From NCBI GenBank assembly GCA_012718975.1, contig JAAYBF010000185.1, positions 66-64,065 on the forward strand: DNA of 64,000 bases. The letters are read 5' to 3'. Within the stretch, counting starts at the first letter, position 1. Each line of letters starts with the position of its first letter. This stretch comes from Solirubrobacterales bacterium (GTDB lineage Bacteria > Actinomycetota > Thermoleophilia > Solirubrobacterales > Thermoleophilaceae). Positions 1 to 64,000 of this stretch are shown here, one piece after another. A program made the position numbers and the translations under genes. A model generated the notes under the pieces. It worked only from the letters and a program-made list of their open reading frames with translations. It had not been told where the DNA came from and did no database searches.

Positions 1-220
1 TCGCGCGCAGGCGAAGCGCGGAGCTACTCCCGAAGACCCCTCACACGGACAGCCGGCACCACGCCGATCGGGAGAGCGCTAAGCGAAGCCGAGCACGAAG
101 GCTCGTCACCGGAGACAGGACCCGCGGGCAGCCCGGCAGGACCCGCGGGGAAAGCGGCACGACCCCAAAGCCGTCCCGCCCCCCACACGCCTACGCGAGT
201 TGACAAGGACCCGCGGTTTC

Positions 221-234
221 TGCAATCGTTTGTA
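221..234 (+). promoter_or_regulatory. LacI/GalR-type operator-like box TGCAATCGTTTGTA (site 1 of 4), ending 3 nt before the transketolase-N ATG
   Basis: Near-palindromic 14-mer. It matches 11/12 of the core GCAATCGTTTGC that occurs in the same gene-relative orientation upstream of three other units (11694-11707, 20365-20378, 23133-23146). A TTGACA box lies at 200-205. Confidence 0.55.
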
Positions 235-237
235 GCA

Positions 238-1080
238 ATGTCTCCCGGAGAAACCTCAACACTGCCCGAGGCGCCCAGCTCAGCCGAGCTGGCGGCGCTC
301 GCCGTCCAGATCAAGCTCGAGTCCCTCGCGATGGTGTCGATCCAGGGATTCGGCTATCTCGGCCAGGCGCTGTCGGCCGGGGAGACCTTCGCGGTGCTGT
401 TCGGCGAGGAGATCGACCACGAGACGGACCGGTTCGTGCTCTCCCCGGGCCACTACGCGGTCGTCTACTACGCGGCGGCGGCGGCGGTCGGCCTGCTCGA
501 CCGCCACCAGCTCGCCGGCTACGGCCGTGACGGCGCGCTGCTGGAGGCGATCAGCACCGAGCGCACCCCGGGCGTCGACCTGACCTGCGGCTCGCTCGGC
601 CAGGGCCTCTCCGGCGCGGTCGGCTACGCGCTCGCGGCGCGGCTGGCCGGTGGCGGCCGCCGCACGTTCGCGTTCCTCAGCGACGGCGAGATGGAGGAGG
701 GCCAGGTCTGGGAGGCGGCGATGTTCGCCGCCCACCACGGCCTCGGCGACCTCGTCGTCGCGCTCGACGCGAACGGCTCGCAGGTCGACGGGCCGATCAC
801 CGACGTCACGACGATCGAGCCGATCGCGGAGAAGTGGGCGGCGTTCGGCTGGCACGTCGAGGAGGTCGACGGCCACGACATCGGCGCGCTGCGGCGCGCC
901 TTCGCAGCGTGCCGCGCCGACGACCGCCCGTCGGTCGTGGTCGCGCGCACCGACATCCTCGGCCGCCTGCGCTCGATCCCCGACACCGCGGACGGGCACT
1001 TCCTCAAGCTCGACGTCGAGCTCGAGGCGGCGATCCGGGCCGAGCTGGAAGGGATCGGGAGGACCGCGAGCCATGCTTGA
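238..1080 (+). CDS. Transketolase, N-terminal (TPP-binding) subunit of a split transketolase
   Basis: 280-aa ORF with GFGYLGQALSAGE, SPGHYAVVYYAA and LSDGEMEEGQVWEA...ALDANG (TPP/metal-binding loop), typical of two-subunit transketolases. It overlaps the next gene by 8 nt. Confidence 0.9.
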   Translation: MSPGETSTLPEAPSSAELAALAVQIKLESLAMVSIQGFGYLGQALSAGETFAVLFGEEIDHETDRFVLSPGHYAVVYYAAAAAVGLLDRHQLAGYGRDGALLEAISTERTPGVDLTCGSLGQGLSGAVGYALAARLAGGGRRTFAFLSDGEMEEGQVWEAAMFAAHHGLGDLVVALDANGSQVDGPITDVTTIEPIAEKWAAFGWHVEEVDGHDIGALRRAFAACRADDRPSVVVARTDILGRLRSIPDTADGHFLKLDVELEAAIRAELEGIGRTASHA

Positions 1081-2074
1081 ACCGCCCTACGACATCGTCC
1101 TCAAGCCGTACGGGCAGGCGCTCGTCGATCTCGCGCAGGAGCGCGAGGACGTCGTCTGCCTCGGCGCGGACCTCACCCGCCAGACCGAGACCGACCTCTT
1201 CCGCGACACGATCCCGGAGCGGTTCTTCAACGTCGGGATGGCGGAGGCGAACGCGATCGGGATCGCCGGCGGCCTGGCGCGCGCCGGCCACACGGTCTTC
1301 TTCAACACCTTCGGGGTCTTCGCGACCCGGCGCTGCCTGGACCAGATCGCGATGGCGGTCGCCTACCCGGCGCTGAACGTGAAGGTGATCGGCTTCATGC
1401 CGGGCCTGTCGAGCCCGGGCGGGCCGAGCCACCAGGCGATCGAGGACGTCGCGCTGATGCGCGCGCTGCCGAGCATGACGGTCGTCGACGTCGCCGACGC
1501 GACCGAGACCCGCCAGGCCGTCAGGGCGATCGCCGAGATCGACGGACCGGTCTACATGCGCCTCAAGCGCGGCGAGATCCCGGTGATCTTCGATGACGAC
1601 CACGAGCTGTCGCTCGACCGCGCGCAGGTGCTGGTCGAGGGCGCGGAGCTGACGATCGTCGCCTCCGGGATGCTGCTGGCGGCGGCGCTGTCGGCGGCCC
1701 GCCTGCTGGGCGAGCACGGCGTCGACGCCGGCGTGGTCAACGTGCCGGTGATCAAGCCGTTGGACGCAGCGACGGTGGTCGGCGCGTGCGCCGGCACGCG
1801 CGCGGTCGTGACCGCGGAGAACCACTCGGTGGTCGGCGGGCTGGGCTCGGCGGTCGCCGAGGCGCTCGCCGAGGCGGGCGCCGGCGTCCCGCTGCGCCGC
1901 GTCGGGATCGAGGACCGCTTCGCGGAGTCCGGCAGCCGGCCCTACCTCTTCAGCCGCTACGGGCTGTCGGTCCAGCGGATCGTCGAGCGGGCCTGGGAGG
2001 CCCTCGGCCGCGACGACTCCCCGCCGGCCGCCGCCGACGTCGTCGCCGACGAGGGCACCTACGCGCCGGTCTAG
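1073..2074 (+). CDS. Transketolase, C-terminal (pyrimidine-binding/C-terminal domain) subunit
   Basis: In-frame ATG at 1073 with GGGAGGA about 9 nt upstream. The product starts MLEPPYDIVLKPYGQALVDLA and contains FFNVGMAEANAIGIAGGLA. The track ORF 650..2074 is an upstream over-extension of this frame. Confidence 0.9.
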   Translation: MLEPPYDIVLKPYGQALVDLAQEREDVVCLGADLTRQTETDLFRDTIPERFFNVGMAEANAIGIAGGLARAGHTVFFNTFGVFATRRCLDQIAMAVAYPALNVKVIGFMPGLSSPGGPSHQAIEDVALMRALPSMTVVDVADATETRQAVRAIAEIDGPVYMRLKRGEIPVIFDDDHELSLDRAQVLVEGAELTIVASGMLLAAALSAARLLGEHGVDAGVVNVPVIKPLDAATVVGACAGTRAVVTAENHSVVGGLGSAVAEALAEAGAGVPLRRVGIEDRFAESGSRPYLFSRYGLSVQRIVERAWEALGRDDSPPAAADVVADEGTYAPV

Positions 2075-2107
2075 CCAACGCTTCACCACCACCAGGGAGA
2101 GAACCAG

Positions 2108-3493
2108 ATGAGCACCTATACCCCGAGCACGCCGATCGCCTCCCCCGGGGCGGTCATGGGCGTGGACTGGGAGAGCCGCGTCGACTTCCAGCGCCTGCGC
2201 GAGTACCGCCTGGCGCGCACGAAGGAGATGCTGGAGCAGTCGGAGTGCGGCGCGCTGCTGCTCTTCGACATGAACAACATCCGCTACACGACGGCGGCGC
2301 ACATCGGCAACTGGGCGCGCGACAAGTTCTTCCGCCGGGTGCTGATCACACGCGACGAGGATCCGATCCTCTGGGACATCGGCTCCGCGGCCCGCCAGCA
2401 CCAGATGCACAACCCGTGGCTGCCGGAGGAGAGCTGGCGGCCGGGGCTGTCGAGCTGGCGCGGCTCGATCGACGAGAACGTCGGCGTCGAGGTCGCCAAC
2501 GCGAAGAAGATCGCCGACCTGCTGCGCGAGCGCGGGCTGGAGAACGAGCCGGTCGGCATCGACGTCGGCGAGATCCCGACGATCAAGGCGCTCGAGGCCG
2601 AGGGCCTGACCGTCGTCGACGGCCAGACGACGATGCAGCGGGCGCGGATGATCAAGTCGCCCGACGAGGTCGTGCTGCTCGAGACGGCGGCCGCGATGGT
2701 CGACGCCGCCTACGACGAGCTGTACCGGGCGATGCGCCCGGGCGTGCGCGAGAACGACATCGTGGCGCTGGTCAGCAAGCTGCTGATCGAGCTGGGCTCG
2801 GAGGAGATCGAGGCGATCAACGCGATCTCCGGCGAGCGCTGCAGCCCGCACCCGCACGTCTTCTCGGACCGCATCCTGCGCCCGGGCGACATGGCCTACT
2901 ACGACATCATCCACTCGTTCATGGGCTACCGGACGTGCTACTACCGCACGCTCAACGTGGGTGGCTCGACCGAGTCCCAGCGCGACGCCTACCACCGCGC
3001 GCGCTACTACCTCGACGCGGCGATCGCCGAGATCAAGCCGGGCGCGACCTCGGCCGACGTGGTCGCGAAGTTCCCGAAGGCCGAGGAGTTCGGCTTCGGC
3101 TCCGAGGAGGAGGCGTTCGGCCTCCAGTACGTGCACGGCATCGGCCTCGGCAACTGGGAGCGTCCGCTGATGAGCCGCTACCACTCGCTCGAGCATCCGA
3201 TCGAGATCGAGGAGGGGATGGTCTTCGCGATCGAGACCTACTGGCCCGCCTCCGACGGCGTCTCGGCCGCCCGGATCGAGGAGGAGATCCACGTGACCGC
3301 CGACGGTCCGCGGATCCTCACCCGGTTCCCGGCCGACGAGCTGCTGGTCACCGGCACGCGCTACTGGAACGGCCACTCCTTCGCGGACGGCGCCAACCAC
3401 CTGCGCGAGCCCGACGCCCCGACCACCCCGGCGGTCCTGCCGGCCAGCAACGGGCAGGCGCCCGTCCTGCCGACGGCCGACCGCCCGCGCTGA
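2108..3493 (+). CDS. M24-family pita-bread hydrolase (creatinase/prolidase/DddP-like), paralogue 1
   Basis: 461 aa with an N-terminal creatinase-like region (LLLFDMNNIRYTT) and a C-terminal M24 core (GDMAYYDIIHSFMGYRTCYYRT, VHGIGLG, FAIETY, RIEEEIHVT). RBS GGGAGAG precedes the ATG. It is clearly paralogous to 5531..6868. Confidence 0.85.
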   Translation: MSTYTPSTPIASPGAVMGVDWESRVDFQRLREYRLARTKEMLEQSECGALLLFDMNNIRYTTAAHIGNWARDKFFRRVLITRDEDPILWDIGSAARQHQMHNPWLPEESWRPGLSSWRGSIDENVGVEVANAKKIADLLRERGLENEPVGIDVGEIPTIKALEAEGLTVVDGQTTMQRARMIKSPDEVVLLETAAAMVDAAYDELYRAMRPGVRENDIVALVSKLLIELGSEEIEAINAISGERCSPHPHVFSDRILRPGDMAYYDIIHSFMGYRTCYYRTLNVGGSTESQRDAYHRARYYLDAAIAEIKPGATSADVVAKFPKAEEFGFGSEEEAFGLQYVHGIGLGNWERPLMSRYHSLEHPIEIEEGMVFAIETYWPASDGVSAARIEEEIHVTADGPRILTRFPADELLVTGTRYWNGHSFADGANHLREPDAPTTPAVLPASNGQAPVLPTADRPR

Positions 3494-3498
3494 TCGCG

Positions 3499-4008
3499 AT
3501 GGCCGCGACCGCCCCGGGCCCGCTCGACGAGGCCGACTTCCGGGAGGTCATGGCCGCCGTGTGCACGCCTGTCACCGTCGTCACGACGCTCGACGGTGAC
3601 AGGCCGCACGGCACGACGGTGAGCGCGTTCGGCTCGCTGTCGCTGCGCCCGCCGATGGTCACGGTCGCGCTCGACCGCGACTCCGACCTGCTGGCGCTGG
3701 TGCGCAGGACGCGCCGGATCGGCGTCAACGTGCTCTCCCACGGCCAGGAGGAGCTGGCGCTGGCGTTCGCGCGCAAGGGCGGGGACAAGTTCGACGGCGT
3801 CGCGTGGGGGGTCGACCACGACCTCCCACGCATCGACGGCGTCGGCGGCTGGCTGGCCTGCGACGTCGCCGAGATCGTGCCCGGCGGCGACCATTCGATC
3901 GTCCTCGGCGGCGTCGTCGCCGCGCACGCCCAGAGCGAGCCGCCGCTGGTCTACCAGCGGCGCCTGTTCGGCACCCACTCGGCGTTCCTGGTCGCTCCCG
4001 GCGAGTAG
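3499..4008 (+). CDS. Flavin reductase-like domain protein (NAD(P)H:flavin oxidoreductase component)
   Basis: The ATG at 3499 is in frame with track ORF 1786..4008. The sequence FREVMAAVCTPVTVVTT...GTTVSAFGSLSLRPPMVTVAL...IVLGGVV is typical of the HpaC/NtaB-type flavin reductase fold. Confidence 0.85.
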   Translation: MAATAPGPLDEADFREVMAAVCTPVTVVTTLDGDRPHGTTVSAFGSLSLRPPMVTVALDRDSDLLALVRRTRRIGVNVLSHGQEELALAFARKGGDKFDGVAWGVDHDLPRIDGVGGWLACDVAEIVPGGDHSIVLGGVVAAHAQSEPPLVYQRRLFGTHSAFLVAPGE

Positions 4009-4087
4009 CGGCGGCCGGAGGGCGGCGGGAGCGACCGCCCGCCCCCGCCGCCACGCCGCGCCCCAGGAGAAGTCGGGCGCGGCGCTC

Positions 4088-4110
4088 CGCGATCCCGCTA
4101 GGGGATCGCG
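4088..4110. terminator. Hairpin CGCGATCCC-gctag-GGGATCGCG between convergent operons (overlaps the stop of the ALDH gene)
   Basis: Perfect 9-bp inverted repeat with a 5-nt loop, read directly. It has no T-tract, so terminator function is inferred only from its position. Confidence 0.35.
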
Positions 4111-5534
4111 AAGTACTTGGACTCGGTGTAGTCGAGCAGGCCCTCGTGGCCGCCCTCGCGACCGAGCCCGCTCTGCTTGACGCCGCCGAACGGGGCGGCC
4201 GGGTCCGACACCAGACCGCGGTTGACGGCGATCATGCCGGCCTCGAGCCGCTCGCCGACGCGCAGCGCGCGGTCGAGGTCGCGCGAGTAGACGTAGCTGA
4301 CCAGGCCGTACTCGGTGTCGTTGGCGGCGGCGATCGCCTCGTCCTCGGAGTCGAAGGCGACGACCGGCGCCACGGGTCCGAAGATCTCCTCGCCGAGCAG
4401 CCGCGCGCCGGCGGGGACGCCGGCGAGCACCGTCGGGGCGTAGAAGTGGCCGGCGCGGTCGAGCGCCGCGCCGCCGCAGAGCACGCGCGCGCCGCGGCCG
4501 GTGGCGTCGTCGACGAGCTCGCCGACCGACTCGACGGCCGCCGCGTTGACGAGCGGCCCGACGGCCGCGCCGTCGAGGCCGGGGCCGACGTCGAGGGCGC
4601 CCATCCGCGCGGCGAGCCGCTCGGCGAACTCCTCGGCGACCGGCGCCTCGACGTAGAAGCGGTTGGCGGCGGTGCAGGCCTCGCCGATGTTGCGCATCTT
4701 GGCGACCATCGCCCCGTCGACGGCGGCGTCGAGGTCGGCGTCGGCGAAGACGAGGAACGGCGCGTTGCCGCCCAGCTCCATCGACGTGTTGACGACGCGG
4801 TCGGCGGCGGCGCGCAGCAGCAGGCGGCCGATCTCGGTGGAACCGGTGAACGACAGCTTGCGCACCGCGTCGTGGCCGAGCAGCGCGGCGGCGACGTCGC
4901 CGGAGCGGCGGCTCGGGACGACGTTGACGACACCGTCGGGAACGCCGGCCTCGGCGAGGACGTCGGCGACCAGCAGCGCGGTCAGCGGCGTCTCGGACGC
5001 CGGCTTGAGCACGACCGTGCAGCCGGCGGCGAGGGCCGGGCCGATCTTGCGCGTCGCCATCGCCGCGGGGAAGTTCCACGGCGTGATCAGCAGGCAGACC
5101 CCGACCGGCTGGTGGACGACCAGCATCCGGTTGGCGCCGCTCGGCGCGGTGCCGAAGCTGCCGAGGTTGCGGACCGCCTCCTCGGCGTACCAGCGGAAGA
5201 ACTCGGCGGCGTAGGCGGTCTCGCCCTCGGCGTCGGCGCGCGGCTTGCCGTTCTCGCGCACGATCAGCTCGGCGATCTCGCCGGCGCGGGCGGTCATCGT
5301 CTCGAAGGCCGCGCGCAGGATCTCCGACCGCTCGCGCGGGGCGCGGCCCGCCCAGTCGGCGGCGGCGGCCGCGGCCGCGTCGGCGGCGGCGAGCGCGTCC
5401 TGCACGGTGCCGTTGGCGACCTCGGCGATCGTCTCCTCGCTGGCGGGGTCGGCGACCGCGAAGCTGCCGCCGTCGGAGGCGTCGACGGTCCGCCCGCCGA
5501 TCCGCAGCCCGCCGGCGGGCACGGCGGCGCTCAC
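4098..5534 (-). CDS. NAD(P)-dependent aldehyde dehydrogenase, succinate-semialdehyde dehydrogenase (GabD)-like
   Basis: GTG at 5534 overlaps the upstream stop (GTGA). ALDH motifs are present: ITPWNFP, FTGSTEIG, MELGGNAP, GEACTAANRFYV and EEIFGPV. The track ORF 4098..6692 over-extends into the upstream gene. Confidence 0.88.
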   Translation of the reverse strand: MSAAVPAGGLRIGGRTVDASDGGSFAVADPASEETIAEVANGTVQDALAAADAAAAAAADWAGRAPRERSEILRAAFETMTARAGEIAELIVRENGKPRADAEGETAYAAEFFRWYAEEAVRNLGSFGTAPSGANRMLVVHQPVGVCLLITPWNFPAAMATRKIGPALAAGCTVVLKPASETPLTALLVADVLAEAGVPDGVVNVVPSRRSGDVAAALLGHDAVRKLSFTGSTEIGRLLLRAAADRVVNTSMELGGNAPFLVFADADLDAAVDGAMVAKMRNIGEACTAANRFYVEAPVAEEFAERLAARMGALDVGPGLDGAAVGPLVNAAAVESVGELVDDATGRGARVLCGGAALDRAGHFYAPTVLAGVPAGARLLGEEIFGPVAPVVAFDSEDEAIAAANDTEYGLVSYVYSRDLDRALRVGERLEAGMIAVNRGLVSDPAAPFGGVKQSGLGREGGHEGLLDYTESKYFAIP

Positions 5535-6868
5535 CGGACCACCCCGTCGGGCGCGATCGGCGCGCCGTCGTCGCCGCGCGGGCTGTTGCGGTGCGACTCG
5601 ATCTCGCGGGTGGTGTCCATCGGCCCGTCGGCGGTCAGGAAGTGGCGCGAGCCGGCGACCATCAGGTCCTCGGCGGGGAAGCGCGAGATCACCTCGCAGC
5701 CGTCGGCGGTCACGACCAGCTCCTCCTCGATGCGGGCGGCCTGCCAGCCGTCCGACGCGGGCCAGAACGTCTCCAGGGCGAAGACCATCCCCTCCTCGAT
5801 CGGCTCGGGATTGTCGAGCGACACCAGCCGCGAGATGATCGGCTTCTCCCAGATCGAGAGGCCGAGCCCGTGGCCGAACTGCAGCGCGAAGGCGGCCTCC
5901 TCGTTGGGGAAGCCGAACTCCTCGGCGCGCGGCCAGACCGACACGACGTCGGCGGTGCTGACGCCGGGCTTGATCAGGTCGATCGCGGCGTCGAGGTAGT
6001 AGCGGCAGCGCTTGTAGGCGTCGACGAGGCCGCGCGAGGCGCTGCCGATCGCGAATGTGCGGTAGTAGCAGGTGCGGTAGCCGAGGTAGGAGTGCAGGAT
6101 GTCGAAGTAGGCCGGGTCGCCGGGCCGCAGCGCGCGGTCGGTGAAGACGTGCGGGTGCGGGTTGGCGCGCTCGCCGGAGATCGCGTTGACGCCCTCGACG
6201 TGCTCGGAGCCCATGTCGTAGAGCGACTTGGAGACCAGCCCGACGCACTCGTTCTCGCGCATGCCGGGGCGCAGCGCGCGGTAGAGGTCGTCGTAGGCGG
6301 CGTCGACCATCATCGCGGCGGTGTCGAGCAGCGTGATCTCGTCGCGCGTCTTGATCACGCGCGCGTCCTGCATCAGCTGCTGGCCGTCGGCGACCTCGAG
6401 GCCGGCCCGCTGGAGGGCGAACATCACGCTCGGCTCGACGACGTCGACGCCGACCGGGCTGTCGAGCAGGCCCTGCTCGGCGAGCACCGCGTGGACCTTG
6501 GCGGCGACGTCCTCGGCGCGTCCGGCCGACGGCGGCATCGCGCCGCGCATCGTCGAGATGCCGGCCGGGCTGCGGCCGTCCAGCCACGGGCAGTGGAGGT
6601 CGTGGTGGCGGGCCGCCGAGCCGAAGTCCCAGACGATCGGCTCGCCGCCGCGCGGCAGCAGGCAGAAGCGCGCGAGCTTGTCGATCGCCCACGTCCCGAT
6701 GTGGGTCGCGGTGATGTAGCGGATGTTGTTCATGTCGAAGCAGAGCAGGGCGCCCATGTCGGACGCCTCCAGCATCTGCCGCGCGCGGGCGAGCCGCTCG
6801 GCGCGGAGCCGCTCCATGTCGGCGCGCTGCTCCCAGTCGACGGCCTGCAGGCCGTAGGTGGCGCTCAT
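5531..6868 (-). CDS. M24-family pita-bread hydrolase, paralogue 2
   Basis: 445 aa, collinear with 2108..3493: LLCFDMNNIRYIT, PGDPAYFDILHSYLGYRTCYYRT, GHGLGLS, FALETF, RIEEELVVT. Confidence 0.85.
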   Translation of the reverse strand: MSATYGLQAVDWEQRADMERLRAERLARARQMLEASDMGALLCFDMNNIRYITATHIGTWAIDKLARFCLLPRGGEPIVWDFGSAARHHDLHCPWLDGRSPAGISTMRGAMPPSAGRAEDVAAKVHAVLAEQGLLDSPVGVDVVEPSVMFALQRAGLEVADGQQLMQDARVIKTRDEITLLDTAAMMVDAAYDDLYRALRPGMRENECVGLVSKSLYDMGSEHVEGVNAISGERANPHPHVFTDRALRPGDPAYFDILHSYLGYRTCYYRTFAIGSASRGLVDAYKRCRYYLDAAIDLIKPGVSTADVVSVWPRAEEFGFPNEEAAFALQFGHGLGLSIWEKPIISRLVSLDNPEPIEEGMVFALETFWPASDGWQAARIEEELVVTADGCEVISRFPAEDLMVAGSRHFLTADGPMDTTREIESHRNSPRGDDGAPIAPDGVVR

Positions 6869-6887
6869 CGTGCTCCTTCCGGTCCAG

Positions 6888-7868
6888 TCACGCGCGCGCG
6901 GGGGCCTTTACCCGCGCGCGGATCTCGTCAGCGAGGCGCTCGGCGCTCGGCAGGAAGTCGTCCTCGAGCGTCGGGCTGTAGGGAATCGGCAGCTCGCCGC
7001 TGGCGATCACCCAGCTGTCGTCGATGTCCTCGAGGCCGCGCTCGGCGACGGCGCCGAGCAGGCCGCGCGCCCAGCCGCCGAGCTCGGGCCCCTCGTCGTA
7101 CATCACGACGCGGTTGGTCTTGGCGACCGACTCGAGCACCGTCCGCTCGTCGATGGGGCGGAGCGTGCGCAGGTCGATCACCTCGGCCTCGATCCCGTCG
7201 CCGGCGAGCGTCTCGGCGGCGGCGAGCGCGTCGTGGACGCCGCGCATCGCGGCGACGATCGTGATGTCGGAGCCCTCGCGGACGACGTTGGCCTCGCCGA
7301 TCGGCACGGTGCCGTCGCCCTCGGGGCCCGAGATCGAGTAGAGCCGCTTGTGCTCGAGCACGACAACCGGGTTGTCATCCCGGATCGCGGACTTCAGCAG
7401 GCCCTTGGCGTCGGCCGGGGTCGACGGCGCGACGATCTTGATGCCGGGCACGCCGAGCAGCCACGGCGTCGGGGTCTGGGAGTGGATCGCGCCGAAGCGG
7501 CCGCCGGCGCCGACCGCGCAGCGCACGGTCAGCGGCACCGGGGCCTGCTCGTTCGAGATGTACCAGAACTTCGCCGCCTGGTTGACGAGGCTGTCCATGG
7601 CGAGGATCAGGAAGTCGCCGAACATCACCTCGAAGACGGGCCGCTTGCCGACGACGGCGCTGCCGAACGCGGCGCCGGCGAGCGCCAGCTCGGAGATCGG
7701 GGTGTCGAAGACCCGGCCGGGGCCGAAGCGCTCGTAGAGGCCGGGGGTGACGGCGAACACCCCGCCGGCGGCGGCCACGTCCTCGCCGAAGAACAGGACG
7801 CGCTCGTCGCGCTCCAGCTCCTCCTCGAGCGCGGCGCAGATCGCCTTGCGGAAGGTCGTGTCGCTCAT
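6888..7868 (-). CDS. 2-oxoacid (pyruvate/acetoin-type) dehydrogenase E1 component, beta subunit
   Basis: The product starts MSDTTFRKAICAALEEELERDERVLFFGEDV and contains FDTPISELALAGAAFG and IKIVAPSTPADAKGLL. The ATG at 7868 overlaps the E1-alpha stop (ATGA). Confidence 0.9.
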   Translation of the reverse strand: MSDTTFRKAICAALEEELERDERVLFFGEDVAAAGGVFAVTPGLYERFGPGRVFDTPISELALAGAAFGSAVVGKRPVFEVMFGDFLILAMDSLVNQAAKFWYISNEQAPVPLTVRCAVGAGGRFGAIHSQTPTPWLLGVPGIKIVAPSTPADAKGLLKSAIRDDNPVVVLEHKRLYSISGPEGDGTVPIGEANVVREGSDITIVAAMRGVHDALAAAETLAGDGIEAEVIDLRTLRPIDERTVLESVAKTNRVVMYDEGPELGGWARGLLGAVAERGLEDIDDSWVIASGELPIPYSPTLEDDFLPSAERLADEIRARVKAPARA

Positions 7869-8854
7869 GGCGCGTACTCCGTGGCACGGTCGACGGCAGG
7901 GTCGGGGAACGGCGCCGCCAGCGCCCGCTCGACGGCTGCGGTCAGCTCGCCGCCGACCTCGGCGTCGATCGCGTCGGCGCGCTCGTCGTCGGCGAGCGTC
8001 GCGCGCAGCTGGTCGATCGGGTCGCGCGCCAGCCACGCCTCGACCTCCTCCGGCGGCCGGTAGCGACCGGCGTCGGACTTCGAGTGGCCGAGGTGGCGGT
8101 AGGTGAGCGCCTCGATGAACTGCGGTCCCTCCCCCGCCCGCATCCGCGCGACGGCGGCCCGCGCGGCGGCGGCGACGACCTCCCAGCGGTTGCCGTCGAC
8201 GCGCGCGGCGGGAATGTCGAAGACGCGCGCGCGGCCGGCGATGTCGGCGCCGGCGGTCGACTGCGCGAGCGGCGTGAACTCGCCGTAGAGGTTGTTCTCG
8301 CAGACGAACAGGACCGGCAGCTCGAGCACCTTGGCGAAGTTCAGGCACTCGTGGAAGTAGGCCTGGTTGGTGGCGCCGTCGCCGAAGAAGGCGACGGCCA
8401 CGCGGTCGCCGCCGCGGCAGCCGAGCGCGGCCCCGGTGGCGGCGGCGATGCTCCCGCCGACGATCCCGAAGCAGCCGACCAGGCCGTGGTCGAGGTCGAC
8501 GATGTTCATCGAGCCGGCGCGGCCGCCGCAGGTGCCGGTGCGCCGGCCGAGCAGCTCGGCGGCGAGCGCCTCGGGGTCGCTGCCCTGCGCGAGCGCGGCG
8601 CCGTGGCCGCGGTAGGTCGCGGCGACCCAGTCGCCGGCCTCGAGCGCGGAGCAGACGCCGGCCGAGACGGCCTCCTGGCCGATGTAGAGGTGGACGGTGC
8701 CGTGGATCTCGCCGCGCAGGAACAGCCGCTGCATCTCCTCCTCGAAGCGGCGCAGCAGCAGCATCGTGCGCAGGCCGCCGGCGAGCTCGTCGGCGGTCGG
8801 CTGCCAGTCGCCGGCGACGGCGTCGACGGTGGTCGCGGTCTCGACCGCGCTCAT
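7865..8854 (-). CDS. 2-oxoacid dehydrogenase E1 component, alpha subunit (TPP-binding)
   Basis: Contains LLLRRFEEEMQRLFLRGEIHGTVHLYIGQEA and the TPP motif FFGDGATNQ...CENNLYG. The ATG at 8854 overlaps the upstream stop. Confidence 0.9.
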   Translation of the reverse strand: MSAVETATTVDAVAGDWQPTADELAGGLRTMLLLRRFEEEMQRLFLRGEIHGTVHLYIGQEAVSAGVCSALEAGDWVAATYRGHGAALAQGSDPEALAAELLGRRTGTCGGRAGSMNIVDLDHGLVGCFGIVGGSIAAATGAALGCRGGDRVAVAFFGDGATNQAYFHECLNFAKVLELPVLFVCENNLYGEFTPLAQSTAGADIAGRARVFDIPAARVDGNRWEVVAAAARAAVARMRAGEGPQFIEALTYRHLGHSKSDAGRYRPPEEVEAWLARDPIDQLRATLADDERADAIDAEVGGELTAAVERALAAPFPDPAVDRATEYAP

Positions 8855-9795
8855 CGGGCGGCCTCCAGCGGCTCGCCGAGCCCGTCGCCGACGCCGGCGT
8901 CCTCGGAGGCGATCTCGTAGCCGGAGGCGCGCGCCTGCATCTCGACCAGCGCCGCGAAGTCGACGTCGTCGTAGCCGAGGCCGACGAGCTGCTGGACCAG
9001 CTCGCGCGTGGCGGCCAGCAACGGCATCGGGACGTCGGTCGCGCGGGCGTTGTCGAGCCCGAGGTCGAGGTCCTTGAGCAGCAGCCGCGGCGTGAAGGTG
9101 ACCGAGAAGTCGAGGTCGACGTAGGCGGGCGTCTTGTAGCGCGTGAAGGTCGAGCCCATGACGCTGTCGTTGAGAAACGCCATCAGGTCGGCGCGCCTGA
9201 CGCCGCCCTTCTCGGCGAGCACGGCGATCTCGGCCAGGCACTGGGAGACCACGCCGAGCATCACGTTGTGGCAGATCTTCACCAGCCGGGCGCGCTCGCC
9301 CTCGCCGACGTAGGTCGCGCTGGCGCCGAGGAGCTCGAGGTAGGGCCGCGCCAGCTCCCAGGCGGCCTCGGGACCGGAGACGCAGATCGTCAGGCCGCCG
9401 GTCTCGGCGACGCGCGGGTTGCCGCTGACCGGCGCGGCGAGCATGTCGACCCCGGCCGCGGCCGCGATCGCGCGCACCTCCGCGCCGCCGTCGGGCGACG
9501 CGGTGGTGTGGTCGACGATCACCCGCGGACGGGCGGCGCCGGAGAGGATCCCGCGCTCGCCGGCGACGACCTCGTGGACGTCGGCGGGACCCATGACCAT
9601 CGTGAAGACGATGTCGCGGTCGGCGAGCTCGCGCGGGGAGTCGACGAGCTCGGCACCGAGCTCGGCGAGCGGCTCGGCCTTCGAGCGCGTGCGGTTGTAG
9701 ACCGCGACGTCGTGGCCGGCGGCGAGCAGGCGGGCGGCCAGCGCCGAGCCCATCCGCCCGGCGCCGATCCAGCCGATCCGGAGCGAGTCGCTCAC
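8851..9795 (-). CDS. NAD(P)-dependent 3-hydroxyisobutyrate/6-phosphogluconate dehydrogenase-family oxidoreductase
   Basis: GTG at 9795 (GTGA overlap). It has the Rossmann motif IGWIGAGRMGSALAARLLAAGHDVAVYNRT and the HIBADH-like central and C-terminal helices. Confidence 0.85.
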   Translation of the reverse strand: MSDSLRIGWIGAGRMGSALAARLLAAGHDVAVYNRTRSKAEPLAELGAELVDSPRELADRDIVFTMVMGPADVHEVVAGERGILSGAARPRVIVDHTTASPDGGAEVRAIAAAAGVDMLAAPVSGNPRVAETGGLTICVSGPEAAWELARPYLELLGASATYVGEGERARLVKICHNVMLGVVSQCLAEIAVLAEKGGVRRADLMAFLNDSVMGSTFTRYKTPAYVDLDFSVTFTPRLLLKDLDLGLDNARATDVPMPLLAATRELVQQLVGLGYDDVDFAALVEMQARASGYEIASEDAGVGDGLGEPLEAAR

Positions 9796-10100
9796 GAGGG
9801 CGCGTCCTCGCCGAGCAGCGAGCGCACCAGCGCCAGCGACGCCTCGGAGCTGCCGGCGCCCTCGACGGTGCCGTAGAGCAGCCGCGCGAGCTGGGACAGC
9901 AGGTACGGGTGGACGCCGATGTCGTAGAGCGCCTTGAAGTCGCGCTCCTCGATCGCCGTGCGCTCCTGCGGCAGCAGCTCGAACTGGTCGAGCACGGCGC
10001 CGGGGTCCTGCTCGAACCGCTGGCGCAGCTCGACGTTCCACTTCATCTGCTGGACGAAGTCGTGCGTCGCCAGCTCGCGGTTGAAGTTCTCGATCGCCAT
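9792..10100 (-). CDS. LigA-type small subunit of a class III extradiol ring-cleavage dioxygenase
   Basis: The product MAIENFNRELATHDFVQQMKWNVELRQRFEQDPGAVLDQFELLPQERTAIEERDFKALYDIGVHPYLL matches the LigA-family pattern. The ATG at 10100 has GGAAGGGGATAGGAAG upstream and sits 19 nt after the ligB-like stop. Confidence 0.8.
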   Translation of the reverse strand: MAIENFNRELATHDFVQQMKWNVELRQRFEQDPGAVLDQFELLPQERTAIEERDFKALYDIGVHPYLLSQLARLLYGTVEGAGSSEASLALVRSLLGEDAPS

Positions 10101-10119
10101 CTTCCTATCCCCTTCCTCG

Positions 10120-10962
10120 TCAGACCGTCCAGCGGACGGCGCCGACGCCACAGCGCCACTCGGGCACCTCGGCGTAGGTCAGGACCTCGCATGGGCGCTC
10201 GCCGATCGAGCCCATCGCGACCAGCCAGGAGAGCAGCTCGGCGGTGCCGCCGATGCCGGCCTCCTCCATCCGCTCGAAGGTCGCCTCGCGCAGCACCTTG
10301 TCGTGGTCGCCCTCGGCGAGCAGGTCGAGGAACCAGCGGTCGAAGTCGCCGTCGATCGCCAGGTAGCGCTTGCCGCCGGGCTCGTGGCTGAGCCCGCCGG
10401 AGCCGAGCACGCCGATCCGCAGGCCGTCGGGCAGGGCGCGCAGCGCCTCGCCGAGCTGCTCGCCGAGCTTGTAGGAGGCGCGCTCGTCCGGCACCGGCGG
10501 CACGGTGCAGTTCTGGATCACCGGCAGGACGGCGACGCCCATGTCCTTGAAGCCGGTGAGCGTGACCGGGACCGAGATGTTGTCGTCGAAGCGCAGCGGC
10601 TCGTCCCAGCGCACGACGTTCGCGCCGGCACCCTGCAGGTGGCCGTAGACGGCCTCGGCGAGGTCGGGCCGGCCGGGCATCGAGTAGTCCTCGACGGCGA
10701 GCCAGGGCTTGAACCAGGTGTCCGGGCCGGAGTGCTCGTCGATCATCCCGAAGACGAAGTCGGGGTAGTCGGTGACCGGGAAGTTCGCCAGGTGGTCGTT
10801 GGCGATGATCACCAGCAGGTCGAGATTGGCGTCGCGGATGTCGCTGCCGACCGTGGCGTAGGCCTCGCGCACGTTGCGCTGACTCTCCTCGTCCGCCTTG
10901 TCGAACCAGCCTGTCAGTCCGGGCGCGTGACTCACCGCCGCGGCGAAGACGATGTCTGCCAT
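10120..10962 (-). CDS. LigB-type catalytic subunit of a class III extradiol ring-cleavage dioxygenase
   Basis: 280 aa containing AAAVSHAPG, IIANDHL and GSGGLSHEPGG, the hallmarks of the LigB/AmnB/PCA-4,5-dioxygenase beta family. RBS GAAAGGA precedes the ATG. Confidence 0.85.
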   Translation of the reverse strand: MADIVFAAAVSHAPGLTGWFDKADEESQRNVREAYATVGSDIRDANLDLLVIIANDHLANFPVTDYPDFVFGMIDEHSGPDTWFKPWLAVEDYSMPGRPDLAEAVYGHLQGAGANVVRWDEPLRFDDNISVPVTLTGFKDMGVAVLPVIQNCTVPPVPDERASYKLGEQLGEALRALPDGLRIGVLGSGGLSHEPGGKRYLAIDGDFDRWFLDLLAEGDHDKVLREATFERMEEAGIGGTAELLSWLVAMGSIGERPCEVLTYAEVPEWRCGVGAVRWTV

Positions 10963-11005
10963 CAGATCGGTCCTTTCACGGGTCTTGGTCGTGGGAACGG
11001 GTTGG

Positions 11006-11680
11006 TCAGCTCGCGGCGGGGGACGCGACGAACGAGACGGGCGCGGCGGGCGGGGGGCCGACCTCGAGCCGCCAGGAGACGAAGTCGCGGAAGGCGGTCA
11101 TGAACGTCTCGACGAGCGCCCGGGTCGGCTCGTCGACGAGCCGACCGTCGCCGTCGAAGCGCTCCCAGGCCTTCTGCACGAAGACCTCGGGGCGCAGCAT
11201 CGGCTGGCTGTCGGTGAAGTGGCAGAGCGCGCGCAGGCCCTGCTGGGCGCGGACGGTCCCCATCAGGCCGGCCGAGGCGCCCATCATCCCGACGGCCTTG
11301 TGGCGCAGCGGGCTCGCGTAGGGGCTCTCGCCCGCGCAGGAGACCCAGTCGAGCGCGTTCTTGAGCACGCCGGGGAGGCCGAAGTTGTACTCGGGGGTTG
11401 CGATCAGCACGCCGTCGGTGCGGTCGATCCGCGCGGCGAGGTCGGCGACCGCGTCGGGGAGCCCCTGCTGGCGGACGTCGTCGTCGAAGGGGGGGATCGC
11501 GCGCAGTCCGTCGTAGCGGTCGAACTCGAGGTCCGCGGGCGCGAGCTCGAGCGCCGTGCGCAGCAGCGCGGCGTTGAAGGAGCCCCTGCGCAGGCTGCCA
11601 CAGATCGCGACGATCGACAGCGCGCGGGACGGCTCGGCGGGCGCTCCGCCGGCCGCCTCGCCGGTTGACTGGTCACCCAT
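11006..11680 (-). CDS. NADPH-dependent FMN reductase family protein
   Basis: ATG at 11680. Contains IVAICGSLRRGSFNAALL...LIATPEYNFGLPGVLKNALDW, typical of the FMN_red family. It is the first gene of the 11680-to-4098 operon. Confidence 0.85.
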   Translation of the reverse strand: MGDQSTGEAAGGAPAEPSRALSIVAICGSLRRGSFNAALLRTALELAPADLEFDRYDGLRAIPPFDDDVRQQGLPDAVADLAARIDRTDGVLIATPEYNFGLPGVLKNALDWVSCAGESPYASPLRHKAVGMMGASAGLMGTVRAQQGLRALCHFTDSQPMLRPEVFVQKAWERFDGDGRLVDEPTRALVETFMTAFRDFVSWRLEVGPPPAAPVSFVASPAAS

Positions 11681-11693
11681 GCGGCGAGTGTAC

Positions 11694-11707
11694 TGCAAAC
11701 GATTGCT
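11694..11707 (-). promoter_or_regulatory. LacI-type operator-like box (site 2), centred in the 40-bp divergent intergenic region
   Basis: TGCAAACGATTGCT; its reverse complement contains GCAATCGTTTGC. It lies 14 nt upstream of the FMN-reductase ATG and 14 nt upstream of the formamidase ATG. Confidence 0.55.
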
Positions 11708-11720
11708 AAGATCCACCGCG

Positions 11721-12662
11721 ATGCCGTCGCCCAGGGTCCACGACCTCCCCGCGACCGACGCGACGACGGTCGTCGGCGTCATCGACGCGGCGACCCCGCC
11801 GGTGCTCGCGATCGAGTCCGGCGACGAGCTGCGGATCGAGACCCGCCACCTCTGGGGCGGCGAGATCGTCGACGGCACCACCGTCGCCGACCTCGTCCGG
11901 ATGCGGGACGCCCACATGGGCGCCGGCGCCCTGGGACCGCACACGATCACCGGCCCGGTCGAGGTGATCGGGGCCCGCCCGGGCGACGCCCTGCACGTCG
12001 AGATGCTCGAGCTGGCCCACGGCCCGCACGGCTACAACCTGATCCTCCCCGGCGCGATCGCCACCGGGGTGCTCGCCGAGCGGCTGCCCGAGCCGTCGAT
12101 GACCCACTACGACCTCACCGGCGGTCGGGTCGAGCTGGCCCCCGGCCTCGACGTCGAGCTGGCGCCGTTCCTCGGCATCCTCGGCGTCGCGCCCGCCGTC
12201 GACGGCCCGCTGACCACCTTCGAGCCCGGCCCGTTCGGCGGCAACATCGACCTGCGCGACCTCGTCGAGGGGACCACGCTGGTGCTGCCCGTCTTCCGGC
12301 CCGGCGCCGGCTTCTACACCGGGGACGCGCACGCGCTCCAGGGCGACGGCGAGGTCGACCAGACCGCGCTCGAGACAACGATGGACGCCCGCCTGCGGCT
12401 GACGCTCGAGCCGGGCGCCGGGATCGAGCTGCCGCGCGCGCTGACCGCCGACCACGTCATCCCGCTCGCCTTCGACCGCGACCTCGACGAGGCCGCCCGC
12501 GCCGCGGTCTCCGAGGCCGTCGACATCATCGCCGCCGCCCGCGGGATCGCCGCCGCCGAGGCCTACCGCCTCTGCTCGATCTGCGTCGACGTCGGCATCA
12601 CCCAGCTCGTCAACGGGGTCAAGGGCGCCCACGCCCGCATCCCCCGCGAGCTGCTGGCGTAG
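11721..12662 (+). CDS. Acetamidase/formamidase (FmdA/AmdA) family amidohydrolase
   Basis: ATG at 11721. Contains HTITGPVEVIGARPGDALHVEMLEL...GGNIDLRDLVEGTTLVLPVFRPGAGFYTGDAHALQGDGEV, characteristic of the family. Confidence 0.85.
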   Translation: MPSPRVHDLPATDATTVVGVIDAATPPVLAIESGDELRIETRHLWGGEIVDGTTVADLVRMRDAHMGAGALGPHTITGPVEVIGARPGDALHVEMLELAHGPHGYNLILPGAIATGVLAERLPEPSMTHYDLTGGRVELAPGLDVELAPFLGILGVAPAVDGPLTTFEPGPFGGNIDLRDLVEGTTLVLPVFRPGAGFYTGDAHALQGDGEVDQTALETTMDARLRLTLEPGAGIELPRALTADHVIPLAFDRDLDEAARAAVSEAVDIIAAARGIAAAEAYRLCSICVDVGITQLVNGVKGAHARIPRELLA

Positions 12663-12711
12663 CCGAGTCCTACCCTGATCGTCCGACGAAGTGCGCCGAT
12701 GCGGCGCGGAA

Positions 12712-12748
12712 CCTCGGCCGATCCCGCACGGCGGCGGATCGGCCGAGG
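12712..12748. terminator. Bidirectional terminator-like hairpin between convergent genes
   Basis: Perfect 13-bp stem CCTCGGCCGATCC / GGATCGGCCGAGG with an 11-nt loop. It sits between the stop at 12662 (+) and the stop at 12755 (-). Confidence 0.55.
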
Positions 12749-12754
12749 AAACGG

Positions 12755-13747
12755 CTAGCCGAGCCGGGCGATCGGGATCTCGCGCTGCTCGGCCGACTCG
12801 AGGTCGACCTCGGGCGTGCCGTAGGCGTGGAAGCTCGCGGGCATCCGCAGCCCCCACGCCTGCCCGTCGCGGCGGTCGGCCTCGGTCCAGGTGACCGTCT
12901 TCCAGTCGGGCTCGAAGATCAGGTAGCCCTGCGTGACCAGCTCGATCCGGTTTCCACCCGGCTCGTAGACGTACATGAAGTACTGGTGGCTGATCTTGTG
13001 CTTGCCGGGTCCGGTCTCGATGAAGATCCCGTTCTCGGCCATGATGTCGGCCGCGCGCAGGACGTCCTCGCGGTTGTCGCAGAGCCAGCCGACGTGGTGG
13101 AGCCGGCCGCGCGCGCCGACCACCGCGTCGAGCGAGACCGCGATCTCGTGCACGATCGGCGAGACGCTGTTCCACGAGCTGATCTCGCGCCCGTCGTCGA
13201 GCACGATGTTCTCGCGCAGCTTGAAGCCGAGCTCGTCGGCCAGGAAGCCGCGGTTGGCGGGCACGTCGTCGGTGAGCACGTGCAGGTGGTCGAGCTTGCG
13301 GATCCCCGCGCCGTGGCTCGGCATCCGCTGCGGCATGTTCTTGTAGTAGGGCTTGAGCTCGGGGTCGGCCTCGTACAGCTCGCGGTCCCAATAAACCTCC
13401 ATCAGGTGCCCGGCCGGCATCCGGAACTGGTAGGCGGGGCCGTGGCCGACGTCGCCCTCGATCCAGCCGATGCCCTGCCCGGTCGCCTCGAGCGCCTTCG
13501 CCCGGCGCTCGAGCGCGTCGGCGCTCATCGCCCGCCAGCCGATGTGGCGGATGCCGGCCTCCGGTGCCGCGGTCAGCTTCAGCGTCGTGAGGTCGTGCTC
13601 GGCCCAGACGCGCAGGTAGACCGAGTCGCCGTCGCGCGCGACCTCGCTCATCCCCATCAGCTCCTTGAAGAACCAGAGGCTCTCCTCGATCTTCGGGGTG
13701 CCCAGCTCGACGTGGCCGAGGTAGGCGATCTCCTGGTGCTCGATCAC
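12755..13747 (-). CDS. Type I (vicinal-oxygen-chelate) extradiol dioxygenase, catechol 2,3-dioxygenase-like
   Basis: GTG at 13747 (GTGA overlap). It has two VOC modules: LGHVELGT..., HIGW, DHLHVLTDDV, HHVGW, GPGKH...YVYEPGGNRIEL. Confidence 0.85.
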   Translation of the reverse strand: MIEHQEIAYLGHVELGTPKIEESLWFFKELMGMSEVARDGDSVYLRVWAEHDLTTLKLTAAPEAGIRHIGWRAMSADALERRAKALEATGQGIGWIEGDVGHGPAYQFRMPAGHLMEVYWDRELYEADPELKPYYKNMPQRMPSHGAGIRKLDHLHVLTDDVPANRGFLADELGFKLRENIVLDDGREISSWNSVSPIVHEIAVSLDAVVGARGRLHHVGWLCDNREDVLRAADIMAENGIFIETGPGKHKISHQYFMYVYEPGGNRIELVTQGYLIFEPDWKTVTWTEADRRDGQAWGLRMPASFHAYGTPEVDLESAEQREIPIARLG

Positions 13748-14166
13748 TTGCCCTCTCCGGCCAGCGCCACGCACTCGACCTCGACGAGCACGCCCTCTCG
13801 CGGCGGCGACGCCTGGACGGTCGTGCGCGCCGGGAACTGCGGGCACTCCTCGAAGAACGCACGGTAGACCGCGTTGAACTTCGGGAAGTTCTCCATGTCC
13901 TTGACGTAGCAGTTGCACTTGACGATCCGGTCCTTGGAGGAGCCGGCCGCCTCGACCACGCGGAGCATGTTCTCCAGCGTGAGCTGGGCCTGCTCCTCGA
14001 AGTCCTCGGTGGCGATCGTGTGCGTCTTGGGGTCGAGCGGTCCCTGGCCCGAGCAGTAGACGAAGCCGTTGGCGACGATCGCCTGCGACAGCGGCGCCTT
14101 GGTGTTGCCGGAGAAGCCGACGAGCGGCGCGTCGTCGGTGCTGACGGCGTTCACTTCCATGGTCAT
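13744..14166 (-). CDS. RidA/YjgF-family enamine/imine deaminase (2-aminomuconate deaminase-like by context)
   Basis: 140 aa containing APLSQAIVANGFVYCSGQGPLDPKT...ARTTVQA...LVEVECVA. ATGA overlap with the upstream gene. Confidence 0.85.
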   Translation of the reverse strand: MTMEVNAVSTDDAPLVGFSGNTKAPLSQAIVANGFVYCSGQGPLDPKTHTIATEDFEEQAQLTLENMLRVVEAAGSSKDRIVKCNCYVKDMENFPKFNAVYRAFFEECPQFPARTTVQASPPREGVLVEVECVALAGEGK

Positions 14167-15173
14167 GCGCTCCTTGGGGTCTCTGGGACTGGGATGCCGA
14201 ACAGGTCGATCGCGTTTGCGCCGAGCACCCGCTCGGTGCCGGCGGCGTCGAGGCCGAGGCTCTCGGGGGCCGCGAACGGCCGGTGGTCGCTCATCGCGAA
14301 CGGGCAGTCGCTGCCGGCCATGACGCGGTCGTCGCCGACCAGGTCGAGCAGGTAGCGGGTCGGGGCGTCGTCGAAGAGGACGGTGTCGTAGGCGAACCAG
14401 CGCAGGTGGTCGGCGGGCGGGGCGCCGGCGCGGTCGCGCAGCGTCGGCCAACGACGGAAGCCGGCGTCGATGCGCGCGTACTGGTACGGGAAGAAGCCGC
14501 CGCCGTGGACGAGCACGACGTCGAGGTCGCCGAAGCGGTCGGGCACCTCGGCGCCTAGCAGCGAGCCGACCGCAAGCGTCGTCTCGAACGGGTTGCCGAC
14601 GAGGTTGACGAGGAAGAAGCGGTCCATCCGCGGCGGCGGCGAGAAGTTGCCCGGGTGGAGCACCAGCGGCGCCCCGGCCCGCTCGGCGGCGCCCCAGAGC
14701 GCGTCGAGGTCGGACCGCGCGAGCGTGCCCTCGGCCGTGTTGGCGGCGAGCATCCCGCCCGCGGCGCCCAGCTCGAGCGCCTCGGCGAGCACGTCGGCGG
14801 CCGCCCCGCCGTCGAGGTCGGGCAGCGCGGCGAGGAAGTGCGCGTCGGCGCGGCCGGCGACCGTGGTCGCGAGGTGGCGGTTGACCACGCGGCAGAGCGC
14901 CGCCTGGGTCGGCGCGTCGACCGGCGCGGCGATCATGTCGATCCACGGGCCGAGCAGCGTCACGTCGACGCCGCGCTCGCACTGGCGCTCGCGGTGGACG
15001 TCGGCGTCACGCAGGTTCAGCGGCGCGCCGCGGCCGGTGGCGCCGTTGCGCGCGGCGACGGTCAGCGCGATCTCGCCGCGGCCCGGGTCCTCGCTCGCCG
15101 TCAGGCCGGTCGGCAGCTCCGCGAAGAGCCCCGTCGGCATCAGGTGGGCGTGGACGTCGACGCGCGGCGCCAT
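14163..15173 (-). CDS. Amidohydrolase_2 (ACMSD-family) metal-dependent decarboxylase/hydrolase
   Basis: Contains VDVHAHLMP, LVLHPG, VLVHGGG and GSDCPF, a motif set typical of ACMSD, gamma-resorcylate and 2,3-DHB decarboxylases. Confidence 0.85.
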   Translation of the reverse strand: MAPRVDVHAHLMPTGLFAELPTGLTASEDPGRGEIALTVAARNGATGRGAPLNLRDADVHRERQCERGVDVTLLGPWIDMIAAPVDAPTQAALCRVVNRHLATTVAGRADAHFLAALPDLDGGAAADVLAEALELGAAGGMLAANTAEGTLARSDLDALWGAAERAGAPLVLHPGNFSPPPRMDRFFLVNLVGNPFETTLAVGSLLGAEVPDRFGDLDVVLVHGGGFFPYQYARIDAGFRRWPTLRDRAGAPPADHLRWFAYDTVLFDDAPTRYLLDLVGDDRVMAGSDCPFAMSDHRPFAAPESLGLDAAGTERVLGANAIDLFGIPVPETPRSA

Positions 15174-15174
15174 C

Positions 15175-16668
15175 TCACATGCCGTCGAGCTCGACCGTGA
15201 CCGTCTTCGCCTCGGTGAAGAAGTCGCGCGAGTGGACGCCGCCCTCGCGGCCCACGCCCGACAGCTTCGCCCCGCCGAACGGGGTGCGCAGATCGCGCAC
15301 GAAGAAGCAGTTGACCCACACCAGCCCGGCGCGGACCGAGGCCGCGACGCGGTGGGCGCGCGAGAGGTTGGTCGTCCAGACCATCGCCGCGAGCCCGTAC
15401 GGGGTGTCGTTGGCGCGCTCGAGCGCCTCGGCCTCGCCGTCGAACGGGCTGACCACCAGCGCGGGCCCGAAGATCTCGTCGCGCACGCAGCGGTGGTCGG
15501 CGGGCAGGCCCTCGATGATCGTCGGCTCGACGTAGAAGCCGTCGGCGAGCGCGGGGTCGGACGGGACGCCGCCGCCGAGGCGGACGGCGCCGTCCGCGGT
15601 CCCGGACTCGAGGAAGCCGACGACGCGGTCGCGGTGCTCGGCGGTGACCATCGGGCCGATCTGGGTGGCGGGATCGAGCGGGTCGCCGATCGGCAGCGCC
15701 TTCGCGCCGGCGATCAGCCGCTCCATGAACTCGTCGTAGATCGGCCGCTCGAGCAGCAGCCGCGAGCCGGCGAGGCAGACCTCGCCCTGGTTCTTGAAGA
15801 TGCCCTTCAGCGTGCCGGCGACCGCCAGGTCGAGGTCGGCGTCGGCGAAGACGATGTTCGGCGACTTGCCGCCCAGCTCGAGCGACAGCCCCTTCAGCGT
15901 CGGCGCCGCGTTGGCCATGATCGCCTTGCCGGTCGTCGACTCGCCGGTGAAGGTGACGAGGTCGACGTCGGGGCTCGCGACGAGGTACTCGCCGGCCGCG
16001 TCGGGGCCGAAGCCCTGGACCACGTTGAGCACGCCCGGCGGCAGCACCTCGGCGGCCAGCTCGCCGAGCATCGTCGCGGTGACCGGCGACTGCTCGGCGG
16101 GCTTGAGGATCGCCGTGTTGCCGAACGCGAGCGCCGGCGCGATCTTCCACGAGCCGAGCATCAGCGGGAAGTTCCAGGGCGAGATCGCGGTGACGACGCC
16201 CTTGGGCTCGTAGCGACTGTAGGTGAGGTGCTTGGTGGCGGGGAAGACCTCGGCCTCCGACATCCGCAGCCAGTCGGCGAAGAAGCGCAGGTTGCGCTCG
16301 ACGCGCGGCAGGTCGAAGGTGCGCGACTCGGTGATCGGCTTGCCCATGTCGCGCGTCTCGGCCTGGGCGATCTCCTCGCGCCGGTCGTGGACGGCGTCGG
16401 CGAGGGCGTGCATCAGCTTGCCGCGCTCGTCGGCGGACATTCGCGGCCACGGCCCCTCGTCGAACGCGCGGCGGGCGGCGGCGACGGCGCGGCGGACGTC
16501 CTCGGCCCCGCCCTCGGCGACCCGCGCCCAGACGCGGCCGGTGTGCGGGTCGACGCTCTCGAAGGTGCGGCCGTCGGCGGACGGGACGGCCTCGCCGTCG
16601 ATGACGTGCAGCACGTCGCGGCCGAAGTCGCGGTGCTCGAGCCGCTGCTGGTCGGCGGTCTGGGTCAT
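15175..16668 (-). CDS. 2-hydroxymuconic/2-aminomuconic semialdehyde dehydrogenase-type ALDH
   Basis: 497 aa with ALDH motifs ISPWNFP, FTGESTTG, LELGGKSP and GEVCLAGSR. It sits within a meta-cleavage operon. Confidence 0.88.
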   Translation of the reverse strand: MTQTADQQRLEHRDFGRDVLHVIDGEAVPSADGRTFESVDPHTGRVWARVAEGGAEDVRRAVAAARRAFDEGPWPRMSADERGKLMHALADAVHDRREEIAQAETRDMGKPITESRTFDLPRVERNLRFFADWLRMSEAEVFPATKHLTYSRYEPKGVVTAISPWNFPLMLGSWKIAPALAFGNTAILKPAEQSPVTATMLGELAAEVLPPGVLNVVQGFGPDAAGEYLVASPDVDLVTFTGESTTGKAIMANAAPTLKGLSLELGGKSPNIVFADADLDLAVAGTLKGIFKNQGEVCLAGSRLLLERPIYDEFMERLIAGAKALPIGDPLDPATQIGPMVTAEHRDRVVGFLESGTADGAVRLGGGVPSDPALADGFYVEPTIIEGLPADHRCVRDEIFGPALVVSPFDGEAEALERANDTPYGLAAMVWTTNLSRAHRVAASVRAGLVWVNCFFVRDLRTPFGGAKLSGVGREGGVHSRDFFTEAKTVTVELDGM

Positions 16669-16859
16669 CGGTCCTCCATCTCGCTCTTCGGCACTCCCCC
16701 GACGCCCCAGTGCTCGGCCGGGACCTCGGAGAGGATCACCCGCACCGACGCGCGCGGCGCGCCCGTCGTCTCGACGACGGCGTCGGTCAGGCGGGCGATC
16801 AGCTCGCTCTTGACCGCCGTGTCGCGGCCCTCGATCAGGGTGACCTGGACGAGCGGCAT
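16665..16859 (-). CDS. 4-oxalocrotonate tautomerase family protein
   Basis: 64 aa starting [12 protein letters not shown] (catalytic Pro-1 context). It overlaps the upstream stop by 1 nt (TGATG). Confidence 0.85.
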   Translation of the reverse strand: MPLVQVTLIEGRDTAVKSELIARLTDAVVETTGAPRASVRVILSEVPAEHWGVGGVPKSEMEDR

Positions 16860-17638
16860 CAGGCCGCCGCCGTCACGGTGCCGAGGCCGTCGAACTCCGC
16901 GCTGACCGTCTGCCCGGCGCCGATCGCGACGGCGTCGGTGAGCGCCCCGGAGAGGATCAGCGAGCCGGCGGGGAGGGTCCTGCCCTGCTCGGCGAGGCGG
17001 TTGGCCAGCCACGCCACGGCGGCCGCCGGGTGCTCCATCACGGCGGCGCCCGCGGCGGTGGCGACGAGCTCGCCGTCGCGGCGCAGGACGCAGCCGAGCA
17101 GGCGCAGGTCGCCGACGTCGGCGGGCGCGGCGGCGACCGGGCCGACGATCAGGCTCGCGGCGCTGGCGCTCGCGTTGTCGGCGACGACATCGGGGAGGCG
17201 GAAGTCGAAGTCGCGGTAGCGCGAGTCGATCACCTCGAGCGCGCCGAAGACGGCCTCGGTCGCTGCCAGCACCTCGACGACGGTCGTCGGCCCGGCCAGC
17301 TCCTCGCCGAGCAGGAAGGCGATCTCCGGCTCGACGCGCGGATGGATCAGCCGATCCAGCGGCAGCGGCGTCGCGGCCTCGTGGACCATCGCGTCGGTGA
17401 GCCAGCCGTAGAGCGGGTCGTCGACGCTCATCTGGCGCTGCTTGGCGCGGCTGGTGAGGCCGAGCTTGGCGCCGACGATCCGCTCGCCGGCGGCGAGCCG
17501 GCGCTCGATCCCCCGCCACTGGACGTCGTAGGCCTGCTCGATCGTCAGGTCGGGCTCGGTCGCGGTGAACCGCTCGATGTCGGTCACCTGCTCGACGGCG
17601 GCGGCGAGCCGGTCGGCGATCGCGTCGAGGTCAGGCAC
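16859..17638 (-). CDS. 4-oxalocrotonate decarboxylase / 2-oxopent-4-enoate hydratase family protein (copy A)
   Basis: 259 aa with a GTG start. Contains [14 protein letters not shown] and [10 protein letters not shown], typical of the MhpD/XylI/XylJ fold. A second paralogue lies at 19525..20346. Confidence 0.85.
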
Positions 17639-18653
17639 TGGCGGCCTCCCTTGCGGCGGCCATCTCGGCGGCCACCTCGATGATCAGGTCCTCCTGCCCG
17701 CCGACGGCCTTGCGCCGGCCGATCTCGAGCAGGATGTCGCTGGCGCGGACGCCGAAGCGCTCCTCGGCGCGGCGCGCGTGCAGCAGGAACGACGAGTAGA
17801 CGCCCGCGTAGCCGAGCACGAGGCTGTCGCGGTCGACGATCTGCTCGCGCGGCATCAGCGGCGCGACGACGTCCTCGGCGACGTCGGCGATCTTCAGCGG
17901 GTCGACGCCGGTCTCGATGCCCATCCGCGCGCAGGCGGCGACGAGGATCTCGGTCGGCGTGTTGCCGGCGCCGGCGCCGAGCCCGCGCGTGCAGGCGTCG
18001 ATCCAGCGGGCGCCGGCGTCGATCGCGGCGAGCGAGTTGCCGACGCCGAGCGACAGGTTCTGGTGGCCGTGGAAGCCGACGGCGACCTCGTCGGGCAGCG
18101 CGTCGCGCAGCGCGCCGACGCGGGCGGCGGCGGTGTCGGGCACCAGCGCCCCGGCGGAGTCGGTGACGTAGACGACCTCGGCGCCGGCCTCGGCCATGAT
18201 CGCCGCCTGGCGGGCGAGCTCGTCCGGCTCGGTCATGTGGGCCATCATCAGGAAGCCGATCGCGGTCATCCCGAGCTCGCGGGCGAGCCCGAGGTGCTGG
18301 ATCGAGATGTCGGCCTCGGTGCTGTGGGTGGCGATCCGGACGACCGCGGCGCCGAGCTCGCGGGCCCGCTTGAGGTCGTCCTTGGTGCCGATCCCGGGCA
18401 GCAGCAGCACGGCGAGCCGGGCGTCGTCCATCGCCTCGCGGGCGGCGGTCAGCAGCTCGAGCTCGTCGGTGCCGGAGAAGCCGTAGTTGAACGAGGAGCC
18501 GGCGAGGCCGTCGCCGTGGGCGACCTCGATCACCGGCACGCCGCAGCCGTCGAGCGCCCCCGCGACCGCGCTGACCTGCTCGCGCGTGTACTGGTGGCGC
18601 ATCGGGTGGCTGCCGTCGCGCAGCGTCGAGTCGCAGAGCGTGATCGCGGTCAC
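17631..18653 (-). CDS. 4-hydroxy-2-oxovalerate aldolase
   Basis: Starts [19 protein letters not shown] and contains [23 protein letters not shown], a DmpG/MhpE/BphI-type sequence. GTGA overlap. Confidence 0.92.
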
Positions 18654-19528
18654 GACGCCACCGCCTCGACCTGGGCGAGCTCCTCGCCGACGCGGACGGC
18701 GGCGGCGGTCATGATGTCGAGGTTGCCGGCGTAGGGCGGCAGGTAGTCGCCGGCGCCCTCGACCTCGATGAAGACCGCGACGCGGTCGTCGTCGAAGACC
18801 GGCTCGCCGCGCAGGCGGTAGCCGGGAACGTAGCCCTGGACGCGCGCGGCCATCGCCTGGATGCTCTCCGCGATCGCGTCGCGGTCGGCGCCGGGCGTGA
18901 GCGCGCAGAACACGGTGTTGCGCATCAGGATCTCCGGCTCGGCGGGGTTGAGGATGATGATCGCCTTGCTGTCGCGGGCGCCGCCGATGTCGGCGACCCC
19001 ACCGGCGGTCGTACGGGTGAACTCGTCGATGTTCTGGCGCGTGCCGGGGCCGGCGCTGGAGCTGGAGATCGTCGCGACGATCTCGGCGTAGGGCACCTCG
19101 GTCGCGGCGCTGACAGCGGCGACGATCGGGATCGTCGCCTGCCCGCCGCAGGTGATCAGGTTGACGTCGGGGGCCGAGCGATGCTCGTCGAGGTTGACGA
19201 CCGGGACGACGCCGGGGCCGAGCTTGGCGGGCGTCAGGTCGATCGACTGCACGCCGACGGCGGCGAGCTTCTCGGCGTGGACGACGTGGGCGGACGCGGA
19301 GGTGGCGTCGAAGGCCATCGCGACCGAGTCGGCGTTGTCGACGAGCCAGTCGATCCCCTCGTGGGAGGTCTCCAGCCCGGCGGCGCGGGCGCGGGCGAGG
19401 CCGTCGGACTCCGGGTCGATGCCGACCATCGCGACCGGCTCGAGCCGCTCGGAGCGCGACAGCTTGGCCATCAGGTCGGTGCCGATGTTGCCCGAGCCGA
19501 CGATCGCGCAGGGGACGCGTTCGCTCAT
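18650..19528 (-). CDS. Acetaldehyde dehydrogenase (acetylating)
   Basis: Starts [16 protein letters not shown] and contains [12 protein letters not shown], a DmpF/MhpF/BphJ-type sequence. ATGA overlap. Confidence 0.92.
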
Positions 19529-20346
19529 GCCTGTTCCTCCTGGGAGACGAAGCGGACGCCGACCGACCCGAGGTGGGCGAACTCGGCGGTGACGGAGCTG
19601 CCGGCCACGACGGGGGCGGCGGCGTGCAGCGCCCCGGCGAGCACGACGTCGCCGGCGCGCAGGCCGTCGCCGTAGGCGCCGAGCGTGTTGGCCAGCCAGG
19701 CGAGGCAGCGCACGGGGTTGCCGAGCACGGCGGCGCCGGCGCCGGTCGCGGTGACGGTGCCGTCGATCGTCAGCGCCATGCCGCAGAGGCGGAGGTCGAG
19801 CGCGGTCGGCTCGAGCATCCGCCCGCCGAGCACGCAGCGGGCCGAGGAGGCGTTGTCGGCGATCGTGTCGGCGAGGGTGATCTTCCAGTCGGCGACGCGG
19901 CTGTCGATGATCTCGATCGCCGGGAGCACGCCCGCGATCGCGCGCAGGGCGGCGGAGACGTCGACGCCTGGCCCGGCGAGGTCGGTGCCGAGCACGAAGG
20001 CCAGCTCGGCCTCGACGCGCGGCGCGACCAGCTCACCGACCTCGACGGCGTCGCCGTCGGCGACCATCATGTTGTCGAAGAGGACGCCGTAGTCGGGGCT
20101 GTCGACCCCGAGCTGGCGCTGCATCGCGGCCGAGGTCAGCCCGACCTTGCGCCCGACGATCCGCTCGCCGCCGGCGAGCCGGCGGGCGGTGTTCAGCCCC
20201 TGGATCGCGTAGGCGTCCTCGATCGTCAGCCCCGGCGCGGTCTCGGTCAGCGCGGCGATCCCGACCCGGGCCTCCTCCGCGTCGAACAGCGCGTTGGCAA
20301 GCTCCTGCCGCACCGCGGCCCCAACGGTTGCGTTGTCGTGCTCCAT
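19525..20346 (-). CDS. 2-keto-4-pentenoate hydratase family protein (copy B), first gene of the meta-cleavage operon
   Basis: ATG at 20346 (MEHDNATV...). Contains [14 protein letters not shown] and [10 protein letters not shown]. The track ORF 19525..20499 over-extends across the operator. Confidence 0.85.
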
Positions 20347-20364
20347 AGCGATGACGCCCAGTAT

Positions 20365-20378
20365 TGCAAACGATTGCT
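20365..20378 (-). promoter_or_regulatory. LacI-type operator-like box (site 3), 19 nt upstream of the meta-cleavage operon
   Basis: TGCAAACGATTGCT, identical to site 2 over 14 nt. The shared flank TCCACCGC follows in both sites. Confidence 0.55.
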
Positions 20379-20525
20379 GAAACGTCCACCGCAAACGTCG
20401 ACCGCGGGTCGACAGCCCGTCGCGACGAGCGGCGGACGCCACCGCGCGCACCCGCCGGCCAGCAGGCGAGAGGCCAGGGAGGCGCTCGCCACCGGCCAAC
20501 GCGGCTGGTGGCCGCCGCGCCGACG

Positions 20526-21734
20526 CTAGAGCAGCATCGCGACGCGCTCGTCGACGCCGAGCAGCGCCTTGCCGTAGACCTCGCGCGCGATCCCGTCATT
20601 GGAGAGCGCGTGGCGGCTGGCGGTCTCGACATCGCGCCAGATCCGCTCGATGCCCGCCACCTGGGCGAACCCGGACGTGCCGTGGGCGTTCATCAGGACG
20701 TCGACCGCCTCGCGGCAGGTCTTGGCGACATAGGCGGTGTCCATCCGGATCCGGCAGCGCTCCATCAGGTCGAGCTGCACGCCGGCGAGCGCCGCCTCGT
20801 CGACGACCGTCGCGGCCCGCTCGGCGACGAGCTGGGCGGCGTTGATCATCGCGGCCGCCTCGGCGACCTGGACCTGGAAGCCGACCGAGTCGGTCTGCGC
20901 CTTGTAGATCGAGGTGGCGATCGCCCGCTTGGGCGCCTTCTCGATCACGTAGTCGAGCGCCGCCAGCGCCATGCCGACCAGCGGCCCGGTGAGCGCGAAG
21001 GTGAGCATGCCGGTGAACGGCGCGCGGTAGAGGACCTCGTCGCGATGCTCGGTGGCGTAGTTGCCCTCGAGCGCGTCGCCGAGCGAGATGACGCGGTGGT
21101 CGGGCACGAACGCCTCCTCGACCACGACGGTGTTCGAGGCGGTGGCACGCATGCCGGCGACGTGCCAGGTGTCCCCGACGGTGAAGTCGTCGGAGGGGAT
21201 CAGCGCCAGGCCCTGGTAGCCGGCTCCGGCGCCGTCGCCGATCGGCACGCCGAGGCTGGCCCATTCGGCGAACTGGGAGCCCGAGGCGTACGGCCACTTG
21301 CCGGTCACGATCAGCCCGCCGTCGGCACGGCGGGTCTCGGCCAGCGGCGGGATGATCCCGACCATCCCGGTGTCCGGGCCGTCGGCCCAGACCTCGGCCT
21401 GCGCGGCGTCCGGGTAGAGACCGGCCATCCACGAGGCGGTGTTCATGATGCCGACCACCCACGCGGTCGACGCGCAGCCGCGCGCGAGCTCGATCGCGAC
21501 CCCGAGCAGGGCGCGCCCGTCGGCCTCGTAGCCACCGAGCCGGCGCGGCGCGGTCAGCCGCAGCAGCCCCGCCTCGCGCACCGCCTCGATGACGCCGTCG
21601 TCGAGGCGGCGGTCACGGTCGGCCTGCGCCGCCGCCGCGGCGAGCTGCGGACGCAGGGCGGCGGCGCGGGCGATCAGCTCGGCCCGGCGCTCGGCCGGGT
21701 CCTCGGCTGTCAGTGGTGGCGGCGTGGCACTCAT
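20526..21734 (-). CDS. Acyl-CoA-dehydrogenase-fold flavin-dependent monooxygenase, oxygenase component (HsaA/HpaH-C2/DszC-like)
   Basis: About 402 aa with ACAD-like N, middle and C domains but the context of a two-component oxygenase. The ATG at 21734 has AGGAG 9 nt upstream; the track start at 21755 is a TTG. Confidence 0.75.
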   Translation of the reverse strand: MSATPPPLTAEDPAERRAELIARAAALRPQLAAAAAQADRDRRLDDGVIEAVREAGLLRLTAPRRLGGYEADGRALLGVAIELARGCASTAWVVGIMNTASWMAGLYPDAAQAEVWADGPDTGMVGIIPPLAETRRADGGLIVTGKWPYASGSQFAEWASLGVPIGDGAGAGYQGLALIPSDDFTVGDTWHVAGMRATASNTVVVEEAFVPDHRVISLGDALEGNYATEHRDEVLYRAPFTGMLTFALTGPLVGMALAALDYVIEKAPKRAIATSIYKAQTDSVGFQVQVAEAAAMINAAQLVAERAATVVDEAALAGVQLDLMERCRIRMDTAYVAKTCREAVDVLMNAHGTSGFAQVAGIERIWRDVETASRHALSNDGIAREVYGKALLGVDERVAMLL

Positions 21735-21777
21735 GCGATCTGCTCCTGAGGTCAATTCTGTGCTTTTAGACGACGAA

Positions 21778-21807
21778 GCGCCACGACGGTCGAGACCGCC
21801 GTGGCGC
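21778..21807 (-). terminator. Intercistronic hairpin between the SBP gene and the monooxygenase gene (attenuator/terminator candidate)
   Basis: GCGCCACG..CGTGGCGC outer stem plus CGGT/ACCG inner stem with a CGAG loop. There is no U-tract. Confidence 0.4.
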
Positions 21808-21828
21808 CCGCGTCCAACTGCTTCGGTA

Positions 21829-23109
21829 CTACCCGTCGCTGGAGTCGCCGCCCGAGCTGTTGGTGAACAGCGGGTCGACCCAGCCCTCGGGGATCCAGTC
21901 GCCCGGGCCGTTGGCGATGCCCGGGGTGTCGAGGTTCGCGTCCGCCTCTGCCCACTCGTCGAGGTTCTCGTCGGTGATCAGGACGCTGCGATAGGTGACG
22001 GTGTTGATGATCGGACCGTCGCCCGCGAGCATCCGCAGGGTGACCTCGGCGATGGTCTTGCCCATGCCGTCGGCCGACAGACCGGTGCCGAACCCGTCGT
22101 AGGTGTCGTTGTTGTTGAGCCAGTAGCCGAGCGAGCCGCGCATCGGCGAGCGGTCGCCGGTCGGCGGGACCGGCCGGCCCGACTCCTCGAAGGCCGCCAT
22201 GGCGCCGGGCGCCATCGCCGCGATGTCGAGGATGCCGTCGATCGGCGCGGGGTTCGACGCGAGGAACTTCAGCGTCTCGGCCTTGGCGATCGCCGACACG
22301 AAGTTGCCGGTGACCTCACCGCCGATCTCGACGTCCGGGCAGTGCGAGAGGACCTCCTCGAAGGCGGCCATGCCGCCGACCTCGGCGCCCGAGCCGGGAA
22401 CCGCGTGGACGACCAGCACGTTGCCCTCGCCGCCCATGATCCGCACGACGGCCGAAGCTGCGGCGGCCGAGGAGTGGAAGATGTTCGACTGGACGTTGAC
22501 CACGTACGGGGAGTCGATGTGGTGGGCGCCGACGACGACCGGGATGCCCTGGTCGGCCGCACGCTTGATCTGCCGCTCGAAGGCGTTGGCCTGGATCGGC
22601 TGGAGGATGATGATGTCCGGCTTCTTGCGCAGCAGAGCCTCGAACTGCTGGATCTGCGCCGCGACGTCGATCGAGTCGGCGGTCGACTGGAAGATCACGT
22701 CGTCGACCATCGGGCTCGCCTTCAGATCCTTCTGGATCTGATCGGTCATCAGCGTCTGGTAGTCGGTGTTCAGCGCCGCCCACTGGATGCCGACCGTGTA
22801 GGGCTCGGACCCGCTCGGCGTCCAGTCGGTCCAGGCGCTCCGGCGCACCGGCTCGAAGTACCCGGCGTACTCCTCCTGGACCTCCTCGGGCAGTTCGCCC
22901 AGGACGTCGTCCGGGTCCTCGGGCGGCTTGAGCTCGGCGTAGCCACACTCGTTGGCGGCCGGGAACTCCGCCAGCGACAGCTCGCCGCTGTCCGCCGTAG
23001 TGGAGCTCGTCGAGGCGCCAGAGCCGCCTCCGTCATCGTCCCCGCCGCACGCGGCGAGGCCAAGCGCAGCCGCTATGAACAGAAGCGGTACAGCCAAGCG
23101 TAGCTTCAC
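21829..23109 (-). CDS. Periplasmic-binding-protein type I solute-binding lipoprotein (sugar/ribose-type fold), orphan
   Basis: The GTG at 23109 is preceded by AAGGAG. It has a lipobox LGLAAC followed by a Gly/Ser/Asp linker and a PBP1-like body (IIILQPI..., VVVGAHHID, VLVVHAVPGSG). No permease or ATPase gene is adjacent. Confidence 0.75.
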   Translation of the reverse strand: MKLRLAVPLLFIAAALGLAACGGDDDGGGSGASTSSTTADSGELSLAEFPAANECGYAELKPPEDPDDVLGELPEEVQEEYAGYFEPVRRSAWTDWTPSGSEPYTVGIQWAALNTDYQTLMTDQIQKDLKASPMVDDVIFQSTADSIDVAAQIQQFEALLRKKPDIIILQPIQANAFERQIKRAADQGIPVVVGAHHIDSPYVVNVQSNIFHSSAAAASAVVRIMGGEGNVLVVHAVPGSGAEVGGMAAFEEVLSHCPDVEIGGEVTGNFVSAIAKAETLKFLASNPAPIDGILDIAAMAPGAMAAFEESGRPVPPTGDRSPMRGSLGYWLNNNDTYDGFGTGLSADGMGKTIAEVTLRMLAGDGPIINTVTYRSVLITDENLDEWAEADANLDTPGIANGPGDWIPEGWVDPLFTNSSGGDSSDG

Positions 23110-23132
23110 CTCAGTCTCCTTCAAGGCTCGAC

Positions 23133-23146
23133 AGCAAACGATTGCA
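23133..23146 (-). promoter_or_regulatory. LacI-type operator-like box (site 4), 24 nt upstream of the SBP start
   Basis: AGCAAACGATTGCA; its reverse complement contains GCAATCGTTTGC. Confidence 0.55.
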
Positions 23147-23208
23147 TAGTCGCACCTGCGTTACGGGGTGTCAAGCCGCGACCACCCGATCCCGGGCGGC
23201 GAGGGCCG

Positions 23209-25353
23209 CTAGGCCTCGCTCAGGCCATAGCGCAGGTAGAGCCGGCGCAGCGGCGCCGGCGCCCACCAGTTCCAGTCGCCGAGCAGCCGCATCAGGGCCG
23301 GCACCAGCAGCGCGCGGACGATCGTCGCGTCGATCAGGACCCCGAACGCCATCCCGATCGCGATCTGCTTGACGAAGAAGACCGAGCTGACCGCGAAGGC
23401 GAGGAAGACGACCGCGATCGCCAGCGCCGCGACGGTGATCACCCGGCCCGTCTTGGCGATCCCGAGCGCCACCGCCTCCTCGTTGTCGAGGCCGGCGTCG
23501 TGGTGCTCCTTGATGCGCGCCATCACGAGCACGGCGTAGTCGGTCGCGAGGCCGAAGATCACCGCGAAGAGGAAGACCAGGCTCGTCGTCTCGACCGCGC
23601 TGGGACCGCTGTAGCCGAGCACGCCGTGCAGCAGCCCGTCCTGGAAGGCGAGCACCAGGATGCCGAGCGTCGCCCCGAGCGTCAGCACGTTCATCAGCAG
23701 CGTCTTGAGCGGCAGCAGGACCGAGCCGGTGAGCATGAACAGCAGGATCAGCGTGGCCGCCGCTACGAGCGCCACGACCAGCGGCGCGTGCGCGAGCAGG
23801 CTCTCCTTCTGGTCGATGAAGCGGGCGGTGTTGCCCGAGACGAGGGTGGTCGCGGCCCCCGGGGGCTCGAGCGCGCGGATCGCCGCGACCGCGTCCTGAG
23901 CGGCCCCCTCCAGCGCCGGCCCGGCGAGCGCGAGGTTCGCGTAGGCGAGGTCGCCGCCGTCGGCGCGGGCGAACGGGGCCATCCGGACGACTCCGTCGAC
24001 GACCTCGACCCGGCGCTGGAACGCCGCCAGCTCGCGCGCGCCGGCCTCGCCGCTGACCACGACCGTGACCGCCTCGACGACGTCGCGCGGATAGTGGGCC
24101 TCGAGGTACTCCTTCGCGTCGTAGGACGGCTGGCCGGGCGGGACGGCCTCCGAGCTGGGGCCGGTCAGCGTCGTCCAGAGCAACGGCGAGGCGGCGGCCA
24201 GCATGATCGCCGTGCTCGCCAGCGCGGCGGCGACCGGCCGGCGCATCACCCCGCGCGCCAGCCGGTACCAGCCGCCCGATCCGTCCGTCGTCGCCGCCGC
24301 GCCGCGGCCGCGGCGGATCGAGAGGGCGTCGATGCGCGTGCCCAGCAGGGACAGCAGCGACGGCACGACGAGGATCGCGATGACCGCCGAGAGGATCCCG
24401 ACCGCCGCCCCGGCGACGGCCATCGAGTAGAGGAACCGCTGCGGCATGACGATCAGCGCGGCGAGCGCGGCGGCGACCGTGAAGCCGGAGAAGACGGCGG
24501 TGCGGCCCGCCGTCAGCACCGTGTTGCGGTGCGCCTCGATCGTCGGGCCGTGACGCGCGAGCTCCTCGCGGTAGCGCGAGACCATCAGCAGCGCGTAGTC
24601 GACCGCGAGGCCGAGGCTGAGGCCGGTGGCGATGTTCAGCGCGAACAGCGAGGTGTCGACGAAACCCGCCATCACGCGCAGCACGAGCAGCGTGCCGACG
24701 ATCGAGAGCACGCCGATCGCCAGCGGGATCGCCGCGGCGACCACGCCGCGGAAGACGACGAGCAGCAGCAGGGCGAGGATCGGGAAGGCGATCAGCTCGG
24801 AGGTGAGCAGGTCGGCGCGGGTCTGGTCGTTGGTCTCGTTGAAGCCGGGGGCGAAGCCGCCGACGGCGACGTCGAGATCGCTGGCCGCGGCGATCGGCTG
24901 GACTCCCTCCGCGGCGACGCCGCCGGCATCCTCGACGTCGACGGTGTCGAGGTGGGCGGTGACGACCAGCGAGCGGCCGTCCTCGGCGATCAGCGCGGCG
25001 CCGGCGCGGCGGTCCTCGAGCGGGTTGACGACCCGGCCCACGTGCTCGACCTCGGCGGCGCCGGCCGCGAGCCTGGCGACCTCGCTGCGCACCTCCGGCG
25101 CACGCACGTCGAGGCGTCCGCCGTCCGGGTCGGTCACGACGAGCGCGATCGCCGGGTTCGGGTCGAAGCCGAGCCGCTCGCCGAGCAGCGCGGTGGCGCG
25201 CTCGCTCTCGGAGGAGCTGTCGGTGAAGCCGGCCGCCTTGAGGTGGTGCTCGACGTCGCGGCCGAAGGCGATCGCGAGCACCGCGACGAGGCCGACGAGG
25301 CCGAGGACGAGCTTGGGGCGGCGCCAGGTGATGTCGGCGATCCGGGCGAGCAT
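23209..25353 (-). CDS. MMPL-family (RND superfamily) membrane transporter
   Basis: Two blocks of multiple TM helices separated by soluble loops, with a typical N-terminus WRRPKLVLGLVGLVAVLAIAFG. I prefer the start at 25353 (MLARIADITW) because the track start at 25395 lies inside the operator palindrome. Confidence 0.85.
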   Translation of the reverse strand: MLARIADITWRRPKLVLGLVGLVAVLAIAFGRDVEHHLKAAGFTDSSSESERATALLGERLGFDPNPAIALVVTDPDGGRLDVRAPEVRSEVARLAAGAAEVEHVGRVVNPLEDRRAGAALIAEDGRSLVVTAHLDTVDVEDAGGVAAEGVQPIAAASDLDVAVGGFAPGFNETNDQTRADLLTSELIAFPILALLLLVVFRGVVAAAIPLAIGVLSIVGTLLVLRVMAGFVDTSLFALNIATGLSLGLAVDYALLMVSRYREELARHGPTIEAHRNTVLTAGRTAVFSGFTVAAALAALIVMPQRFLYSMAVAGAAVGILSAVIAILVVPSLLSLLGTRIDALSIRRGRGAAATTDGSGGWYRLARGVMRRPVAAALASTAIMLAAASPLLWTTLTGPSSEAVPPGQPSYDAKEYLEAHYPRDVVEAVTVVVSGEAGARELAAFQRRVEVVDGVVRMAPFARADGGDLAYANLALAGPALEGAAQDAVAAIRALEPPGAATTLVSGNTARFIDQKESLLAHAPLVVALVAAATLILLFMLTGSVLLPLKTLLMNVLTLGATLGILVLAFQDGLLHGVLGYSGPSAVETTSLVFLFAVIFGLATDYAVLVMARIKEHHDAGLDNEEAVALGIAKTGRVITVAALAIAVVFLAFAVSSVFFVKQIAIGMAFGVLIDATIVRALLVPALMRLLGDWNWWAPAPLRRLYLRYGLSEA

Positions 25354-25374
25354 GGCGCCGGACGGTACCAAAGT

Positions 25375-25393
25375 GAGTTCCAAAATGGAACTC
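25375..25393. promoter_or_regulatory. Perfect palindrome GAGTTCCA-AAA-TGGAACTC in the mmpL/hxlR divergent region
   Basis: 8-bp arms with a 3-nt spacer, read directly. It is AT-richer than its surroundings and lies 22 nt upstream of the preferred mmpL start and 41 nt upstream of hxlR. Confidence 0.5.
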
Positions 25394-25433
25394 ATAAGTT
25401 TGGATCGGGAACCCGCTCGCTAGGATCGGAGGG

Positions 25434-25940
25434 GTGACACGGCCGCAACTGGACGAGATGAACTGCGCGATCGCCCGCACCCTCGACGTGATCGGCGACC
25501 GCTGGACCGGCCTGATCCTGCGCGACGTGTCGCTCGGAATCACCCGCTTCGACGCGATCCAGCGCGACCTCGGGATCTCCCGCCGGGTGCTCAGCGAGCG
25601 GCTCGCCACGATGGTCGACCACGGCATCCTCCAGCGCGTCGCCTACCAGACCGCCCCCGCCCGCTACGACTACTTCCCGACCGAGAAGGGCGCCGACCTC
25701 GGCCTCGTCCTGCTCGCGATGCAGGCCTGGGGCAACCGCTGGCTCTTCGACGACGAGGAGGTCCCGCTGCTGCTACGCCACGCCTCATGCGGCAACGAGG
25801 TCAGCCCGCAGATCGCCTGCCCGGAGTGCGGCGAGGAGCTGCGCCCCCAGGACATCGTCCCCGTGCCCGGCCCCGGCGGCGTCGACGACAGCGCCGAGCT
25901 GACCGCCGCGCTCGAGCGCTGGAGCCAGCCGGGCGGCTAG
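25434..25940 (+). CDS. HxlR-family winged-helix transcriptional regulator with a Cys/His-containing C-terminal extension
   Basis: Contains CAIARTLDVIGDRWTGLILRDV...RFDAIQRDLGISRRVLSERL...YFPTEKG, a canonical HxlR core. A tail of about 60 aa contains HASCGNEVSPQIACPEC. The start is GTG 25434 or ATG 25458. Confidence 0.85.
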   Translation: MTRPQLDEMNCAIARTLDVIGDRWTGLILRDVSLGITRFDAIQRDLGISRRVLSERLATMVDHGILQRVAYQTAPARYDYFPTEKGADLGLVLLAMQAWGNRWLFDDEEVPLLLRHASCGNEVSPQIACPECGEELRPQDIVPVPGPGGVDDSAELTAALERWSQPGG

Positions 25941-26467
25941 GCGCCGCCGGCGGCGGTGGGAGCGGTGGGGTCGCCGCCCTCGTCGCCGGGGTGCTCGCGA
26001 GCGATGAAGTCCTCGATGTCGGACCAGCGGTCGGTCGCGCGCTCGGCGATCGCGAGCAGATCGGACATCGTCGCGATCTCCTCGACCTGCTCCTTGAGGA
26101 ACCACTGGACGAACTGCTCGCTGACGTAGTCGTTGGCCTCGCGGGCGATCGCGGCGAGGCCGGAGATCTGGTCGGTGACCCGCTTCTCCTGCTCGAGCGC
26201 GAGCGCGATCGGGGCGACGACATCGTCGAAGTCGGTCCGCGGCGCCTCGACGCCCGGGATCGTCGGCGTCTCACCCGCGTCGAGCAGGTACTGGACCATC
26301 ATCATCGCGTGGCCGCGCTCCTCGAGCGCCTGGCGGTAGAAGAAGCTCGCGAGCTGCGGCAACGTGAGCGAGTCGTAGTAGACCGCGACGGCTACGTACT
26401 GCTGGTGAGCGGCGTACTCCCGCCCGATCTGCTCGTTGAGCTCCGACACGAACTGCTCAGCCGGCAT
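25937..26467 (-). CDS. Ferritin (non-haem, Ftn-like)
   Basis: 176 aa containing LNEQIGREYAAHQQYVAVAVYY...ALEERGHAMMMVQYL...ALEQEKRVTDQI...EQFVQWFLKEQVEE (di-iron ligand pattern). Confidence 0.88.
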   Translation of the reverse strand: MPAEQFVSELNEQIGREYAAHQQYVAVAVYYDSLTLPQLASFFYRQALEERGHAMMMVQYLLDAGETPTIPGVEAPRTDFDDVVAPIALALEQEKRVTDQISGLAAIAREANDYVSEQFVQWFLKEQVEEIATMSDLLAIAERATDRWSDIEDFIAREHPGDEGGDPTAPTAAGGA

Positions 26468-26568
26468 CTCGCGCCCCTTTCGTTCGGTGACCTGCGACTC
26501 GCGCGACGCTACCGCAGAGCCCGGATTCGGTCGCCCTTCGTCGCCGTTAGGTCGGCCTTCCCCGCAAG

Positions 26569-26593
26569 GTAGTTGGCCAACCTGGCCAACTAC
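26569..26593 (+). promoter_or_regulatory. Inverted repeat GTAGTTGGCCA-ACC-TGGCCAACTAC upstream of the TA module
   Basis: Perfect 11-bp arms, 17 nt upstream of the antitoxin ATG. This is the usual position for autoregulatory operators of type II TA operons. Confidence 0.5.
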
Positions 26594-26610
26594 GCTGATA
26601 TGCTGTGCCG

Positions 26611-26850
26611 ATGCGCTCTTACAGCATCGGCGAGGCCAAGACGAACCTGTCGCAGCTGATCGCGGCCGCCGAGCGCGGCGAGCCCGTGGAGATCCGGCGC
26701 GGCAGGACACCGGTGGCCAGGCTGGTTCCGGTGGCTCCGGCGAGCAAGCCGGTACGCAAGCCGGGCGCGCTCAAGGGAAAGATCAAGGTCGCCGACGACT
26801 TCGACTCCTGGCCCGACGACATCGCCAAGGCGCTCGGCATCGTCGACTGA
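26611..26850 (+). CDS. Phd/YefM-family type II antitoxin
   Basis: The N-terminus MRSYSIGEAKTNLSQLIAAAERGEPVEIRRGRTPVARLVP is the classic Phd/YefM pattern. A PIN toxin follows 1 nt downstream. Confidence 0.8.
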   Translation: MRSYSIGEAKTNLSQLIAAAERGEPVEIRRGRTPVARLVPVAPASKPVRKPGALKGKIKVADDFDSWPDDIAKALGIVD

Positions 26851-26851
26851 C

Positions 26852-27244
26852 GTGCGGCTGCTCGTCGACACCCACGCGCTGCTCTGGTGGGCGACGGCGG
26901 ACCGACGCCTGTCCAAGCCCGCGCGCGCGGCGATCGCCTCGGCGGGGGAGCCGCTCATCGGAGCAGGCACCATGTTCGAGATGGCCGTCAAGGCCTCGGT
27001 CGGAAAGCTCGAGCTGCCGCCGGACTGGACGGTGGAGCTGCTCGACCGTGAGCGCTTCGCGATCCTCCCGATCCTCCCGCTGCACGCCCACACGCTGGCG
27101 ACGCTCGCCTTCGTCAGCGTGAACGGCAGCGAGCTGCGCGATCCGTTCGACAGGCTGCTGGTCGCCCAGGCCGACGCCGAGGACGTCCCCGTGGTCACGC
27201 GCGACCCGGCGATCGCCGCCCACGGCGTGCCGACGATCTGGTAG
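26852..27244 (+). CDS. vapC: PIN-domain toxin (VapC-like)
   Basis: Starts MRLLVDTHALLWW and contains DPFDRLLVAQA and VVTRD, matching the acidic-residue pattern of PIN domains. GTG start at 26852. Confidence 0.8.
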   Translation: MRLLVDTHALLWWATADRRLSKPARAAIASAGEPLIGAGTMFEMAVKASVGKLELPPDWTVELLDRERFAILPILPLHAHTLATLAFVSVNGSELRDPFDRLLVAQADAEDVPVVTRDPAIAAHGVPTIW

Positions 27245-27249
27245 CGGCC

Positions 27250-28326
27250 TCAGCCGCCGGAGAAGCGGAAGCCGGTGGCCGCGACCGGGAGGTCGATCGG
27301 GCTCTCCGGCAGGCCAGGCGGAACCTCGGGGTTGTTGAACTCGCGCGGGGCGGTGTCGTTGGGGGTGTCGGGGTGCATCAGCGCGGCCAGCAGCTGGATG
27401 TGGTCGCGGCCGACGCCGAGCTCGGTCTGGCCGCCGCCGTAGGCGCCGATGCCCTCCGCCTCGCAGTGGTCGTAGGCGGCGAACAGCCGCTCGAGGGGGC
27501 CGAAGCGCGACGGCTTGACGTTGACCGTGCGCGGCTTGAACGGCAGCGCCTCGATGTCGGCGACCGAGTGGATCGGCGCATCCCAGGTGATCCGGTCGCG
27601 GTGGGGCTCGAGCACCGCCATCGCCTCCGGGCTGTCGAGGTCGGGGTCCTCGAGCCACGCGTCGGGGAACGCCTCGGCGACGCGGCGGTAGAGCTCGGGG
27701 TCGGTCTCCACGTCGACCGGGGTGCCCTTGTAGCGGCCCTTGAGGTCGAGCGAGTCGACGGCGCCGGTGTCGACCAGGGTGGCGATCAGCTCGTCGTCCC
27801 AGCTTGCGGTCGGGTCGAGCTTGAAGCGCGTCGACGGGTACAGCTCGAGCACGCGCAGCAGCCGGTCGGGCCGGTCGGGGCCGTCGCTGCCCATCGGGGC
27901 GAGGCGCATCGAGACCACGTAGTTCAGCGGCCGCGGGGTGCGGCCGAGCACGTCGCCGAGCGACCGGCCGGCCTGGCGCAGCGCGAGGTCGAGCGCCGCC
28001 GACTCGAACGCCCAGCGGCGGTAGTCGCGGTAGTCCTCGCGCTCGGGGGCGCCCGCCTCGAAGAGGTCGAGCCCGTCCAGCAGCGCCGAGAACGAGCCGA
28101 GCGTGTGCTCGCCGGCGAGCGGCTGGACCGGGCCCGCGTCCTGCAGCCGGCCGTGGTCGTCGGGGTCGTAGGTGACGTCCTCGCCGCGGCCCTCCTCGCC
28201 GGCCCCGCGCAGCACGATCTCGGTCGAGCGGCGCTCGAACTCCGGCGAGAGCTGGAGTCGCAGACCCTCCAGCGCGTACTGCTCGATCGTCAGGGGCAGG
28301 TCGCGCAGGAGATCGTAGGTCGCCAT
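27250..28326 (-). CDS. Conserved hypothetical protein (possible TIM-barrel/enolase-superfamily-like fold; function unknown)
   Basis: 358-aa ORF with normal amino-acid composition and clear GC3 bias. I recognise no diagnostic motif. The fold suggestion rests only on spaced acidic residues (SLDLKGRYKG, WLEDPD, ITWDAP). Confidence 0.6.
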   Translation of the reverse strand: MATYDLLRDLPLTIEQYALEGLRLQLSPEFERRSTEIVLRGAGEEGRGEDVTYDPDDHGRLQDAGPVQPLAGEHTLGSFSALLDGLDLFEAGAPEREDYRDYRRWAFESAALDLALRQAGRSLGDVLGRTPRPLNYVVSMRLAPMGSDGPDRPDRLLRVLELYPSTRFKLDPTASWDDELIATLVDTGAVDSLDLKGRYKGTPVDVETDPELYRRVAEAFPDAWLEDPDLDSPEAMAVLEPHRDRITWDAPIHSVADIEALPFKPRTVNVKPSRFGPLERLFAAYDHCEAEGIGAYGGGQTELGVGRDHIQLLAALMHPDTPNDTAPREFNNPEVPPGLPESPIDLPVAATGFRFSGG

Positions 28327-28367
28327 GGCGGCAATCCTATTCGCGGCGTCCAGCCGGACCGGGCGGC

Positions 28368-28787
28368 TCAGCGGGCGGGGACGGCGAGCACGGGCAGCTC
28401 GGCGAGGTGGAGCAGCTTGTGCGGGACCGAGCCGAGGATGGCGCCCTTGATCGGGCTGTCGCCGTAGCTGCCGACCACGATCATCCTGGCGTCGCGCTCG
28501 GCGGCGAGCTCGAGCAGGGCGTCGACCGGGCGGGCGTCGACGAGCGCGAGCTCGGCCGCGACCCCGGCCGCGGTGGCGCGCGCGAGGGCGTGGTCGACGA
28601 ACCGCTGGCCGACCTCGCGGACGGCGTCGCGCGCCGCGACGACCTCCTCGCCCATCCCGCCCGGCGGCTCGTAGCCGAAGGCGATCACGAGCCGGTCGCC
28701 GAGCTCGGCCGCCAGCTCGATCGCGGCGTCGAGCGCGGCGCGCGCGCCGGCCGAGTCGTCGTAGCCGACTATGAGGTCACGGGGCAC
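28368..28787 (-). CDS. Universal stress protein (UspA family)
   Basis: Contains IVGYDDS, MIVVGSYG and GSVPHKLLHLAELPVLAV. The GTG start has GGAGGAG upstream and overlaps the permease 3' end by 11 nt. Confidence 0.85.
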   Translation of the reverse strand: MPRDLIVGYDDSAGARAALDAAIELAAELGDRLVIAFGYEPPGGMGEEVVAARDAVREVGQRFVDHALARATAAGVAAELALVDARPVDALLELAAERDARMIVVGSYGDSPIKGAILGSVPHKLLHLAELPVLAVPAR

Positions 28788-30306
28788 CGGCTGTCTCCTC
28801 CACGGCGACCTTACCCGCGGCGACCTCCGGCGGCACGCGCTCGAACCCGCTGCGGCCGAAGAAGCGCTCGTGCCCGCCCGCGCGCCAGGCCAGCATCAGC
28901 ACCAGGCCGATCGCCAGGAAGCCGAGGCCGACGACGGTCGGCAGCCCGACGCCGAGGATCTGCGACTGGGTGTAGGAGGCCTCGGGGTCGGCGAAGTCGA
29001 TCGTCGCCTTGACGAACAGGTACCCGAGCGTGACCGCCCCGATCAGCGGCGCCACCCCGATGAAGAGGAAGTTCGTCACCGAGCGGCGCAGCTCGCGGCG
29101 GTAGTAGATGACGCACGCCACCCCGCTGAGCGCGTAGTAGAAGGCGATCATCAGCGCCAGCGCGGTCAGCGTGTCGAAGAGGAAGTTCTCGCTGAACGCG
29201 CTCACCCCGACGTACCAGACGGTCGCCACGATCCCGATGACGACCGTCGAGACGTGCGGGGTGTAGAACCGCTCGTGGACGCGGCCGAGCGCGGCGGGCA
29301 TCGCGTCGGCGCGCGCCATCGACAGCGTGGTCCGCGACGCCGGCAGGATCGTCGTCTGGGTCGAGGCGAGCGCCGAGGTGAGGATCGCCAGCACGACCAG
29401 CTTGTCCAGCGGCGAGCCGAGCACCGAGGAGGCGAGCGTCGAGAAGATCCCCTCGTCGTCGGCGAACTCCTCGAGCAGGCCGGGCCCGGCGTAGGCGATC
29501 ACCGCGACGGTCACGAGGATGTAGGTGCCGAGCAGGATCACCGTGCTCGACACGCCGGCCACCCCCGGCGCCGACACCGAGTCCTCGGTCTCCTCGGTGA
29601 GGTTGACCGCCGACTCCCAGCCCCAGTAGATGAAGACCCCGGTCAGCATCCCCGCGACCAGGATCGACAGCGTCGGCACCTCGAAGGGGTTCAGCCACGA
29701 CAGCGACGGGTCGACCGACGTCGGGTCCGCGTCGCCGGCGAAGACCTTCACGAGCGCCACGACGGCGAAGAGCAGCAGCCCGAGCACCTGGCCGAAGATC
29801 AGGATCCGCTGCAGCCGCGCCGAGGCCTCGGTGCCGATCACGCAGATCCAGGTCATCACCGCGATCAGCACGACCGCGAAGGCGATCACCGCCCACTTGT
29901 CGCCCGCGAGCCCATCGAGCCCGAAGAACAGGAACGTGTAGCGGGCGGCGACGTCGGCGAGCGAGCCGATCACCAGCACGCCGGTCATCGTGATCGCCCA
30001 GCCGCCCATCCAGCCCATGTAGGGGCCCATCGCGCGCGTCACCCAGGAGAAGGTGGTGCCGCAGTCCTGGTCGGCGCGGTTCATGTAGTAGAAGGCCGCC
30101 GCGATGAAGAACATCGGGACGAACGAGGCGATCAGCACCGCCGGCGCCTGGACGCCCGCCTCGACGACGATCAGCCCGATCACCGCCGCCAGCGAATAGG
30201 CCGGCGCCGTCGAGGCGAGGCCGATCACCAGCGCGTCGGTGAATCCGATGGCGTCCTTCTTCAGACCCTTGTCGCCGGTCTGCGCCACCGTCGCATCCGT
30301 CGCCAT
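28777..30306 (-). CDS. APC-superfamily amino acid/polyamine permease
   Basis: 509 aa with about 12 predicted TM helices and an N-terminus ALVIGLASTAPAYSLAAVIG typical of APC transporters. Confidence 0.85.
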   Translation of the reverse strand: MATDATVAQTGDKGLKKDAIGFTDALVIGLASTAPAYSLAAVIGLIVVEAGVQAPAVLIASFVPMFFIAAAFYYMNRADQDCGTTFSWVTRAMGPYMGWMGGWAITMTGVLVIGSLADVAARYTFLFFGLDGLAGDKWAVIAFAVVLIAVMTWICVIGTEASARLQRILIFGQVLGLLLFAVVALVKVFAGDADPTSVDPSLSWLNPFEVPTLSILVAGMLTGVFIYWGWESAVNLTEETEDSVSAPGVAGVSSTVILLGTYILVTVAVIAYAGPGLLEEFADDEGIFSTLASSVLGSPLDKLVVLAILTSALASTQTTILPASRTTLSMARADAMPAALGRVHERFYTPHVSTVVIGIVATVWYVGVSAFSENFLFDTLTALALMIAFYYALSGVACVIYYRRELRRSVTNFLFIGVAPLIGAVTLGYLFVKATIDFADPEASYTQSQILGVGLPTVVGLGFLAIGLVLMLAWRAGGHERFFGRSGFERVPPEVAAGKVAVEETAGAP

Positions 30307-30309
30307 CGA

Positions 30310-31155
30310 CTACGCCTCCTGGTAGAGGGCAGGCTCTCGCTCTGGCCTGACAGCGGCGATCATCTCACCGCGGCGCTGCTGGAGCAAGACCGCCGCGATC
30401 CCGGCGACCGCGGCGGCGAACAGCAGCGTCGCCAGCACGTTGACCTGGACCGGGATCCCGCGCAGGCTCACACCGAAGATGTAGAGCGGGAACGTCTCGG
30501 TCGTGCCGGAGTTGAAGTTCGAGATCACGAAGTCGTCGATCGACAGCGCGAAGGCGAGCAGCGCCGCCGCGACGACCGCCGGCGCGATCAGCGGCAGCGT
30601 GATCGTGCGGAACGCCGTCAGCGGGCGGGCGCCGAGATCGGCGGCGGCCTCCTCGAGGCTGCGGTCGAAGCCGATCAGGCGCGATCTGACGACGATCACG
30701 ACGAAGCTGATCGAGAACATCACGTGGGCGATGAACAGCGTCGTGAACCCGAGCGCGATGCCGTAGATCAGGAACATCGACAGCAGCGCCGCGCCGATCA
30801 CGATCTCCGGCGTCGCCATCGGCAACACGATCAGCAGGTTCGAGACGGCGCGGCCGCGGAAGCGGTGGCGGACCAGCGCGAGCGCCATCATCGTGCCGAT
30901 CGCCGTCGAGACCACGGTCGACACCGCGGCCAGCTGGAGGCTGGTCAGCAGCGCCTCGTTGACCGCCGGCTCGCCGAAGGCGTCGCGCCAGTACTCGAGC
31001 GTGAAGCCGCTCCAGTCGTAGTCGAGCTTGCCGCGGGTCGTCTGGTCGAAGGAGAACAGCGCGATCACCGCGATCGGCGCCAGCATGTAGGCGACCGCGA
31101 GTCCGGCGTAGATCATCAGCGCGTTGTGGCGCAGCCAGCGCCACGCGGCGGTCAC
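30310..31155 (-). CDS. ABC transporter permease (PotC/PotI-like)
   Basis: GTG at 31155 (GTGA overlap). It carries the EAA-type loop SLEEAAADLGARPLTAFRTITLPL. Confidence 0.85.
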   Translation of the reverse strand: MTAAWRWLRHNALMIYAGLAVAYMLAPIAVIALFSFDQTTRGKLDYDWSGFTLEYWRDAFGEPAVNEALLTSLQLAAVSTVVSTAIGTMMALALVRHRFRGRAVSNLLIVLPMATPEIVIGAALLSMFLIYGIALGFTTLFIAHVMFSISFVVIVVRSRLIGFDRSLEEAAADLGARPLTAFRTITLPLIAPAVVAAALLAFALSIDDFVISNFNSGTTETFPLYIFGVSLRGIPVQVNVLATLLFAAAVAGIAAVLLQQRRGEMIAAVRPEREPALYQEA

Positions 31156-32030
31156 GCGCGCGCCTCCTCGTCCTCGTCGCCCATGAACGCGCCGGTGCCG
31201 GCCAGCCGCAGATAGACCACGACGACCACGAGGATGGCGGCCATCATCAGGAACGAGAGCGCCGCCGCCTCCGGGTAGTCGCGCTGCTGGAGGTACAGCG
31301 ACTGGATCACGTTGCCGACCATCGCCTGGCCGGCGCCGCCGAGCAGCAGCGCGTTGACGTAGTCGCCGACCGCCGGGATGAAGGTGAGCAGCACGCCCGC
31401 GACGACCCCCGGCGCGCTGATCGGCAACGTCACCCGCCAGAACGCCTTCGCCGACGACGCGTAGAGGTCCTTCGCCGCCTCGATCAGCCGCACGTCCATC
31501 CGCTCCAGCGACGCGTAGATCGGCAGGATCATGAACGGCAGGAAGTTGTAGGTGAGGCCGGCGACGACGGCGCCGCCGGTGGCGAGCACCCGCCCGTCGG
31601 GCGGCACGACCTGGAGGAACTGGAGGATGTCGACCGCCGGGCTCGAGTCGGCGAGGATCGTCTTCCAGGCGATCGTGCGGATCAGGTAGGTGGTGAAGAA
31701 CGGCGCCACCACCGCGAAGAGCAGCAGCAGCTTCCAGCGGCCGGCGCGCAGCGCGATCGCGTAGGCGAGCGGGTAGGCGATCGCGAGCGCGAGCACCGTC
31801 GCCGCGCCCGCGTAGAGGAACGAGCGCAGCACCTGGGTCTCGTAGCCGGTGACCGCGTCGGCGAAGTTCGACCACTGCCAGGTCATCGCGAAGCCGCCGC
31901 TCTCCAGCGAGCCGGAGCGCAGCGCCATCTCGCCCATGAAGTACATCGGCACGACGAAGAACAGCGCCAGCCAGATCGCGCCCGGGCCGAGCAGCCCGTA
32001 CGGCGCGATCCGGCGGCGCCATCCGCCCAT
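31152..32030 (-). CDS. ABC transporter permease (PotB/PotH-like)
   Basis: 292 aa with the EAA loop LIEAAKDLYASSAKAFWRVTLP. Confidence 0.85.
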   Translation of the reverse strand: MGGWRRRIAPYGLLGPGAIWLALFFVVPMYFMGEMALRSGSLESGGFAMTWQWSNFADAVTGYETQVLRSFLYAGAATVLALAIAYPLAYAIALRAGRWKLLLLFAVVAPFFTTYLIRTIAWKTILADSSPAVDILQFLQVVPPDGRVLATGGAVVAGLTYNFLPFMILPIYASLERMDVRLIEAAKDLYASSAKAFWRVTLPISAPGVVAGVLLTFIPAVGDYVNALLLGGAGQAMVGNVIQSLYLQQRDYPEAAALSFLMMAAILVVVVVYLRLAGTGAFMGDEDEEARA

Positions 32031-32031
32031 C

Positions 32032-33198
32032 TCAGCCGCCCCGGACCAGGTCCTGGAAGGCCTCCACGACCTCGTCGCGGTCGGCGGCGGAGCCCGGCGG
32101 CTCGGGCTGGGTCGAGCAGTCCGCGGTGAACTGCTCGGTCGGGAAGATCAGCGGGTTCTCCGCCAGCTTCGTCTGGCCGCGGTCGACGAACACCTGCTTG
32201 ACGCCCTCCACCGGGGTGACGTACTGGACGTACTCGGCGATGTCGGCCTGGACCTCGGGCTGGTAGACGAAGTCCATCCAGGCGAGCGCCGCCGCGGTGT
32301 TCGGCGCGCCCTTGGGGATCACCATGTTGTCCGACCAGAGGATGCAGCCCTGGGTCGGCATCCGCCACTCGACGTCGGGGTTCTCGATCAGCGACGTGTC
32401 GCCCGACCAGCCGATCGCCGCGACGACGTTCTCGTTGGCCATGTCCTGGGTGTAGTCGTTGCCGGTGATCCGCCGGATCTGGCCGGACTCGACCGCCCCG
32501 CGCAGCTTGTCGATGGCGTCGAGCCACTGCTGCTTGGTCGCGTCGTTGGGATCGACGCCGTCGGCCTTCATCACCAGCGGCACGGTGTCGCGCATCTCCG
32601 AGAGGACCGTGACCTTGCCCTTGTAGCGCGGGTCGAAGAGATCGTTGACCGAGCGGACGTCGGGCGCGAGCTCGGCGTTGACCATCAGCCCGGTCATCCC
32701 GCTCTGCCACGGCACCGAGAAGTCACGGCCCGGGTCGAACGCGGGGTCGCGCAGGCTCGGCAGCATGTTCTCGAAGACCGTCGGCACGGTCGAGTGGTCG
32801 ATCTGCTGGAGGTAGCCGAGGTCGTACATCTGCTTGGCCATCCAGTCGGTGACCACGAAGATGCTGCGCCCGCCGGACCTGCCGTCCTGGAGCTGGGGCT
32901 GCAGCTTGCCGAAGAAGTCGGCGTTGTCGTTGACGTCCTCGACGTAGTCGACCTTCACGCCGGTCTCGTCCTCGAACTCGGCGACGGTGTTGGAGTCCCC
33001 GACGTCGATGTAGCCGGGCCAGGTCGAGATCGTCAGCTCCCCCTCGACGTCGCCCGCGGCCGCGACCTCGGTCGAGGTGTCGGCGCCGCCGCCGACGTTG
33101 TCGTCGCCGCAGGCGGCGAGCGCGAGCGCCGCGACCAGCGCGGCGACGATGACGAGGAGCGGCGCGCGCAGGCGCGCGCCCCATGCGGGGGTGCTCAT
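32032..33198 (-). CDS. Spermidine/putrescine-type ABC substrate-binding lipoprotein (PotD/PotF-like)
   Basis: Lipobox LALAAC and a PBP2 body (ISTWPGYID..., LWSDNMVIPKGAPN). Confidence 0.8.
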   Translation of the reverse strand: MSTPAWGARLRAPLLVIVAALVAALALAACGDDNVGGGADTSTEVAAAGDVEGELTISTWPGYIDVGDSNTVAEFEDETGVKVDYVEDVNDNADFFGKLQPQLQDGRSGGRSIFVVTDWMAKQMYDLGYLQQIDHSTVPTVFENMLPSLRDPAFDPGRDFSVPWQSGMTGLMVNAELAPDVRSVNDLFDPRYKGKVTVLSEMRDTVPLVMKADGVDPNDATKQQWLDAIDKLRGAVESGQIRRITGNDYTQDMANENVVAAIGWSGDTSLIENPDVEWRMPTQGCILWSDNMVIPKGAPNTAAALAWMDFVYQPEVQADIAEYVQYVTPVEGVKQVFVDRGQTKLAENPLIFPTEQFTADCSTQPEPPGSAADRDEVVEAFQDLVRGG

Positions 33199-34376
33199 GG
33201 CGTACCTCCGGTTGCTGTAGACAGCGTCTGTCCGCCCCCCGCCTCCGACTCGGTGGCCGCCGCGGCCACCGGCCCCGACTCGCGCACCACGTGTACGTGC
33301 TCGGGCGCCCAGCCGACCCGCACCGGCACACCGCCGCCCGGCAGCCGGCGCCGCTGGGCCTCGTCGGCGTTGGGCACGAGCACGGTGAGCGCCACTCCGG
33401 GCCCGACCCGCACCACGATCTGGGTCGACGTGCCGAGGTAGACCGAGCTCTCCACGACGCCGTCGACCCCGGGCCGACCGAACGGCGCGGCGTCGGCGTC
33501 GGCGTCGGCGTCGATCGTCAGCTTCTCCGGGCGGACGACCGCATGGCAGCGGTCGCCGGCGGCGAGCGGCGACGGCACGGCGACCTCCAGCGCGGGGCCG
33601 GCGTCGAGCCGCACCCGGCCGTTCGCGCCGTCCGCCTCGACGACCGCGGGCATCAGGTTCGAGACGCCGATGAAGCCCGCGACGAAGGCCGTCGCCGGAC
33701 GCTCGTAGACCACCTCGGGCGCCGCGACCTGCTCGACCGCACCGCGGTCCATCACCGCGATCCGGTCCGACATCGTCAGCGCCTCCTCCTGGTCGTGGGT
33801 GACGTAGACGAAGGTGATGCCGACGTCGCGCTGGATCGCCTTGAGCTCGACCTGGAGGCGCTTGCGCAGCTTGAGGTCGAGCGCGCCGAGCGGCTCGTCG
33901 AGCAGCAGCACGGCCGGCCGGTTGACGAGCGCACGCGCGAGCGCGACGCGCTGCTGCTGGCCGCCGGAGAGCTGGCGCGGCTTGCGGCCCGCCTCGGCGG
34001 AGAGGCCGACGCGCTCGAGCTCCTCACCGACACGGCGACGGGTCTCGGCCCGGCCGACGCCGCTGCGCTCCAGGCCGAAGGCGACGTTGCGCGCGACGGT
34101 GAGGTGCGGGAAGAGGGCGTAGCTCTGGAAGACGGTGTTGGTCGGACGGCGGTGCGGCGGCAGGCCGGAGACGTCGGCGCCGTCGATCAGCACCCGTCCC
34201 GAGGTCGGCTGCTCGAAGCCGGCGACCATCCGCAGCGTCGTCGTCTTGCCGCAGCCGCTGGGGCCGAGCAGCGTGAAGAACTCGCCACCCTCGATCTCGA
34301 GGTCCACGCCGGCTACGGCGGTCAACTCGCCGAAGCGCTTGACGACCGACTCCAGCTGAACTCCCCCGAGGCTCAT
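33195..34376 (-). CDS. ABC transporter ATP-binding protein (PotA-like)
   Basis: Walker [10 protein letters not shown], signature [15 protein letters not shown], Walker B LLLDEP and a C-terminal TOBE-like domain. Confidence 0.9.
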
Positions 34377-34553
34377 CCCGCTCCCACGTTATGTCCATCG
34401 CGGAGCCGTGACAATCCGCAATAGGCCGAAATAGGGACTTCGTCGTTCACCCATCTGTACAACAGGGTACGCCGCCCGTTTCACGCCGAGCCGGTTGTCA
34501 GGCGGGCTGCGGCGCAGTACCGTTGTCCACGCCGTCTAGGACGAGGGAGACAA

Positions 34554-35957
34554 TTGGCGACCACACCGCAAGAGGCGATCGACGGGCAGGGCACGGGCGC
34601 GGGCGGCGCGCTGCAGGAGGCCGCCAAGCGGCACCTGTGGATGCACTTCACGCGGATGAGCAGCTATCGCGACGCCGAGGTGCCGATCATCGTCCGCGGC
34701 GACGGCTGCTACGTCTACGACGAGGCCGGCAAGCGCTACCTCGACGGCCTCTCCGCGCTCTTCTGCGTCAACGCCGGCCACGGCCGCACCGAGATCGGCG
34801 AGGCGATGGCCGCCCAGGTCTCCGAGCTCGGCTTCTACACCAACTGGAGCTACGCCCACCCGCGCGCGATCGAGCTCGCCGAGCGGATCGCCGGCTACGC
34901 CCCCGGCGATCTCGAGCGCGTGTTCTTCACCTCCGGCGGCAGCGAGTCGGTCGAGTCGGCGCTCAAGCTCTGCCGGATCTACCACCGCCACAACGGCGAG
35001 GGCGGCCGCTACAAGGTGATCGCCCGCGAGATCGCCTACCACGGCACCACGATGGGCGCGCTGACCGCGACCGGCATCCCCGACCTGCGCGCCCCGTTCG
35101 AGCCGCTGAACCCCGGCGGGCGCCACGCCCCCAACACCAACAGCTACCGCTGGCCGGCCGACCGCGACCCGCTCTGGGCCGCCGACCAGATCGAGGAGCG
35201 GATCCTCTTCGAGGGGCCCGAGACCGTCTCGGCGGTGATCCTCGAGCCGGTCCAGAACGCCGGCGGCTGCTTCACCCCCCAGGACGGCTACTGGCAGCGC
35301 GTGCGCGAGATCTGCGACCGCTACGGCGTGCTGCTGATCTCCGACGAGGTGATCTGCTCGTGGGGCCGGCTCGGCCACTGGTTCGGCTGCGAGCGCTACG
35401 GCTACCAGCCCGACATCGTCACCACCGCCAAGGGCCTCACGTCGGCCTACTCGCCGATGGGCGCGGTGATCGCCTCCGCGAAGGTCGCCGCGCCGTTCCT
35501 CGAGGGCACCAGCATGTTCACCCACGGCTTCACCTTCGGCGGCCACCCGGTGTCGGCGGCCGCCGCGCTGGCGAACCTCGACATCTTCGAGCGTGAGGAC
35601 CTCTGCGGCCACGTGCGCGCCAAGGAGGGCGAGCTCCGCCAGACGCTCGAGGACCTGCGCGACATCCCGATCGTCGGCGACGTGCGCGGCGCCGGCTTCT
35701 TCCACGCGATCGAGCTCGTCAAGGACCGCGACACCAAGGAGACCTTCGACGACGACGAGTCGGAGTGGCTGCTGCGCGGGTTCCTCTCCGGCGCGCTCTA
35801 CGAGAACGGGCTGATCTGCCGCGCCGACGACCGCGGCGACCCGGTGATCCAGCTCTCGCCGCCACTGATCGCCGACAGCGAGCAGTTCGCCGAGATCGGC
35901 GCGACGCTGCGCAAGGTGCTGACCGAGGCGGCCGACCGCGTCGCGGCGGAGCGCTAG
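34554..35957 (+). CDS. Class III PLP-dependent aminotransferase (omega-amine/putrescine:pyruvate or GABA-type)
   Basis: Contains FTSGGSESVESALK, ISDEVICSWGRLGHWF and TTAKGLTS (PLP lysine). An apparent TTG start is preceded by GAGGGAG. Confidence 0.85.
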   Translation: MATTPQEAIDGQGTGAGGALQEAAKRHLWMHFTRMSSYRDAEVPIIVRGDGCYVYDEAGKRYLDGLSALFCVNAGHGRTEIGEAMAAQVSELGFYTNWSYAHPRAIELAERIAGYAPGDLERVFFTSGGSESVESALKLCRIYHRHNGEGGRYKVIAREIAYHGTTMGALTATGIPDLRAPFEPLNPGGRHAPNTNSYRWPADRDPLWAADQIEERILFEGPETVSAVILEPVQNAGGCFTPQDGYWQRVREICDRYGVLLISDEVICSWGRLGHWFGCERYGYQPDIVTTAKGLTSAYSPMGAVIASAKVAAPFLEGTSMFTHGFTFGGHPVSAAAALANLDIFEREDLCGHVRAKEGELRQTLEDLRDIPIVGDVRGAGFFHAIELVKDRDTKETFDDDESEWLLRGFLSGALYENGLICRADDRGDPVIQLSPPLIADSEQFAEIGATLRKVLTEAADRVAAER

Positions 35958-35975
35958 GGGGATGCGGGCGCGCAG

Positions 35976-37535
35976 ATGCTGACCGTCCGCGATCTCGTCG
36001 ACGAGCTGGGCCTGACGCTGCTCTCCGGCGAGGAGGCGGCCGAGGCGCCGGTCCGCTGGGTCCACATCAGCGAGCTGAGCGACCCGACGCCGTGGCTCTC
36101 CGGCGGCGAGATGATCCTCACCACCGGGCTCCAGCTGACCACGCCCAAGCTCCAGCGCGACTTCGCCCGGCTGCTCTGCGACCACCACCTCGCCGGCGTC
36201 GGCTTCGGCACCGGGTTCGCCCACGACGCGGTGCCCGAGCCGCTGCTCGAGGAGGCGCGGATCGTCGGGCTACCCGTCTTCGAGATCCCCTACGAGCTGC
36301 CGTTCATCGCGATCACCGAGAAGGCGTTCGGGCGGCTGGTCAACGAGCAGTACGAGGTGCTCCAGCGCGGCATCGCGATCCACAAGCGGCTCGAGCGGCT
36401 GGTGCTCGAGGAGCGCGGCCTCGACGAGCTGGTCGGCGCCGTCTCGGCCGCGATCGGCGGCGTCGTGATGGTCCTCGACGCGCGCGGCGAGACGCTCGCC
36501 GCCAAGACCTTCCGGCGCAAGCTCAGCGACCCCGCCGTCGAGGCGATCCGCGCCCGCGTGCGCGAGCGCGGTGGCGCGCGCCAGAGCGACTTCGCCCCCG
36601 AGCACCCCGAGGTCGCGGGCCGCTCGCTAGTGCTGCCGGTCTCCACCCGCGGGCGCGGGACGCCGCAGGCCTGGCTGGTCGCCAGCCGCGACGCCGGCAG
36701 CCTCGGCGACTTCGAGCGGCTGATCCTCCAGCAGGCGGCGACCGTCGTCGCGCTCGAGCTGATGCGCCAGCGGGTGATGCGCGACACCGAGCGGCGGCTC
36801 GCCGGCGACGTGCTCGCCCAGGCGCTCACCGGCCGGCTGCCCGAGAGCGAGGTCGGCTCGCGGCTGCGGCCGTTCGGGATCGGCGAGCGAGCCGCCGTGC
36901 TCGTCTTCGACGGCGACGACCCCGGCGCCGCCGAGCCCGAGCTCGAGGCCGCGCTCTCGGAGGCCGGCGTCGGCGCGCTGGTGGCCTGCCGCGAGCGGCT
37001 GCTGTGCGCGGTCGTCGACGGCGGCGCCGGCGACCTCGACCCGATCGACCTCGCGCGCGAGCTGCGCGCCGCGCTCGCGGCCGGCCACGGCGGCGAAGGC
37101 GTCCGCGCGGCGGCGAGCCGGGTCGCGCCGGTCGGGCTGGTGCGGCGCAGCTTCCACGAGGCGCGCTGCGCGCTCGAGGCGACCGGGCTCTCCAACGGCG
37201 CCGCGCCCGAGGTCGCCTCCTACGAGGACCTCGGCGCGTTCCGGCTGCTGCTCGCCGTCCAGGACGACGAGGCGCTGCGCGTCTACACCGAGAGCGTGCT
37301 CGGCCCGCTCGAGGACGGTGGCGGCGAGTACGGCGACGAGCTGCTGCGCTCGCTCGAGGCGTTCATCGAGCAGAACGGGCAGTGGGAGAAGGCCGCCCGC
37401 CAGCTCTACTGCCACCGCCACACGCTCCGCTACCGGATCAAGCGGATCGAGGAGCTGACCGGCCGCGACCTCAAGTCGGCGCGCGACCGGATCGAGCTGT
37501 GGCTCGCGCTGAGGGCGAGAGAGCTGATTGCATGA
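35976..37535 (+). CDS. PucR/CdaR-family transcriptional regulator
   Basis: N-terminal PucR-like domain (LTVRDLVDELGL...WVHISEL.DPTPWLSGGEMILTTG) and a C-terminal HTH (LYCHRHTLRYRIKRIEELTG). Confidence 0.85.
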   Translation: MLTVRDLVDELGLTLLSGEEAAEAPVRWVHISELSDPTPWLSGGEMILTTGLQLTTPKLQRDFARLLCDHHLAGVGFGTGFAHDAVPEPLLEEARIVGLPVFEIPYELPFIAITEKAFGRLVNEQYEVLQRGIAIHKRLERLVLEERGLDELVGAVSAAIGGVVMVLDARGETLAAKTFRRKLSDPAVEAIRARVRERGGARQSDFAPEHPEVAGRSLVLPVSTRGRGTPQAWLVASRDAGSLGDFERLILQQAATVVALELMRQRVMRDTERRLAGDVLAQALTGRLPESEVGSRLRPFGIGERAAVLVFDGDDPGAAEPELEAALSEAGVGALVACRERLLCAVVDGGAGDLDPIDLARELRAALAAGHGGEGVRAAASRVAPVGLVRRSFHEARCALEATGLSNGAAPEVASYEDLGAFRLLLAVQDDEALRVYTESVLGPLEDGGGEYGDELLRSLEAFIEQNGQWEKAARQLYCHRHTLRYRIKRIEELTGRDLKSARDRIELWLALRARELIA

Positions 37536-38620
37536 ACGTCGCCGTCCTCGGAGCCGCCGGGATCATCGCGCCCGCCATCGTGCGCGACCTGGCGGAGTCC
37601 GAGGAGGTCGGCGAGCTGCTGCTGCTCGACCTCGACGGCGGGCGGGCCGAGCAGGTCGCCGCCGAGCACGGCGGCAGCCGGGCGCGGGCACGCGCGGTCG
37701 ACGCGCGCGGCGGGCTGGCCGCGATGCTCGACGGCGTCGACGTGCTCGTCAACTCGGCCAGCTACCGCGTCAACCTCGACGCGATGCGCGCCTGCCTCGA
37801 CGGCGGCGCCCACTACGTCGACCTCGGCGGGCTCTACTGGCTGACCGGAGACCAGCTCGAGCTCTCCGGCGAGTTCGAGGCGGCCGGCCTGCTGGCGCTG
37901 CTCGGGATGGGCTCGAGCCCCGGCAAGACCAACGTGATGGCCGCCAAGGCCGTCGCCGAGCTCGGCGGCCGCGCCCGCCGCGTCGACGTGCTCGCCGCCG
38001 GCCGCGACCTCGACCCGCCCGACGGGCCGAGCTACCCCTACTCGGTGCAGACGCTCGTCGACGAGCTGACTATGGCGCCGATGGCCCAGCGCGGCGGCGA
38101 GCCGGTCGCGCTCGAGCCGCTCCAGGACGGCGGCGAGGTCGACCTGCCCGAGCCGATCGGCCGCGCGGCGACGATCTACACGCTGCACTCCGAGGTGCGC
38201 ACCTTCCCGGACAGCTTCGGCTGCGGGGAGTGCAGCTTCCGGCTGTCGCTCGCGCCGGCCGTGCTCGAGCGGGTGCGGGCGCTGACCGGCGCCGGGGAGG
38301 AGGCCGTCGCCGCCGCGGCGGAGGAGGCGGTGCCGGCGTCGGCGCGGACGGTGTCGGTCCACCGGGTCGAGGCCGAGGGCGAGCACGGCGACCGCGTGAC
38401 GGTGACCGCGGTCACCCGGCCGCTGGAGGCCTGGGGGATCGGCGGCGGGATCATCTCGACGGCGACCCCGGCCGCAGCGGCGGTGCGGCTGCTGGCGCGC
38501 GGGCGGATCGACGCGCGCGGCGCGCTGCCGCCGGAGCGCTGCGTCTCCCCCGACGACCTGTTCCCCGAGCTGGAGCGGCGCGGCTGCGAGTTCGACACGG
38601 TCAGCGAGGCGGTGCGATGA
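37532..38620 (+). CDS. Saccharopine dehydrogenase-like NAD(P)-binding protein
   Basis: The ATG at 37532 overlaps the pucR stop (ATGA). Contains [18 protein letters not shown]...[30 protein letters not shown], typical of the Sacchrp_dh_NADP family. Confidence 0.75.
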
Positions 38621-39747
38621 GGATCGGAGTCCCGACCGAGGTCAAGCCCGACGAGTACCGGGTGGCGCTCACGCCGGCCGGCGCGCGCGAGCTGGCCGAG
38701 CACGGCCACGAGGTGACCGTGCAGGCCGGCGCGGGCGCTGGCTCGGGGATCGCCGACGACGACTACGCCGCGCAGGGCGCGCGGATCGCCGCCGGCGCCG
38801 AGGAGGTGTTCGAGACGGCCGAGCTGGTGCTCGGCGTCAAGGAGCCCCAGCCGGAGGAGGTCGGGCTGCTGCGGCCCGAGCAGCTGCTGTTCACCTACCT
38901 GCACCTCGCGCCGGCGCCGGAGCTGACCCGGGGCCTGCGCAACTCCGGCGCGACCTGCATCGCCTACGAGACCGTCGAGGACGGCCGCGGCCGGCTGCCG
39001 CTGCTGGCGCCGATGAGCGAGGTCGCCGGCAAGATCGCCACCCAGGCGGGCGCGTTCATGCTCGAGCGGCCGCTCGGAGGGCGCGGCGTCCTGCTCGGTG
39101 GGGTTCCCGGCGTCGCGGCGGCGAACGTGATGGTGATCGGCGGCGGGGTCGTCGGCTTCAACGCGGCGAAGATCGCGATCGGGATGGACGCCGACGTGTT
39201 CGTCTACGACCGCGACGTCGACCGCTTGCGCGAGCTCGACACGGCCTTCGGCGGGCGTGCCTCGACCGTCTACTCCTCGACCCTGGCGATCGAGGAGATG
39301 CTCCCCCACGCCGATCTCGTGATCGGCGCCGTGCTCGTCCACGGCGCGCGCGCGCCGAACGTGATCCGGCGCGAGCAGCTCGCCCTGATGAAGCAGCGGG
39401 CGGTGCTCGTCGACGTCTCGATCGACCAGGGCGGCTGCTTCGAGACCTCGCGGCCGACGACGCACTCCGACCCCACCTACGAGGTCGACGGGATCACCCA
39501 CTACTGCGTCACCAACATGCCGGGCGCGGTGCCGATCACCTCCACCTACGCACTCACCAACGCCACCCTGCCCTACGTGCTCGCGCTGGCCGACCACGGG
39601 CTGCGGGGGGCGCTGGGAATCCACCCCGGGCTTGCGCCGGGCGTTAACGTCATCGGCGGGCGAGTGACCCTCGCCGCCGTGGCGGAGGGCACGGGGATGG
39701 AGCACACGCCGTTGGAGGACGTGCTCGGGGAGCTGGAGCCGGCCTAG
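38617..39747 (+). CDS. ald: Alanine dehydrogenase
   Basis: Starts [20 protein letters not shown] and contains [14 protein letters not shown] and [10 protein letters not shown], a canonical Ald sequence. ATGA overlap with the upstream gene. Confidence 0.92.
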
Positions 39748-39786
39748 CGCCGAACCGCGGTCACAAAGAGCCTGAGGAGGAGGAAG

Positions 39787-41226
39787 ATGGCAGCGACGAT
39801 CGTCAAGCTGAGGAACTTCATCGGCGGCGAGTTCGCCGACGCGGCGGAGGGCCGCACCGAGCAGGTCACCGACCCGGCGACCACCGAGCCGATCGGCGAG
39901 GTGCCGCTCTCGACCGCGGTCGACGTCGACCGCGCGGTCGCCGCCGCGCGCGGCGCCTTCGACGGCTGGTGGGCGACGACGCCGAAGCAGCGCGCGGCGA
40001 TGATCAACGCGCTCGCCGACGCGTTCGCCGAGCACGCCGAGGAGATCGCCGACCTGGAGTCCGCCGACGCCGGCAAGCCGCGCGGCGAGGCCCGCGGCGA
40101 GGTCGACGCGATGGTCGACAACCTCCGCTTCTTCGCCGGCGCCGGCCGCACGATGGGCGGCCTCGCGGCGGGCGAGTTCATGGACGGGCGGACGTCGATC
40201 ATTCGCCGCGAGCCGGTCGGCGTGGTCGGCCAGATCACGCCGTGGAACTACCCGCTGATGATGGCGGTGTGGAAGATCGGCCCGGCGCTGGCGACCGGCA
40301 ACACGGTCGTCCTGAAGCCGGCCGAGACGACGCCGCTGACGACCCTGAAGATGGCCGAGTGGGCCGCCGAGATCTTCCCGCCCGGCGTGCTCAACATCGT
40401 CTCCGGCCACGGCGAGGACGCCGGCGCGCCGCTGGTCCGCCACCCCGACGTCGACATGGTCTCGCTGACCGGCTCGCCGCCGACCGGCAGGTGGATCGCC
40501 GCGGCCGCCGCCGAGACGCTGAAGAAGGTCCACCTCGAGCTCGGCGGCAAGGCGCCGGTGGTGGTCTTCGACGACGTCGACATGGAGTCGGCGCTGGCGA
40601 CGATCGCCGAGGCCGGCTACTACAACGCCGGCCAGGACTGCACCGCCGCCTGCCGGGTGCTGGCGTCCTCGAAGGTCTACGACGACGTCGTCAACGGTCT
40701 GGTCGCGCAGGCCGGCGGCCAGGTGGTGGGGTTGACCAGCGCGGCCGACACGACGCTCGGCCCGCTGAACTCGGCCACCCAGCGCGAGCGCGTGGAGGGC
40801 TTCCTCGAGCGGCGTCCGTCGAACGCCGAGATCGTCACCGGCGGCGGCCGGCCGGACGGCCTGCCGGGCTACTACCTCGAGCCGGCGGTCGTCGCCGGCC
40901 TCGCCCAGGACGACGAGATGGTCCAGAAGGAGATCTTCGGGCCGGTGATCACCGTCCAGCCCTTCGACGACGAGGCGAAGGCGATCGAGTGGGCCAACGG
41001 CACCCGCTACGGGCTGTCGGCGTCGGTCTGGACGCGCGACGTGGGCCGCGCGATGCGCGTCTCACGCGCGCTGCGCTTCGGCTGCGTCTGGATCAACGAC
41101 CACTTCTCGATCACCCCCGAGATGCCCCACGGCGGCTACAAGGAGTCCGGCTACGGCAAGGACATGTCGATGTACGCGCTCGAGGACTACACCGAGGTCA
41201 AGCACGTGGTGGCGAGCCTGGACTGA
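39787..41226 (+). CDS. Aldehyde dehydrogenase, gamma-aminobutyraldehyde (PatD/betaine-aldehyde)-type
   Basis: RBS GAGGAGGAGGAAG. Contains [32 protein letters not shown] and KEIFGPV. Confidence 0.88.
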
Positions 41227-41408
41227 CGGCTCAGGCCCGCTCGCGGCCGGTGGACTCGAACCGGGGCGAGCCATAGCCGGCCAAGGCGTCCGGAGTGAGA
41301 TGCTCTAGAAAGTAGAGCAGATCTGCTCTATTCATGAGCGTAGCCCCATATCCTTGCGCCGGTCGGTGTATGGAAGCGCGCCGCCGCGGTTGCCGCCGCG
41401 GTGGGCGG

Positions 41409-43010
41409 CTAGTCGGACGCTCCGTCCGGCGGGCCGGCGGCGACGAGCTCGACGCGGTCGCGCCCGGCAGCCTTGGCGGCGTAGAGGGCGCGGTCGGCCA
41501 TCCGGACGAGCGAGTCGCCGTCGAGTGCGTCGAGCGGGTAGACGGCGATGCCGAAGCTCGCGGTCACGCGCAGCTCCGGCTGCTGGAACTCGAGCGCCGA
41601 GATCGCCTCGCGGAGCTTCTCGCAGACCTCGAGCGCGCCGGAGTGCTCGGTCTCGGGCAGCAGCAGGAGGAACTCCTCGCCGCCGTAGCGGCCGCCGAAG
41701 TCGCTCGCCCGCAGGACACCCTCGAGCGTCGACCCGACCGCGGCGAGGACGTCGTCGCCGGCGCCGTGGCCGAAGCGGTCGTTGACCTGCTTGAAGTGGT
41801 CGAGGTCGAACAACACCGCGCTCAGCGGCTGGACCGTACGGCCGGCGTGGGCGACCATCCGCTTGAGGTTGTCGCGGCAAGAACGGGAGTTCGGCAGGCC
41901 GGTGAGCGCATCGGTCGCCGCGCGCGCCTCGGCGATCGCCAGGTTGCGCAGGTTGGCGAGCACCGGCGCGGCCTGGGTGACCGACTCGGCGATCCGCTGC
42001 CGGTCGTCGGCGGCGAGCGGCGACGCGTCGCGCACGAGCACCGACCCGATCACCTCGCCGCCGACCAGCGACGGCGTGCAGAGCACCTCGGCCGCCGAGC
42101 GGCCGCACAGCTCGCATTCGAGCAGCGGGGCGGCACCGGCGCCCTGCTCGTAGGCGTGGCCGAGGCGGACGGCGAGGCAGGAGTCGGGCTCGGCGTCGAC
42201 GAGCCGCTCGGCCAGTCCCGCGTCGCCGTCGACGGCCGTCGCGGCGTACAGCCGGTTGTCGGAGTTGTTGCGGTTGAGGACGGTCACGTCAGCACCCTCG
42301 ATCGACCGCTCGAGATGACTCTTGACCAGGGCGTGGGCCTCGGACTCGTCGCGCATGATCTGCATCGCCCCGGCGAACTCGGCCTGGGTGTCGCGATAGC
42401 GCCGCGCCCGGGCGAGGCGGGCACGGGCACGGCGAACCTCGCGGTTGATCAGCCAGAAGCCAAGCGCGAAGAAGACGACCGCGAGCAACACGATCACGAT
42501 CGCCGACACCAGCCCGGCGTCGCCGAGCTCGTCGCTGCGCTCGGCGGCGAGCTGCTCCTGGAGGCGCTCATCCTGGGCGCGGTAGCGGTCGAACAGGCGC
42601 TTGCGCTCGCGCGCGGCGGCGGGGGACGGCAGACGGGCGGCGCCCTGCCCGAGGGCCGCGATCTCCTCCTCGGCGGAGGAGCGCCAGCGGGTGGCGATGG
42701 CGATCAGCGAGTCGAGGGTCGCCGCCTGAGGCCCGTCCTCGGCGAGCCGGCGCGCCTGGTCCGCGGCGGCGCCGAACTCCCGGCCGCCGACGACGAACGG
42801 CTCGAGGAACGCGCGGTCGCGCGTGAGCACGTAGCCGCGCAAGCCGGTCTCCTGGTCGAGCATCGCGGTGAGCATCGCCGCGGCGGCGCGGCTCTCGTCG
42901 AAGAGCCGGTCGGCGGTCGAGCGCTGGTGCGCGGAGACCGTCCAGACCGCTGCCGCGACGACCGCCACGGCGACAGCGAGCAGCACGCGCGTGCGATTGG
43001 CGCCGGACAT
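41409..43010 (-). CDS. Membrane-anchored CHASE3 / GAF-like / GGDEF diguanylate cyclase
   Basis: An N-terminal TM helix is followed by a CHASE3-like segment (ETGLRGYVLTRDRAFLEPF), a second TM, a GAF-like region and a GGDEF domain with RYGGEEF and DHFKQVND. Confidence 0.85.
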   Translation of the reverse strand: MSGANRTRVLLAVAVAVVAAAVWTVSAHQRSTADRLFDESRAAAAMLTAMLDQETGLRGYVLTRDRAFLEPFVVGGREFGAAADQARRLAEDGPQAATLDSLIAIATRWRSSAEEEIAALGQGAARLPSPAAARERKRLFDRYRAQDERLQEQLAAERSDELGDAGLVSAIVIVLLAVVFFALGFWLINREVRRARARLARARRYRDTQAEFAGAMQIMRDESEAHALVKSHLERSIEGADVTVLNRNNSDNRLYAATAVDGDAGLAERLVDAEPDSCLAVRLGHAYEQGAGAAPLLECELCGRSAAEVLCTPSLVGGEVIGSVLVRDASPLAADDRQRIAESVTQAAPVLANLRNLAIAEARAATDALTGLPNSRSCRDNLKRMVAHAGRTVQPLSAVLFDLDHFKQVNDRFGHGAGDDVLAAVGSTLEGVLRASDFGGRYGGEEFLLLLPETEHSGALEVCEKLREAISALEFQQPELRVTASFGIAVYPLDALDGDSLVRMADRALYAAKAAGRDRVELVAAGPPDGASD

Positions 43011-43087
43011 CTACCTGTGGCTTCGGCTGCTCGGGGCGAAACTTGAGCCGCGCGGTCCTCCGACCGCCGGGCGCCTAACCTCCGCTC

Positions 43088-43561
43088 GTGGCCCGCTACG
43101 AGTTCCTGACGACGTGGCTGCTGCGGGCGCCGCGGGCGGCGGTCTGGGACGCGATCCAGGACGTGGGGCAGTGGCCGCAGTGGTGGCGCGGCGTCGAGTC
43201 GGTCGCCGAGCTCGACGGCGGGGATGGCGACCGGGTCGGGAGCCGCTACCGGGTCCGCTGGCGCAGCTTCGTGCCCTACGCGATCGAGTTCGTCTTCGAG
43301 GTCGAGCACGTGGCGCTGCCGGAGACCATGAGCGGCCGCGCGACCGGCGACCTGGAGGGCACAGGCGCCTGGCGGCTGGTCGAGCGCGAGGGGATCACGG
43401 CCGTCAGCTACGACTGGCGGGTCGACACCACCAAGCGCTGGATGAACGCCGTCGCGCCGGTCGCGCGCCCGGTGTTCGGCTTCAACCACGACTGGGTGAT
43501 GCGGCGCGGGGGCGAGGGGCTGGCGGAGCTGCTGGGGGTGGAGCTGGTGGCGGGAAGCTAG
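43088..43561 (+). CDS. SRPBCC (START/polyketide-cyclase-like) family protein
   Basis: 157 aa with a GTG start. Contains APRAAVWDAIQDVGQWPQWW, typical of the family. Confidence 0.75.
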   Translation: MARYEFLTTWLLRAPRAAVWDAIQDVGQWPQWWRGVESVAELDGGDGDRVGSRYRVRWRSFVPYAIEFVFEVEHVALPETMSGRATGDLEGTGAWRLVEREGITAVSYDWRVDTTKRWMNAVAPVARPVFGFNHDWVMRRGGEGLAELLGVELVAGS

Positions 43562-43800
43562 CGGGGCGGCTCGTCATGCCGCGGGTCAACGCCACCCCGC
43601 CCACGCCGCTCGCGCCGGTGGGGCAACTCGTGCTGGAGCATCAGCACCACGAACCCGATGGCGGCCGACGTCCAGATCACGGCCTGGTACTGAGCATCGC
43701 TCGGACTCCACCCGAACGCGGTTAGGCCGACAACCATCAGTGCGACCGAGATGCCCGTCGAGATGTGGGCCTTGCGAAAGCTGTGATGCCGCAGCCACAT
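43558..43800 (-). CDS. Small two-TM membrane protein, hypothetical
   Basis: 80 aa with two hydrophobic helices and a basic tail. GC3 bias is acceptable and I recognise no family. Confidence 0.45.
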   Translation of the reverse strand: MWLRHHSFRKAHISTGISVALMVVGLTAFGWSPSDAQYQAVIWTSAAIGFVVLMLQHELPHRRERRGRGGVDPRHDEPPR

Positions 43801-43939
43801 GCATTTATCCTATCTCGTCACAAGATCGAAGACCAAGAACGCGACGGCGATGCAACCGCCGAAGCAGCCTGCGTCGCCGACGGAATCCTCACGCCGAGAA
43901 GCGCTGTGCCGACGGCCTGCGCGCTTCTCGCTCAACGCG

Positions 43940-43968
43940 AGAGGGCCGGCCATGGTGGCCGGCCCTCT
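43940..43968 (-). terminator. Terminator-like hairpin downstream of the secreted-protein operon
   Basis: AGAGGGCCGGCCA-TGG-TGGCCGGCCCTCT, a perfect 13-nt inverted repeat about 65 nt after the stop at 44033. Confidence 0.55.
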
Positions 43969-44032
43969 GTCGAGTCGGGTCGAGCGCTCGGGGGCGCGCC
44001 GGCCCCCTGGTGGCGCGCCGCTCGGGCGCCGC

Positions 44033-46780
44033 CTATCGGCCTCCCTTGGCCTTGGTCTTGGTCGTGGACTTCGCCCTGCACGGGGTGGTGACTCTCAGGC
44101 CGCGTGCCCGCACCTTCCCGTTCTGACCGCGGAACACGGTCCTGGCGATGTGCTTCTTGGGCTTGGCGCAGAGGTTGATGTCGCCCCTGCGGCTGCCAGT
44201 CACGGCGAGGATGCCGTTCTGGCCACCCTTGATGTTGAGGTTGAACTTGGCGATCGGAGCGTCGGGCACACCGGCGAAGGTGTTGACCAGACGCCCGTTC
44301 TTGGTCGTCGAGGACTTGCCGACCAGGTTGACCGCGATCTCGCCGCGGAGGGCGGCCACGATCATCGGCAGCGTCCGGATCTCGTTGCCCGTGTCGGGGT
44401 CGATCCGGATGTTCTTGACGAAGTACACGTTGCCGACCAGGTCACGCTCCAGCAGCGGCGTCTTCGCCCGCGCCCGCCCCACGATCGAGCCCTCGGGGCA
44501 GTGCTTCTCGAGATCCGGCTTGGTCCCGTCCTCGAACTCGCACAGCGCCTGCGCGTTGTCGGGGTCGAGCGCCAGGCTCGGCGGAAGCACGACCCTGGCG
44601 CGCCGGATGCCCGCCTCGCCGATCCCGGTCTGCCGCACCTCCGCACGGACACCCGGGTGCTTCCCGGTCCGCGTCTGGCGCGGGCCGGTGAGCCGGAGAC
44701 CGAGGCGCGGCTTGAACTTCAGGTCGGCGCAGTCGCTGGCCTGGAACCGTGCCGAGACCGGCGCCGACTGCCCGGCGGCCGAGCCGAGCACCCCGTCGAC
44801 CTGCTTCTGCGCGCACGAGGTCGGGTTGATCATGAAGCCCGGCTTGTCGACGAGCACGTCGACGCGCTGCAGCCGGACCGGGACGCCCTTGACGATCGTC
44901 GGCAGCGGATCGCTGACGACGCTCACCTCGGCGGTGAACGGATCGACGTAGACCTTCTGGCGGACGACGACCTCGCCGAGGTCGAACGGGCCGGCCTTCG
45001 CCGGGACCACGACCCGCAGGCTGTAGGGGGCATCCCCGTAGGCGCCCTCGAGCGTGACCGTGCCGGGCAGCATGAACGGCTGCCCGCCGGGACCGGCGAA
45101 CGTGCGGACCGATCCGACCTGGGTGTTGAGGTTGCCCTTGATCTTCGCGAGCAGCCCGGTGGGCATCTCCAGCGACACCCCGTTCATGGCGGTGTCGCGG
45201 TCGGGCTTGGCTATGTGCAGCGCGAACGGCGAGAACGCGCCGCCGGTCGGGTCGGTCGTGCCGGCCGAGAAGGTCGGCGAGAACCCGCCGAGGCCGGCGG
45301 TGCAGTCGACGTCGAACTCAGAGGTGCGGTCGACCGTCTGGCCACCCCAGGAGCTGAGCTCGATGTCGATCGTCTTGGTGCCGCAGGTCGGCGGCGTCGC
45401 GAGCGGCGCCCGCGGACCCGACTTGAGGTCGAGCTCGATGCTCGACACCGGCAGCTCGGGGTTGTTGTCGAACGTGGTCACCAGCCGCCCGGTGCTCGCG
45501 TCGGCGCGGACCTGGCCGGGAAGCCGGACCGAGATGCCGCGCTTCTCGTTCTCCAGGACCAGCGCCAGGCGGAACATCTCCCCGGACTGCGGGTCGCTGG
45601 AGTTCTGCGAGCGGATGTAGACCCCGCCGGAGATCTCCTCCTCCATCAGCGGCGACTTCGCCGTGACGGTGCCGACCTTCGAGGCCTCCGGGCACTCGAC
45701 CGGCTGCTTGGACTTCAGCTTGAGCTGGGCGTCGGAGCAGGCCTGGAGGCCGTTGGCCGCCGACGGGTTGATCGTCATCCCCTCGGGGAGCGTGACGACC
45801 GCCTTCTTGAGCGCCGGCGGCGCCTGACCCTCATCGTTGTCCTCCTGCGGGAACGACATGTCGACGTCGAGCCCGCTCGGCGCGTCGGGCGCCGTCGTCG
45901 TCGGCGCGATGTCCACCGACGGCTCGAACTCCAACGTGTCGCATGAGGTGATCAGCGGCGACACCGCCTGGGCGGTCTTGAAGACACCGGGATTCGTCCA
46001 GCTGTCGGTCTCGAGGACCGTCACCGGAGCCTCCGCCGGACAGTTCGTCGTCGAGTTCGTCAAGAACGGCTTCTCGAACGCTCCGGGCTCGCCCTTCTCC
46101 CGACAGCGGAAGTTCGAGTTGTTCGGGATGAAGTCCATCTCCACGCCGTAGCTACAGAACGTGGTGTCGACGCTCTTCAGGAAGTTGTTGTTGATCGCCG
46201 GCACGTTCATGTTCACGCCGTAATCACCATCGGAACGCAACTCCGGATACACGATGAACGTCAGGCTGGCCTCGCTGAACCCGAACTCCGCCGGGTAGCC
46301 GTCCTCCGGGGCAACATTGACCACCGGCGTGTTGAGATCAGTCAAACCGCGGACCCGCACCCACCCGACAAACGAATCCTCCGGACAGAACGTCGGCGCG
46401 GCCGAGTTCGTCTGAGCGCCGACGGTGTCCAGCGGGCAGGTACCCGCGGCCTGGGGATTGCCGACGAAGCCGGCCGGGAGCCGCATGCTCAGCGAGCGCG
46501 GGTCCTCGACAGGCCGCTGCGGCGCGAGGGTGTTCGACGGGGACACCCCCGGGCCTGGATCGTAGGTGTTGAACGCGAAGAACGCCCTAGCCGAGTGCGG
46601 GTGCGCGCTGGCGCGTGTCTCGTCCTCACCAGCAGCATTCTTGACCTCGGTGAAGAACGAGCTGATGCCGTACTCGCTGCCCGGTGGCGGACCGACCGCG
46701 CCCGCGGGCGCGGTCGCCCCCAGCATCGCGATGGCCGCCAGGCCCACCGATAGCGCACACCGGCCCAGGAATCGCTCCAT
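44033..46780 (-). CDS. Large secreted Cys-rich modular protein, unknown function (P1)
   Basis: I prefer the start at 46780 (MERFLGRCALSVGLAAIAMLGATAPAGA = signal peptide) with GGAAAGG upstream. It has three repeats of LPxG..NP...C-x13-17-CPExSxVG and a basic tail ending KAKGGR. Confidence 0.8.
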   Translation of the reverse strand: MERFLGRCALSVGLAAIAMLGATAPAGAVGPPPGSEYGISSFFTEVKNAAGEDETRASAHPHSARAFFAFNTYDPGPGVSPSNTLAPQRPVEDPRSLSMRLPAGFVGNPQAAGTCPLDTVGAQTNSAAPTFCPEDSFVGWVRVRGLTDLNTPVVNVAPEDGYPAEFGFSEASLTFIVYPELRSDGDYGVNMNVPAINNNFLKSVDTTFCSYGVEMDFIPNNSNFRCREKGEPGAFEKPFLTNSTTNCPAEAPVTVLETDSWTNPGVFKTAQAVSPLITSCDTLEFEPSVDIAPTTTAPDAPSGLDVDMSFPQEDNDEGQAPPALKKAVVTLPEGMTINPSAANGLQACSDAQLKLKSKQPVECPEASKVGTVTAKSPLMEEEISGGVYIRSQNSSDPQSGEMFRLALVLENEKRGISVRLPGQVRADASTGRLVTTFDNNPELPVSSIELDLKSGPRAPLATPPTCGTKTIDIELSSWGGQTVDRTSEFDVDCTAGLGGFSPTFSAGTTDPTGGAFSPFALHIAKPDRDTAMNGVSLEMPTGLLAKIKGNLNTQVGSVRTFAGPGGQPFMLPGTVTLEGAYGDAPYSLRVVVPAKAGPFDLGEVVVRQKVYVDPFTAEVSVVSDPLPTIVKGVPVRLQRVDVLVDKPGFMINPTSCAQKQVDGVLGSAAGQSAPVSARFQASDCADLKFKPRLGLRLTGPRQTRTGKHPGVRAEVRQTGIGEAGIRRARVVLPPSLALDPDNAQALCEFEDGTKPDLEKHCPEGSIVGRARAKTPLLERDLVGNVYFVKNIRIDPDTGNEIRTLPMIVAALRGEIAVNLVGKSSTTKNGRLVNTFAGVPDAPIAKFNLNIKGGQNGILAVTGSRRGDINLCAKPKKHIARTVFRGQNGKVRARGLRVTTPCRAKSTTKTKAKGGR

Positions 46781-46812
46781 CCTGTTTGCCTTTCCAGCCG
46801 ACTCGACCGACA

Positions 46813-49800
46813 TCAACGACCGCCCTTCTTGGCCTTGTTCTGTTTCCGCTGCGGCTGCTTGAAGGTGACCCTCACGGTCCTGGAAGCGGACTGGCCGTCC
46901 TTGGCCCGATACGAGATCCGGACACGGACCTTCAGCGCCTTGCGCTTCCTCAACGCCTTCCTCGCACGGAAGCCCAGGGCGACCTTCACCGTGTAGCTCC
47001 CGGCCCTCGACGCGAACCGCCTGGTCCGCCGGACCGCGCGGCCGGCAACTGAGATCCGTCCCGCGTCCGGCACCCGCACCTTCAACCGTCCAGCCGGTCC
47101 GGTGACCGCCTTCACCTTCGAGACGCCGACCACAGCCCTCTTCTCATGCGGGACGTTCCCTTCTCCGCCAGAGCGCACCGAGCCGATCGAATCAGGCGCC
47201 GGCGGAGCCGACAGCTCCCCCTGACACCCCTCACCCTGACACGGCTCGGGCGGCGCCGGCGACGGCGCGAACCCGCCACCCCGACGCAAGACGTACGTCG
47301 CCACCGAGCCGCTGGTGTGCTCAGGCAGCAACGGCGCGGCGGTCGTGATCGTGATCGTGTCCCCAGACGGCGACATCGTCACCGCTCCCGCGTCCTGAAT
47401 CGACTGCCCGGACGACAGCAGGAAGAACTCGTCGTCCGCGGCCCGCCACAGATACGCGTCCTCGGCCGTGTTCACATCGTCAGGACTCAAGCGCTCCGCC
47501 GTCTTGAAGATGAAGCTGGCGCCACCATTGGAGAACTGACGAGCCGCGCCGTGGCGATTCGAGACCGACTGCAGCGAGCCGGTGCCATTGGCCGCTGTCA
47601 TCGTCCCGAAATCCGGCGATATCCCGGCGCTGCGGGCCGCGCCGTTGTGGTCGGGATCGTCCGGCCAGAGTCGCCGCAGGCCCCCGCTGTGGGCATCGAA
47701 GCGAAAGACATCGTTGAACGTATCGCCGGGCAGGCGATCCCCGGCGAGATCGGCCGTGCTCAAGAAGAATGCGTACCGTCCCGAATCGGACAGCTGGATC
47801 TTTCGACGCACATCGCCAGCCCAAAGATCGGCGTCGGCGGCCGCGAGCGTCCCCACGAACTTGATCGTTCCGGCCGGATCGGGCGCTGGACGGTGGTACA
47901 CGTACAGGTTTGGCTGACCAGACTGCGGCGTGTTGCCATAGACGTTTGCACCCGCGAGCGCCCGCCCGTTGGCCACGAAGTAGACACGGCTACCGTCATC
48001 GGACACCCGCACGACGTTGAGCACACCGGCTCCGTCCGCCTCCGTGCCGATCGTCACCGGGACCAGCTTGTTGCCCGGACGCTCGAAGTCGTACTCGTAC
48101 AGATCCATCTTGCTGGCCGTGTCCAGATCGCCGTCAACCAGCTTCTGCTCGGTCTTGAAGTACACGCGGTTGCCGTCCCGAGACGCGCCCGAGAACGCCG
48201 CGCGCTGCTGCACTCCACAATCGGTCGTGCACTGCGTTGCAGAAAGGTCGACGGGATCGTTCGCCCCCTCCTTCATCCACACACGATTGACCGCGGCCGA
48301 GTTGCAAGCCGGGAGCGCCAACGACGGAGTGAAGAAGATCCGCTGACCATCCGCAGACACCGCATGCAGCCCAGTCACACCCGTGGTGCCGAGATACCCA
48401 CCGAGATGCATGGTGCACGTCGGAAACATCGTGGCGCCCCCGCTGAACGCCACCTGGCGAGTCTCGATCGAACCGTCGGGCTGACGCACGGCGACCATGA
48501 GGGTCTCGCGTGAGGTCGGACGCGCGTCGACGGTCCCGTCGGTCAGCGCCGGCCGATCCTTGGTCCTGAACACGACGGTATTCAGATCGGCCGATGTCCC
48601 CACGATGGTGCTCGAACCGGTCGAGTCGTCGAGTACGGGGCCCGCGACGCGCATGGTCCCATCGCTCTCCCGGATGAACGGGGTGAAGCGATTCGTGCCG
48701 ACGTCGGCGCGCGCGTTGCCCATCCAAAGCGCGCGTGAGCCATCGTCGGTGTGATCCCGGACCCCGCCCTGCCCCTGCAAGAACGGGTACACGGATCCGG
48801 GCGGAGTGAGCGGCTCGGTCACCCAGCCGGACTCGGTCCTGCGGGCGAAGTACAGGTTGTTGAAGTTCGTGAGATTCTCGGAGTCGGCGAACCCGCCCGC
48901 TGAACTGAACAGCAGCGAGTTGCCTTCGGGATTCATCGCTCCAGCAAGAGCACGCTGCCCGCTGGTCCAGTTCGGCGTGGCCAGCTCGTATGCGAAGCAC
49001 ATGGGTAGGACCTGGGCGGCGAGTCCTTGCTGGGCGCGGATGTCGGCGTTCGGGCACGGGTCGTGGGGTGCTACGTCGCTGCGGAAGGTCCGATCGGCTC
49101 CGAGAGCGGTGCCGCCACCGTTCTCGGCGACGAGGCGGTAGTGGTAGGTGGTGTCGGGCTGGAGCCGGCCGGTCGTCGCCGACACGTCCACGACGTCCTC
49201 ACCGGGCCCCAGCTTGGGCGGCTGGCAGGCGGCGCGGCGGCCGTAGTCGGTCGTCAGGCCGTACTCGAAGTAGCAGTCGCTGGTCGGGAACGAGGCGCTG
49301 TTGGGATTGACGGCGCCGGCGAGCTTGGCTGACGGGAAGTCGATATCGCTGGCCGAGCCGGTGGTCACCTCTGGGGCGTCGGGCTTCGGTGCGAATGTCG
49401 CCGTCGCGTCAAGCGGATTGACGAGGACGGCGGCGGTCTGACACGTCGGACTATCCCCCGAGCAGGTGCCTCCCACGGTGCCGGACCAGCCGACGAACGC
49501 CGCGTCCTCGGCCGGCGTGGCGGTGAGCTGGATGCCAGCGAAGTTGATAGGGAAGTCGAAGCTGCAGGCCGTCTGCTCGGCGCCTGGAATGTTCGAGCAG
49601 TCGATTCCCGCGGGATCGCTGACGACGTGCCCGGTCCCGGGTCCCGCGAGCGTTACCGAGACCACCGCGGCGGACGCGCTCGCCGGCAGGGCAGCCACGG
49701 CCAACGCGACGGCGACAACAAGGCCGAGCGGCAATGCCAGCCGCGGCCTGAGAGCGGGGGCCCTTCGCGCTCGTCGTTCGCTTCGGACTGAGTGGGGCAT

Positions 49801-49818
49801 ATCTGTTGGGTCCTCCAT
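46813..49818 (-). CDS. Large secreted multidomain protein (P2): InlB-B-repeat-like, FN3-like, PD40/TolB-like beta-propeller repeats, Ig-like C-terminus
   Basis: Signal peptide RRAPALRPRLALPLGLVVAVALAVAALPASASA. B-repeat-like VTLAGPGTGHVVSDPAGIDC...FVGWSG and FN3-like YFEYGLTTDYG...TTYHYRLVA. Recurrent DG(S/Q/N)R(V/I)(Y/F)F motifs, and a tail ending KAKKGGR. Possible starts are 49818, 49800 or 49881. Confidence 0.8.
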   Translation of the reverse strand: MEDPTDMPHSVRSERRARRAPALRPRLALPLGLVVAVALAVAALPASASAAVVSVTLAGPGTGHVVSDPAGIDCSNIPGAEQTACSFDFPINFAGIQLTATPAEDAAFVGWSGTVGGTCSGDSPTCQTAAVLVNPLDATATFAPKPDAPEVTTGSASDIDFPSAKLAGAVNPNSASFPTSDCYFEYGLTTDYGRRAACQPPKLGPGEDVVDVSATTGRLQPDTTYHYRLVAENGGGTALGADRTFRSDVAPHDPCPNADIRAQQGLAAQVLPMCFAYELATPNWTSGQRALAGAMNPEGNSLLFSSAGGFADSENLTNFNNLYFARRTESGWVTEPLTPPGSVYPFLQGQGGVRDHTDDGSRALWMGNARADVGTNRFTPFIRESDGTMRVAGPVLDDSTGSSTIVGTSADLNTVVFRTKDRPALTDGTVDARPTSRETLMVAVRQPDGSIETRQVAFSGGATMFPTCTMHLGGYLGTTGVTGLHAVSADGQRIFFTPSLALPACNSAAVNRVWMKEGANDPVDLSATQCTTDCGVQQRAAFSGASRDGNRVYFKTEQKLVDGDLDTASKMDLYEYDFERPGNKLVPVTIGTEADGAGVLNVVRVSDDGSRVYFVANGRALAGANVYGNTPQSGQPNLYVYHRPAPDPAGTIKFVGTLAAADADLWAGDVRRKIQLSDSGRYAFFLSTADLAGDRLPGDTFNDVFRFDAHSGGLRRLWPDDPDHNGAARSAGISPDFGTMTAANGTGSLQSVSNRHGAARQFSNGGASFIFKTAERLSPDDVNTAEDAYLWRAADDEFFLLSSGQSIQDAGAVTMSPSGDTITITTAAPLLPEHTSGSVATYVLRRGGGFAPSPAPPEPCQGEGCQGELSAPPAPDSIGSVRSGGEGNVPHEKRAVVGVSKVKAVTGPAGRLKVRVPDAGRISVAGRAVRRTRRFASRAGSYTVKVALGFRARKALRKRKALKVRVRISYRAKDGQSASRTVRVTFKQPQRKQNKAKKGGR

Positions 49819-49896
49819 CGTGCCTTCTCGACTTTCTCCCGCCACGGGCGCCAGCCGGCCAGAAGCGGTACGCATCTCCATCGCTCAGGACACGTC

Positions 49897-49918
49897 GTTT
49901 GCGCCAAAAGACGCAAAC
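49897..49918. promoter_or_regulatory. Inverted repeat GTTTGCG-n8-CGCAAAC in the divergent region between the secreted-protein operon and the tandem TetR gene
   Basis: 7-bp arms in a locally AT-richer spacer. The direct repeats AGAACGCGCG at 50035-50044 and 50062-50071 lie nearer the TetR start. Confidence 0.4.
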
Positions 49919-50098
49919 AGCCATGTCCATGATCTTTCTAAGAAACACCTAGCTACCGATTTCGTCAAGGGGCAACCGTGAGTGGGTGCTCGATCCGGAC
50001 AGGAAGCTGAGGTCCGGCCAGCGCCGACCGGCCCAGAACGCGCGGCGGCGCGCCTAGAGATAGAACGCGCGTGCGCTCGTTGTAGGCTCGGTGGCCGC

Positions 50099-51412
50099 AT
50101 GACGAAGACTCCCTGGGGCGATTCCGAGGAGCTGCGTGCCCGCAAGCTCACGCCGGGGCACCGTCTCCCCGCGGCGGAAGTGGCGCGCAGCCAGCGGGAA
50201 CGCCTGCTCGCCGCGGTCGTCGCCACGGTGGCCGAGCAGGGCTACGAACGGACCTCGGTCGCCGACATCGTCGAGGCGTCAGGGGTCTCGCGCACCGCCT
50301 TCTACAGGCACTTCTCGAACAAGGAGGAGTGCTTCGTCGCGGCGGTCGACGGGACTCTCGAGATCGCGATGGCGGCTATCGGCGAGGCCTACCGCACCGA
50401 GGGCGGCTGGGACGCCCGACTCGTCCGGGCGTTCGAGACCTACGTGAACGAGATCATGGCCCAGCCAGCCGCGGCTCAGATCTGCCTGATCGATACCTTC
50501 GCCGCGGGCCCCGCCGCTATCGAGCGCGTCAACCGCGGCGGGGCGCAGTTCGAGCGGATGCTGCGGCAGAGCTTCGCGCAGTCGCCCCTGCACGCGGGGC
50601 TGCCGCCCTTGGTGGTCCGCGGCATCGTCGGCGGGGTGCGCAACGTGGTCGCGACACGGCTCCGGGTCGGCCAGGCCGACACCCTGGGCGAGCTCGCACC
50701 GGGACTGGGCGCTTGGACGCTGACCTACCGCGCGCCCTCGACCCCGATCCGGCGCCCGCGCGTGCAGCCGGCGGCACCCGGCGCCGCCCGCCCGGACGCC
50801 AACGACCAGATGGCGCGGATCTTCGCCGCGCTCGATTCGGTCGTCCGCGAGAAGGGCTATCTGGCGACCACCCTCGACGACGTCGCCGACCGGTCGGCGA
50901 TCTCGTTCAGCACGTACTACAACTACTTCAGCACCAAGGAAGAGGCGTTTCTCGCCGCCTACGACCAGGGGATCGCCCAGGCGTACGCGGCGTCCGCCCC
51001 CCCGTTCCAGCGCGCCCCGGACTGGCCGCACGGCGTGCGAGCGGCCCTGGAGGGCCTGCTCACCTACCTGGCCCGCGAGCCCGACTGGGCCTACTCGGCC
51101 GTCGTCGAGGTGCTGGCCGTCGGCGCCCCCGGGATAGCGCGCCGCGATGCCGCGATCGAGAAGTTCACGAGGATGCTCGAACCCGGCTTCGAAGAGGCCC
51201 CCGACCTCGCTCCGGTCGCCCGTGAGGCGATCGGCGGCGCGATCTTCGAGACGCTCTACAACCGCATCCGCGAGCGCGACTCGCGCAAGCTGCTCGACCT
51301 GCTGCCGACGGTGACCTTCCTCGCCCTCGCGCCGTTCATCGGGGCCGACGCGGCGGTCGCCGTCGCCAACGAGCGGGCGCCGCGCCGAGTCGCCCACAGC
51401 CGCGCCTCCTAA
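50099..51412 (+). CDS. Tandem (fused double) TetR-family regulator
   Basis: 437 aa with two complete TetR_N HTH segments (YERTSVADIVEASGVSRTAFYRHFSNKEECF and YLATTLDDVADRSAISFSTYYNYFSTKEEAF). Each is followed by a helical ligand-domain-like region. Confidence 0.8.
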   Translation: MTKTPWGDSEELRARKLTPGHRLPAAEVARSQRERLLAAVVATVAEQGYERTSVADIVEASGVSRTAFYRHFSNKEECFVAAVDGTLEIAMAAIGEAYRTEGGWDARLVRAFETYVNEIMAQPAAAQICLIDTFAAGPAAIERVNRGGAQFERMLRQSFAQSPLHAGLPPLVVRGIVGGVRNVVATRLRVGQADTLGELAPGLGAWTLTYRAPSTPIRRPRVQPAAPGAARPDANDQMARIFAALDSVVREKGYLATTLDDVADRSAISFSTYYNYFSTKEEAFLAAYDQGIAQAYAASAPPFQRAPDWPHGVRAALEGLLTYLAREPDWAYSAVVEVLAVGAPGIARRDAAIEKFTRMLEPGFEEAPDLAPVAREAIGGAIFETLYNRIRERDSRKLLDLLPTVTFLALAPFIGADAAVAVANERAPRRVAHSRAS

Positions 51413-51531
51413 CGCCGTCCCGGCCGGCTCCCGACGCGACCGGCCGGCGCCGGCCCGGCACGACCTGCCGCGGTATGGCAGACTGACCATGACCGGTATT
51501 GATAAGCTTCCGTACTTACGATTGGGAGCCG

Positions 51532-52185
51532 ATGCGCGAGGCGGGGAACCAAGGGGGCGCGACCGCGCCCAGATCGAAGCGCCGCAGGCGAGGCCAGCTC
51601 AAGAGCGGCCCCCACGGGCTGACGCGTGAGGAGGTCGCTGCCCATCAGAGCGCACGCATCCAAGCGGCGATGAGCGAGCTCGTGGCGGCGCGTGGCTACG
51701 ACGGGACCACCGTCGAGGAGATCGTCACGCGAGCCGGCGTATCGCGGAAGACGTTCTACGAACGCCACAAGAGCCGTGAACAGTGGTTCATCGAGATCTG
51801 CCAGACCGCCGCGGGCGGGTTGAGCGATCGGATCACGCGTGCCGGCGAGGCTGGCGGAAGCCGCAGCGAGCGCGCCGCGCGGATCGCAACCACGCTGCTC
51901 GGGCACTGGCTCGACGACCCCACCTCGGCGCACGCGTGCTTCGTCGAGACCCTCGCCGCCGGCGAGCAGGCCCGGGCGTGGCGCGGACAGCTGCTCGAAA
52001 CCCTCCACACGACCATCGCTCAGGCGATCGGCGGAGAGCGTGCCCCAGACATCGATCGCCTCGCGACACGGGCCGCGGTCGGGGCGGTCCTGGAGCTGGT
52101 CGGCCACGACGCGATCCAGGTCGACGAGCAGCAAGCCGTCGCGCTGATACAGACCATCCTCGTCACCGGCGAGCCACCGCGATGA
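51532..52185 (+). CDS. TetR-family transcriptional regulator (single module)
   Basis: Contains YDGTTVEEIVTRAGVSRKTFYERHKSREQWF. The ATG at 51532 has GGGAG upstream; the track start at 51499 is a TTG. Confidence 0.8.
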   Translation: MREAGNQGGATAPRSKRRRRGQLKSGPHGLTREEVAAHQSARIQAAMSELVAARGYDGTTVEEIVTRAGVSRKTFYERHKSREQWFIEICQTAAGGLSDRITRAGEAGGSRSERAARIATTLLGHWLDDPTSAHACFVETLAAGEQARAWRGQLLETLHTTIAQAIGGERAPDIDRLATRAAVGAVLELVGHDAIQVDEQQAVALIQTILVTGEPPR

Positions 52186-53309
52186 CCGCGACCCCGTGGG
52201 GAGACCCGCGCGACCTGCACGCCCGCACACGGCCCGCCGCAGATGACGGGGGGACGGTGCGCGAGCGGGTCCACGCGGCGATGGTGACCGCCGTCGCCGA
52301 GCGCGGCTACGACGCGATCCGCGAGGACGACCTGGCCGAGCTCGCGGGCGTGACGCGCGCCGCTTTCGACGCGGAGTTCGACGACCGCCTCGGCTGCTTC
52401 GTCGCGACGCTCGAAGCCACGCTCGAGCTCGCAGCGGCCGCCGCGACGGCCGCCGTCCGACCGGAGGCGGACTGGCGCGCCCGCATCGAGCTCTCCTTCC
52501 AGGCGCTCCTGGAGTTCGTCGCGGCCTATCCGGCCGCCGCGCGGCTCTGCCTCGTCGACGTCTACGCCGCCGGGCCTGCGGCGGTCGCCGCGCTCGACCG
52601 GAGGACCCGCACGGTGGGTCGCTGGGCGATCTCGACCATCGAGCAGTCGCCGGAGCGGGCGAGCATGCCGCGCGACATCGTGCGCGCGGCAGTCGGTGGG
52701 GTGCGCCACATTGTTCAGGCGCGCATCATGGCGGGGCGCACGAGCGAGCTGCCCGGTCTCGCCCCCGCGCTCGTGGACTGGCTGCTGACCTATCGCACGC
52801 CGCCGGTCGACCTCCCGCCGGCGATCGCGGGCGCGCCACCGCCCCCGGAGGACGTACGCGACCGCCGCGGCCTGGACCGGTCGTCACGCGTCGCCGCGCT
52901 CGAGGAGTCCGTCGTGCGGATGCGCGACACCGCCGTGCGCGCCTACCGTGCCGCGCCCGACTGGACCCGCGGGGTGCGCGACGGCCTGAGGGCGCTACTG
53001 GAGTACCTCTCGACGCACCCGGCGGAGGCGCGCCTGGCGACCGAGGTCGTCTGGGCGGGGCCGGCGGTCCGAGCCCGCTTCGACGCGCTGGCGGTGGGCT
53101 TTGCGATCCAGCTCGCGGAGGGCCTGCGCGGGCGCTCGCCCGCACCGGGACTCGCGGCCGAGGCAATCGGGTTCAGCATCGCAACGCTCATCTTCGAACG
53201 CACGACCCGGCAGGGGCCCGAGCAGCTCGAGGAGATCGGCCCGGTCGCGACGTTCGTCGCACTCGCCCCCGCCGTCGGCGCGATCGAGGCCTGCGCCGTG
53301 GTCGAGTGA
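52182..53309 (+). CDS. TetR-like regulator, long paralogue of 50099..51412 lacking the second HTH
   Basis: The ATG overlaps the upstream stop (ATGA). It shares the N-terminus MT-TPWGD with the tandem TetR and has one HTH-like segment (YDAIREDDLAELAGVTRAAFDAEFDDRLGCF). Its second half aligns to the second ligand domain of the tandem protein (APDWTRGVRDGLRALLEYL versus APDWPHGVRAALEGLLTYL). Confidence 0.7.
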   Translation: MTATPWGDPRDLHARTRPAADDGGTVRERVHAAMVTAVAERGYDAIREDDLAELAGVTRAAFDAEFDDRLGCFVATLEATLELAAAAATAAVRPEADWRARIELSFQALLEFVAAYPAAARLCLVDVYAAGPAAVAALDRRTRTVGRWAISTIEQSPERASMPRDIVRAAVGGVRHIVQARIMAGRTSELPGLAPALVDWLLTYRTPPVDLPPAIAGAPPPPEDVRDRRGLDRSSRVAALEESVVRMRDTAVRAYRAAPDWTRGVRDGLRALLEYLSTHPAEARLATEVVWAGPAVRARFDALAVGFAIQLAEGLRGRSPAPGLAAEAIGFSIATLIFERTTRQGPEQLEEIGPVATFVALAPAVGAIEACAVVE

Positions 53310-53355
53310 GGGCCAGCGGCCCGCGGAAGGCCGCGTCCCGCGCTCGCTGACGCCG

Positions 53356-53991
53356 TCAGTCCGCCGGGGCGTTCGGCAGGACGGAGCGGTCGCGGACGAC
53401 CTTCGGCGGGTCGACGGAGGTGTCGACCCACATGCAGAAGAAGCGGTCGCGGTCGTCGCGGGCGACGCAGACGCGGAAGTAGTCCTCGCCGTGCTTGGCG
53501 AGGTTGGCGGTCTCGACGTTGCGGATCAGCTCGTCGTCGCCGGAGGCGCGGACGTAGTCGAGGACGGCGCGGCCGGCGGCCTCGGTCGCCTCGGTCTCGG
53601 AGACGATCACCGGCCGGTGCGCGAGGCCGGCGATCACGGTCGCCAGCACGCCGAGCCCGAGCAGCACGGTGGCGGTGCGGTCGCGCAGCACGTCGCGCTC
53701 GGCGTCGCCCAGCGGCGGCCCGCCGGCCGCGGCCAGCTCGGCCGCGCGGCGGTCGGCGAGCCGGCGGGCGATCCAGGGAGCGACCGCGCCGACCAGGATC
53801 AGGTTGCCGAACGTCGCGATCAGCAGGCCCTCGACGAAGTTCAGTCCGATGCCGTCCGCGGTCGAGATCGGGGGCATCAGGTCGAGGATCAGCGCGCCCG
53901 CGAGCGTCGCGGCGGCGAACGCCGGCCACTGCGTCGCCCCGCGCAGCCGCCAGCGCAGGCGGCGGGCCCAGAAGCGCTCGCTGGAGCTCAC
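53356..53991 (-). CDS. Hypothetical membrane protein (two N-terminal TM helices plus a soluble C-terminal domain)
   Basis: The GTG at 53991 is the first start clear of lipB on the opposite strand. The track ORF 53356..54936 is an antisense over-extension. Confidence 0.55.
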   Translation of the reverse strand: MSSSERFWARRLRWRLRGATQWPAFAAATLAGALILDLMPPISTADGIGLNFVEGLLIATFGNLILVGAVAPWIARRLADRRAAELAAAGGPPLGDAERDVLRDRTATVLLGLGVLATVIAGLAHRPVIVSETEATEAAGRAVLDYVRASGDDELIRNVETANLAKHGEDYFRVCVARDDRDRFFCMWVDTSVDPPKVVRDRSVLPNAPAD

Positions 53992-54039
53992 CGCGCCAGC
54001 GTAGCCTGCCCGCGCGGGCGCCTGTCTAAGATCGAAGCC

Positions 54040-54801
54040 GTGTCCGAGCTCTGGGTGACCACGCTGGGTCAGGTGCCCTACGCCGACGCGGCCGCCCTCC
54101 AGGAGCGGCTCCGCGCGGCGCGCCAGGACGACGCGATCCCCGACGTGCTGCTGCTGCTCGAGCACCCGCCCGTCTACACGCGCGGACGGCGCGCGACCGC
54201 CGCCGACCTGCCGCGCGGCGAGTCCTGGTACCGCGACCAGGGCATCGACATCCACGACTCCGACCGCGGCGGCCAGGTCACCTACCACGGACCCGGGCAG
54301 CTCGTCGGCTACCCGATCCTGCGGATCGGCTCGGTGCGCCGCTACGTCGAGGACCTCGAGGCCGCGCTGATCGCCGCGCTCGCCGACGAGGGGATCGCCG
54401 CGCGCGTGCCCGACAAGCTGACCGGCGTCTGGGCCGGCGACGCGAAGATCGCCTCGATCGGGATCCACGTCTCCCGCCACGTCACGATGCACGGCTTCGC
54501 CGTCAACGTCGACAACGACCTCGCGCCGTTCGACTGGGTCTCGGCCTGCGGCGTGCCGGGCGCGCGGATGACGTCGATCGCGCGCGAGAAGGAGGAGCTG
54601 GGAATCGGCGCGGCGTCGATGTCGTGCTTTCGCAAGCGCGCCGCCCACCGGCTCACCGAGCGGCTCGGCCGCCGCCAGCGGCTCGTGACCCCGCCCCGGC
54701 TGCTCGCCGCCGCCGGCATCGGCCCCGGCGACCTGCCGCCGGCGCGGCCGTTCGCCTCCCCGGCCAACTGCGACACGCCGTCGCAGGCCGCCACGCCATA
54801 G
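54040..54801 (+). CDS. lipB: Octanoyltransferase (lipoyl(octanoyl) transferase)
   Basis: Contains LLLLEHPPVYTRGR, RGGQVTYHGPGQLVGYPI and KIASIGIH, canonical LipB motifs. GTG start at 54040. Confidence 0.9.
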   Translation: MSELWVTTLGQVPYADAAALQERLRAARQDDAIPDVLLLLEHPPVYTRGRRATAADLPRGESWYRDQGIDIHDSDRGGQVTYHGPGQLVGYPILRIGSVRRYVEDLEAALIAALADEGIAARVPDKLTGVWAGDAKIASIGIHVSRHVTMHGFAVNVDNDLAPFDWVSACGVPGARMTSIAREKEELGIGAASMSCFRKRAAHRLTERLGRRQRLVTPPRLLAAAGIGPGDLPPARPFASPANCDTPSQAATP

Positions 54802-54814
54802 GCTGGGACCCGAC

Positions 54815-55825
54815 GTGAGCGATCTGCGCATCCACCAGACCCGGTCGCGCGCCAACCCCGGCGGCGTCCGCGACGCCGCCACGGCGCTCGGCGGCGAGGT
54901 GATCGAGTTCGGCGCCCGTAAGCCGAAGTGGTTCAAGGTCCCCGCCCCCGGCGGCGAGCGTTACCGCGAGCTGCGCAAGCTGATGGACAGCGAGGGGCTG
55001 CACACCGTCTGCCAGGAGGCGGCCTGCCCGAACATCGGCGAGTGCTGGGAGACCGGCAGCGCCACGTTCATGATCCTCGGCGACACCTGCACCCGCCGCT
55101 GCGGCTTCTGCAACGTCAAGACCGGCAAGCCGACCCACAACGACCCGCTCGAGCCGCTGCGGGTCGCCCAGTCGGTCAAGCGGATGGACCTCCGCCACGC
55201 CGTCATCACCAGCGTCGACCGCGACGACCTGCCCGACCTCGGCGCCTCGGCGTTCGTCGGGGTGATCCGCTCGATCCGCCGCTTCTCGCCCGGCACGAAG
55301 GTCGAGGTGCTCACCCCGGACTTCCGCGGCGAGGAGATGCCGCTCGCGCGCGTGATCGCCGAGCGGCCCGACGTCTTCAACCACAACGTCGAGACGGTGC
55401 CGCGGCTCTACCCGCTCGCGCGGCGCGGCTCGAAGTTCCTGCGCTCCTGCCGCGTGCTGCGCAACGCGAAGGAGATGGGCGGCGAGGGCGTCGTGACGAA
55501 GTCGGGCCTGATGACGGGCCTGGGCGAGTCGCGCGAGGAGCTGCTCGACACCTTCGGGCAGCTGCGCGAGCACGGCGTCCAGGTGCTGACCGTCGGCCAG
55601 TACCTGCGCCCGACGCGCAACCACCTGCCGGTCGTCCGCTACTGGCACCCCGACGAGTTCGCCGACCTCGAGCGTGAGGCCTACAAGATGGGCTTCGAGG
55701 CCGTCGCGGCGGGGCCGCTGGTGCGGTCGAGCTACTTCGCCGAGCAGACGCTCGAGCGGGCCGCCGCGCGCGAGGCCGCGGCCCGTCCCGCGGCCGCCGC
55801 CGCCCCAGCAGCCGCGGCCGGGTGA
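54815..55825 (+). CDS. lipA: Lipoyl synthase
   Basis: Contains the clusters CQEAACPNIGEC and the radical-SAM motif CTRRCGFC, plus SGLMTGLGE and RSSY. Confidence 0.95.
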   Translation: MSDLRIHQTRSRANPGGVRDAATALGGEVIEFGARKPKWFKVPAPGGERYRELRKLMDSEGLHTVCQEAACPNIGECWETGSATFMILGDTCTRRCGFCNVKTGKPTHNDPLEPLRVAQSVKRMDLRHAVITSVDRDDLPDLGASAFVGVIRSIRRFSPGTKVEVLTPDFRGEEMPLARVIAERPDVFNHNVETVPRLYPLARRGSKFLRSCRVLRNAKEMGGEGVVTKSGLMTGLGESREELLDTFGQLREHGVQVLTVGQYLRPTRNHLPVVRYWHPDEFADLEREAYKMGFEAVAAGPLVRSSYFAEQTLERAAAREAAARPAAAAAPAAAAG

Positions 55826-55866
55826 GTTCGACGTTTCGGACGTATGTCGTCCGAAACGTCGAACTC
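55824..55866 (+). terminator. Perfect 19-bp-stem hairpin overlapping the lipA stop codon
   Basis: GAGTTCGACGTTTCGGACG-tatgt-CGTCCGAAACGTCGAACTC. It is not followed by a T-tract. Confidence 0.55.
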
Positions 55867-55919
55867 GGCATCGATCGCGGTCGAGGACAGCGGCCGCGGA
55901 CGGCGAAGCTAGCGGTGGG

Positions 55920-56099
55920 ATGAGCGGGCGGACGTTGGCACTGTCGGGGGCGCTGGCGCTCGTCGCGATCCTCGGCGCGCTGACCCTGCGGGTGATGTTC
56001 GTCTACGGGATCGACGTGCTCGTGGTGATCTCGCTGGCGATCGTCGCGTTCGTCGGATTCGGGGTGATCGGCGCGCTGCGCCACCCGCCGGAGGGATGA
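55920..56099 (+). CDS. Small (59 aa) two-TM membrane protein, hypothetical
   Basis: The product MSGRTLALSGALALVAILGALTLRVMFVYGIDVLVVISLAIVAFVGFGVIGAL has its stop overlapping the next ATG (ATGA). Confidence 0.5.
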   Translation: MSGRTLALSGALALVAILGALTLRVMFVYGIDVLVVISLAIVAFVGFGVIGALRHPPEG

Positions 56100-57094
56100 G
56101 CGTGCGGCGCCGCCGTCACGGGCCGACGTTCAGGCGCCGACGGCGCACGACCACCCGCCGCGCCGCCGCGATCGCCGCCCAGGTGGCGCTCGTCGCCGCG
56201 GCGGTCTTCCTCGCCCTCTGGGCGGTGCTCGGCGGTCGCGACGGTGACAGCCCGGCCCCGTCGGCCGCGGCGTCCGCGGTCGCCTCCGAGCCGGCGCCGC
56301 CCGGCTCGTTCGAGAGCCGCTCGCCGGCACCGATCCGGATGATCCCCGAGGACGCGTTCGCGGTCCGCTGGCGCAAGCCGCCGCGGGCGGCGCTGGTGTT
56401 CGACATGCGCACCGGCGAGTCGCTCTACCGGCGCGCGGCGCGGCGCGAGTACCCGATCGCGAGCCTGACGAAGATCATGACCGCGCTCGCGGTGACGGCG
56501 GCGACCGAGCCGGATGAGGCGGTGACGGTGCCGCGCGGCCTCCGGTACGAGGGCTCGGCGGTGGGACTGCTCCCGAAGGGCCGGCGGGTGCGGGCCGAGC
56601 CGCTGCTCGGCGGCCTGATGATCGTCTCGGGCAACGACGCCGCGATCGTGCTCGCCCGCCACGTGTCGGGAACCGTCGCGCGGTTCGTCGCCCTGATGAA
56701 CGAGCAGGCGCGGCTGTGGGAACTCGGCTGCACGCGCTTCGAGACGCCGCACGGGCTCTCCGACGGCGACCGGTCGTGCGCGGTCGACCTGGCGGTGATG
56801 ACACGGCTGGCGATGCGGCGGCCGCGGATCGCCGCCGTCGCCGGGGCGGCGCAGGCCAGCTACCGGTTCCCGATCGAGGGCGGCAAGCTCTACCTGTCGG
56901 GCCACAACCCGCTGATCCGCGCCGGCTACCGCGGCGCGACTGGCCTGAAGACCGGCTACACCGACGCCGCCGGCCGGTGCTTCGTCGGCGTCGCCCGCCG
57001 CGGCGGGCGCTCCTACGGGGTCGTCCTGCTCGACTCGCCCGACCCGGGCCGCCAGGCCGCCCGGCTGCTCGACCTGGCGTTCGCGACCGGTTGA
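56096..57094 (+). CDS. D-alanyl-D-alanine carboxypeptidase (peptidase S11, PBP5-like)
   Basis: SxxK (ASLTK), SxN (SGND) and KTG (KTGYT) motifs occur in the correct order after an N-terminal TM/signal anchor. Confidence 0.88.
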   Translation: MSVRRRRHGPTFRRRRRTTTRRAAAIAAQVALVAAAVFLALWAVLGGRDGDSPAPSAAASAVASEPAPPGSFESRSPAPIRMIPEDAFAVRWRKPPRAALVFDMRTGESLYRRAARREYPIASLTKIMTALAVTAATEPDEAVTVPRGLRYEGSAVGLLPKGRRVRAEPLLGGLMIVSGNDAAIVLARHVSGTVARFVALMNEQARLWELGCTRFETPHGLSDGDRSCAVDLAVMTRLAMRRPRIAAVAGAAQASYRFPIEGGKLYLSGHNPLIRAGYRGATGLKTGYTDAAGRCFVGVARRGGRSYGVVLLDSPDPGRQAARLLDLAFATG

Positions 57095-57152
57095 GCCGAC
57101 GGCGGGGCTAGTGTCCCCGCCCCGCAGCCGCCGCCGACGACCTGGAGACGCG

Positions 57153-58223
57153 ATGACGCACACCACCCGGACCCTCTCGACGCTGTTCGCGACAGCTGCC
57201 GCCACCGTCGCCGCGCTGGCGGGCGCCGGCGCCACGCTGGCGATCGTGGACGGCCAGCCGGTGCGGCCGGCCGACTACCCCTACTTCACCGTCGTCGGCG
57301 CCGGCTGCGGCGGCACGCTGATCGCCCCCAAGCGCGTGCTGACCGCCGCCCACTGCCGCGAAGCCGTCGACACCCGTCCCGTCGTGCGGGTCGGGCCGGA
57401 CGGCGTGCGGCGCCGGGTGGTCCTGCGCGCGATCCATCCGCTCCATGTCCGTGAGCTGGCGAAGATGGAGCGGGAGTTCCCGCCCCCGGCCGCCGACCTG
57501 ATGCTGCTCGCGCTCGACCGCCCCGTGTCCGGTGTTCCGCTCGCGCGAATCGCCACCCCGGGCGACGGACTGACGGCCCCCGGGACCGGCGCCTTCGCGA
57601 TCGGGCGCGGCGCGACCGCCAGCGACGGTGGCGGGGCGGGACCGCTCCGGGGTGGCGCGGTCGAGATCCAGGCGCCGTCACGCTGCGCCGACCAGCTCCC
57701 CACCCGCCTGCTGCGCCGCTGGTCGCTCTGCACCCGGGACCCGCGCATGGACGACCCGACGTTCCCGGGACCGTTCGTGTCGGCCTGCGTCGGTGACAGT
57801 GGCAGCCCGCTGCTCGCCGGGGACGGCGACCGGCCGCTTGTGGTCGGGGTGGTCAGCTGGGGCCCGCGGTGCGGCGAGGAGCGGGACCCGGAGCTGTACG
57901 CGAACGCGGTCGTCGGGCGGCGGTTCGCGCTCGCGCGCCGGCCGATCTGGGCCCCAGCGACCCGTGGACGGCCGTGGATCGCCGGACGGGTGGCGGTCGG
58001 CGCGACTGTCCGCTGCGCCGTCCGCTGGCTGGTGCGGCCGACGCGCCAGCTGCGCTTCTCGTTCGTGCTCGACGGCCGGCAGATCCAGTCGAGCCGCCGC
58101 GCCCGCCTGCGGCTGCGCGCCGCGCACGCCGGCGGCCGGCTGAGCTGCGACGTGACCGGCGCAACCGCGGGAGGCCGCGTGGGAACGCCCCTCTCGCGCG
58201 CCCGCCGCGTCGCCGCCGGCTGA
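57153..58223 (+). CDS. Secreted trypsin-like (S1) serine protease with a C-terminal extra domain
   Basis: Contains IVDGQPV, LTAAHC, DLMLL and GDSGSPL. The ATG at 57153 has GGAG upstream and a signal-like TLSTLFATAAATVAALAGAGA. Confidence 0.85.
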   Translation: MTHTTRTLSTLFATAAATVAALAGAGATLAIVDGQPVRPADYPYFTVVGAGCGGTLIAPKRVLTAAHCREAVDTRPVVRVGPDGVRRRVVLRAIHPLHVRELAKMEREFPPPAADLMLLALDRPVSGVPLARIATPGDGLTAPGTGAFAIGRGATASDGGGAGPLRGGAVEIQAPSRCADQLPTRLLRRWSLCTRDPRMDDPTFPGPFVSACVGDSGSPLLAGDGDRPLVVGVVSWGPRCGEERDPELYANAVVGRRFALARRPIWAPATRGRPWIAGRVAVGATVRCAVRWLVRPTRQLRFSFVLDGRQIQSSRRARLRLRAAHAGGRLSCDVTGATAGGRVGTPLSRARRVAAG

Positions 58224-58340
58224 GGCGGGCGGCCGCGGGCCGCGCATGCCGACACGCGGTCGCGGGCATGACCGATGTCATGGCGAAGACAGGCCGCGCG
58301 CCACTGGTGGCGCGCCATGGCCGCGCCTAGCGTGACCGGC

Positions 58341-59456
58341 ATGAATCACGACACGACGACAACCGACAGGAGGCGGCGACGCCTGCTGCGCTGGGCGGCC
58401 CCGGCGCTCGGGGTGGCGTGGCTGTGGCCGCTCGCGATCGCGTTCGCGGTCTCCGAGCCGACCGGCGGCGAAATCGCGCTCGTCGCGGCGGGGCTGGCGA
58501 CCTTCGGGATCGTGTTCCTGCTCGCGGCCGACGGGCGGGCGCTCGCCGTGACGGTTCCGGCGCTACTCGCGATCGCCACCGCGCTCACGCTCACCGCCGA
58601 CCCAGCGTTCGGCTGGCTCTACGCCTGGCCGGCCGCGGCGGCGACGGTCCGCCTCGACCGCGGCCGGGCGGCAGCCGTCCTCGTGGCGACCGTCGCGCTC
58701 GCCGCCGCGGCGATGGCGGCCGCCGGTGCCCCGTCCGGGGTCCTGTTGAGCGCGACCGGCGGGGTCGCGGCGCTCGGCGCGCTCTGGCTGGTGATCGGCC
58801 GGCTGATGCGGACCAGCGAGCAGCTTCGCGCGGCGCGAGCCGACCTCGCGGAGCTGGCCGTCGCCGAGGAGCGGCTGCGCTTCGCGCGCGACCTCCACGA
58901 CCTCCTCGGCCACGACCTCTCCGTCATCGCGCTGAAAGCCGAGCTGGCTGGGCGGCTGCTGCAGCGGCAACCTGAGCGGGCGGCGGAGGAGATCGGCGTG
59001 GTCAGTGACCTGACCCGCGCCGCGCTGCGCCAGGTGCGCGACGCGGTCGACGGCTACCGCCGGCCGACGCTCGCGAGCGAGCTCGCGGGAGCACGACTGG
59101 CGCTCGACGCCGCGGGTATCGAGTTGCGGGTCGAGGGCGACGGCGCGCCGCTCCACGGGGAGGTCGAGGAGGTGCTCGCCTGGGCGGTCCGCGAGGGCGC
59201 CACCAACGCGATCCGCCACAGCGCCGCCCGCCACGCGGCGATCGTGCTGCAGGCGTGCGGCGGCACCGCCGAGCTCGAGATCGCCGACGACGGACGCGGC
59301 GCCCCCGGGGCGGCACCTTCGGGACACGGTCTGACCGGGCTGCGCGAGCGCGTCCAGTCGATCGGCGGGACGGTCGAGGCCGGCGCCCGCCCCGGCGGCG
59401 GCTTCCGGCTGAAGGTCCGCGCTCCGGCCACTCCCGGACCGTCCGCGACCGCGTGA
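58341..59456 (+). CDS. Sensor histidine kinase (HisKA_3, DesK/LiaS/NarX-type)
   Basis: Multiple N-terminal TM helices, an H-box RLRFARDLHDLLGHDLS and an HATPase region (EGATNAIRHS, DDGRG, GHGLTGLRERV). The start is uncertain (58275, 58317 or 58341). Confidence 0.85.
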   Translation: MNHDTTTTDRRRRRLLRWAAPALGVAWLWPLAIAFAVSEPTGGEIALVAAGLATFGIVFLLAADGRALAVTVPALLAIATALTLTADPAFGWLYAWPAAAATVRLDRGRAAAVLVATVALAAAAMAAAGAPSGVLLSATGGVAALGALWLVIGRLMRTSEQLRAARADLAELAVAEERLRFARDLHDLLGHDLSVIALKAELAGRLLQRQPERAAEEIGVVSDLTRAALRQVRDAVDGYRRPTLASELAGARLALDAAGIELRVEGDGAPLHGEVEEVLAWAVREGATNAIRHSAARHAAIVLQACGGTAELEIADDGRGAPGAAPSGHGLTGLRERVQSIGGTVEAGARPGGGFRLKVRAPATPGPSATA

Positions 59457-60058
59457 TCGGCGTTCTGCTCGCCGAGGACCAGGCGCTCGTCCGGGGCGCG
59501 CTGGCGAGCCTGCTCGGCCTCGAGGAGGACATCGAGGTGGTGGCGGAGGTCGGTGCCGGGGACGAAGTGGTGGCCGCGGCCGAGGCCTGCCGTCCCGACG
59601 TCGCGCTGCTCGACATCGGGCTGCCCGGCCGCGACGGACTGGCGGTCGCCGAGGAGCTGGGCGAACGGCTACCGACCGTGCGGGTGGTGATGCTCACCAC
59701 GTTCAACCGGCCCGGCTACCTGCGCCGCGCGATGGAGGCTGGAGCGGCGGGCTTCCTACTCAAGGACGCTCCGGCGGCGGAGCTGGCCCGGGCGGTGCGG
59801 ACGGCGGCGGCGGGACGGCGGGTGGTCGATCCGGGGCTGGCCGCCGCCGCGCTCGAACAGGGCGAGAGCCCGCTGACCCCGCGTGAGCGGGAGGTCCTCG
59901 ACCGCTCACGCGATAACGGGACCGTCGCCGAGCTCGCGGACGCGCTCCACCTCTCGCCCGGCACGACCCGCAACCACCTGTCGGCGATCATGCGAAAGCT
60001 CGACGTCCACAGCCGGATCGAGGCGATCCGCGTCGCCGAGGAGCGCGGCTGGCTGTGA
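59453..60058 (+). CDS. NarL/LuxR-family response regulator
   Basis: GTG at 59453 (GTGA overlap with the kinase). It has a receiver domain (VLLAEDQ, DVALLDIGLPGRDG) and a LuxR HTH (LTPREREVL...ELADALHLSPGTTRNHLSAIMRKL). Confidence 0.9.
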   Translation: MIGVLLAEDQALVRGALASLLGLEEDIEVVAEVGAGDEVVAAAEACRPDVALLDIGLPGRDGLAVAEELGERLPTVRVVMLTTFNRPGYLRRAMEAGAAGFLLKDAPAAELARAVRTAAAGRRVVDPGLAAAALEQGESPLTPREREVLDRSRDNGTVAELADALHLSPGTTRNHLSAIMRKLDVHSRIEAIRVAEERGWL

Positions 60059-60105
60059 TCCGTCCGGCCGTGGACCGGGCGGGGCGCGGCGCGTAGATTG
60101 GTCGG

Positions 60106-61072
60106 ATGACCTCGACCGACGTCGCGGAGCTCGCGGCCGACCGTGCGGCCACCAGGCCCGCCGCCGCCGGCTTCGGTCACTGGCCGGCGGTACGCGCCGC
60201 GGCGGTCGTCGCCTACCTAGCGGCGCTGGTCGCCTGGTCGTTCCGCTACGGCATCCCGATCCAGCGCGAGCTGGTGATCGCGTGGACGTGCGGGGCGCTC
60301 GCGTGCGCGTCGCTGGGGCGGAGCCCGCGGCAGATCGTCTGGCTGGTGCGCGACTGGCTGCCGCTGGTGGCGATCCTGCTCGCCTACGACTTCACCCGCG
60401 GAGCGGCGGACTCGCTCGGCATCGCCGTGAACGTGACGCCGATGATCGACTTCGACCGGTTCGTTCCTCGGCGACACTCCGACCGAGTGGCTCCAGGCCA
60501 AGCTCGACGAGCCGGGTGTGGTGCGCTGGTGGGACGTCGCGTTCACGGTCGTCTACACGTCCTACTTCATCGTCCCGTTCGCGGTCGCGGGGGTGCTCTG
60601 GATTCGGGACCGGCTCGCGTTCCTGCGCTTCACGCGGCGGCTGGTGAGCCTGGCGCTCGCCGGGCTGGCCATCTACATCCTGTATCCGGCCGCGCCACCG
60701 TGGATGGCGGCGCAGGAGGGCCTGCTGGAGGGGGTGCGGCGCACCACCGCCGACGGCTGGAGCACGATCGGCATGGGCACCGCGGGCCTCTTCTCGAAGG
60801 GTCAGGCGAGCGTCAACCTCGTCGCGGCGATGCCGTCGCTGCACTCGGCGTTCACGGCCCTGGTGTCGATGTTCCTCTGGCGCCGGGTGAGCGTGTGGTG
60901 GCGGCCGCTGCTCGTCGCGTATCCGCTCGCCATGGGTCTGACCCTGATCGCCACCGGCGAGCACTACTTCGTCGACGTCCTGCTCGGCTGGGCCTACGCC
61001 GGCGCCGTCATGGCCGCCTGGACCTTCTGGGAGCGCCGCCGCGGCCTGCCGGCCGTCGCTGACGGCCGCTGA
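60106..61072 (+). pseudogene. PAP2-family (PAP2_3 / inositol-phosphorylceramide-synthase-like) membrane phosphatase, apparently frameshifted
   Basis: The N-terminal part is in frame 60106 up to MIDFDRFV. The conserved continuation FLGDTPTEWLQAKLDEPGVVRWWDVAFTVVYTSYF...PSLHSAF...GEHYFVDVLLG is in the +1 frame, open from 60446 to 61072. The switch maps to about 60460-60466. Confidence 0.6.
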
Positions 61073-61122
61073 GCCGCGCCGCCTGGCCGCCCCGCCCCCG
61101 CCATGCGAACATGTGCGACGAA

Positions 61123-61195
61123 GGGGCCATAGCTCAGCTGGAAGAGCGCCTGCTTTGCAAGCAGGAGGTCGCCGGTTCGAGCCCGGCTGGCTCCA
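61123..61195 (+). tRNA. tRNA-Ala(TGC): tRNA-Ala (anticodon TGC)
   Basis: Folds as a cloverleaf by hand: acceptor GGGGCCA/TGGCTCC (with the G3:U70 identity pair), D arm GCTC-AGCTGGAA-GAGC, anticodon arm CCTGC-TTTGCAA-GCAGG and T arm GCCGG-TTCGAGC-CCGGC. CCA is not encoded. Confidence 0.95.
61153..61195 (+). repeat. Left copy (inside tRNA-Ala) of the 42/43-nt direct repeat, att-like
   Basis: CTTTGCAAGCAGGAGGTCGCCGGTTCGAGCCCGGCTGGCTCCA is repeated at 63153-63194 with a single C deletion. Confidence 0.85.
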
Positions 61196-61390
61196 TTCGC
61201 GGGATTCGTGGCCAGCAGCGAGATGGCTGGTCACGGACCACGGAGGGGACGCGTGCCGGCGGTGCCGCTTGGAAGCGATTTGGAAGCGCCCGAGCCGCTT
61301 CTGGGCTCGGATTTCCTTGGCCGGTGCCGCTCCTGCCCGATACGTTCGCCGCCGTTGTCGTATCCAGCAACCGCAAGGGAGCGAGCGGCC

Positions 61391-61681
61391 ATGGCCATCA
61401 CCCTCAACCGGGAGCAGCGCGACGCGATGTACTCGCAGCTCCGAACCGACATCACGGGCTTCAACGACATCGAGCTGAACCTGCGAGCCGGCGACTTCGA
61501 CGCGGCGCGCCGCCAGAGCCAGCGAATGTCCGGGACGGCCGCCTGCTCGACGGCCTCGCTGAATAGGAGCATTCAGCCTCGACTATCGCAGAGCAGCGAT
61601 CTCGTGGTCGGGGCGCGACGGTATGCGGTAGTTCCCCAGGTCGAGGTGGAGGTCATCGACCTTGACATCGACAACGGGTAA
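61391..61681 (+). CDS. Hypothetical small protein (island)
   Basis: The ATG is preceded by AGGGAG, and the N-terminal 55 aa have plausible composition (MAITLNREQRDAMYSQLRTDITGFNDIELNLRAGDFDAARR). The 3' third is doubtful and competes with a minus-strand fragment. Confidence 0.3.
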   Translation: MAITLNREQRDAMYSQLRTDITGFNDIELNLRAGDFDAARRQSQRMSGTAACSTASLNRSIQPRLSQSSDLVVGARRYAVVPQVEVEVIDLDIDNG

Positions 61682-61875
61682 CGGTTTGCACGCCATAGCT
61701 CTCTCCCTAGCAACCGCCATCTTGGGCTGCGAGGCTCCGGCAGAACTCGCGAGACCCTCGGGTCGAGGGCTGCGGTGCACACCAGTTCTGGCCATTGGCC
61801 ACTTGCGCACGGAACGGGGGGGCGGTTGGCCCCTGCTACCTGTTCTGGCGCGTCCTCCAGGCCGGGACGGCGAGG

Positions 61876-62967
61876 TCAACCGCGGGCGCGTGAAAGGCTC
61901 TCGGCGGCCTCGTCGGGCGAGTACTGTAGCCGATAGAGACGGTCGCGCCCTCCAACGTGACGGTAGATCGTAATCGTTGACAAGAACTGCCGCTTGAACT
62001 GAACCGCACGGCGACGGGAGTCAGTGTCCGGGTCAAAGATCCACTCAGCTACGGCTGCCGGCAACGCGAAGGTCAACTCAGGCTGCCCCGGCCTCTCGTC
62101 AAGAGTCACGGTCCATCTCTGGCCATTCGCTACGGACGGGCTCCAGTGAATCGAGACCTGCTGGACTGGGTCGGAATCCAGAGCCTCGATCACCAGCATT
62201 GGGTTTCCGGCTCGTAGCAACAGCAGGTACGGGCCGTTGGCCATGCCGACGAATAGCTCTCCCATCGGGCCAATCCGCTCGCGAAGTATTCCCTCAACGT
62301 CATTCCACGCTGCGCCGATGCCGTTCGCTGGCAGTGGAACGCCGTCTGGCCACGTGCCGAGCGCGATCCGGAGGCACGCTCTTAGCTGGCTCACGAACCT
62401 TCGCGCGCGCGAAGGTCCAGCGCGATCTGCATAGAAGGTGTCGGTGATGTCGTCGGCGAGCCTGACGATGTCTCGGAACTCCACCGCGCTGAGATCGACG
62501 AGCGAGATCTGATGCGCAAGTGCGTACTCGGCGGCCGGAGCGCTGAACCCGGACGTCGAGAACAGTGCGTACCGGTAGGTGAACCTGGGCACCAATGCAC
62601 GTCGCGCCCCAGGCGTTCGCTCGACATGCTGGTTCACATCGGAGACGACGCCCAACGCGTTTCGAACGTCGTCAATGCCGCACTTTCGACCGCGTGCCTT
62701 GGCCTCCACGAACAGCCTGATCGGAAATGTAAACGCGGGAATCCACAGCAGTTCTCCGAGGACATCCACCTGATGCAAGCCTCCTCGACCACGAACCGCT
62801 AACCCATTGGGCCGATCTTCGAGTACTCCCGGGTCCTGGCTCGCATCGGCGAGAAGTCGATAGCCAGTGTTCTGGATGAGCTTGGCTAGAAGCTCCTCAA
62901 GCACATAGCCCCGAAGCGTGTCACGCGAGATCGCCACTGAAGCATCCTCTCCGTCCGGGCACATCAC
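61876..62967 (-). CDS. Mrr-like PD-(D/E)XK restriction-endonuclease-domain protein with an uncharacterised C-terminal domain
   Basis: The N-terminal half has GGLHQVDVLG...IRLFVEAKAR...IDDVRNALGVV...YRYALFSTSGFSAPAAEYALAHQISLVDL, which matches the Mrr_cat pattern (D...E-x-K, then a TTS-type strand). I recognise no motif in residues from about 190 to 363. Confidence 0.65.
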   Translation of the reverse strand: MMCPDGEDASVAISRDTLRGYVLEELLAKLIQNTGYRLLADASQDPGVLEDRPNGLAVRGRGGLHQVDVLGELLWIPAFTFPIRLFVEAKARGRKCGIDDVRNALGVVSDVNQHVERTPGARRALVPRFTYRYALFSTSGFSAPAAEYALAHQISLVDLSAVEFRDIVRLADDITDTFYADRAGPSRARRFVSQLRACLRIALGTWPDGVPLPANGIGAAWNDVEGILRERIGPMGELFVGMANGPYLLLLRAGNPMLVIEALDSDPVQQVSIHWSPSVANGQRWTVTLDERPGQPELTFALPAAVAEWIFDPDTDSRRRAVQFKRQFLSTITIYRHVGGRDRLYRLQYSPDEAAESLSRARG

Positions 62968-63152
62968 CGCAAGCCCCTGGCGTCGTCACCTGGACCGGAG
63001 ATGCACGCCAAGGGACCCACGACTCTAACCCCCACCTTTGGAAGTGCCGACGCGCGTCCTGGGTAGCCACAGGCGACGGCGATTGATGCCGATGCCGCTT
63101 CAACTCCGCAAGATGGCCGCAGACGGCGACACCCCGCAACACCCCGCCCACC

Positions 63153-63194
63153 CTTTGCAAGCAGGAGGTCGCCGGTTCGAGCCGGCTGGCTCCA
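63153..63194 (+). repeat. Right copy of the tRNA-Ala 3'-half direct repeat, att-like
   Basis: CTTTGCAAGCAGGAGGTCGCCGGTTCGAGCC-GGCTGGCTCCA. The upstream 30 nt do not form the 5' half of a tRNA. Confidence 0.85.
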
Positions 63195-63270
63195 CTCGCC
63201 GAGCGGCGATCCGGGACGGTGGATGTCGTACGACCGGGGCGATGTAGGCGCGACCTAACGCGCGGCGCCG

Positions 63271-63690
63271 TCAGCTGCCGAGACGCTCGGTGTCCTGCCC
63301 CGTGATCTCGGCGATGAGCTCGAAGTCCTTATCGTCGTGCAGGACCGAGAGGCCGGCGAGTTCGGCTGTCGCGGCTACCAGTAAGTCCGGTACCGAGGGC
63401 GCTCGGTGCTGTCCGCGATCCGCCAGGAGCGTCAGGATCTCGACGGCCCGATCCTCCGAGGTCGGCGTGGCGTACTCGACAGGCATCGACGCAACGGGCG
63501 CCTCACGCAGGCCCGCCCGAAGGTCCCGTGCGTCTCGCGCCGAGTACCCGACCTCGAGCAGGGTCACAGTTGCGATTCGCACCAGCCCCCGCTCGATGCG
63601 ATCGCCCCACACCGCGGCATCCGGGCTGCGCGCGAGCCGGACCAGCGCCGACTTGTCAATCAGCCAGCCCCCCTCCGAAGGCGGGGTCAC
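63271..63690 (-). CDS. vapC: PIN-domain toxin (VapC-like)
   Basis: Contains [27 protein letters not shown] and [14 protein letters not shown] start with a GTGA overlap to the antitoxin. Confidence 0.8.
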
Positions 63691-63908
63691 GACCAGGCTC
63701 GGCGCATGACCTCGGGGTCGCCGAGGTCCGAGAAGCGATCCGCGAATCGCTGCAGGTCGGCGGGGGTCACCGGGCTCGCCGGGCGTGAAGCCTCCTGGCG
63801 AAGCCGGCGCCTCAGATACTCCGTGCGGGAGAGCTTCAAGCGCGCGGCCAGCGCATCGATACGCGCAAGGTCCTCTGCGGGGACGTCACGGATGAGCAGA
63901 TCGGGCAT
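63687..63908 (-). CDS. vapB: Ribbon-helix-helix (FitA/VapB-like) antitoxin
   Basis: The N-terminus [36 protein letters not shown] is a typical RHH antitoxin start. An alternative GTG start is at 63935. Confidence 0.7.
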
Positions 63909-64000
63909 CGGGACGATGCTAGCAGGCGATATCACGCCCCCCCCCGAAGGCCTCGAGTATCCGCCGCCGCTCCGACCGTCGGTCCAGGTCGAACGCGGCG

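Follow-up and report, generated by a model that had tools for sequence, protein, structure and literature searches.

An insertion at tRNA-Ala(UGC) in a Solirubrobacterales genome: probable remnant of an integrative element that lost its integrase but kept an intact Mrr_cat nuclease gene

What kind of DNA lies between a tRNA-Ala gene and a second copy of that gene's own 3' part, and what might the intact nuclease gene between them do? The question arises near the end of the window, the 64-kb stretch of a Solirubrobacterales metagenome-assembled genome that was analysed here. The segment at 61153-63199 is probably a decayed, integrase-less remnant of the CIME type, derived from an element specific for tRNA-Ala(UGC) and carrying a probable stand-alone defence nuclease. 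Overall it is a clean but fairly ordinary remnant, with one intact nuclease of the kind found in anti-phage defence islands. With an intact relative, the remnant and an empty site all available, the decay of an integrative element to an integrase-less stub with a putative defence gene can be followed base by base, which is rare for a reconstruction drawn solely from metagenomes.

The single tRNA gene that ARAGORN finds in the window is tRNA-Ala(UGC) (61123..61195, forward strand; 73 nt, anticodon TGC), which has a canonical 7-nt T loop and scores 70.0 bits against the Rfam tRNA model in an identical contig (L105). A repeat search and blastn reveal two copies of its 3' part, both on the forward strand. 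The first, the attL core, spans 48 nt (61153..61200), beginning in the anticodon loop and ending 5 nt beyond the 3' end of the gene. The second, the attR core of 47 nt (63153..63199), represents the displaced 3' part of tRNA-Ala without one C of the T loop. The copies are identical over 31 nt (61153-61183 and 63153-63183, 2000 nt from start to start), extended by an 18-nt block of 94% identity; blastn aligns the full cores at 46 of 48 positions (95.8%), the differences being a missing C and a mismatch. The 31-nt repeat is not a chance match, because only about 4e-10 such pairs are expected (about 64000^2/2 position pairs divided by 4^31). The 42/43-nt repeat with one missing C that the earlier note described is therefore real, and it extends to 61200 and 63199. 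As in tRNA islands, direct repeats derived from the 3' part of the target tRNA lie at both ends.

Between the cores are shorter repeats. Two copies of TTGGAAGCG with a spacing of 11 nt lie on the attL side (61269..61288, forward strand) as candidate arm-type integrase binding sites, and a motif scan places one copy of TTGGAAGTG on the attR side (63038..63046, forward strand). The motif TTGGAAGYG occurs three times in the 64 kb, against 0.28 occurrences expected, and all copies fall within the ends of the insert. These repeats would presumably bind the integrase.

The composition of the insert is deviant, another feature of tRNA islands. The DNA between the cores (61201-63152; 1,952 nt) has a GC content of 64.0%, whereas other windows of 1,952 nt average 72.4% (sd 2.4, minimum 66.2), which gives the insert a z of -3.5 and makes it the lowest-GC 2-kb stretch of the window. 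Its tetranucleotide distance of 0.427 is likewise the window maximum, values elsewhere being at most 0.379. At the level of genes, GC3 is 70% in the nuclease gene versus 96% in the neighbouring PAP2 gene. The drop in GC originally reported was right in direction, but hand counts of 58% versus 75-83% overstated the contrast; computing GC and k-mer deviation, as had been suggested, places the insert at the extreme on both.

An exact empty site is found in metagenome contig L018, which comes from another sample and was located through an exact-protein look-up of VapC. This contig is identical to the window minus 61153-63152, with the right flank directly following tRNA-Ala and no mismatches over the 909 junction-proximal nt. 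Its coverage is only 1.3x, and 16 mismatches cluster at one end; it is another strain or partly chimeric. A further contig, L019, agrees with the window at 100% and stops precisely at the repeat boundary, 63153, as would be expected had the assembly graph branched there; this is a second sign of the empty allele. As for the occupied allele, four additional contigs, from four samples, carry it with its tRNA-to-nuclease junction at 100% identity. In GTDB genomes, a search for empty sites anchored on PAP2 gave 13 loci, none of them syntenic and none sharing a flanking gene, and tRNA-Ala(UGC) follows PAP2 at none of the 13.

An intact element of about 8.5 kb occupies the same tRNA-Ala (9711-9783) in contig L109, which holds three copies of the att core. 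Its genes include, in this order, Replic_Relax (E 1.4e-25), an excisionase-like HTH_17 gene (E 2.2e-8) and a tyrosine integrase of 404 aa (Phage_integrase, E 6.8e-16, or 7e-16 rounded). The order of replication gene, xis and int is the one known for pSAM2. The cargo proximal to attR consists of PD-Lambda-5 A and B, with orf480 matching the PADLOC model PD-Lambda-5_A (E 1e-32), and is followed by a VapBC pair homologous to that of the window. The TTGGAAGYG copies of L109 sit at relative positions matching those of the window; on the attR side TTGGAAGTG is present twice in L109 and once in the window, the distal copy having been lost at the cargo boundary. Together, the exact empty site and an intact element at the same tRNA-Ala uphold the interpretation of the repeats as attL and attR of a site-specific integration.

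In its tRNA integration, its size and its order from replication-type gene through xis to int, the L109 element resembles an AICE, and it has an integrase, an excisionase-like and a replication-type gene, as that class does. However, its genes include no Pfam family of the FtsK/SpoIIIE-like main transfer gene. Without an FtsK/Tra-type transfer gene of the kind that AICEs carry, it is better termed an integrative, possibly mobilizable, element. Remnants of AICEs are an already described category.

Alignment with L109 maps the decay of the window's copy. Three window segments have blastn homology, 61073-61558 to L109 9650-10169, 61589-61713 to L109 17882-18007 and 63038-63933 to L109 18124-18965, and the map is also borne out at the protein level by tblastn. 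Between the first two lies the deletion junction, 30 nt without L109 homology (61559..61588) that overlap the palindrome GCTGAAT-AGGAGC-ATTCAGC at 61558-61577. Missing at this point are about 7.7 kb, corresponding to L109 10170-17881 and including Replic_Relax, Xis and Int. To the left of the junction, the first gene of the element, orf125, is truncated to a 96-aa ORF (61391..61681, forward strand). Homology to the protein of intact elements, which is 125 aa long, covers its codons 1-50 (61391-61540), with 82% identity over residues 1-50 by tblastn, and what follows is unrelated read-through; alignments with the 125-aa homologues stop after the first ~52% of the 96-aa query, and GC3 is 0.88-0.95 over 61400-61580. 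To the right, tblastn and DNA alignment identify the N-terminal 37 codons of a PD-Lambda-5_A-like gene, the counterpart of L109 orf480 (61586..61696, reverse strand; 76% identity over residues 1-37), with its upstream region continuing to about 61735. The cargo segment that holds the nuclease gene follows (61714..63037; 1,324 nt, GC 63.2%). At the same position L109 has 116 nt and no counterpart of these 1,324 nt. As L109 is without the nuclease gene, the gene's status as element cargo before the deletion is deduced and not seen.

The insert, devoid of integrase and excisionase, was initially described as a stranded remnant or an element mobilised in trans, and the first of these is shown directly by what is left: orf125 codons 1-50 and orf480 codons 1-37 are kept, and the ~7.7 kb between them, with the Xis/Int segment of L109, are absent. 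Three integrase queries searched by tblastn detect no integrase in the insert or in the whole 64 kb, a point at which the locus departs from a tRNA island in the full sense. A scan of the insert for sigma-70-type promoters also found none, although such a scan is uninformative for this phylum.

On this reading the parent was of the type seen in L109, an integrative element of about 8.5 kb specific for tRNA-Ala(UGC) whose gene order is orf125, HicBA, an HTH gene, a Dcm methylase, Replic_Relax, HTH_17 (excisionase-like), tyrosine integrase and, adjacent to attR, defence cargo. It would have integrated by recombination within the block of tRNA-Ala that runs from the anticodon loop to the 3' end, so that the tRNA received its 3' half from the element. 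The lineage of the window has since lost about 7.7 kb internally, from orf125 codon 51 through PD-Lambda-5_A-like codon 38, and keeps both att cores, three TTGGAAGYG repeats out of four and the 1.3-kb cargo segment. The predicted attB junction reads from the 5' half of tRNA-Ala into GAGCC-GGCTGGCTCCACTCGCCGAG. The predicted junction of a circular attP runs from ...CCGCCCACC into CTTTGCAAGC...GGCTGGCTCCA and on into TTCGCGGGATTCG..., or, as also given, from CCGCCCACC into CTTTGCAAGC...GGCTGGCTCCATTCGCGGGATTCG.

Such a structure corresponds to that of a CIME. Both cores and three TTGGAAGYG copies are retained at conserved positions, and the integrase, excisionase and replication/relaxase genes have been lost by decay, with 5' stubs of orf125 and orf480 as the only genes of the parent still recognisable. 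As in CIMEs, the remnant sits at a tRNA 3' end, and VapBC, a further small module associated with att, is arranged in tandem with it. CIMEs have been described mainly in streptococci, whereas this remnant comes from a Solirubrobacterales metagenome-assembled genome, and its class is assigned from sequence.

An alternative is that the 2-kb unit is a live mini-element whose excision and re-integration continue with the help of an integrase from a sibling element, located elsewhere in the genome or community, so that its movement creates the presence/absence polymorphism. We regard this as possible but doubtful. The precise polymorphism would be indirect evidence for such aided movement. Neither att core has been lost, only one of the four TTGGAAGYG copies is missing, and intact relatives with an integrase exist at the same att site. 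The flanks of empty and occupied alleles are identical over hundreds of nucleotides, which implies a recent event, and both alleles apparently occur together in one sample series (L019 and L106). However, the 64-kb window is without an integrase, a circular attP junction was not seen and one arm repeat has been lost at the cargo boundary. In addition, the empty site would have an identical sequence if the exact 31-nt blocks had undergone a deletion of the RecA type. A stranded remnant is preferred over a mobile unit.

The nuclease gene within this remnant is intact and lies on the reverse strand (61876..62937), encoding 353 aa with an Mrr_cat domain and a C-terminal domain, as supported by Pfam, homologues and an AF2 model. 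The ORF of the earlier note (61876..62967) corresponds to a real gene, but its start is the GTG at 62937, in agreement with homologues and the NCBI call; 62967 is where the longest ORF reaches. Mrr_cat (PF04471) scores 23.5 bits, above the cut-off of 21, over residues 17-160. Among 107 sequences, D58 and K80 of the PD-(D/E)xK site are invariant and E78 is conserved in at least 90%. The AF2 model has a pLDDT of 91.6 and a pTM of 0.91, and Foldseek finds structural likeness of its N-terminal domain to AF1548, NucS and, as the best match, the nuclease domain of MspJI. The gene is under purifying selection, with a dN/dS of about 0.13 (0.12-0.16) overall and 0.19 for the C-terminal domain taken separately.

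The C-terminal domain is an alpha/beta domain extending from about residue 170 to 353. Searches of Pfam, PADLOC, NCBIfam and PHROGs gave no significant match to it, and sequence comparison with the PDB gave none either, whether with the single protein or with a family profile. Foldseek returned nothing significant against the PDB (full-length and C-domain models) or BFVD; the best matches reached E 0.04 at a probability of 0.2. A PH/FERM-like identity was considered on the basis of weak matches with probabilities of at most 0.28 and was not accepted. In a phmmer search against 1.84 billion representatives, the domain retrieved almost only proteins of the same two-domain build, along with a few longer ones containing a second matched stretch. 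On its own it matched 154 clusters at 50% identity. An Mrr_cat domain joined to a C-terminal part with no recognisable motif, as first read from the letters, thus describes the protein accurately, and the Foldseek run proposed for that part recognised no known domain.

Comparison with Mrr and MspJI-type enzymes, which are type IV and modification-dependent, reveals a partial likeness drawn from sequence and structure. The window protein shares with them the Mrr_cat PD-(D/E)xK fold with its D...ExK residues, and it is likewise one polypeptide with a second, non-catalytic domain. In those enzymes the nuclease is C-terminal, whereas here it is N-terminal; Pfam finds only Mrr_cat, with no Mrr_N winged helix preceding it, and the protein is also without an SRA-like domain. 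The N-terminal Mrr-type domain would cleave DNA, and the rigidly attached C-terminal domain would most likely recognise the target or gate the nuclease. The protein could then act as a single-gene, type-IV-like or sensor-gated nuclease against phages or plasmids. We infer the biochemical and defence function of the nuclease as a whole.

No PADLOC-DB v2.0 family matches the window nuclease at E <= 0.1, none matches four of its relatives at E <= 0.01, and no NCBIfam or PHROG model matches the family. For this reason the argument for a defence role is taken from gene neighbourhoods. Relatives occur in several phyla, in defence islands and mobile elements, mostly beside known defence genes, in answer to the proposal that such co-occurrence be checked. 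Their neighbours include type III R-M together with conjugative-element genes at one locus, an E1/E2/JAB-patatin protein with an integrase, an OLD/GajA-like ATPase with an integrase, a Ppl-like ATPase, a cluster of helicase, methylase and AriA-like genes, and KwaB and HmaC. Plasmid-borne relatives in Bacillus and Priestia have type I R-M, an ABC three-component system and AbiH nearby or, in an alternative set, an AAA ATPase, a UvrD-family helicase and a HEPN protein. With two matches in IMG/VR and four among 72,556 plasmids, phages and plasmids are not the usual carriers of the family. Homology between the window and other loci of the family is limited to the nuclease gene itself. All-against-all ORF clustering across 86 loci detected no conserved partner gene. 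In the window the gene adjoins attR, where L109 carries PD-Lambda-5. The proposal of a candidate single-gene defence module gains from these defence and mobile neighbours and from the lack of a partner, but not from PADLOC; the context suggests that the gene may be such a module. It is reasonable to regard the family, which is cross-phylum and uncharacterised and whose C-terminal domain the libraries used do not recognise, as a candidate new restriction or defence enzyme of the stand-alone type.

The variable contexts of the gene and its patchy cross-phylum distribution, which are unlike those of a housekeeping gene, also make a role outside immunity unlikely, be it as a nuclease of DNA repair or recombination, as a toxin-like selfish gene or as a mobile-element factor that, for example, processes or excludes competitors. 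The PD-(D/E)xK fold does serve repair enzymes, NucS being among the Foldseek matches, and the gene often resides inside integrative or conjugative elements; the missing PADLOC match points the same way. Against this stand neighbours that are mostly known defence genes (R-M, Ppl, OLD/AriA/GajA-like, ABC three-component, AbiH, KwaB, HmaC) and a position beside attR that is the position of PD-Lambda-5 in L109.

A single neighbour recurs: an ABC-type ATPase immediately adjoins the nuclease gene in 7 of the 86 loci (L003, L020, L022, L041, L046, L047, L071). The nuclease could accordingly be conceived as half of a two-gene system with a Ppl-like or OLD/AriA-like ATPase, leaving the window's copy as an orphan, inactive or unregulated. 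This partner-dependent mode has a slim chance at best: the ATPases belong to at least two families and differ in orientation, most loci with enough flank have none, and the orphan copy is under purifying selection. Ppl is listed as a single-gene system, so the adjacency is explained by co-location in islands. The reading of the repeat and insert as an assembly or binning artefact, or as an ancestral local duplication, could appeal to the metagenomic origin of the window and to the frameshifted neighbouring PAP2 gene, but is close to refuted by the identical junctions in four independent contigs, the exact empty site and the att architecture shared with the intact relative.

The preferred reading of a defence nuclease finds parallels in other systems. 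The Mrr_cat domain is used by Epona, by some Avs/NLR-like proteins and by Lamassu proteins (bioRxiv 10.1101/2024.07.02.601686; PMC9122126). Like these effectors, the window protein combines Mrr_cat with another, presumably sensing or regulatory, module, and its family resides in defence islands or mobile elements. In contrast to them, its partner is a domain of ~180 aa almost confined to this family, and not a holin, STAND NTPase or SMC-type module. PD-Lambda-5, a defence system composed of a methyltransferase and a nuclease (PMC9519451), is the attR-adjacent cargo of L109, and the 37-codon remnant of its A gene persists beside the window nuclease gene. Its protein family differs from that of the Mrr_cat gene, and the system is destroyed in the window.

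Beside attR, each of the two elements compared has either the Mrr-type enzyme or the PD-Lambda-5 methyltransferase, never both. Cloning of PD-Lambda-5 required prior deletion of the E. coli mrr gene (PMC9519451). Given these two observations, one may speculate, at low probability, on how the element became stranded: a modification-dependent nuclease could have come into conflict with a methyltransferase, so that loss of the 7.7 kb was favoured by selection.

The att copies differ by one base in the T loop, which makes possible damage to the tRNA upon loss of the island directly testable. In the occupied allele the canonical 7-nt T loop would be supplied by the element, and the empty allele would have the attR version, with a 6-nt T loop shortened by one base. 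Presence or absence of the island may then toggle the form of tRNA-Ala(UGC), and loss would install a damaged tRNA, an addiction that would hold integrase-less defence cargo in the chromosome. This is an improbable scenario, offered as speculation.

Immediately outside the right repeat, the VapBC pair noticed at the outset is confirmed by Pfam. VapC, a PIN-domain toxin (63271..63690, reverse strand; PIN, E 1.8e-9), is 86% identical by tblastn to the VapC that follows the second att copy in L109. VapB, a ribbon-helix-helix antitoxin (63687..63935, reverse strand; RHH_1, E 3.9e-4), shares 89% identity over 73 aa with its L109 counterpart (tblastn), the homologous part beginning at 63908. The antitoxin gene precedes the PIN toxin gene and overlaps it by 4 nt (63687-63690), as is typical of VapBC type II toxin-antitoxin pairs. 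In L109, the third att copy is located after VapBC.

The sole tRNA that ARAGORN finds in the window, tRNA-Ala(tgc) (61123-61195, + strand), contributes to one copy of a direct repeat that brackets the insert (61201-63152). A repeat search of the window returns an exact match of 31 nt (61153-61183 and 63153-63183, spacing 2000 nt), which is extended by an 18-nt block at 94% identity; the full copies (61153-61200 and 63153-63199) are the same but for one absent C and one mismatch. Chance alone would not be expected to give an exact repeat of this length in 64 kb (about 4e-10 by arithmetic). The repeat starts one base ahead of the anticodon loop and ends 5 nt beyond the tRNA 3' end, a layout that is usual for the att sites of tyrosine integrases in tRNA genes. 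The enclosed 1,952 nt have a GC content of 64.0%, against 72.4% (sd 2.4) in equal-length windows elsewhere (z = -3.5), and show both the minimum GC and the maximum tetranucleotide deviation among equal-length stretches of the window. The contrast in GC drawn by the earlier note holds in direction but not in size, as its hand counts were too extreme.

A search for an empty site by synteny with the upstream PAP2-family gene gave 13 GTDB loci with a PAP2 relative, none with the window's neighbours. Exact-sequence look-up of the VapC protein, encoded right of the insert, retrieved two short contigs. In the first, metagenome contig L018 (ENA ERZ747220; 1,049 nt, coverage 1.3), the PAP2 3' end is followed by 50 nt, tRNA-Ala(UGC), directly by CTCGCCGAGCGGCGATCC..., and VapC. 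This is the junction of tRNA-Ala to the sequence right of the insert that had been proposed as a check on integration. L018 equals the window minus 61153-63152 apart from 16 mismatches, all confined to 137 nt of the PAP2 gene (60813-60949), the other 909 nt being identical; the cluster reflects either a between-strain recombination tract or a partly chimeric contig at 1.3x coverage. The second, the k141 contig L019 (ERZ27268607), shows 100% identity to the window and breaks off precisely where the repeat begins (63153), as would be expected of an assembly-graph branch between two left-hand contexts. Four contigs, each from a different sample (L105-L108), carry the occupied allele with 100% identity. 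Together with the empty site, these contigs show that the insert is real and polymorphic, with its boundaries at the repeat. The polymorphism may have arisen by any of three routes: the integrase of a sibling element could excise the insert in trans, homologous recombination between the 31-nt blocks could delete it, or an already shortened element could have integrated recently.

The content of the parent element is revealed by a relative. Positions 61391 to ~61570 (+) are coding by GC3 periodicity, and the 96-aa ORF at 61391 has homologues of 125 aa that align to its first half only. One of these, P0267, directly follows tRNA-Ala(UGC) on L109 (JGI 3300037756), a 23.7-kb contig with an intact element. 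There, the tRNA (9711-9783) is followed by orf125, HicB and HicA, an HTH gene, a Dcm-type methylase, Replic_Relax, an excisionase-like HTH_17 gene, a 404-aa tyrosine integrase, orf109, a D12-class methyltransferase and orf480 (-), with a second att copy at 18239-18292. VapC and then VapB lie between this and a partial third copy (18966-19003). The parent element is likened to AICE/IME elements by its rep-xis-int module (PMC2440964), but it is not classed as an AICE because no FtsK-type transfer gene is among the listed genes of the L109 element.

Blastn aligns the window to L109 in three pieces: 61073-61558 with 9650-10169 (spanning the tRNA, the attL side and orf125 to about codon 56), 61589-61713 with 17882-18007 (the 5' end of orf480), and 63038-63933 with 18124-18965 (the attR side and VapBC). 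By tblastn, the window retains residues 1-50 of orf125 and 1-37 of orf480, and its VapC and VapB share 86% and 89% identity with those of L109. No other protein of the L109 element is found in the window by tblastn, nor is an integrase anywhere in its 64 kb, consistent with the earlier description of the insert as lacking one. From the three-piece map and tblastn it follows that the window is without ~7.7 kb of an L109-type element (10170-17881); 1,324 nt (61714-63037) stand where L109 has 116 nt. The window has three copies of the motif TTGGAAGYG (61269, 61280 and 63038; 0.28 expected), always at the insert ends (61269-61288, 63038-63046) and nowhere else in the 64 kb. L109 carries it at matching places (9855 and 9866, within 9855-9874; 18113 and 18124, within 18113-18132), with distances to the att cores conserved, and one of these four copies is lost in the window, at the cargo boundary. 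Judging from sequence, the repeats are probable candidates for arm-type integrase binding sites. The insert is very probably the remnant of a tRNA-integrated island, a reading we regard as settled; the empty site, the L109 map and the missing ~7.7 kb, integrase included, bear out the site-specific integration and, of its two options, the stranded remnant that the earlier note had put forward. A perfect palindrome with a 7-bp stem, GCTGAAT-AGGAGC-ATTCAGC (61558-61577), falls almost entirely in the 30 nt at the deletion junction (61559-61588) that lack homology to L109.

The two alleles differ in the tRNA itself. The occupied allele has a canonical 7-nt T loop, TTCGAGC, whereas the tRNA of the empty allele (L018 664-736, -) and the attR copy of the window are identical in missing one C, leaving a 6-nt loop (Rfam tRNA scores of 70.0 bits occupied and 67.5 bits empty). 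All three L109 att copies carry the canonical CCC, so the deletion looks derived. The C may have been lost in the redundant attR copy and then brought into the tRNA by excision, or the tRNA may have been damaged first and then repaired by integration; both histories fit the data.

The cargo adjoining attR in L109 (15649-17989) is a PD-Lambda-5 system, in which PADLOC recognises the methyltransferase as component B (PD-Lambda-5_B, E 4e-96) and orf480 as component A (PD-Lambda-5_A, E 1e-32). PD-Lambda-5 is a defence system found by experiment, and its cloning required prior deletion of E. coli mrr (PMC9519451). Across the two elements compared, the window remnant and L109, an Mrr-type gene and the PD-Lambda-5 methyltransferase are mutually exclusive. 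In L109, VapBC is bracketed by the second and partial third att copies (18239-19003) in tandem to the 8.5-kb element, forming a mini-island of ~0.7 kb with the toxin-antitoxin pair as its only content. Homology of the window to this side stops at 63933, and no third att copy occurs before 64000.

The nuclease gene (61876-62937, -) encodes a 353-aa product identical to the NCBI protein 'restriction endonuclease [Solirubrobacterales bacterium]', encoded on a MAG contig of 64,285 nt. Residues 17-160 match Pfam Mrr_cat (23.5 bits, cut-off 21). Among 107 aligned full-length relatives, D58 and K80 never vary and E78 hardly does; many C-terminal positions are likewise fixed, including R186, R190, P236, W265 and P293. 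In an AlphaFold2 model built from this alignment (pLDDT 91.6, pTM 0.91), the N-domain is matched by Foldseek to the nuclease domain of MspJI and also to AF1548 and NucS. The C-domain, modelled separately (pLDDT 88), has no significant structural match in PDB or BFVD and no significant match in Pfam, PADLOC, NCBIfam, PHROGs or PDB sequences. The predicted pairing of an Mrr-like nuclease with a C-terminal domain of no recognisable motif is thus upheld, and the Foldseek check identified no known non-defence domain. A phmmer search of the C-domain against 1.84 billion representatives returned 154 proteins, nearly all of the same architecture. A few longer members (P0214, P0224, P0236, P0252 and P0259; 490-610 aa) match it in two separate stretches, and in these the domain may be duplicated in tandem. 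Values of dN/dS against three relatives are 0.12-0.15 (against L001, the N-domain gives 0.09 and the C-domain 0.19), indicating that the gene is kept by selection.

Where the window is compared with other loci of the family, homology ends at the borders of the nuclease gene, and ORF clustering of 86 loci finds no conserved partner gene. In L001 the neighbours are type III R-M and conjugative-element genes; L002 has an integrase together with an E1/E2/JAB-patatin protein, and L003 an integrase together with an OLD/GajA-like ATPase. A Desulfosporosinus cluster holds an Eco57I-type methylase, DEAD/MZB helicase, UvrD, AriA-like ATPase, NgoFVII-type enzyme and SNF2 helicase, and another locus D12 methylase, ParB_N, PRTase-CE and PDDEXK_1. 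Annotated plasmids offer two contexts, one with type I R-M, an ABC three-component system and AbiH, the other with an AAA ATPase, a UvrD-family helicase and a HEPN protein. Ppl-like ATPases stand beside the family member in L020, L041, L046, L047 and L071. The check for co-occurrence with defence islands accordingly finds R-M, AbiH, Ppl-like, OLD/GajA-like and mobile-element genes near relatives. The commonest Pfam families among 105 immediate neighbours are AAA_21, Phage_integrase, SMC_N and PHP, the last in 3 of the 105 scanned. The sole recurrent neighbour is an ABC-type ATPase, of Ppl-like or OLD/AriA/GajA-like kind, adjacent in 7 of the 86 loci (L003, L020, L022, L041, L046, L047 and L071). 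Few members of the family turn up in IMG/VR (2 loci) or on plasmids (4 records).

The Mrr_cat protein would act as a stand-alone DNA endonuclease directed against incoming DNA, with the C-domain selecting or licensing its target. We lean slightly towards a role in defence of some kind; a type-IV-like, modification-dependent mode is a tentative and rather doubtful proposal. Several defence systems are already known to use Mrr_cat as an effector domain (bioRxiv 10.1101/2024.07.02.601686; PMC9122126), and the family, with its unrecognised C-domain, is an undescribed variant among many PD-(D/E)xK defence effectors. Decayed tRNA islands that carry a defence gene and adjoin a toxin-antitoxin pair are already familiar; the reconstruction of the decay here is unusually complete, though not very surprising to a specialist.

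Upstream of the tRNA, the PAP2-family gene (60106-61072, +) is split over two frames near 60465, and its relatives in L007, L009, L010 and L012 are in a single frame throughout; the frameshift marks either a pseudogene or an assembly error. Downstream of another PAP2 relative, by ~540 nt, L006 has a 'tRNA-Ala(cgc)' call (11068-11147) that is unusually long at 80 nt, and the other PAP2 relatives have no tRNA at that place. A second low-GC stretch (44033-49881, -; ~66.6% over 45-50 kb) contains two very large ORFs of 927 and 1,022 aa whose only Pfam match is a weak InlB B-repeat, followed by a TetR-family regulator (49982-51412).
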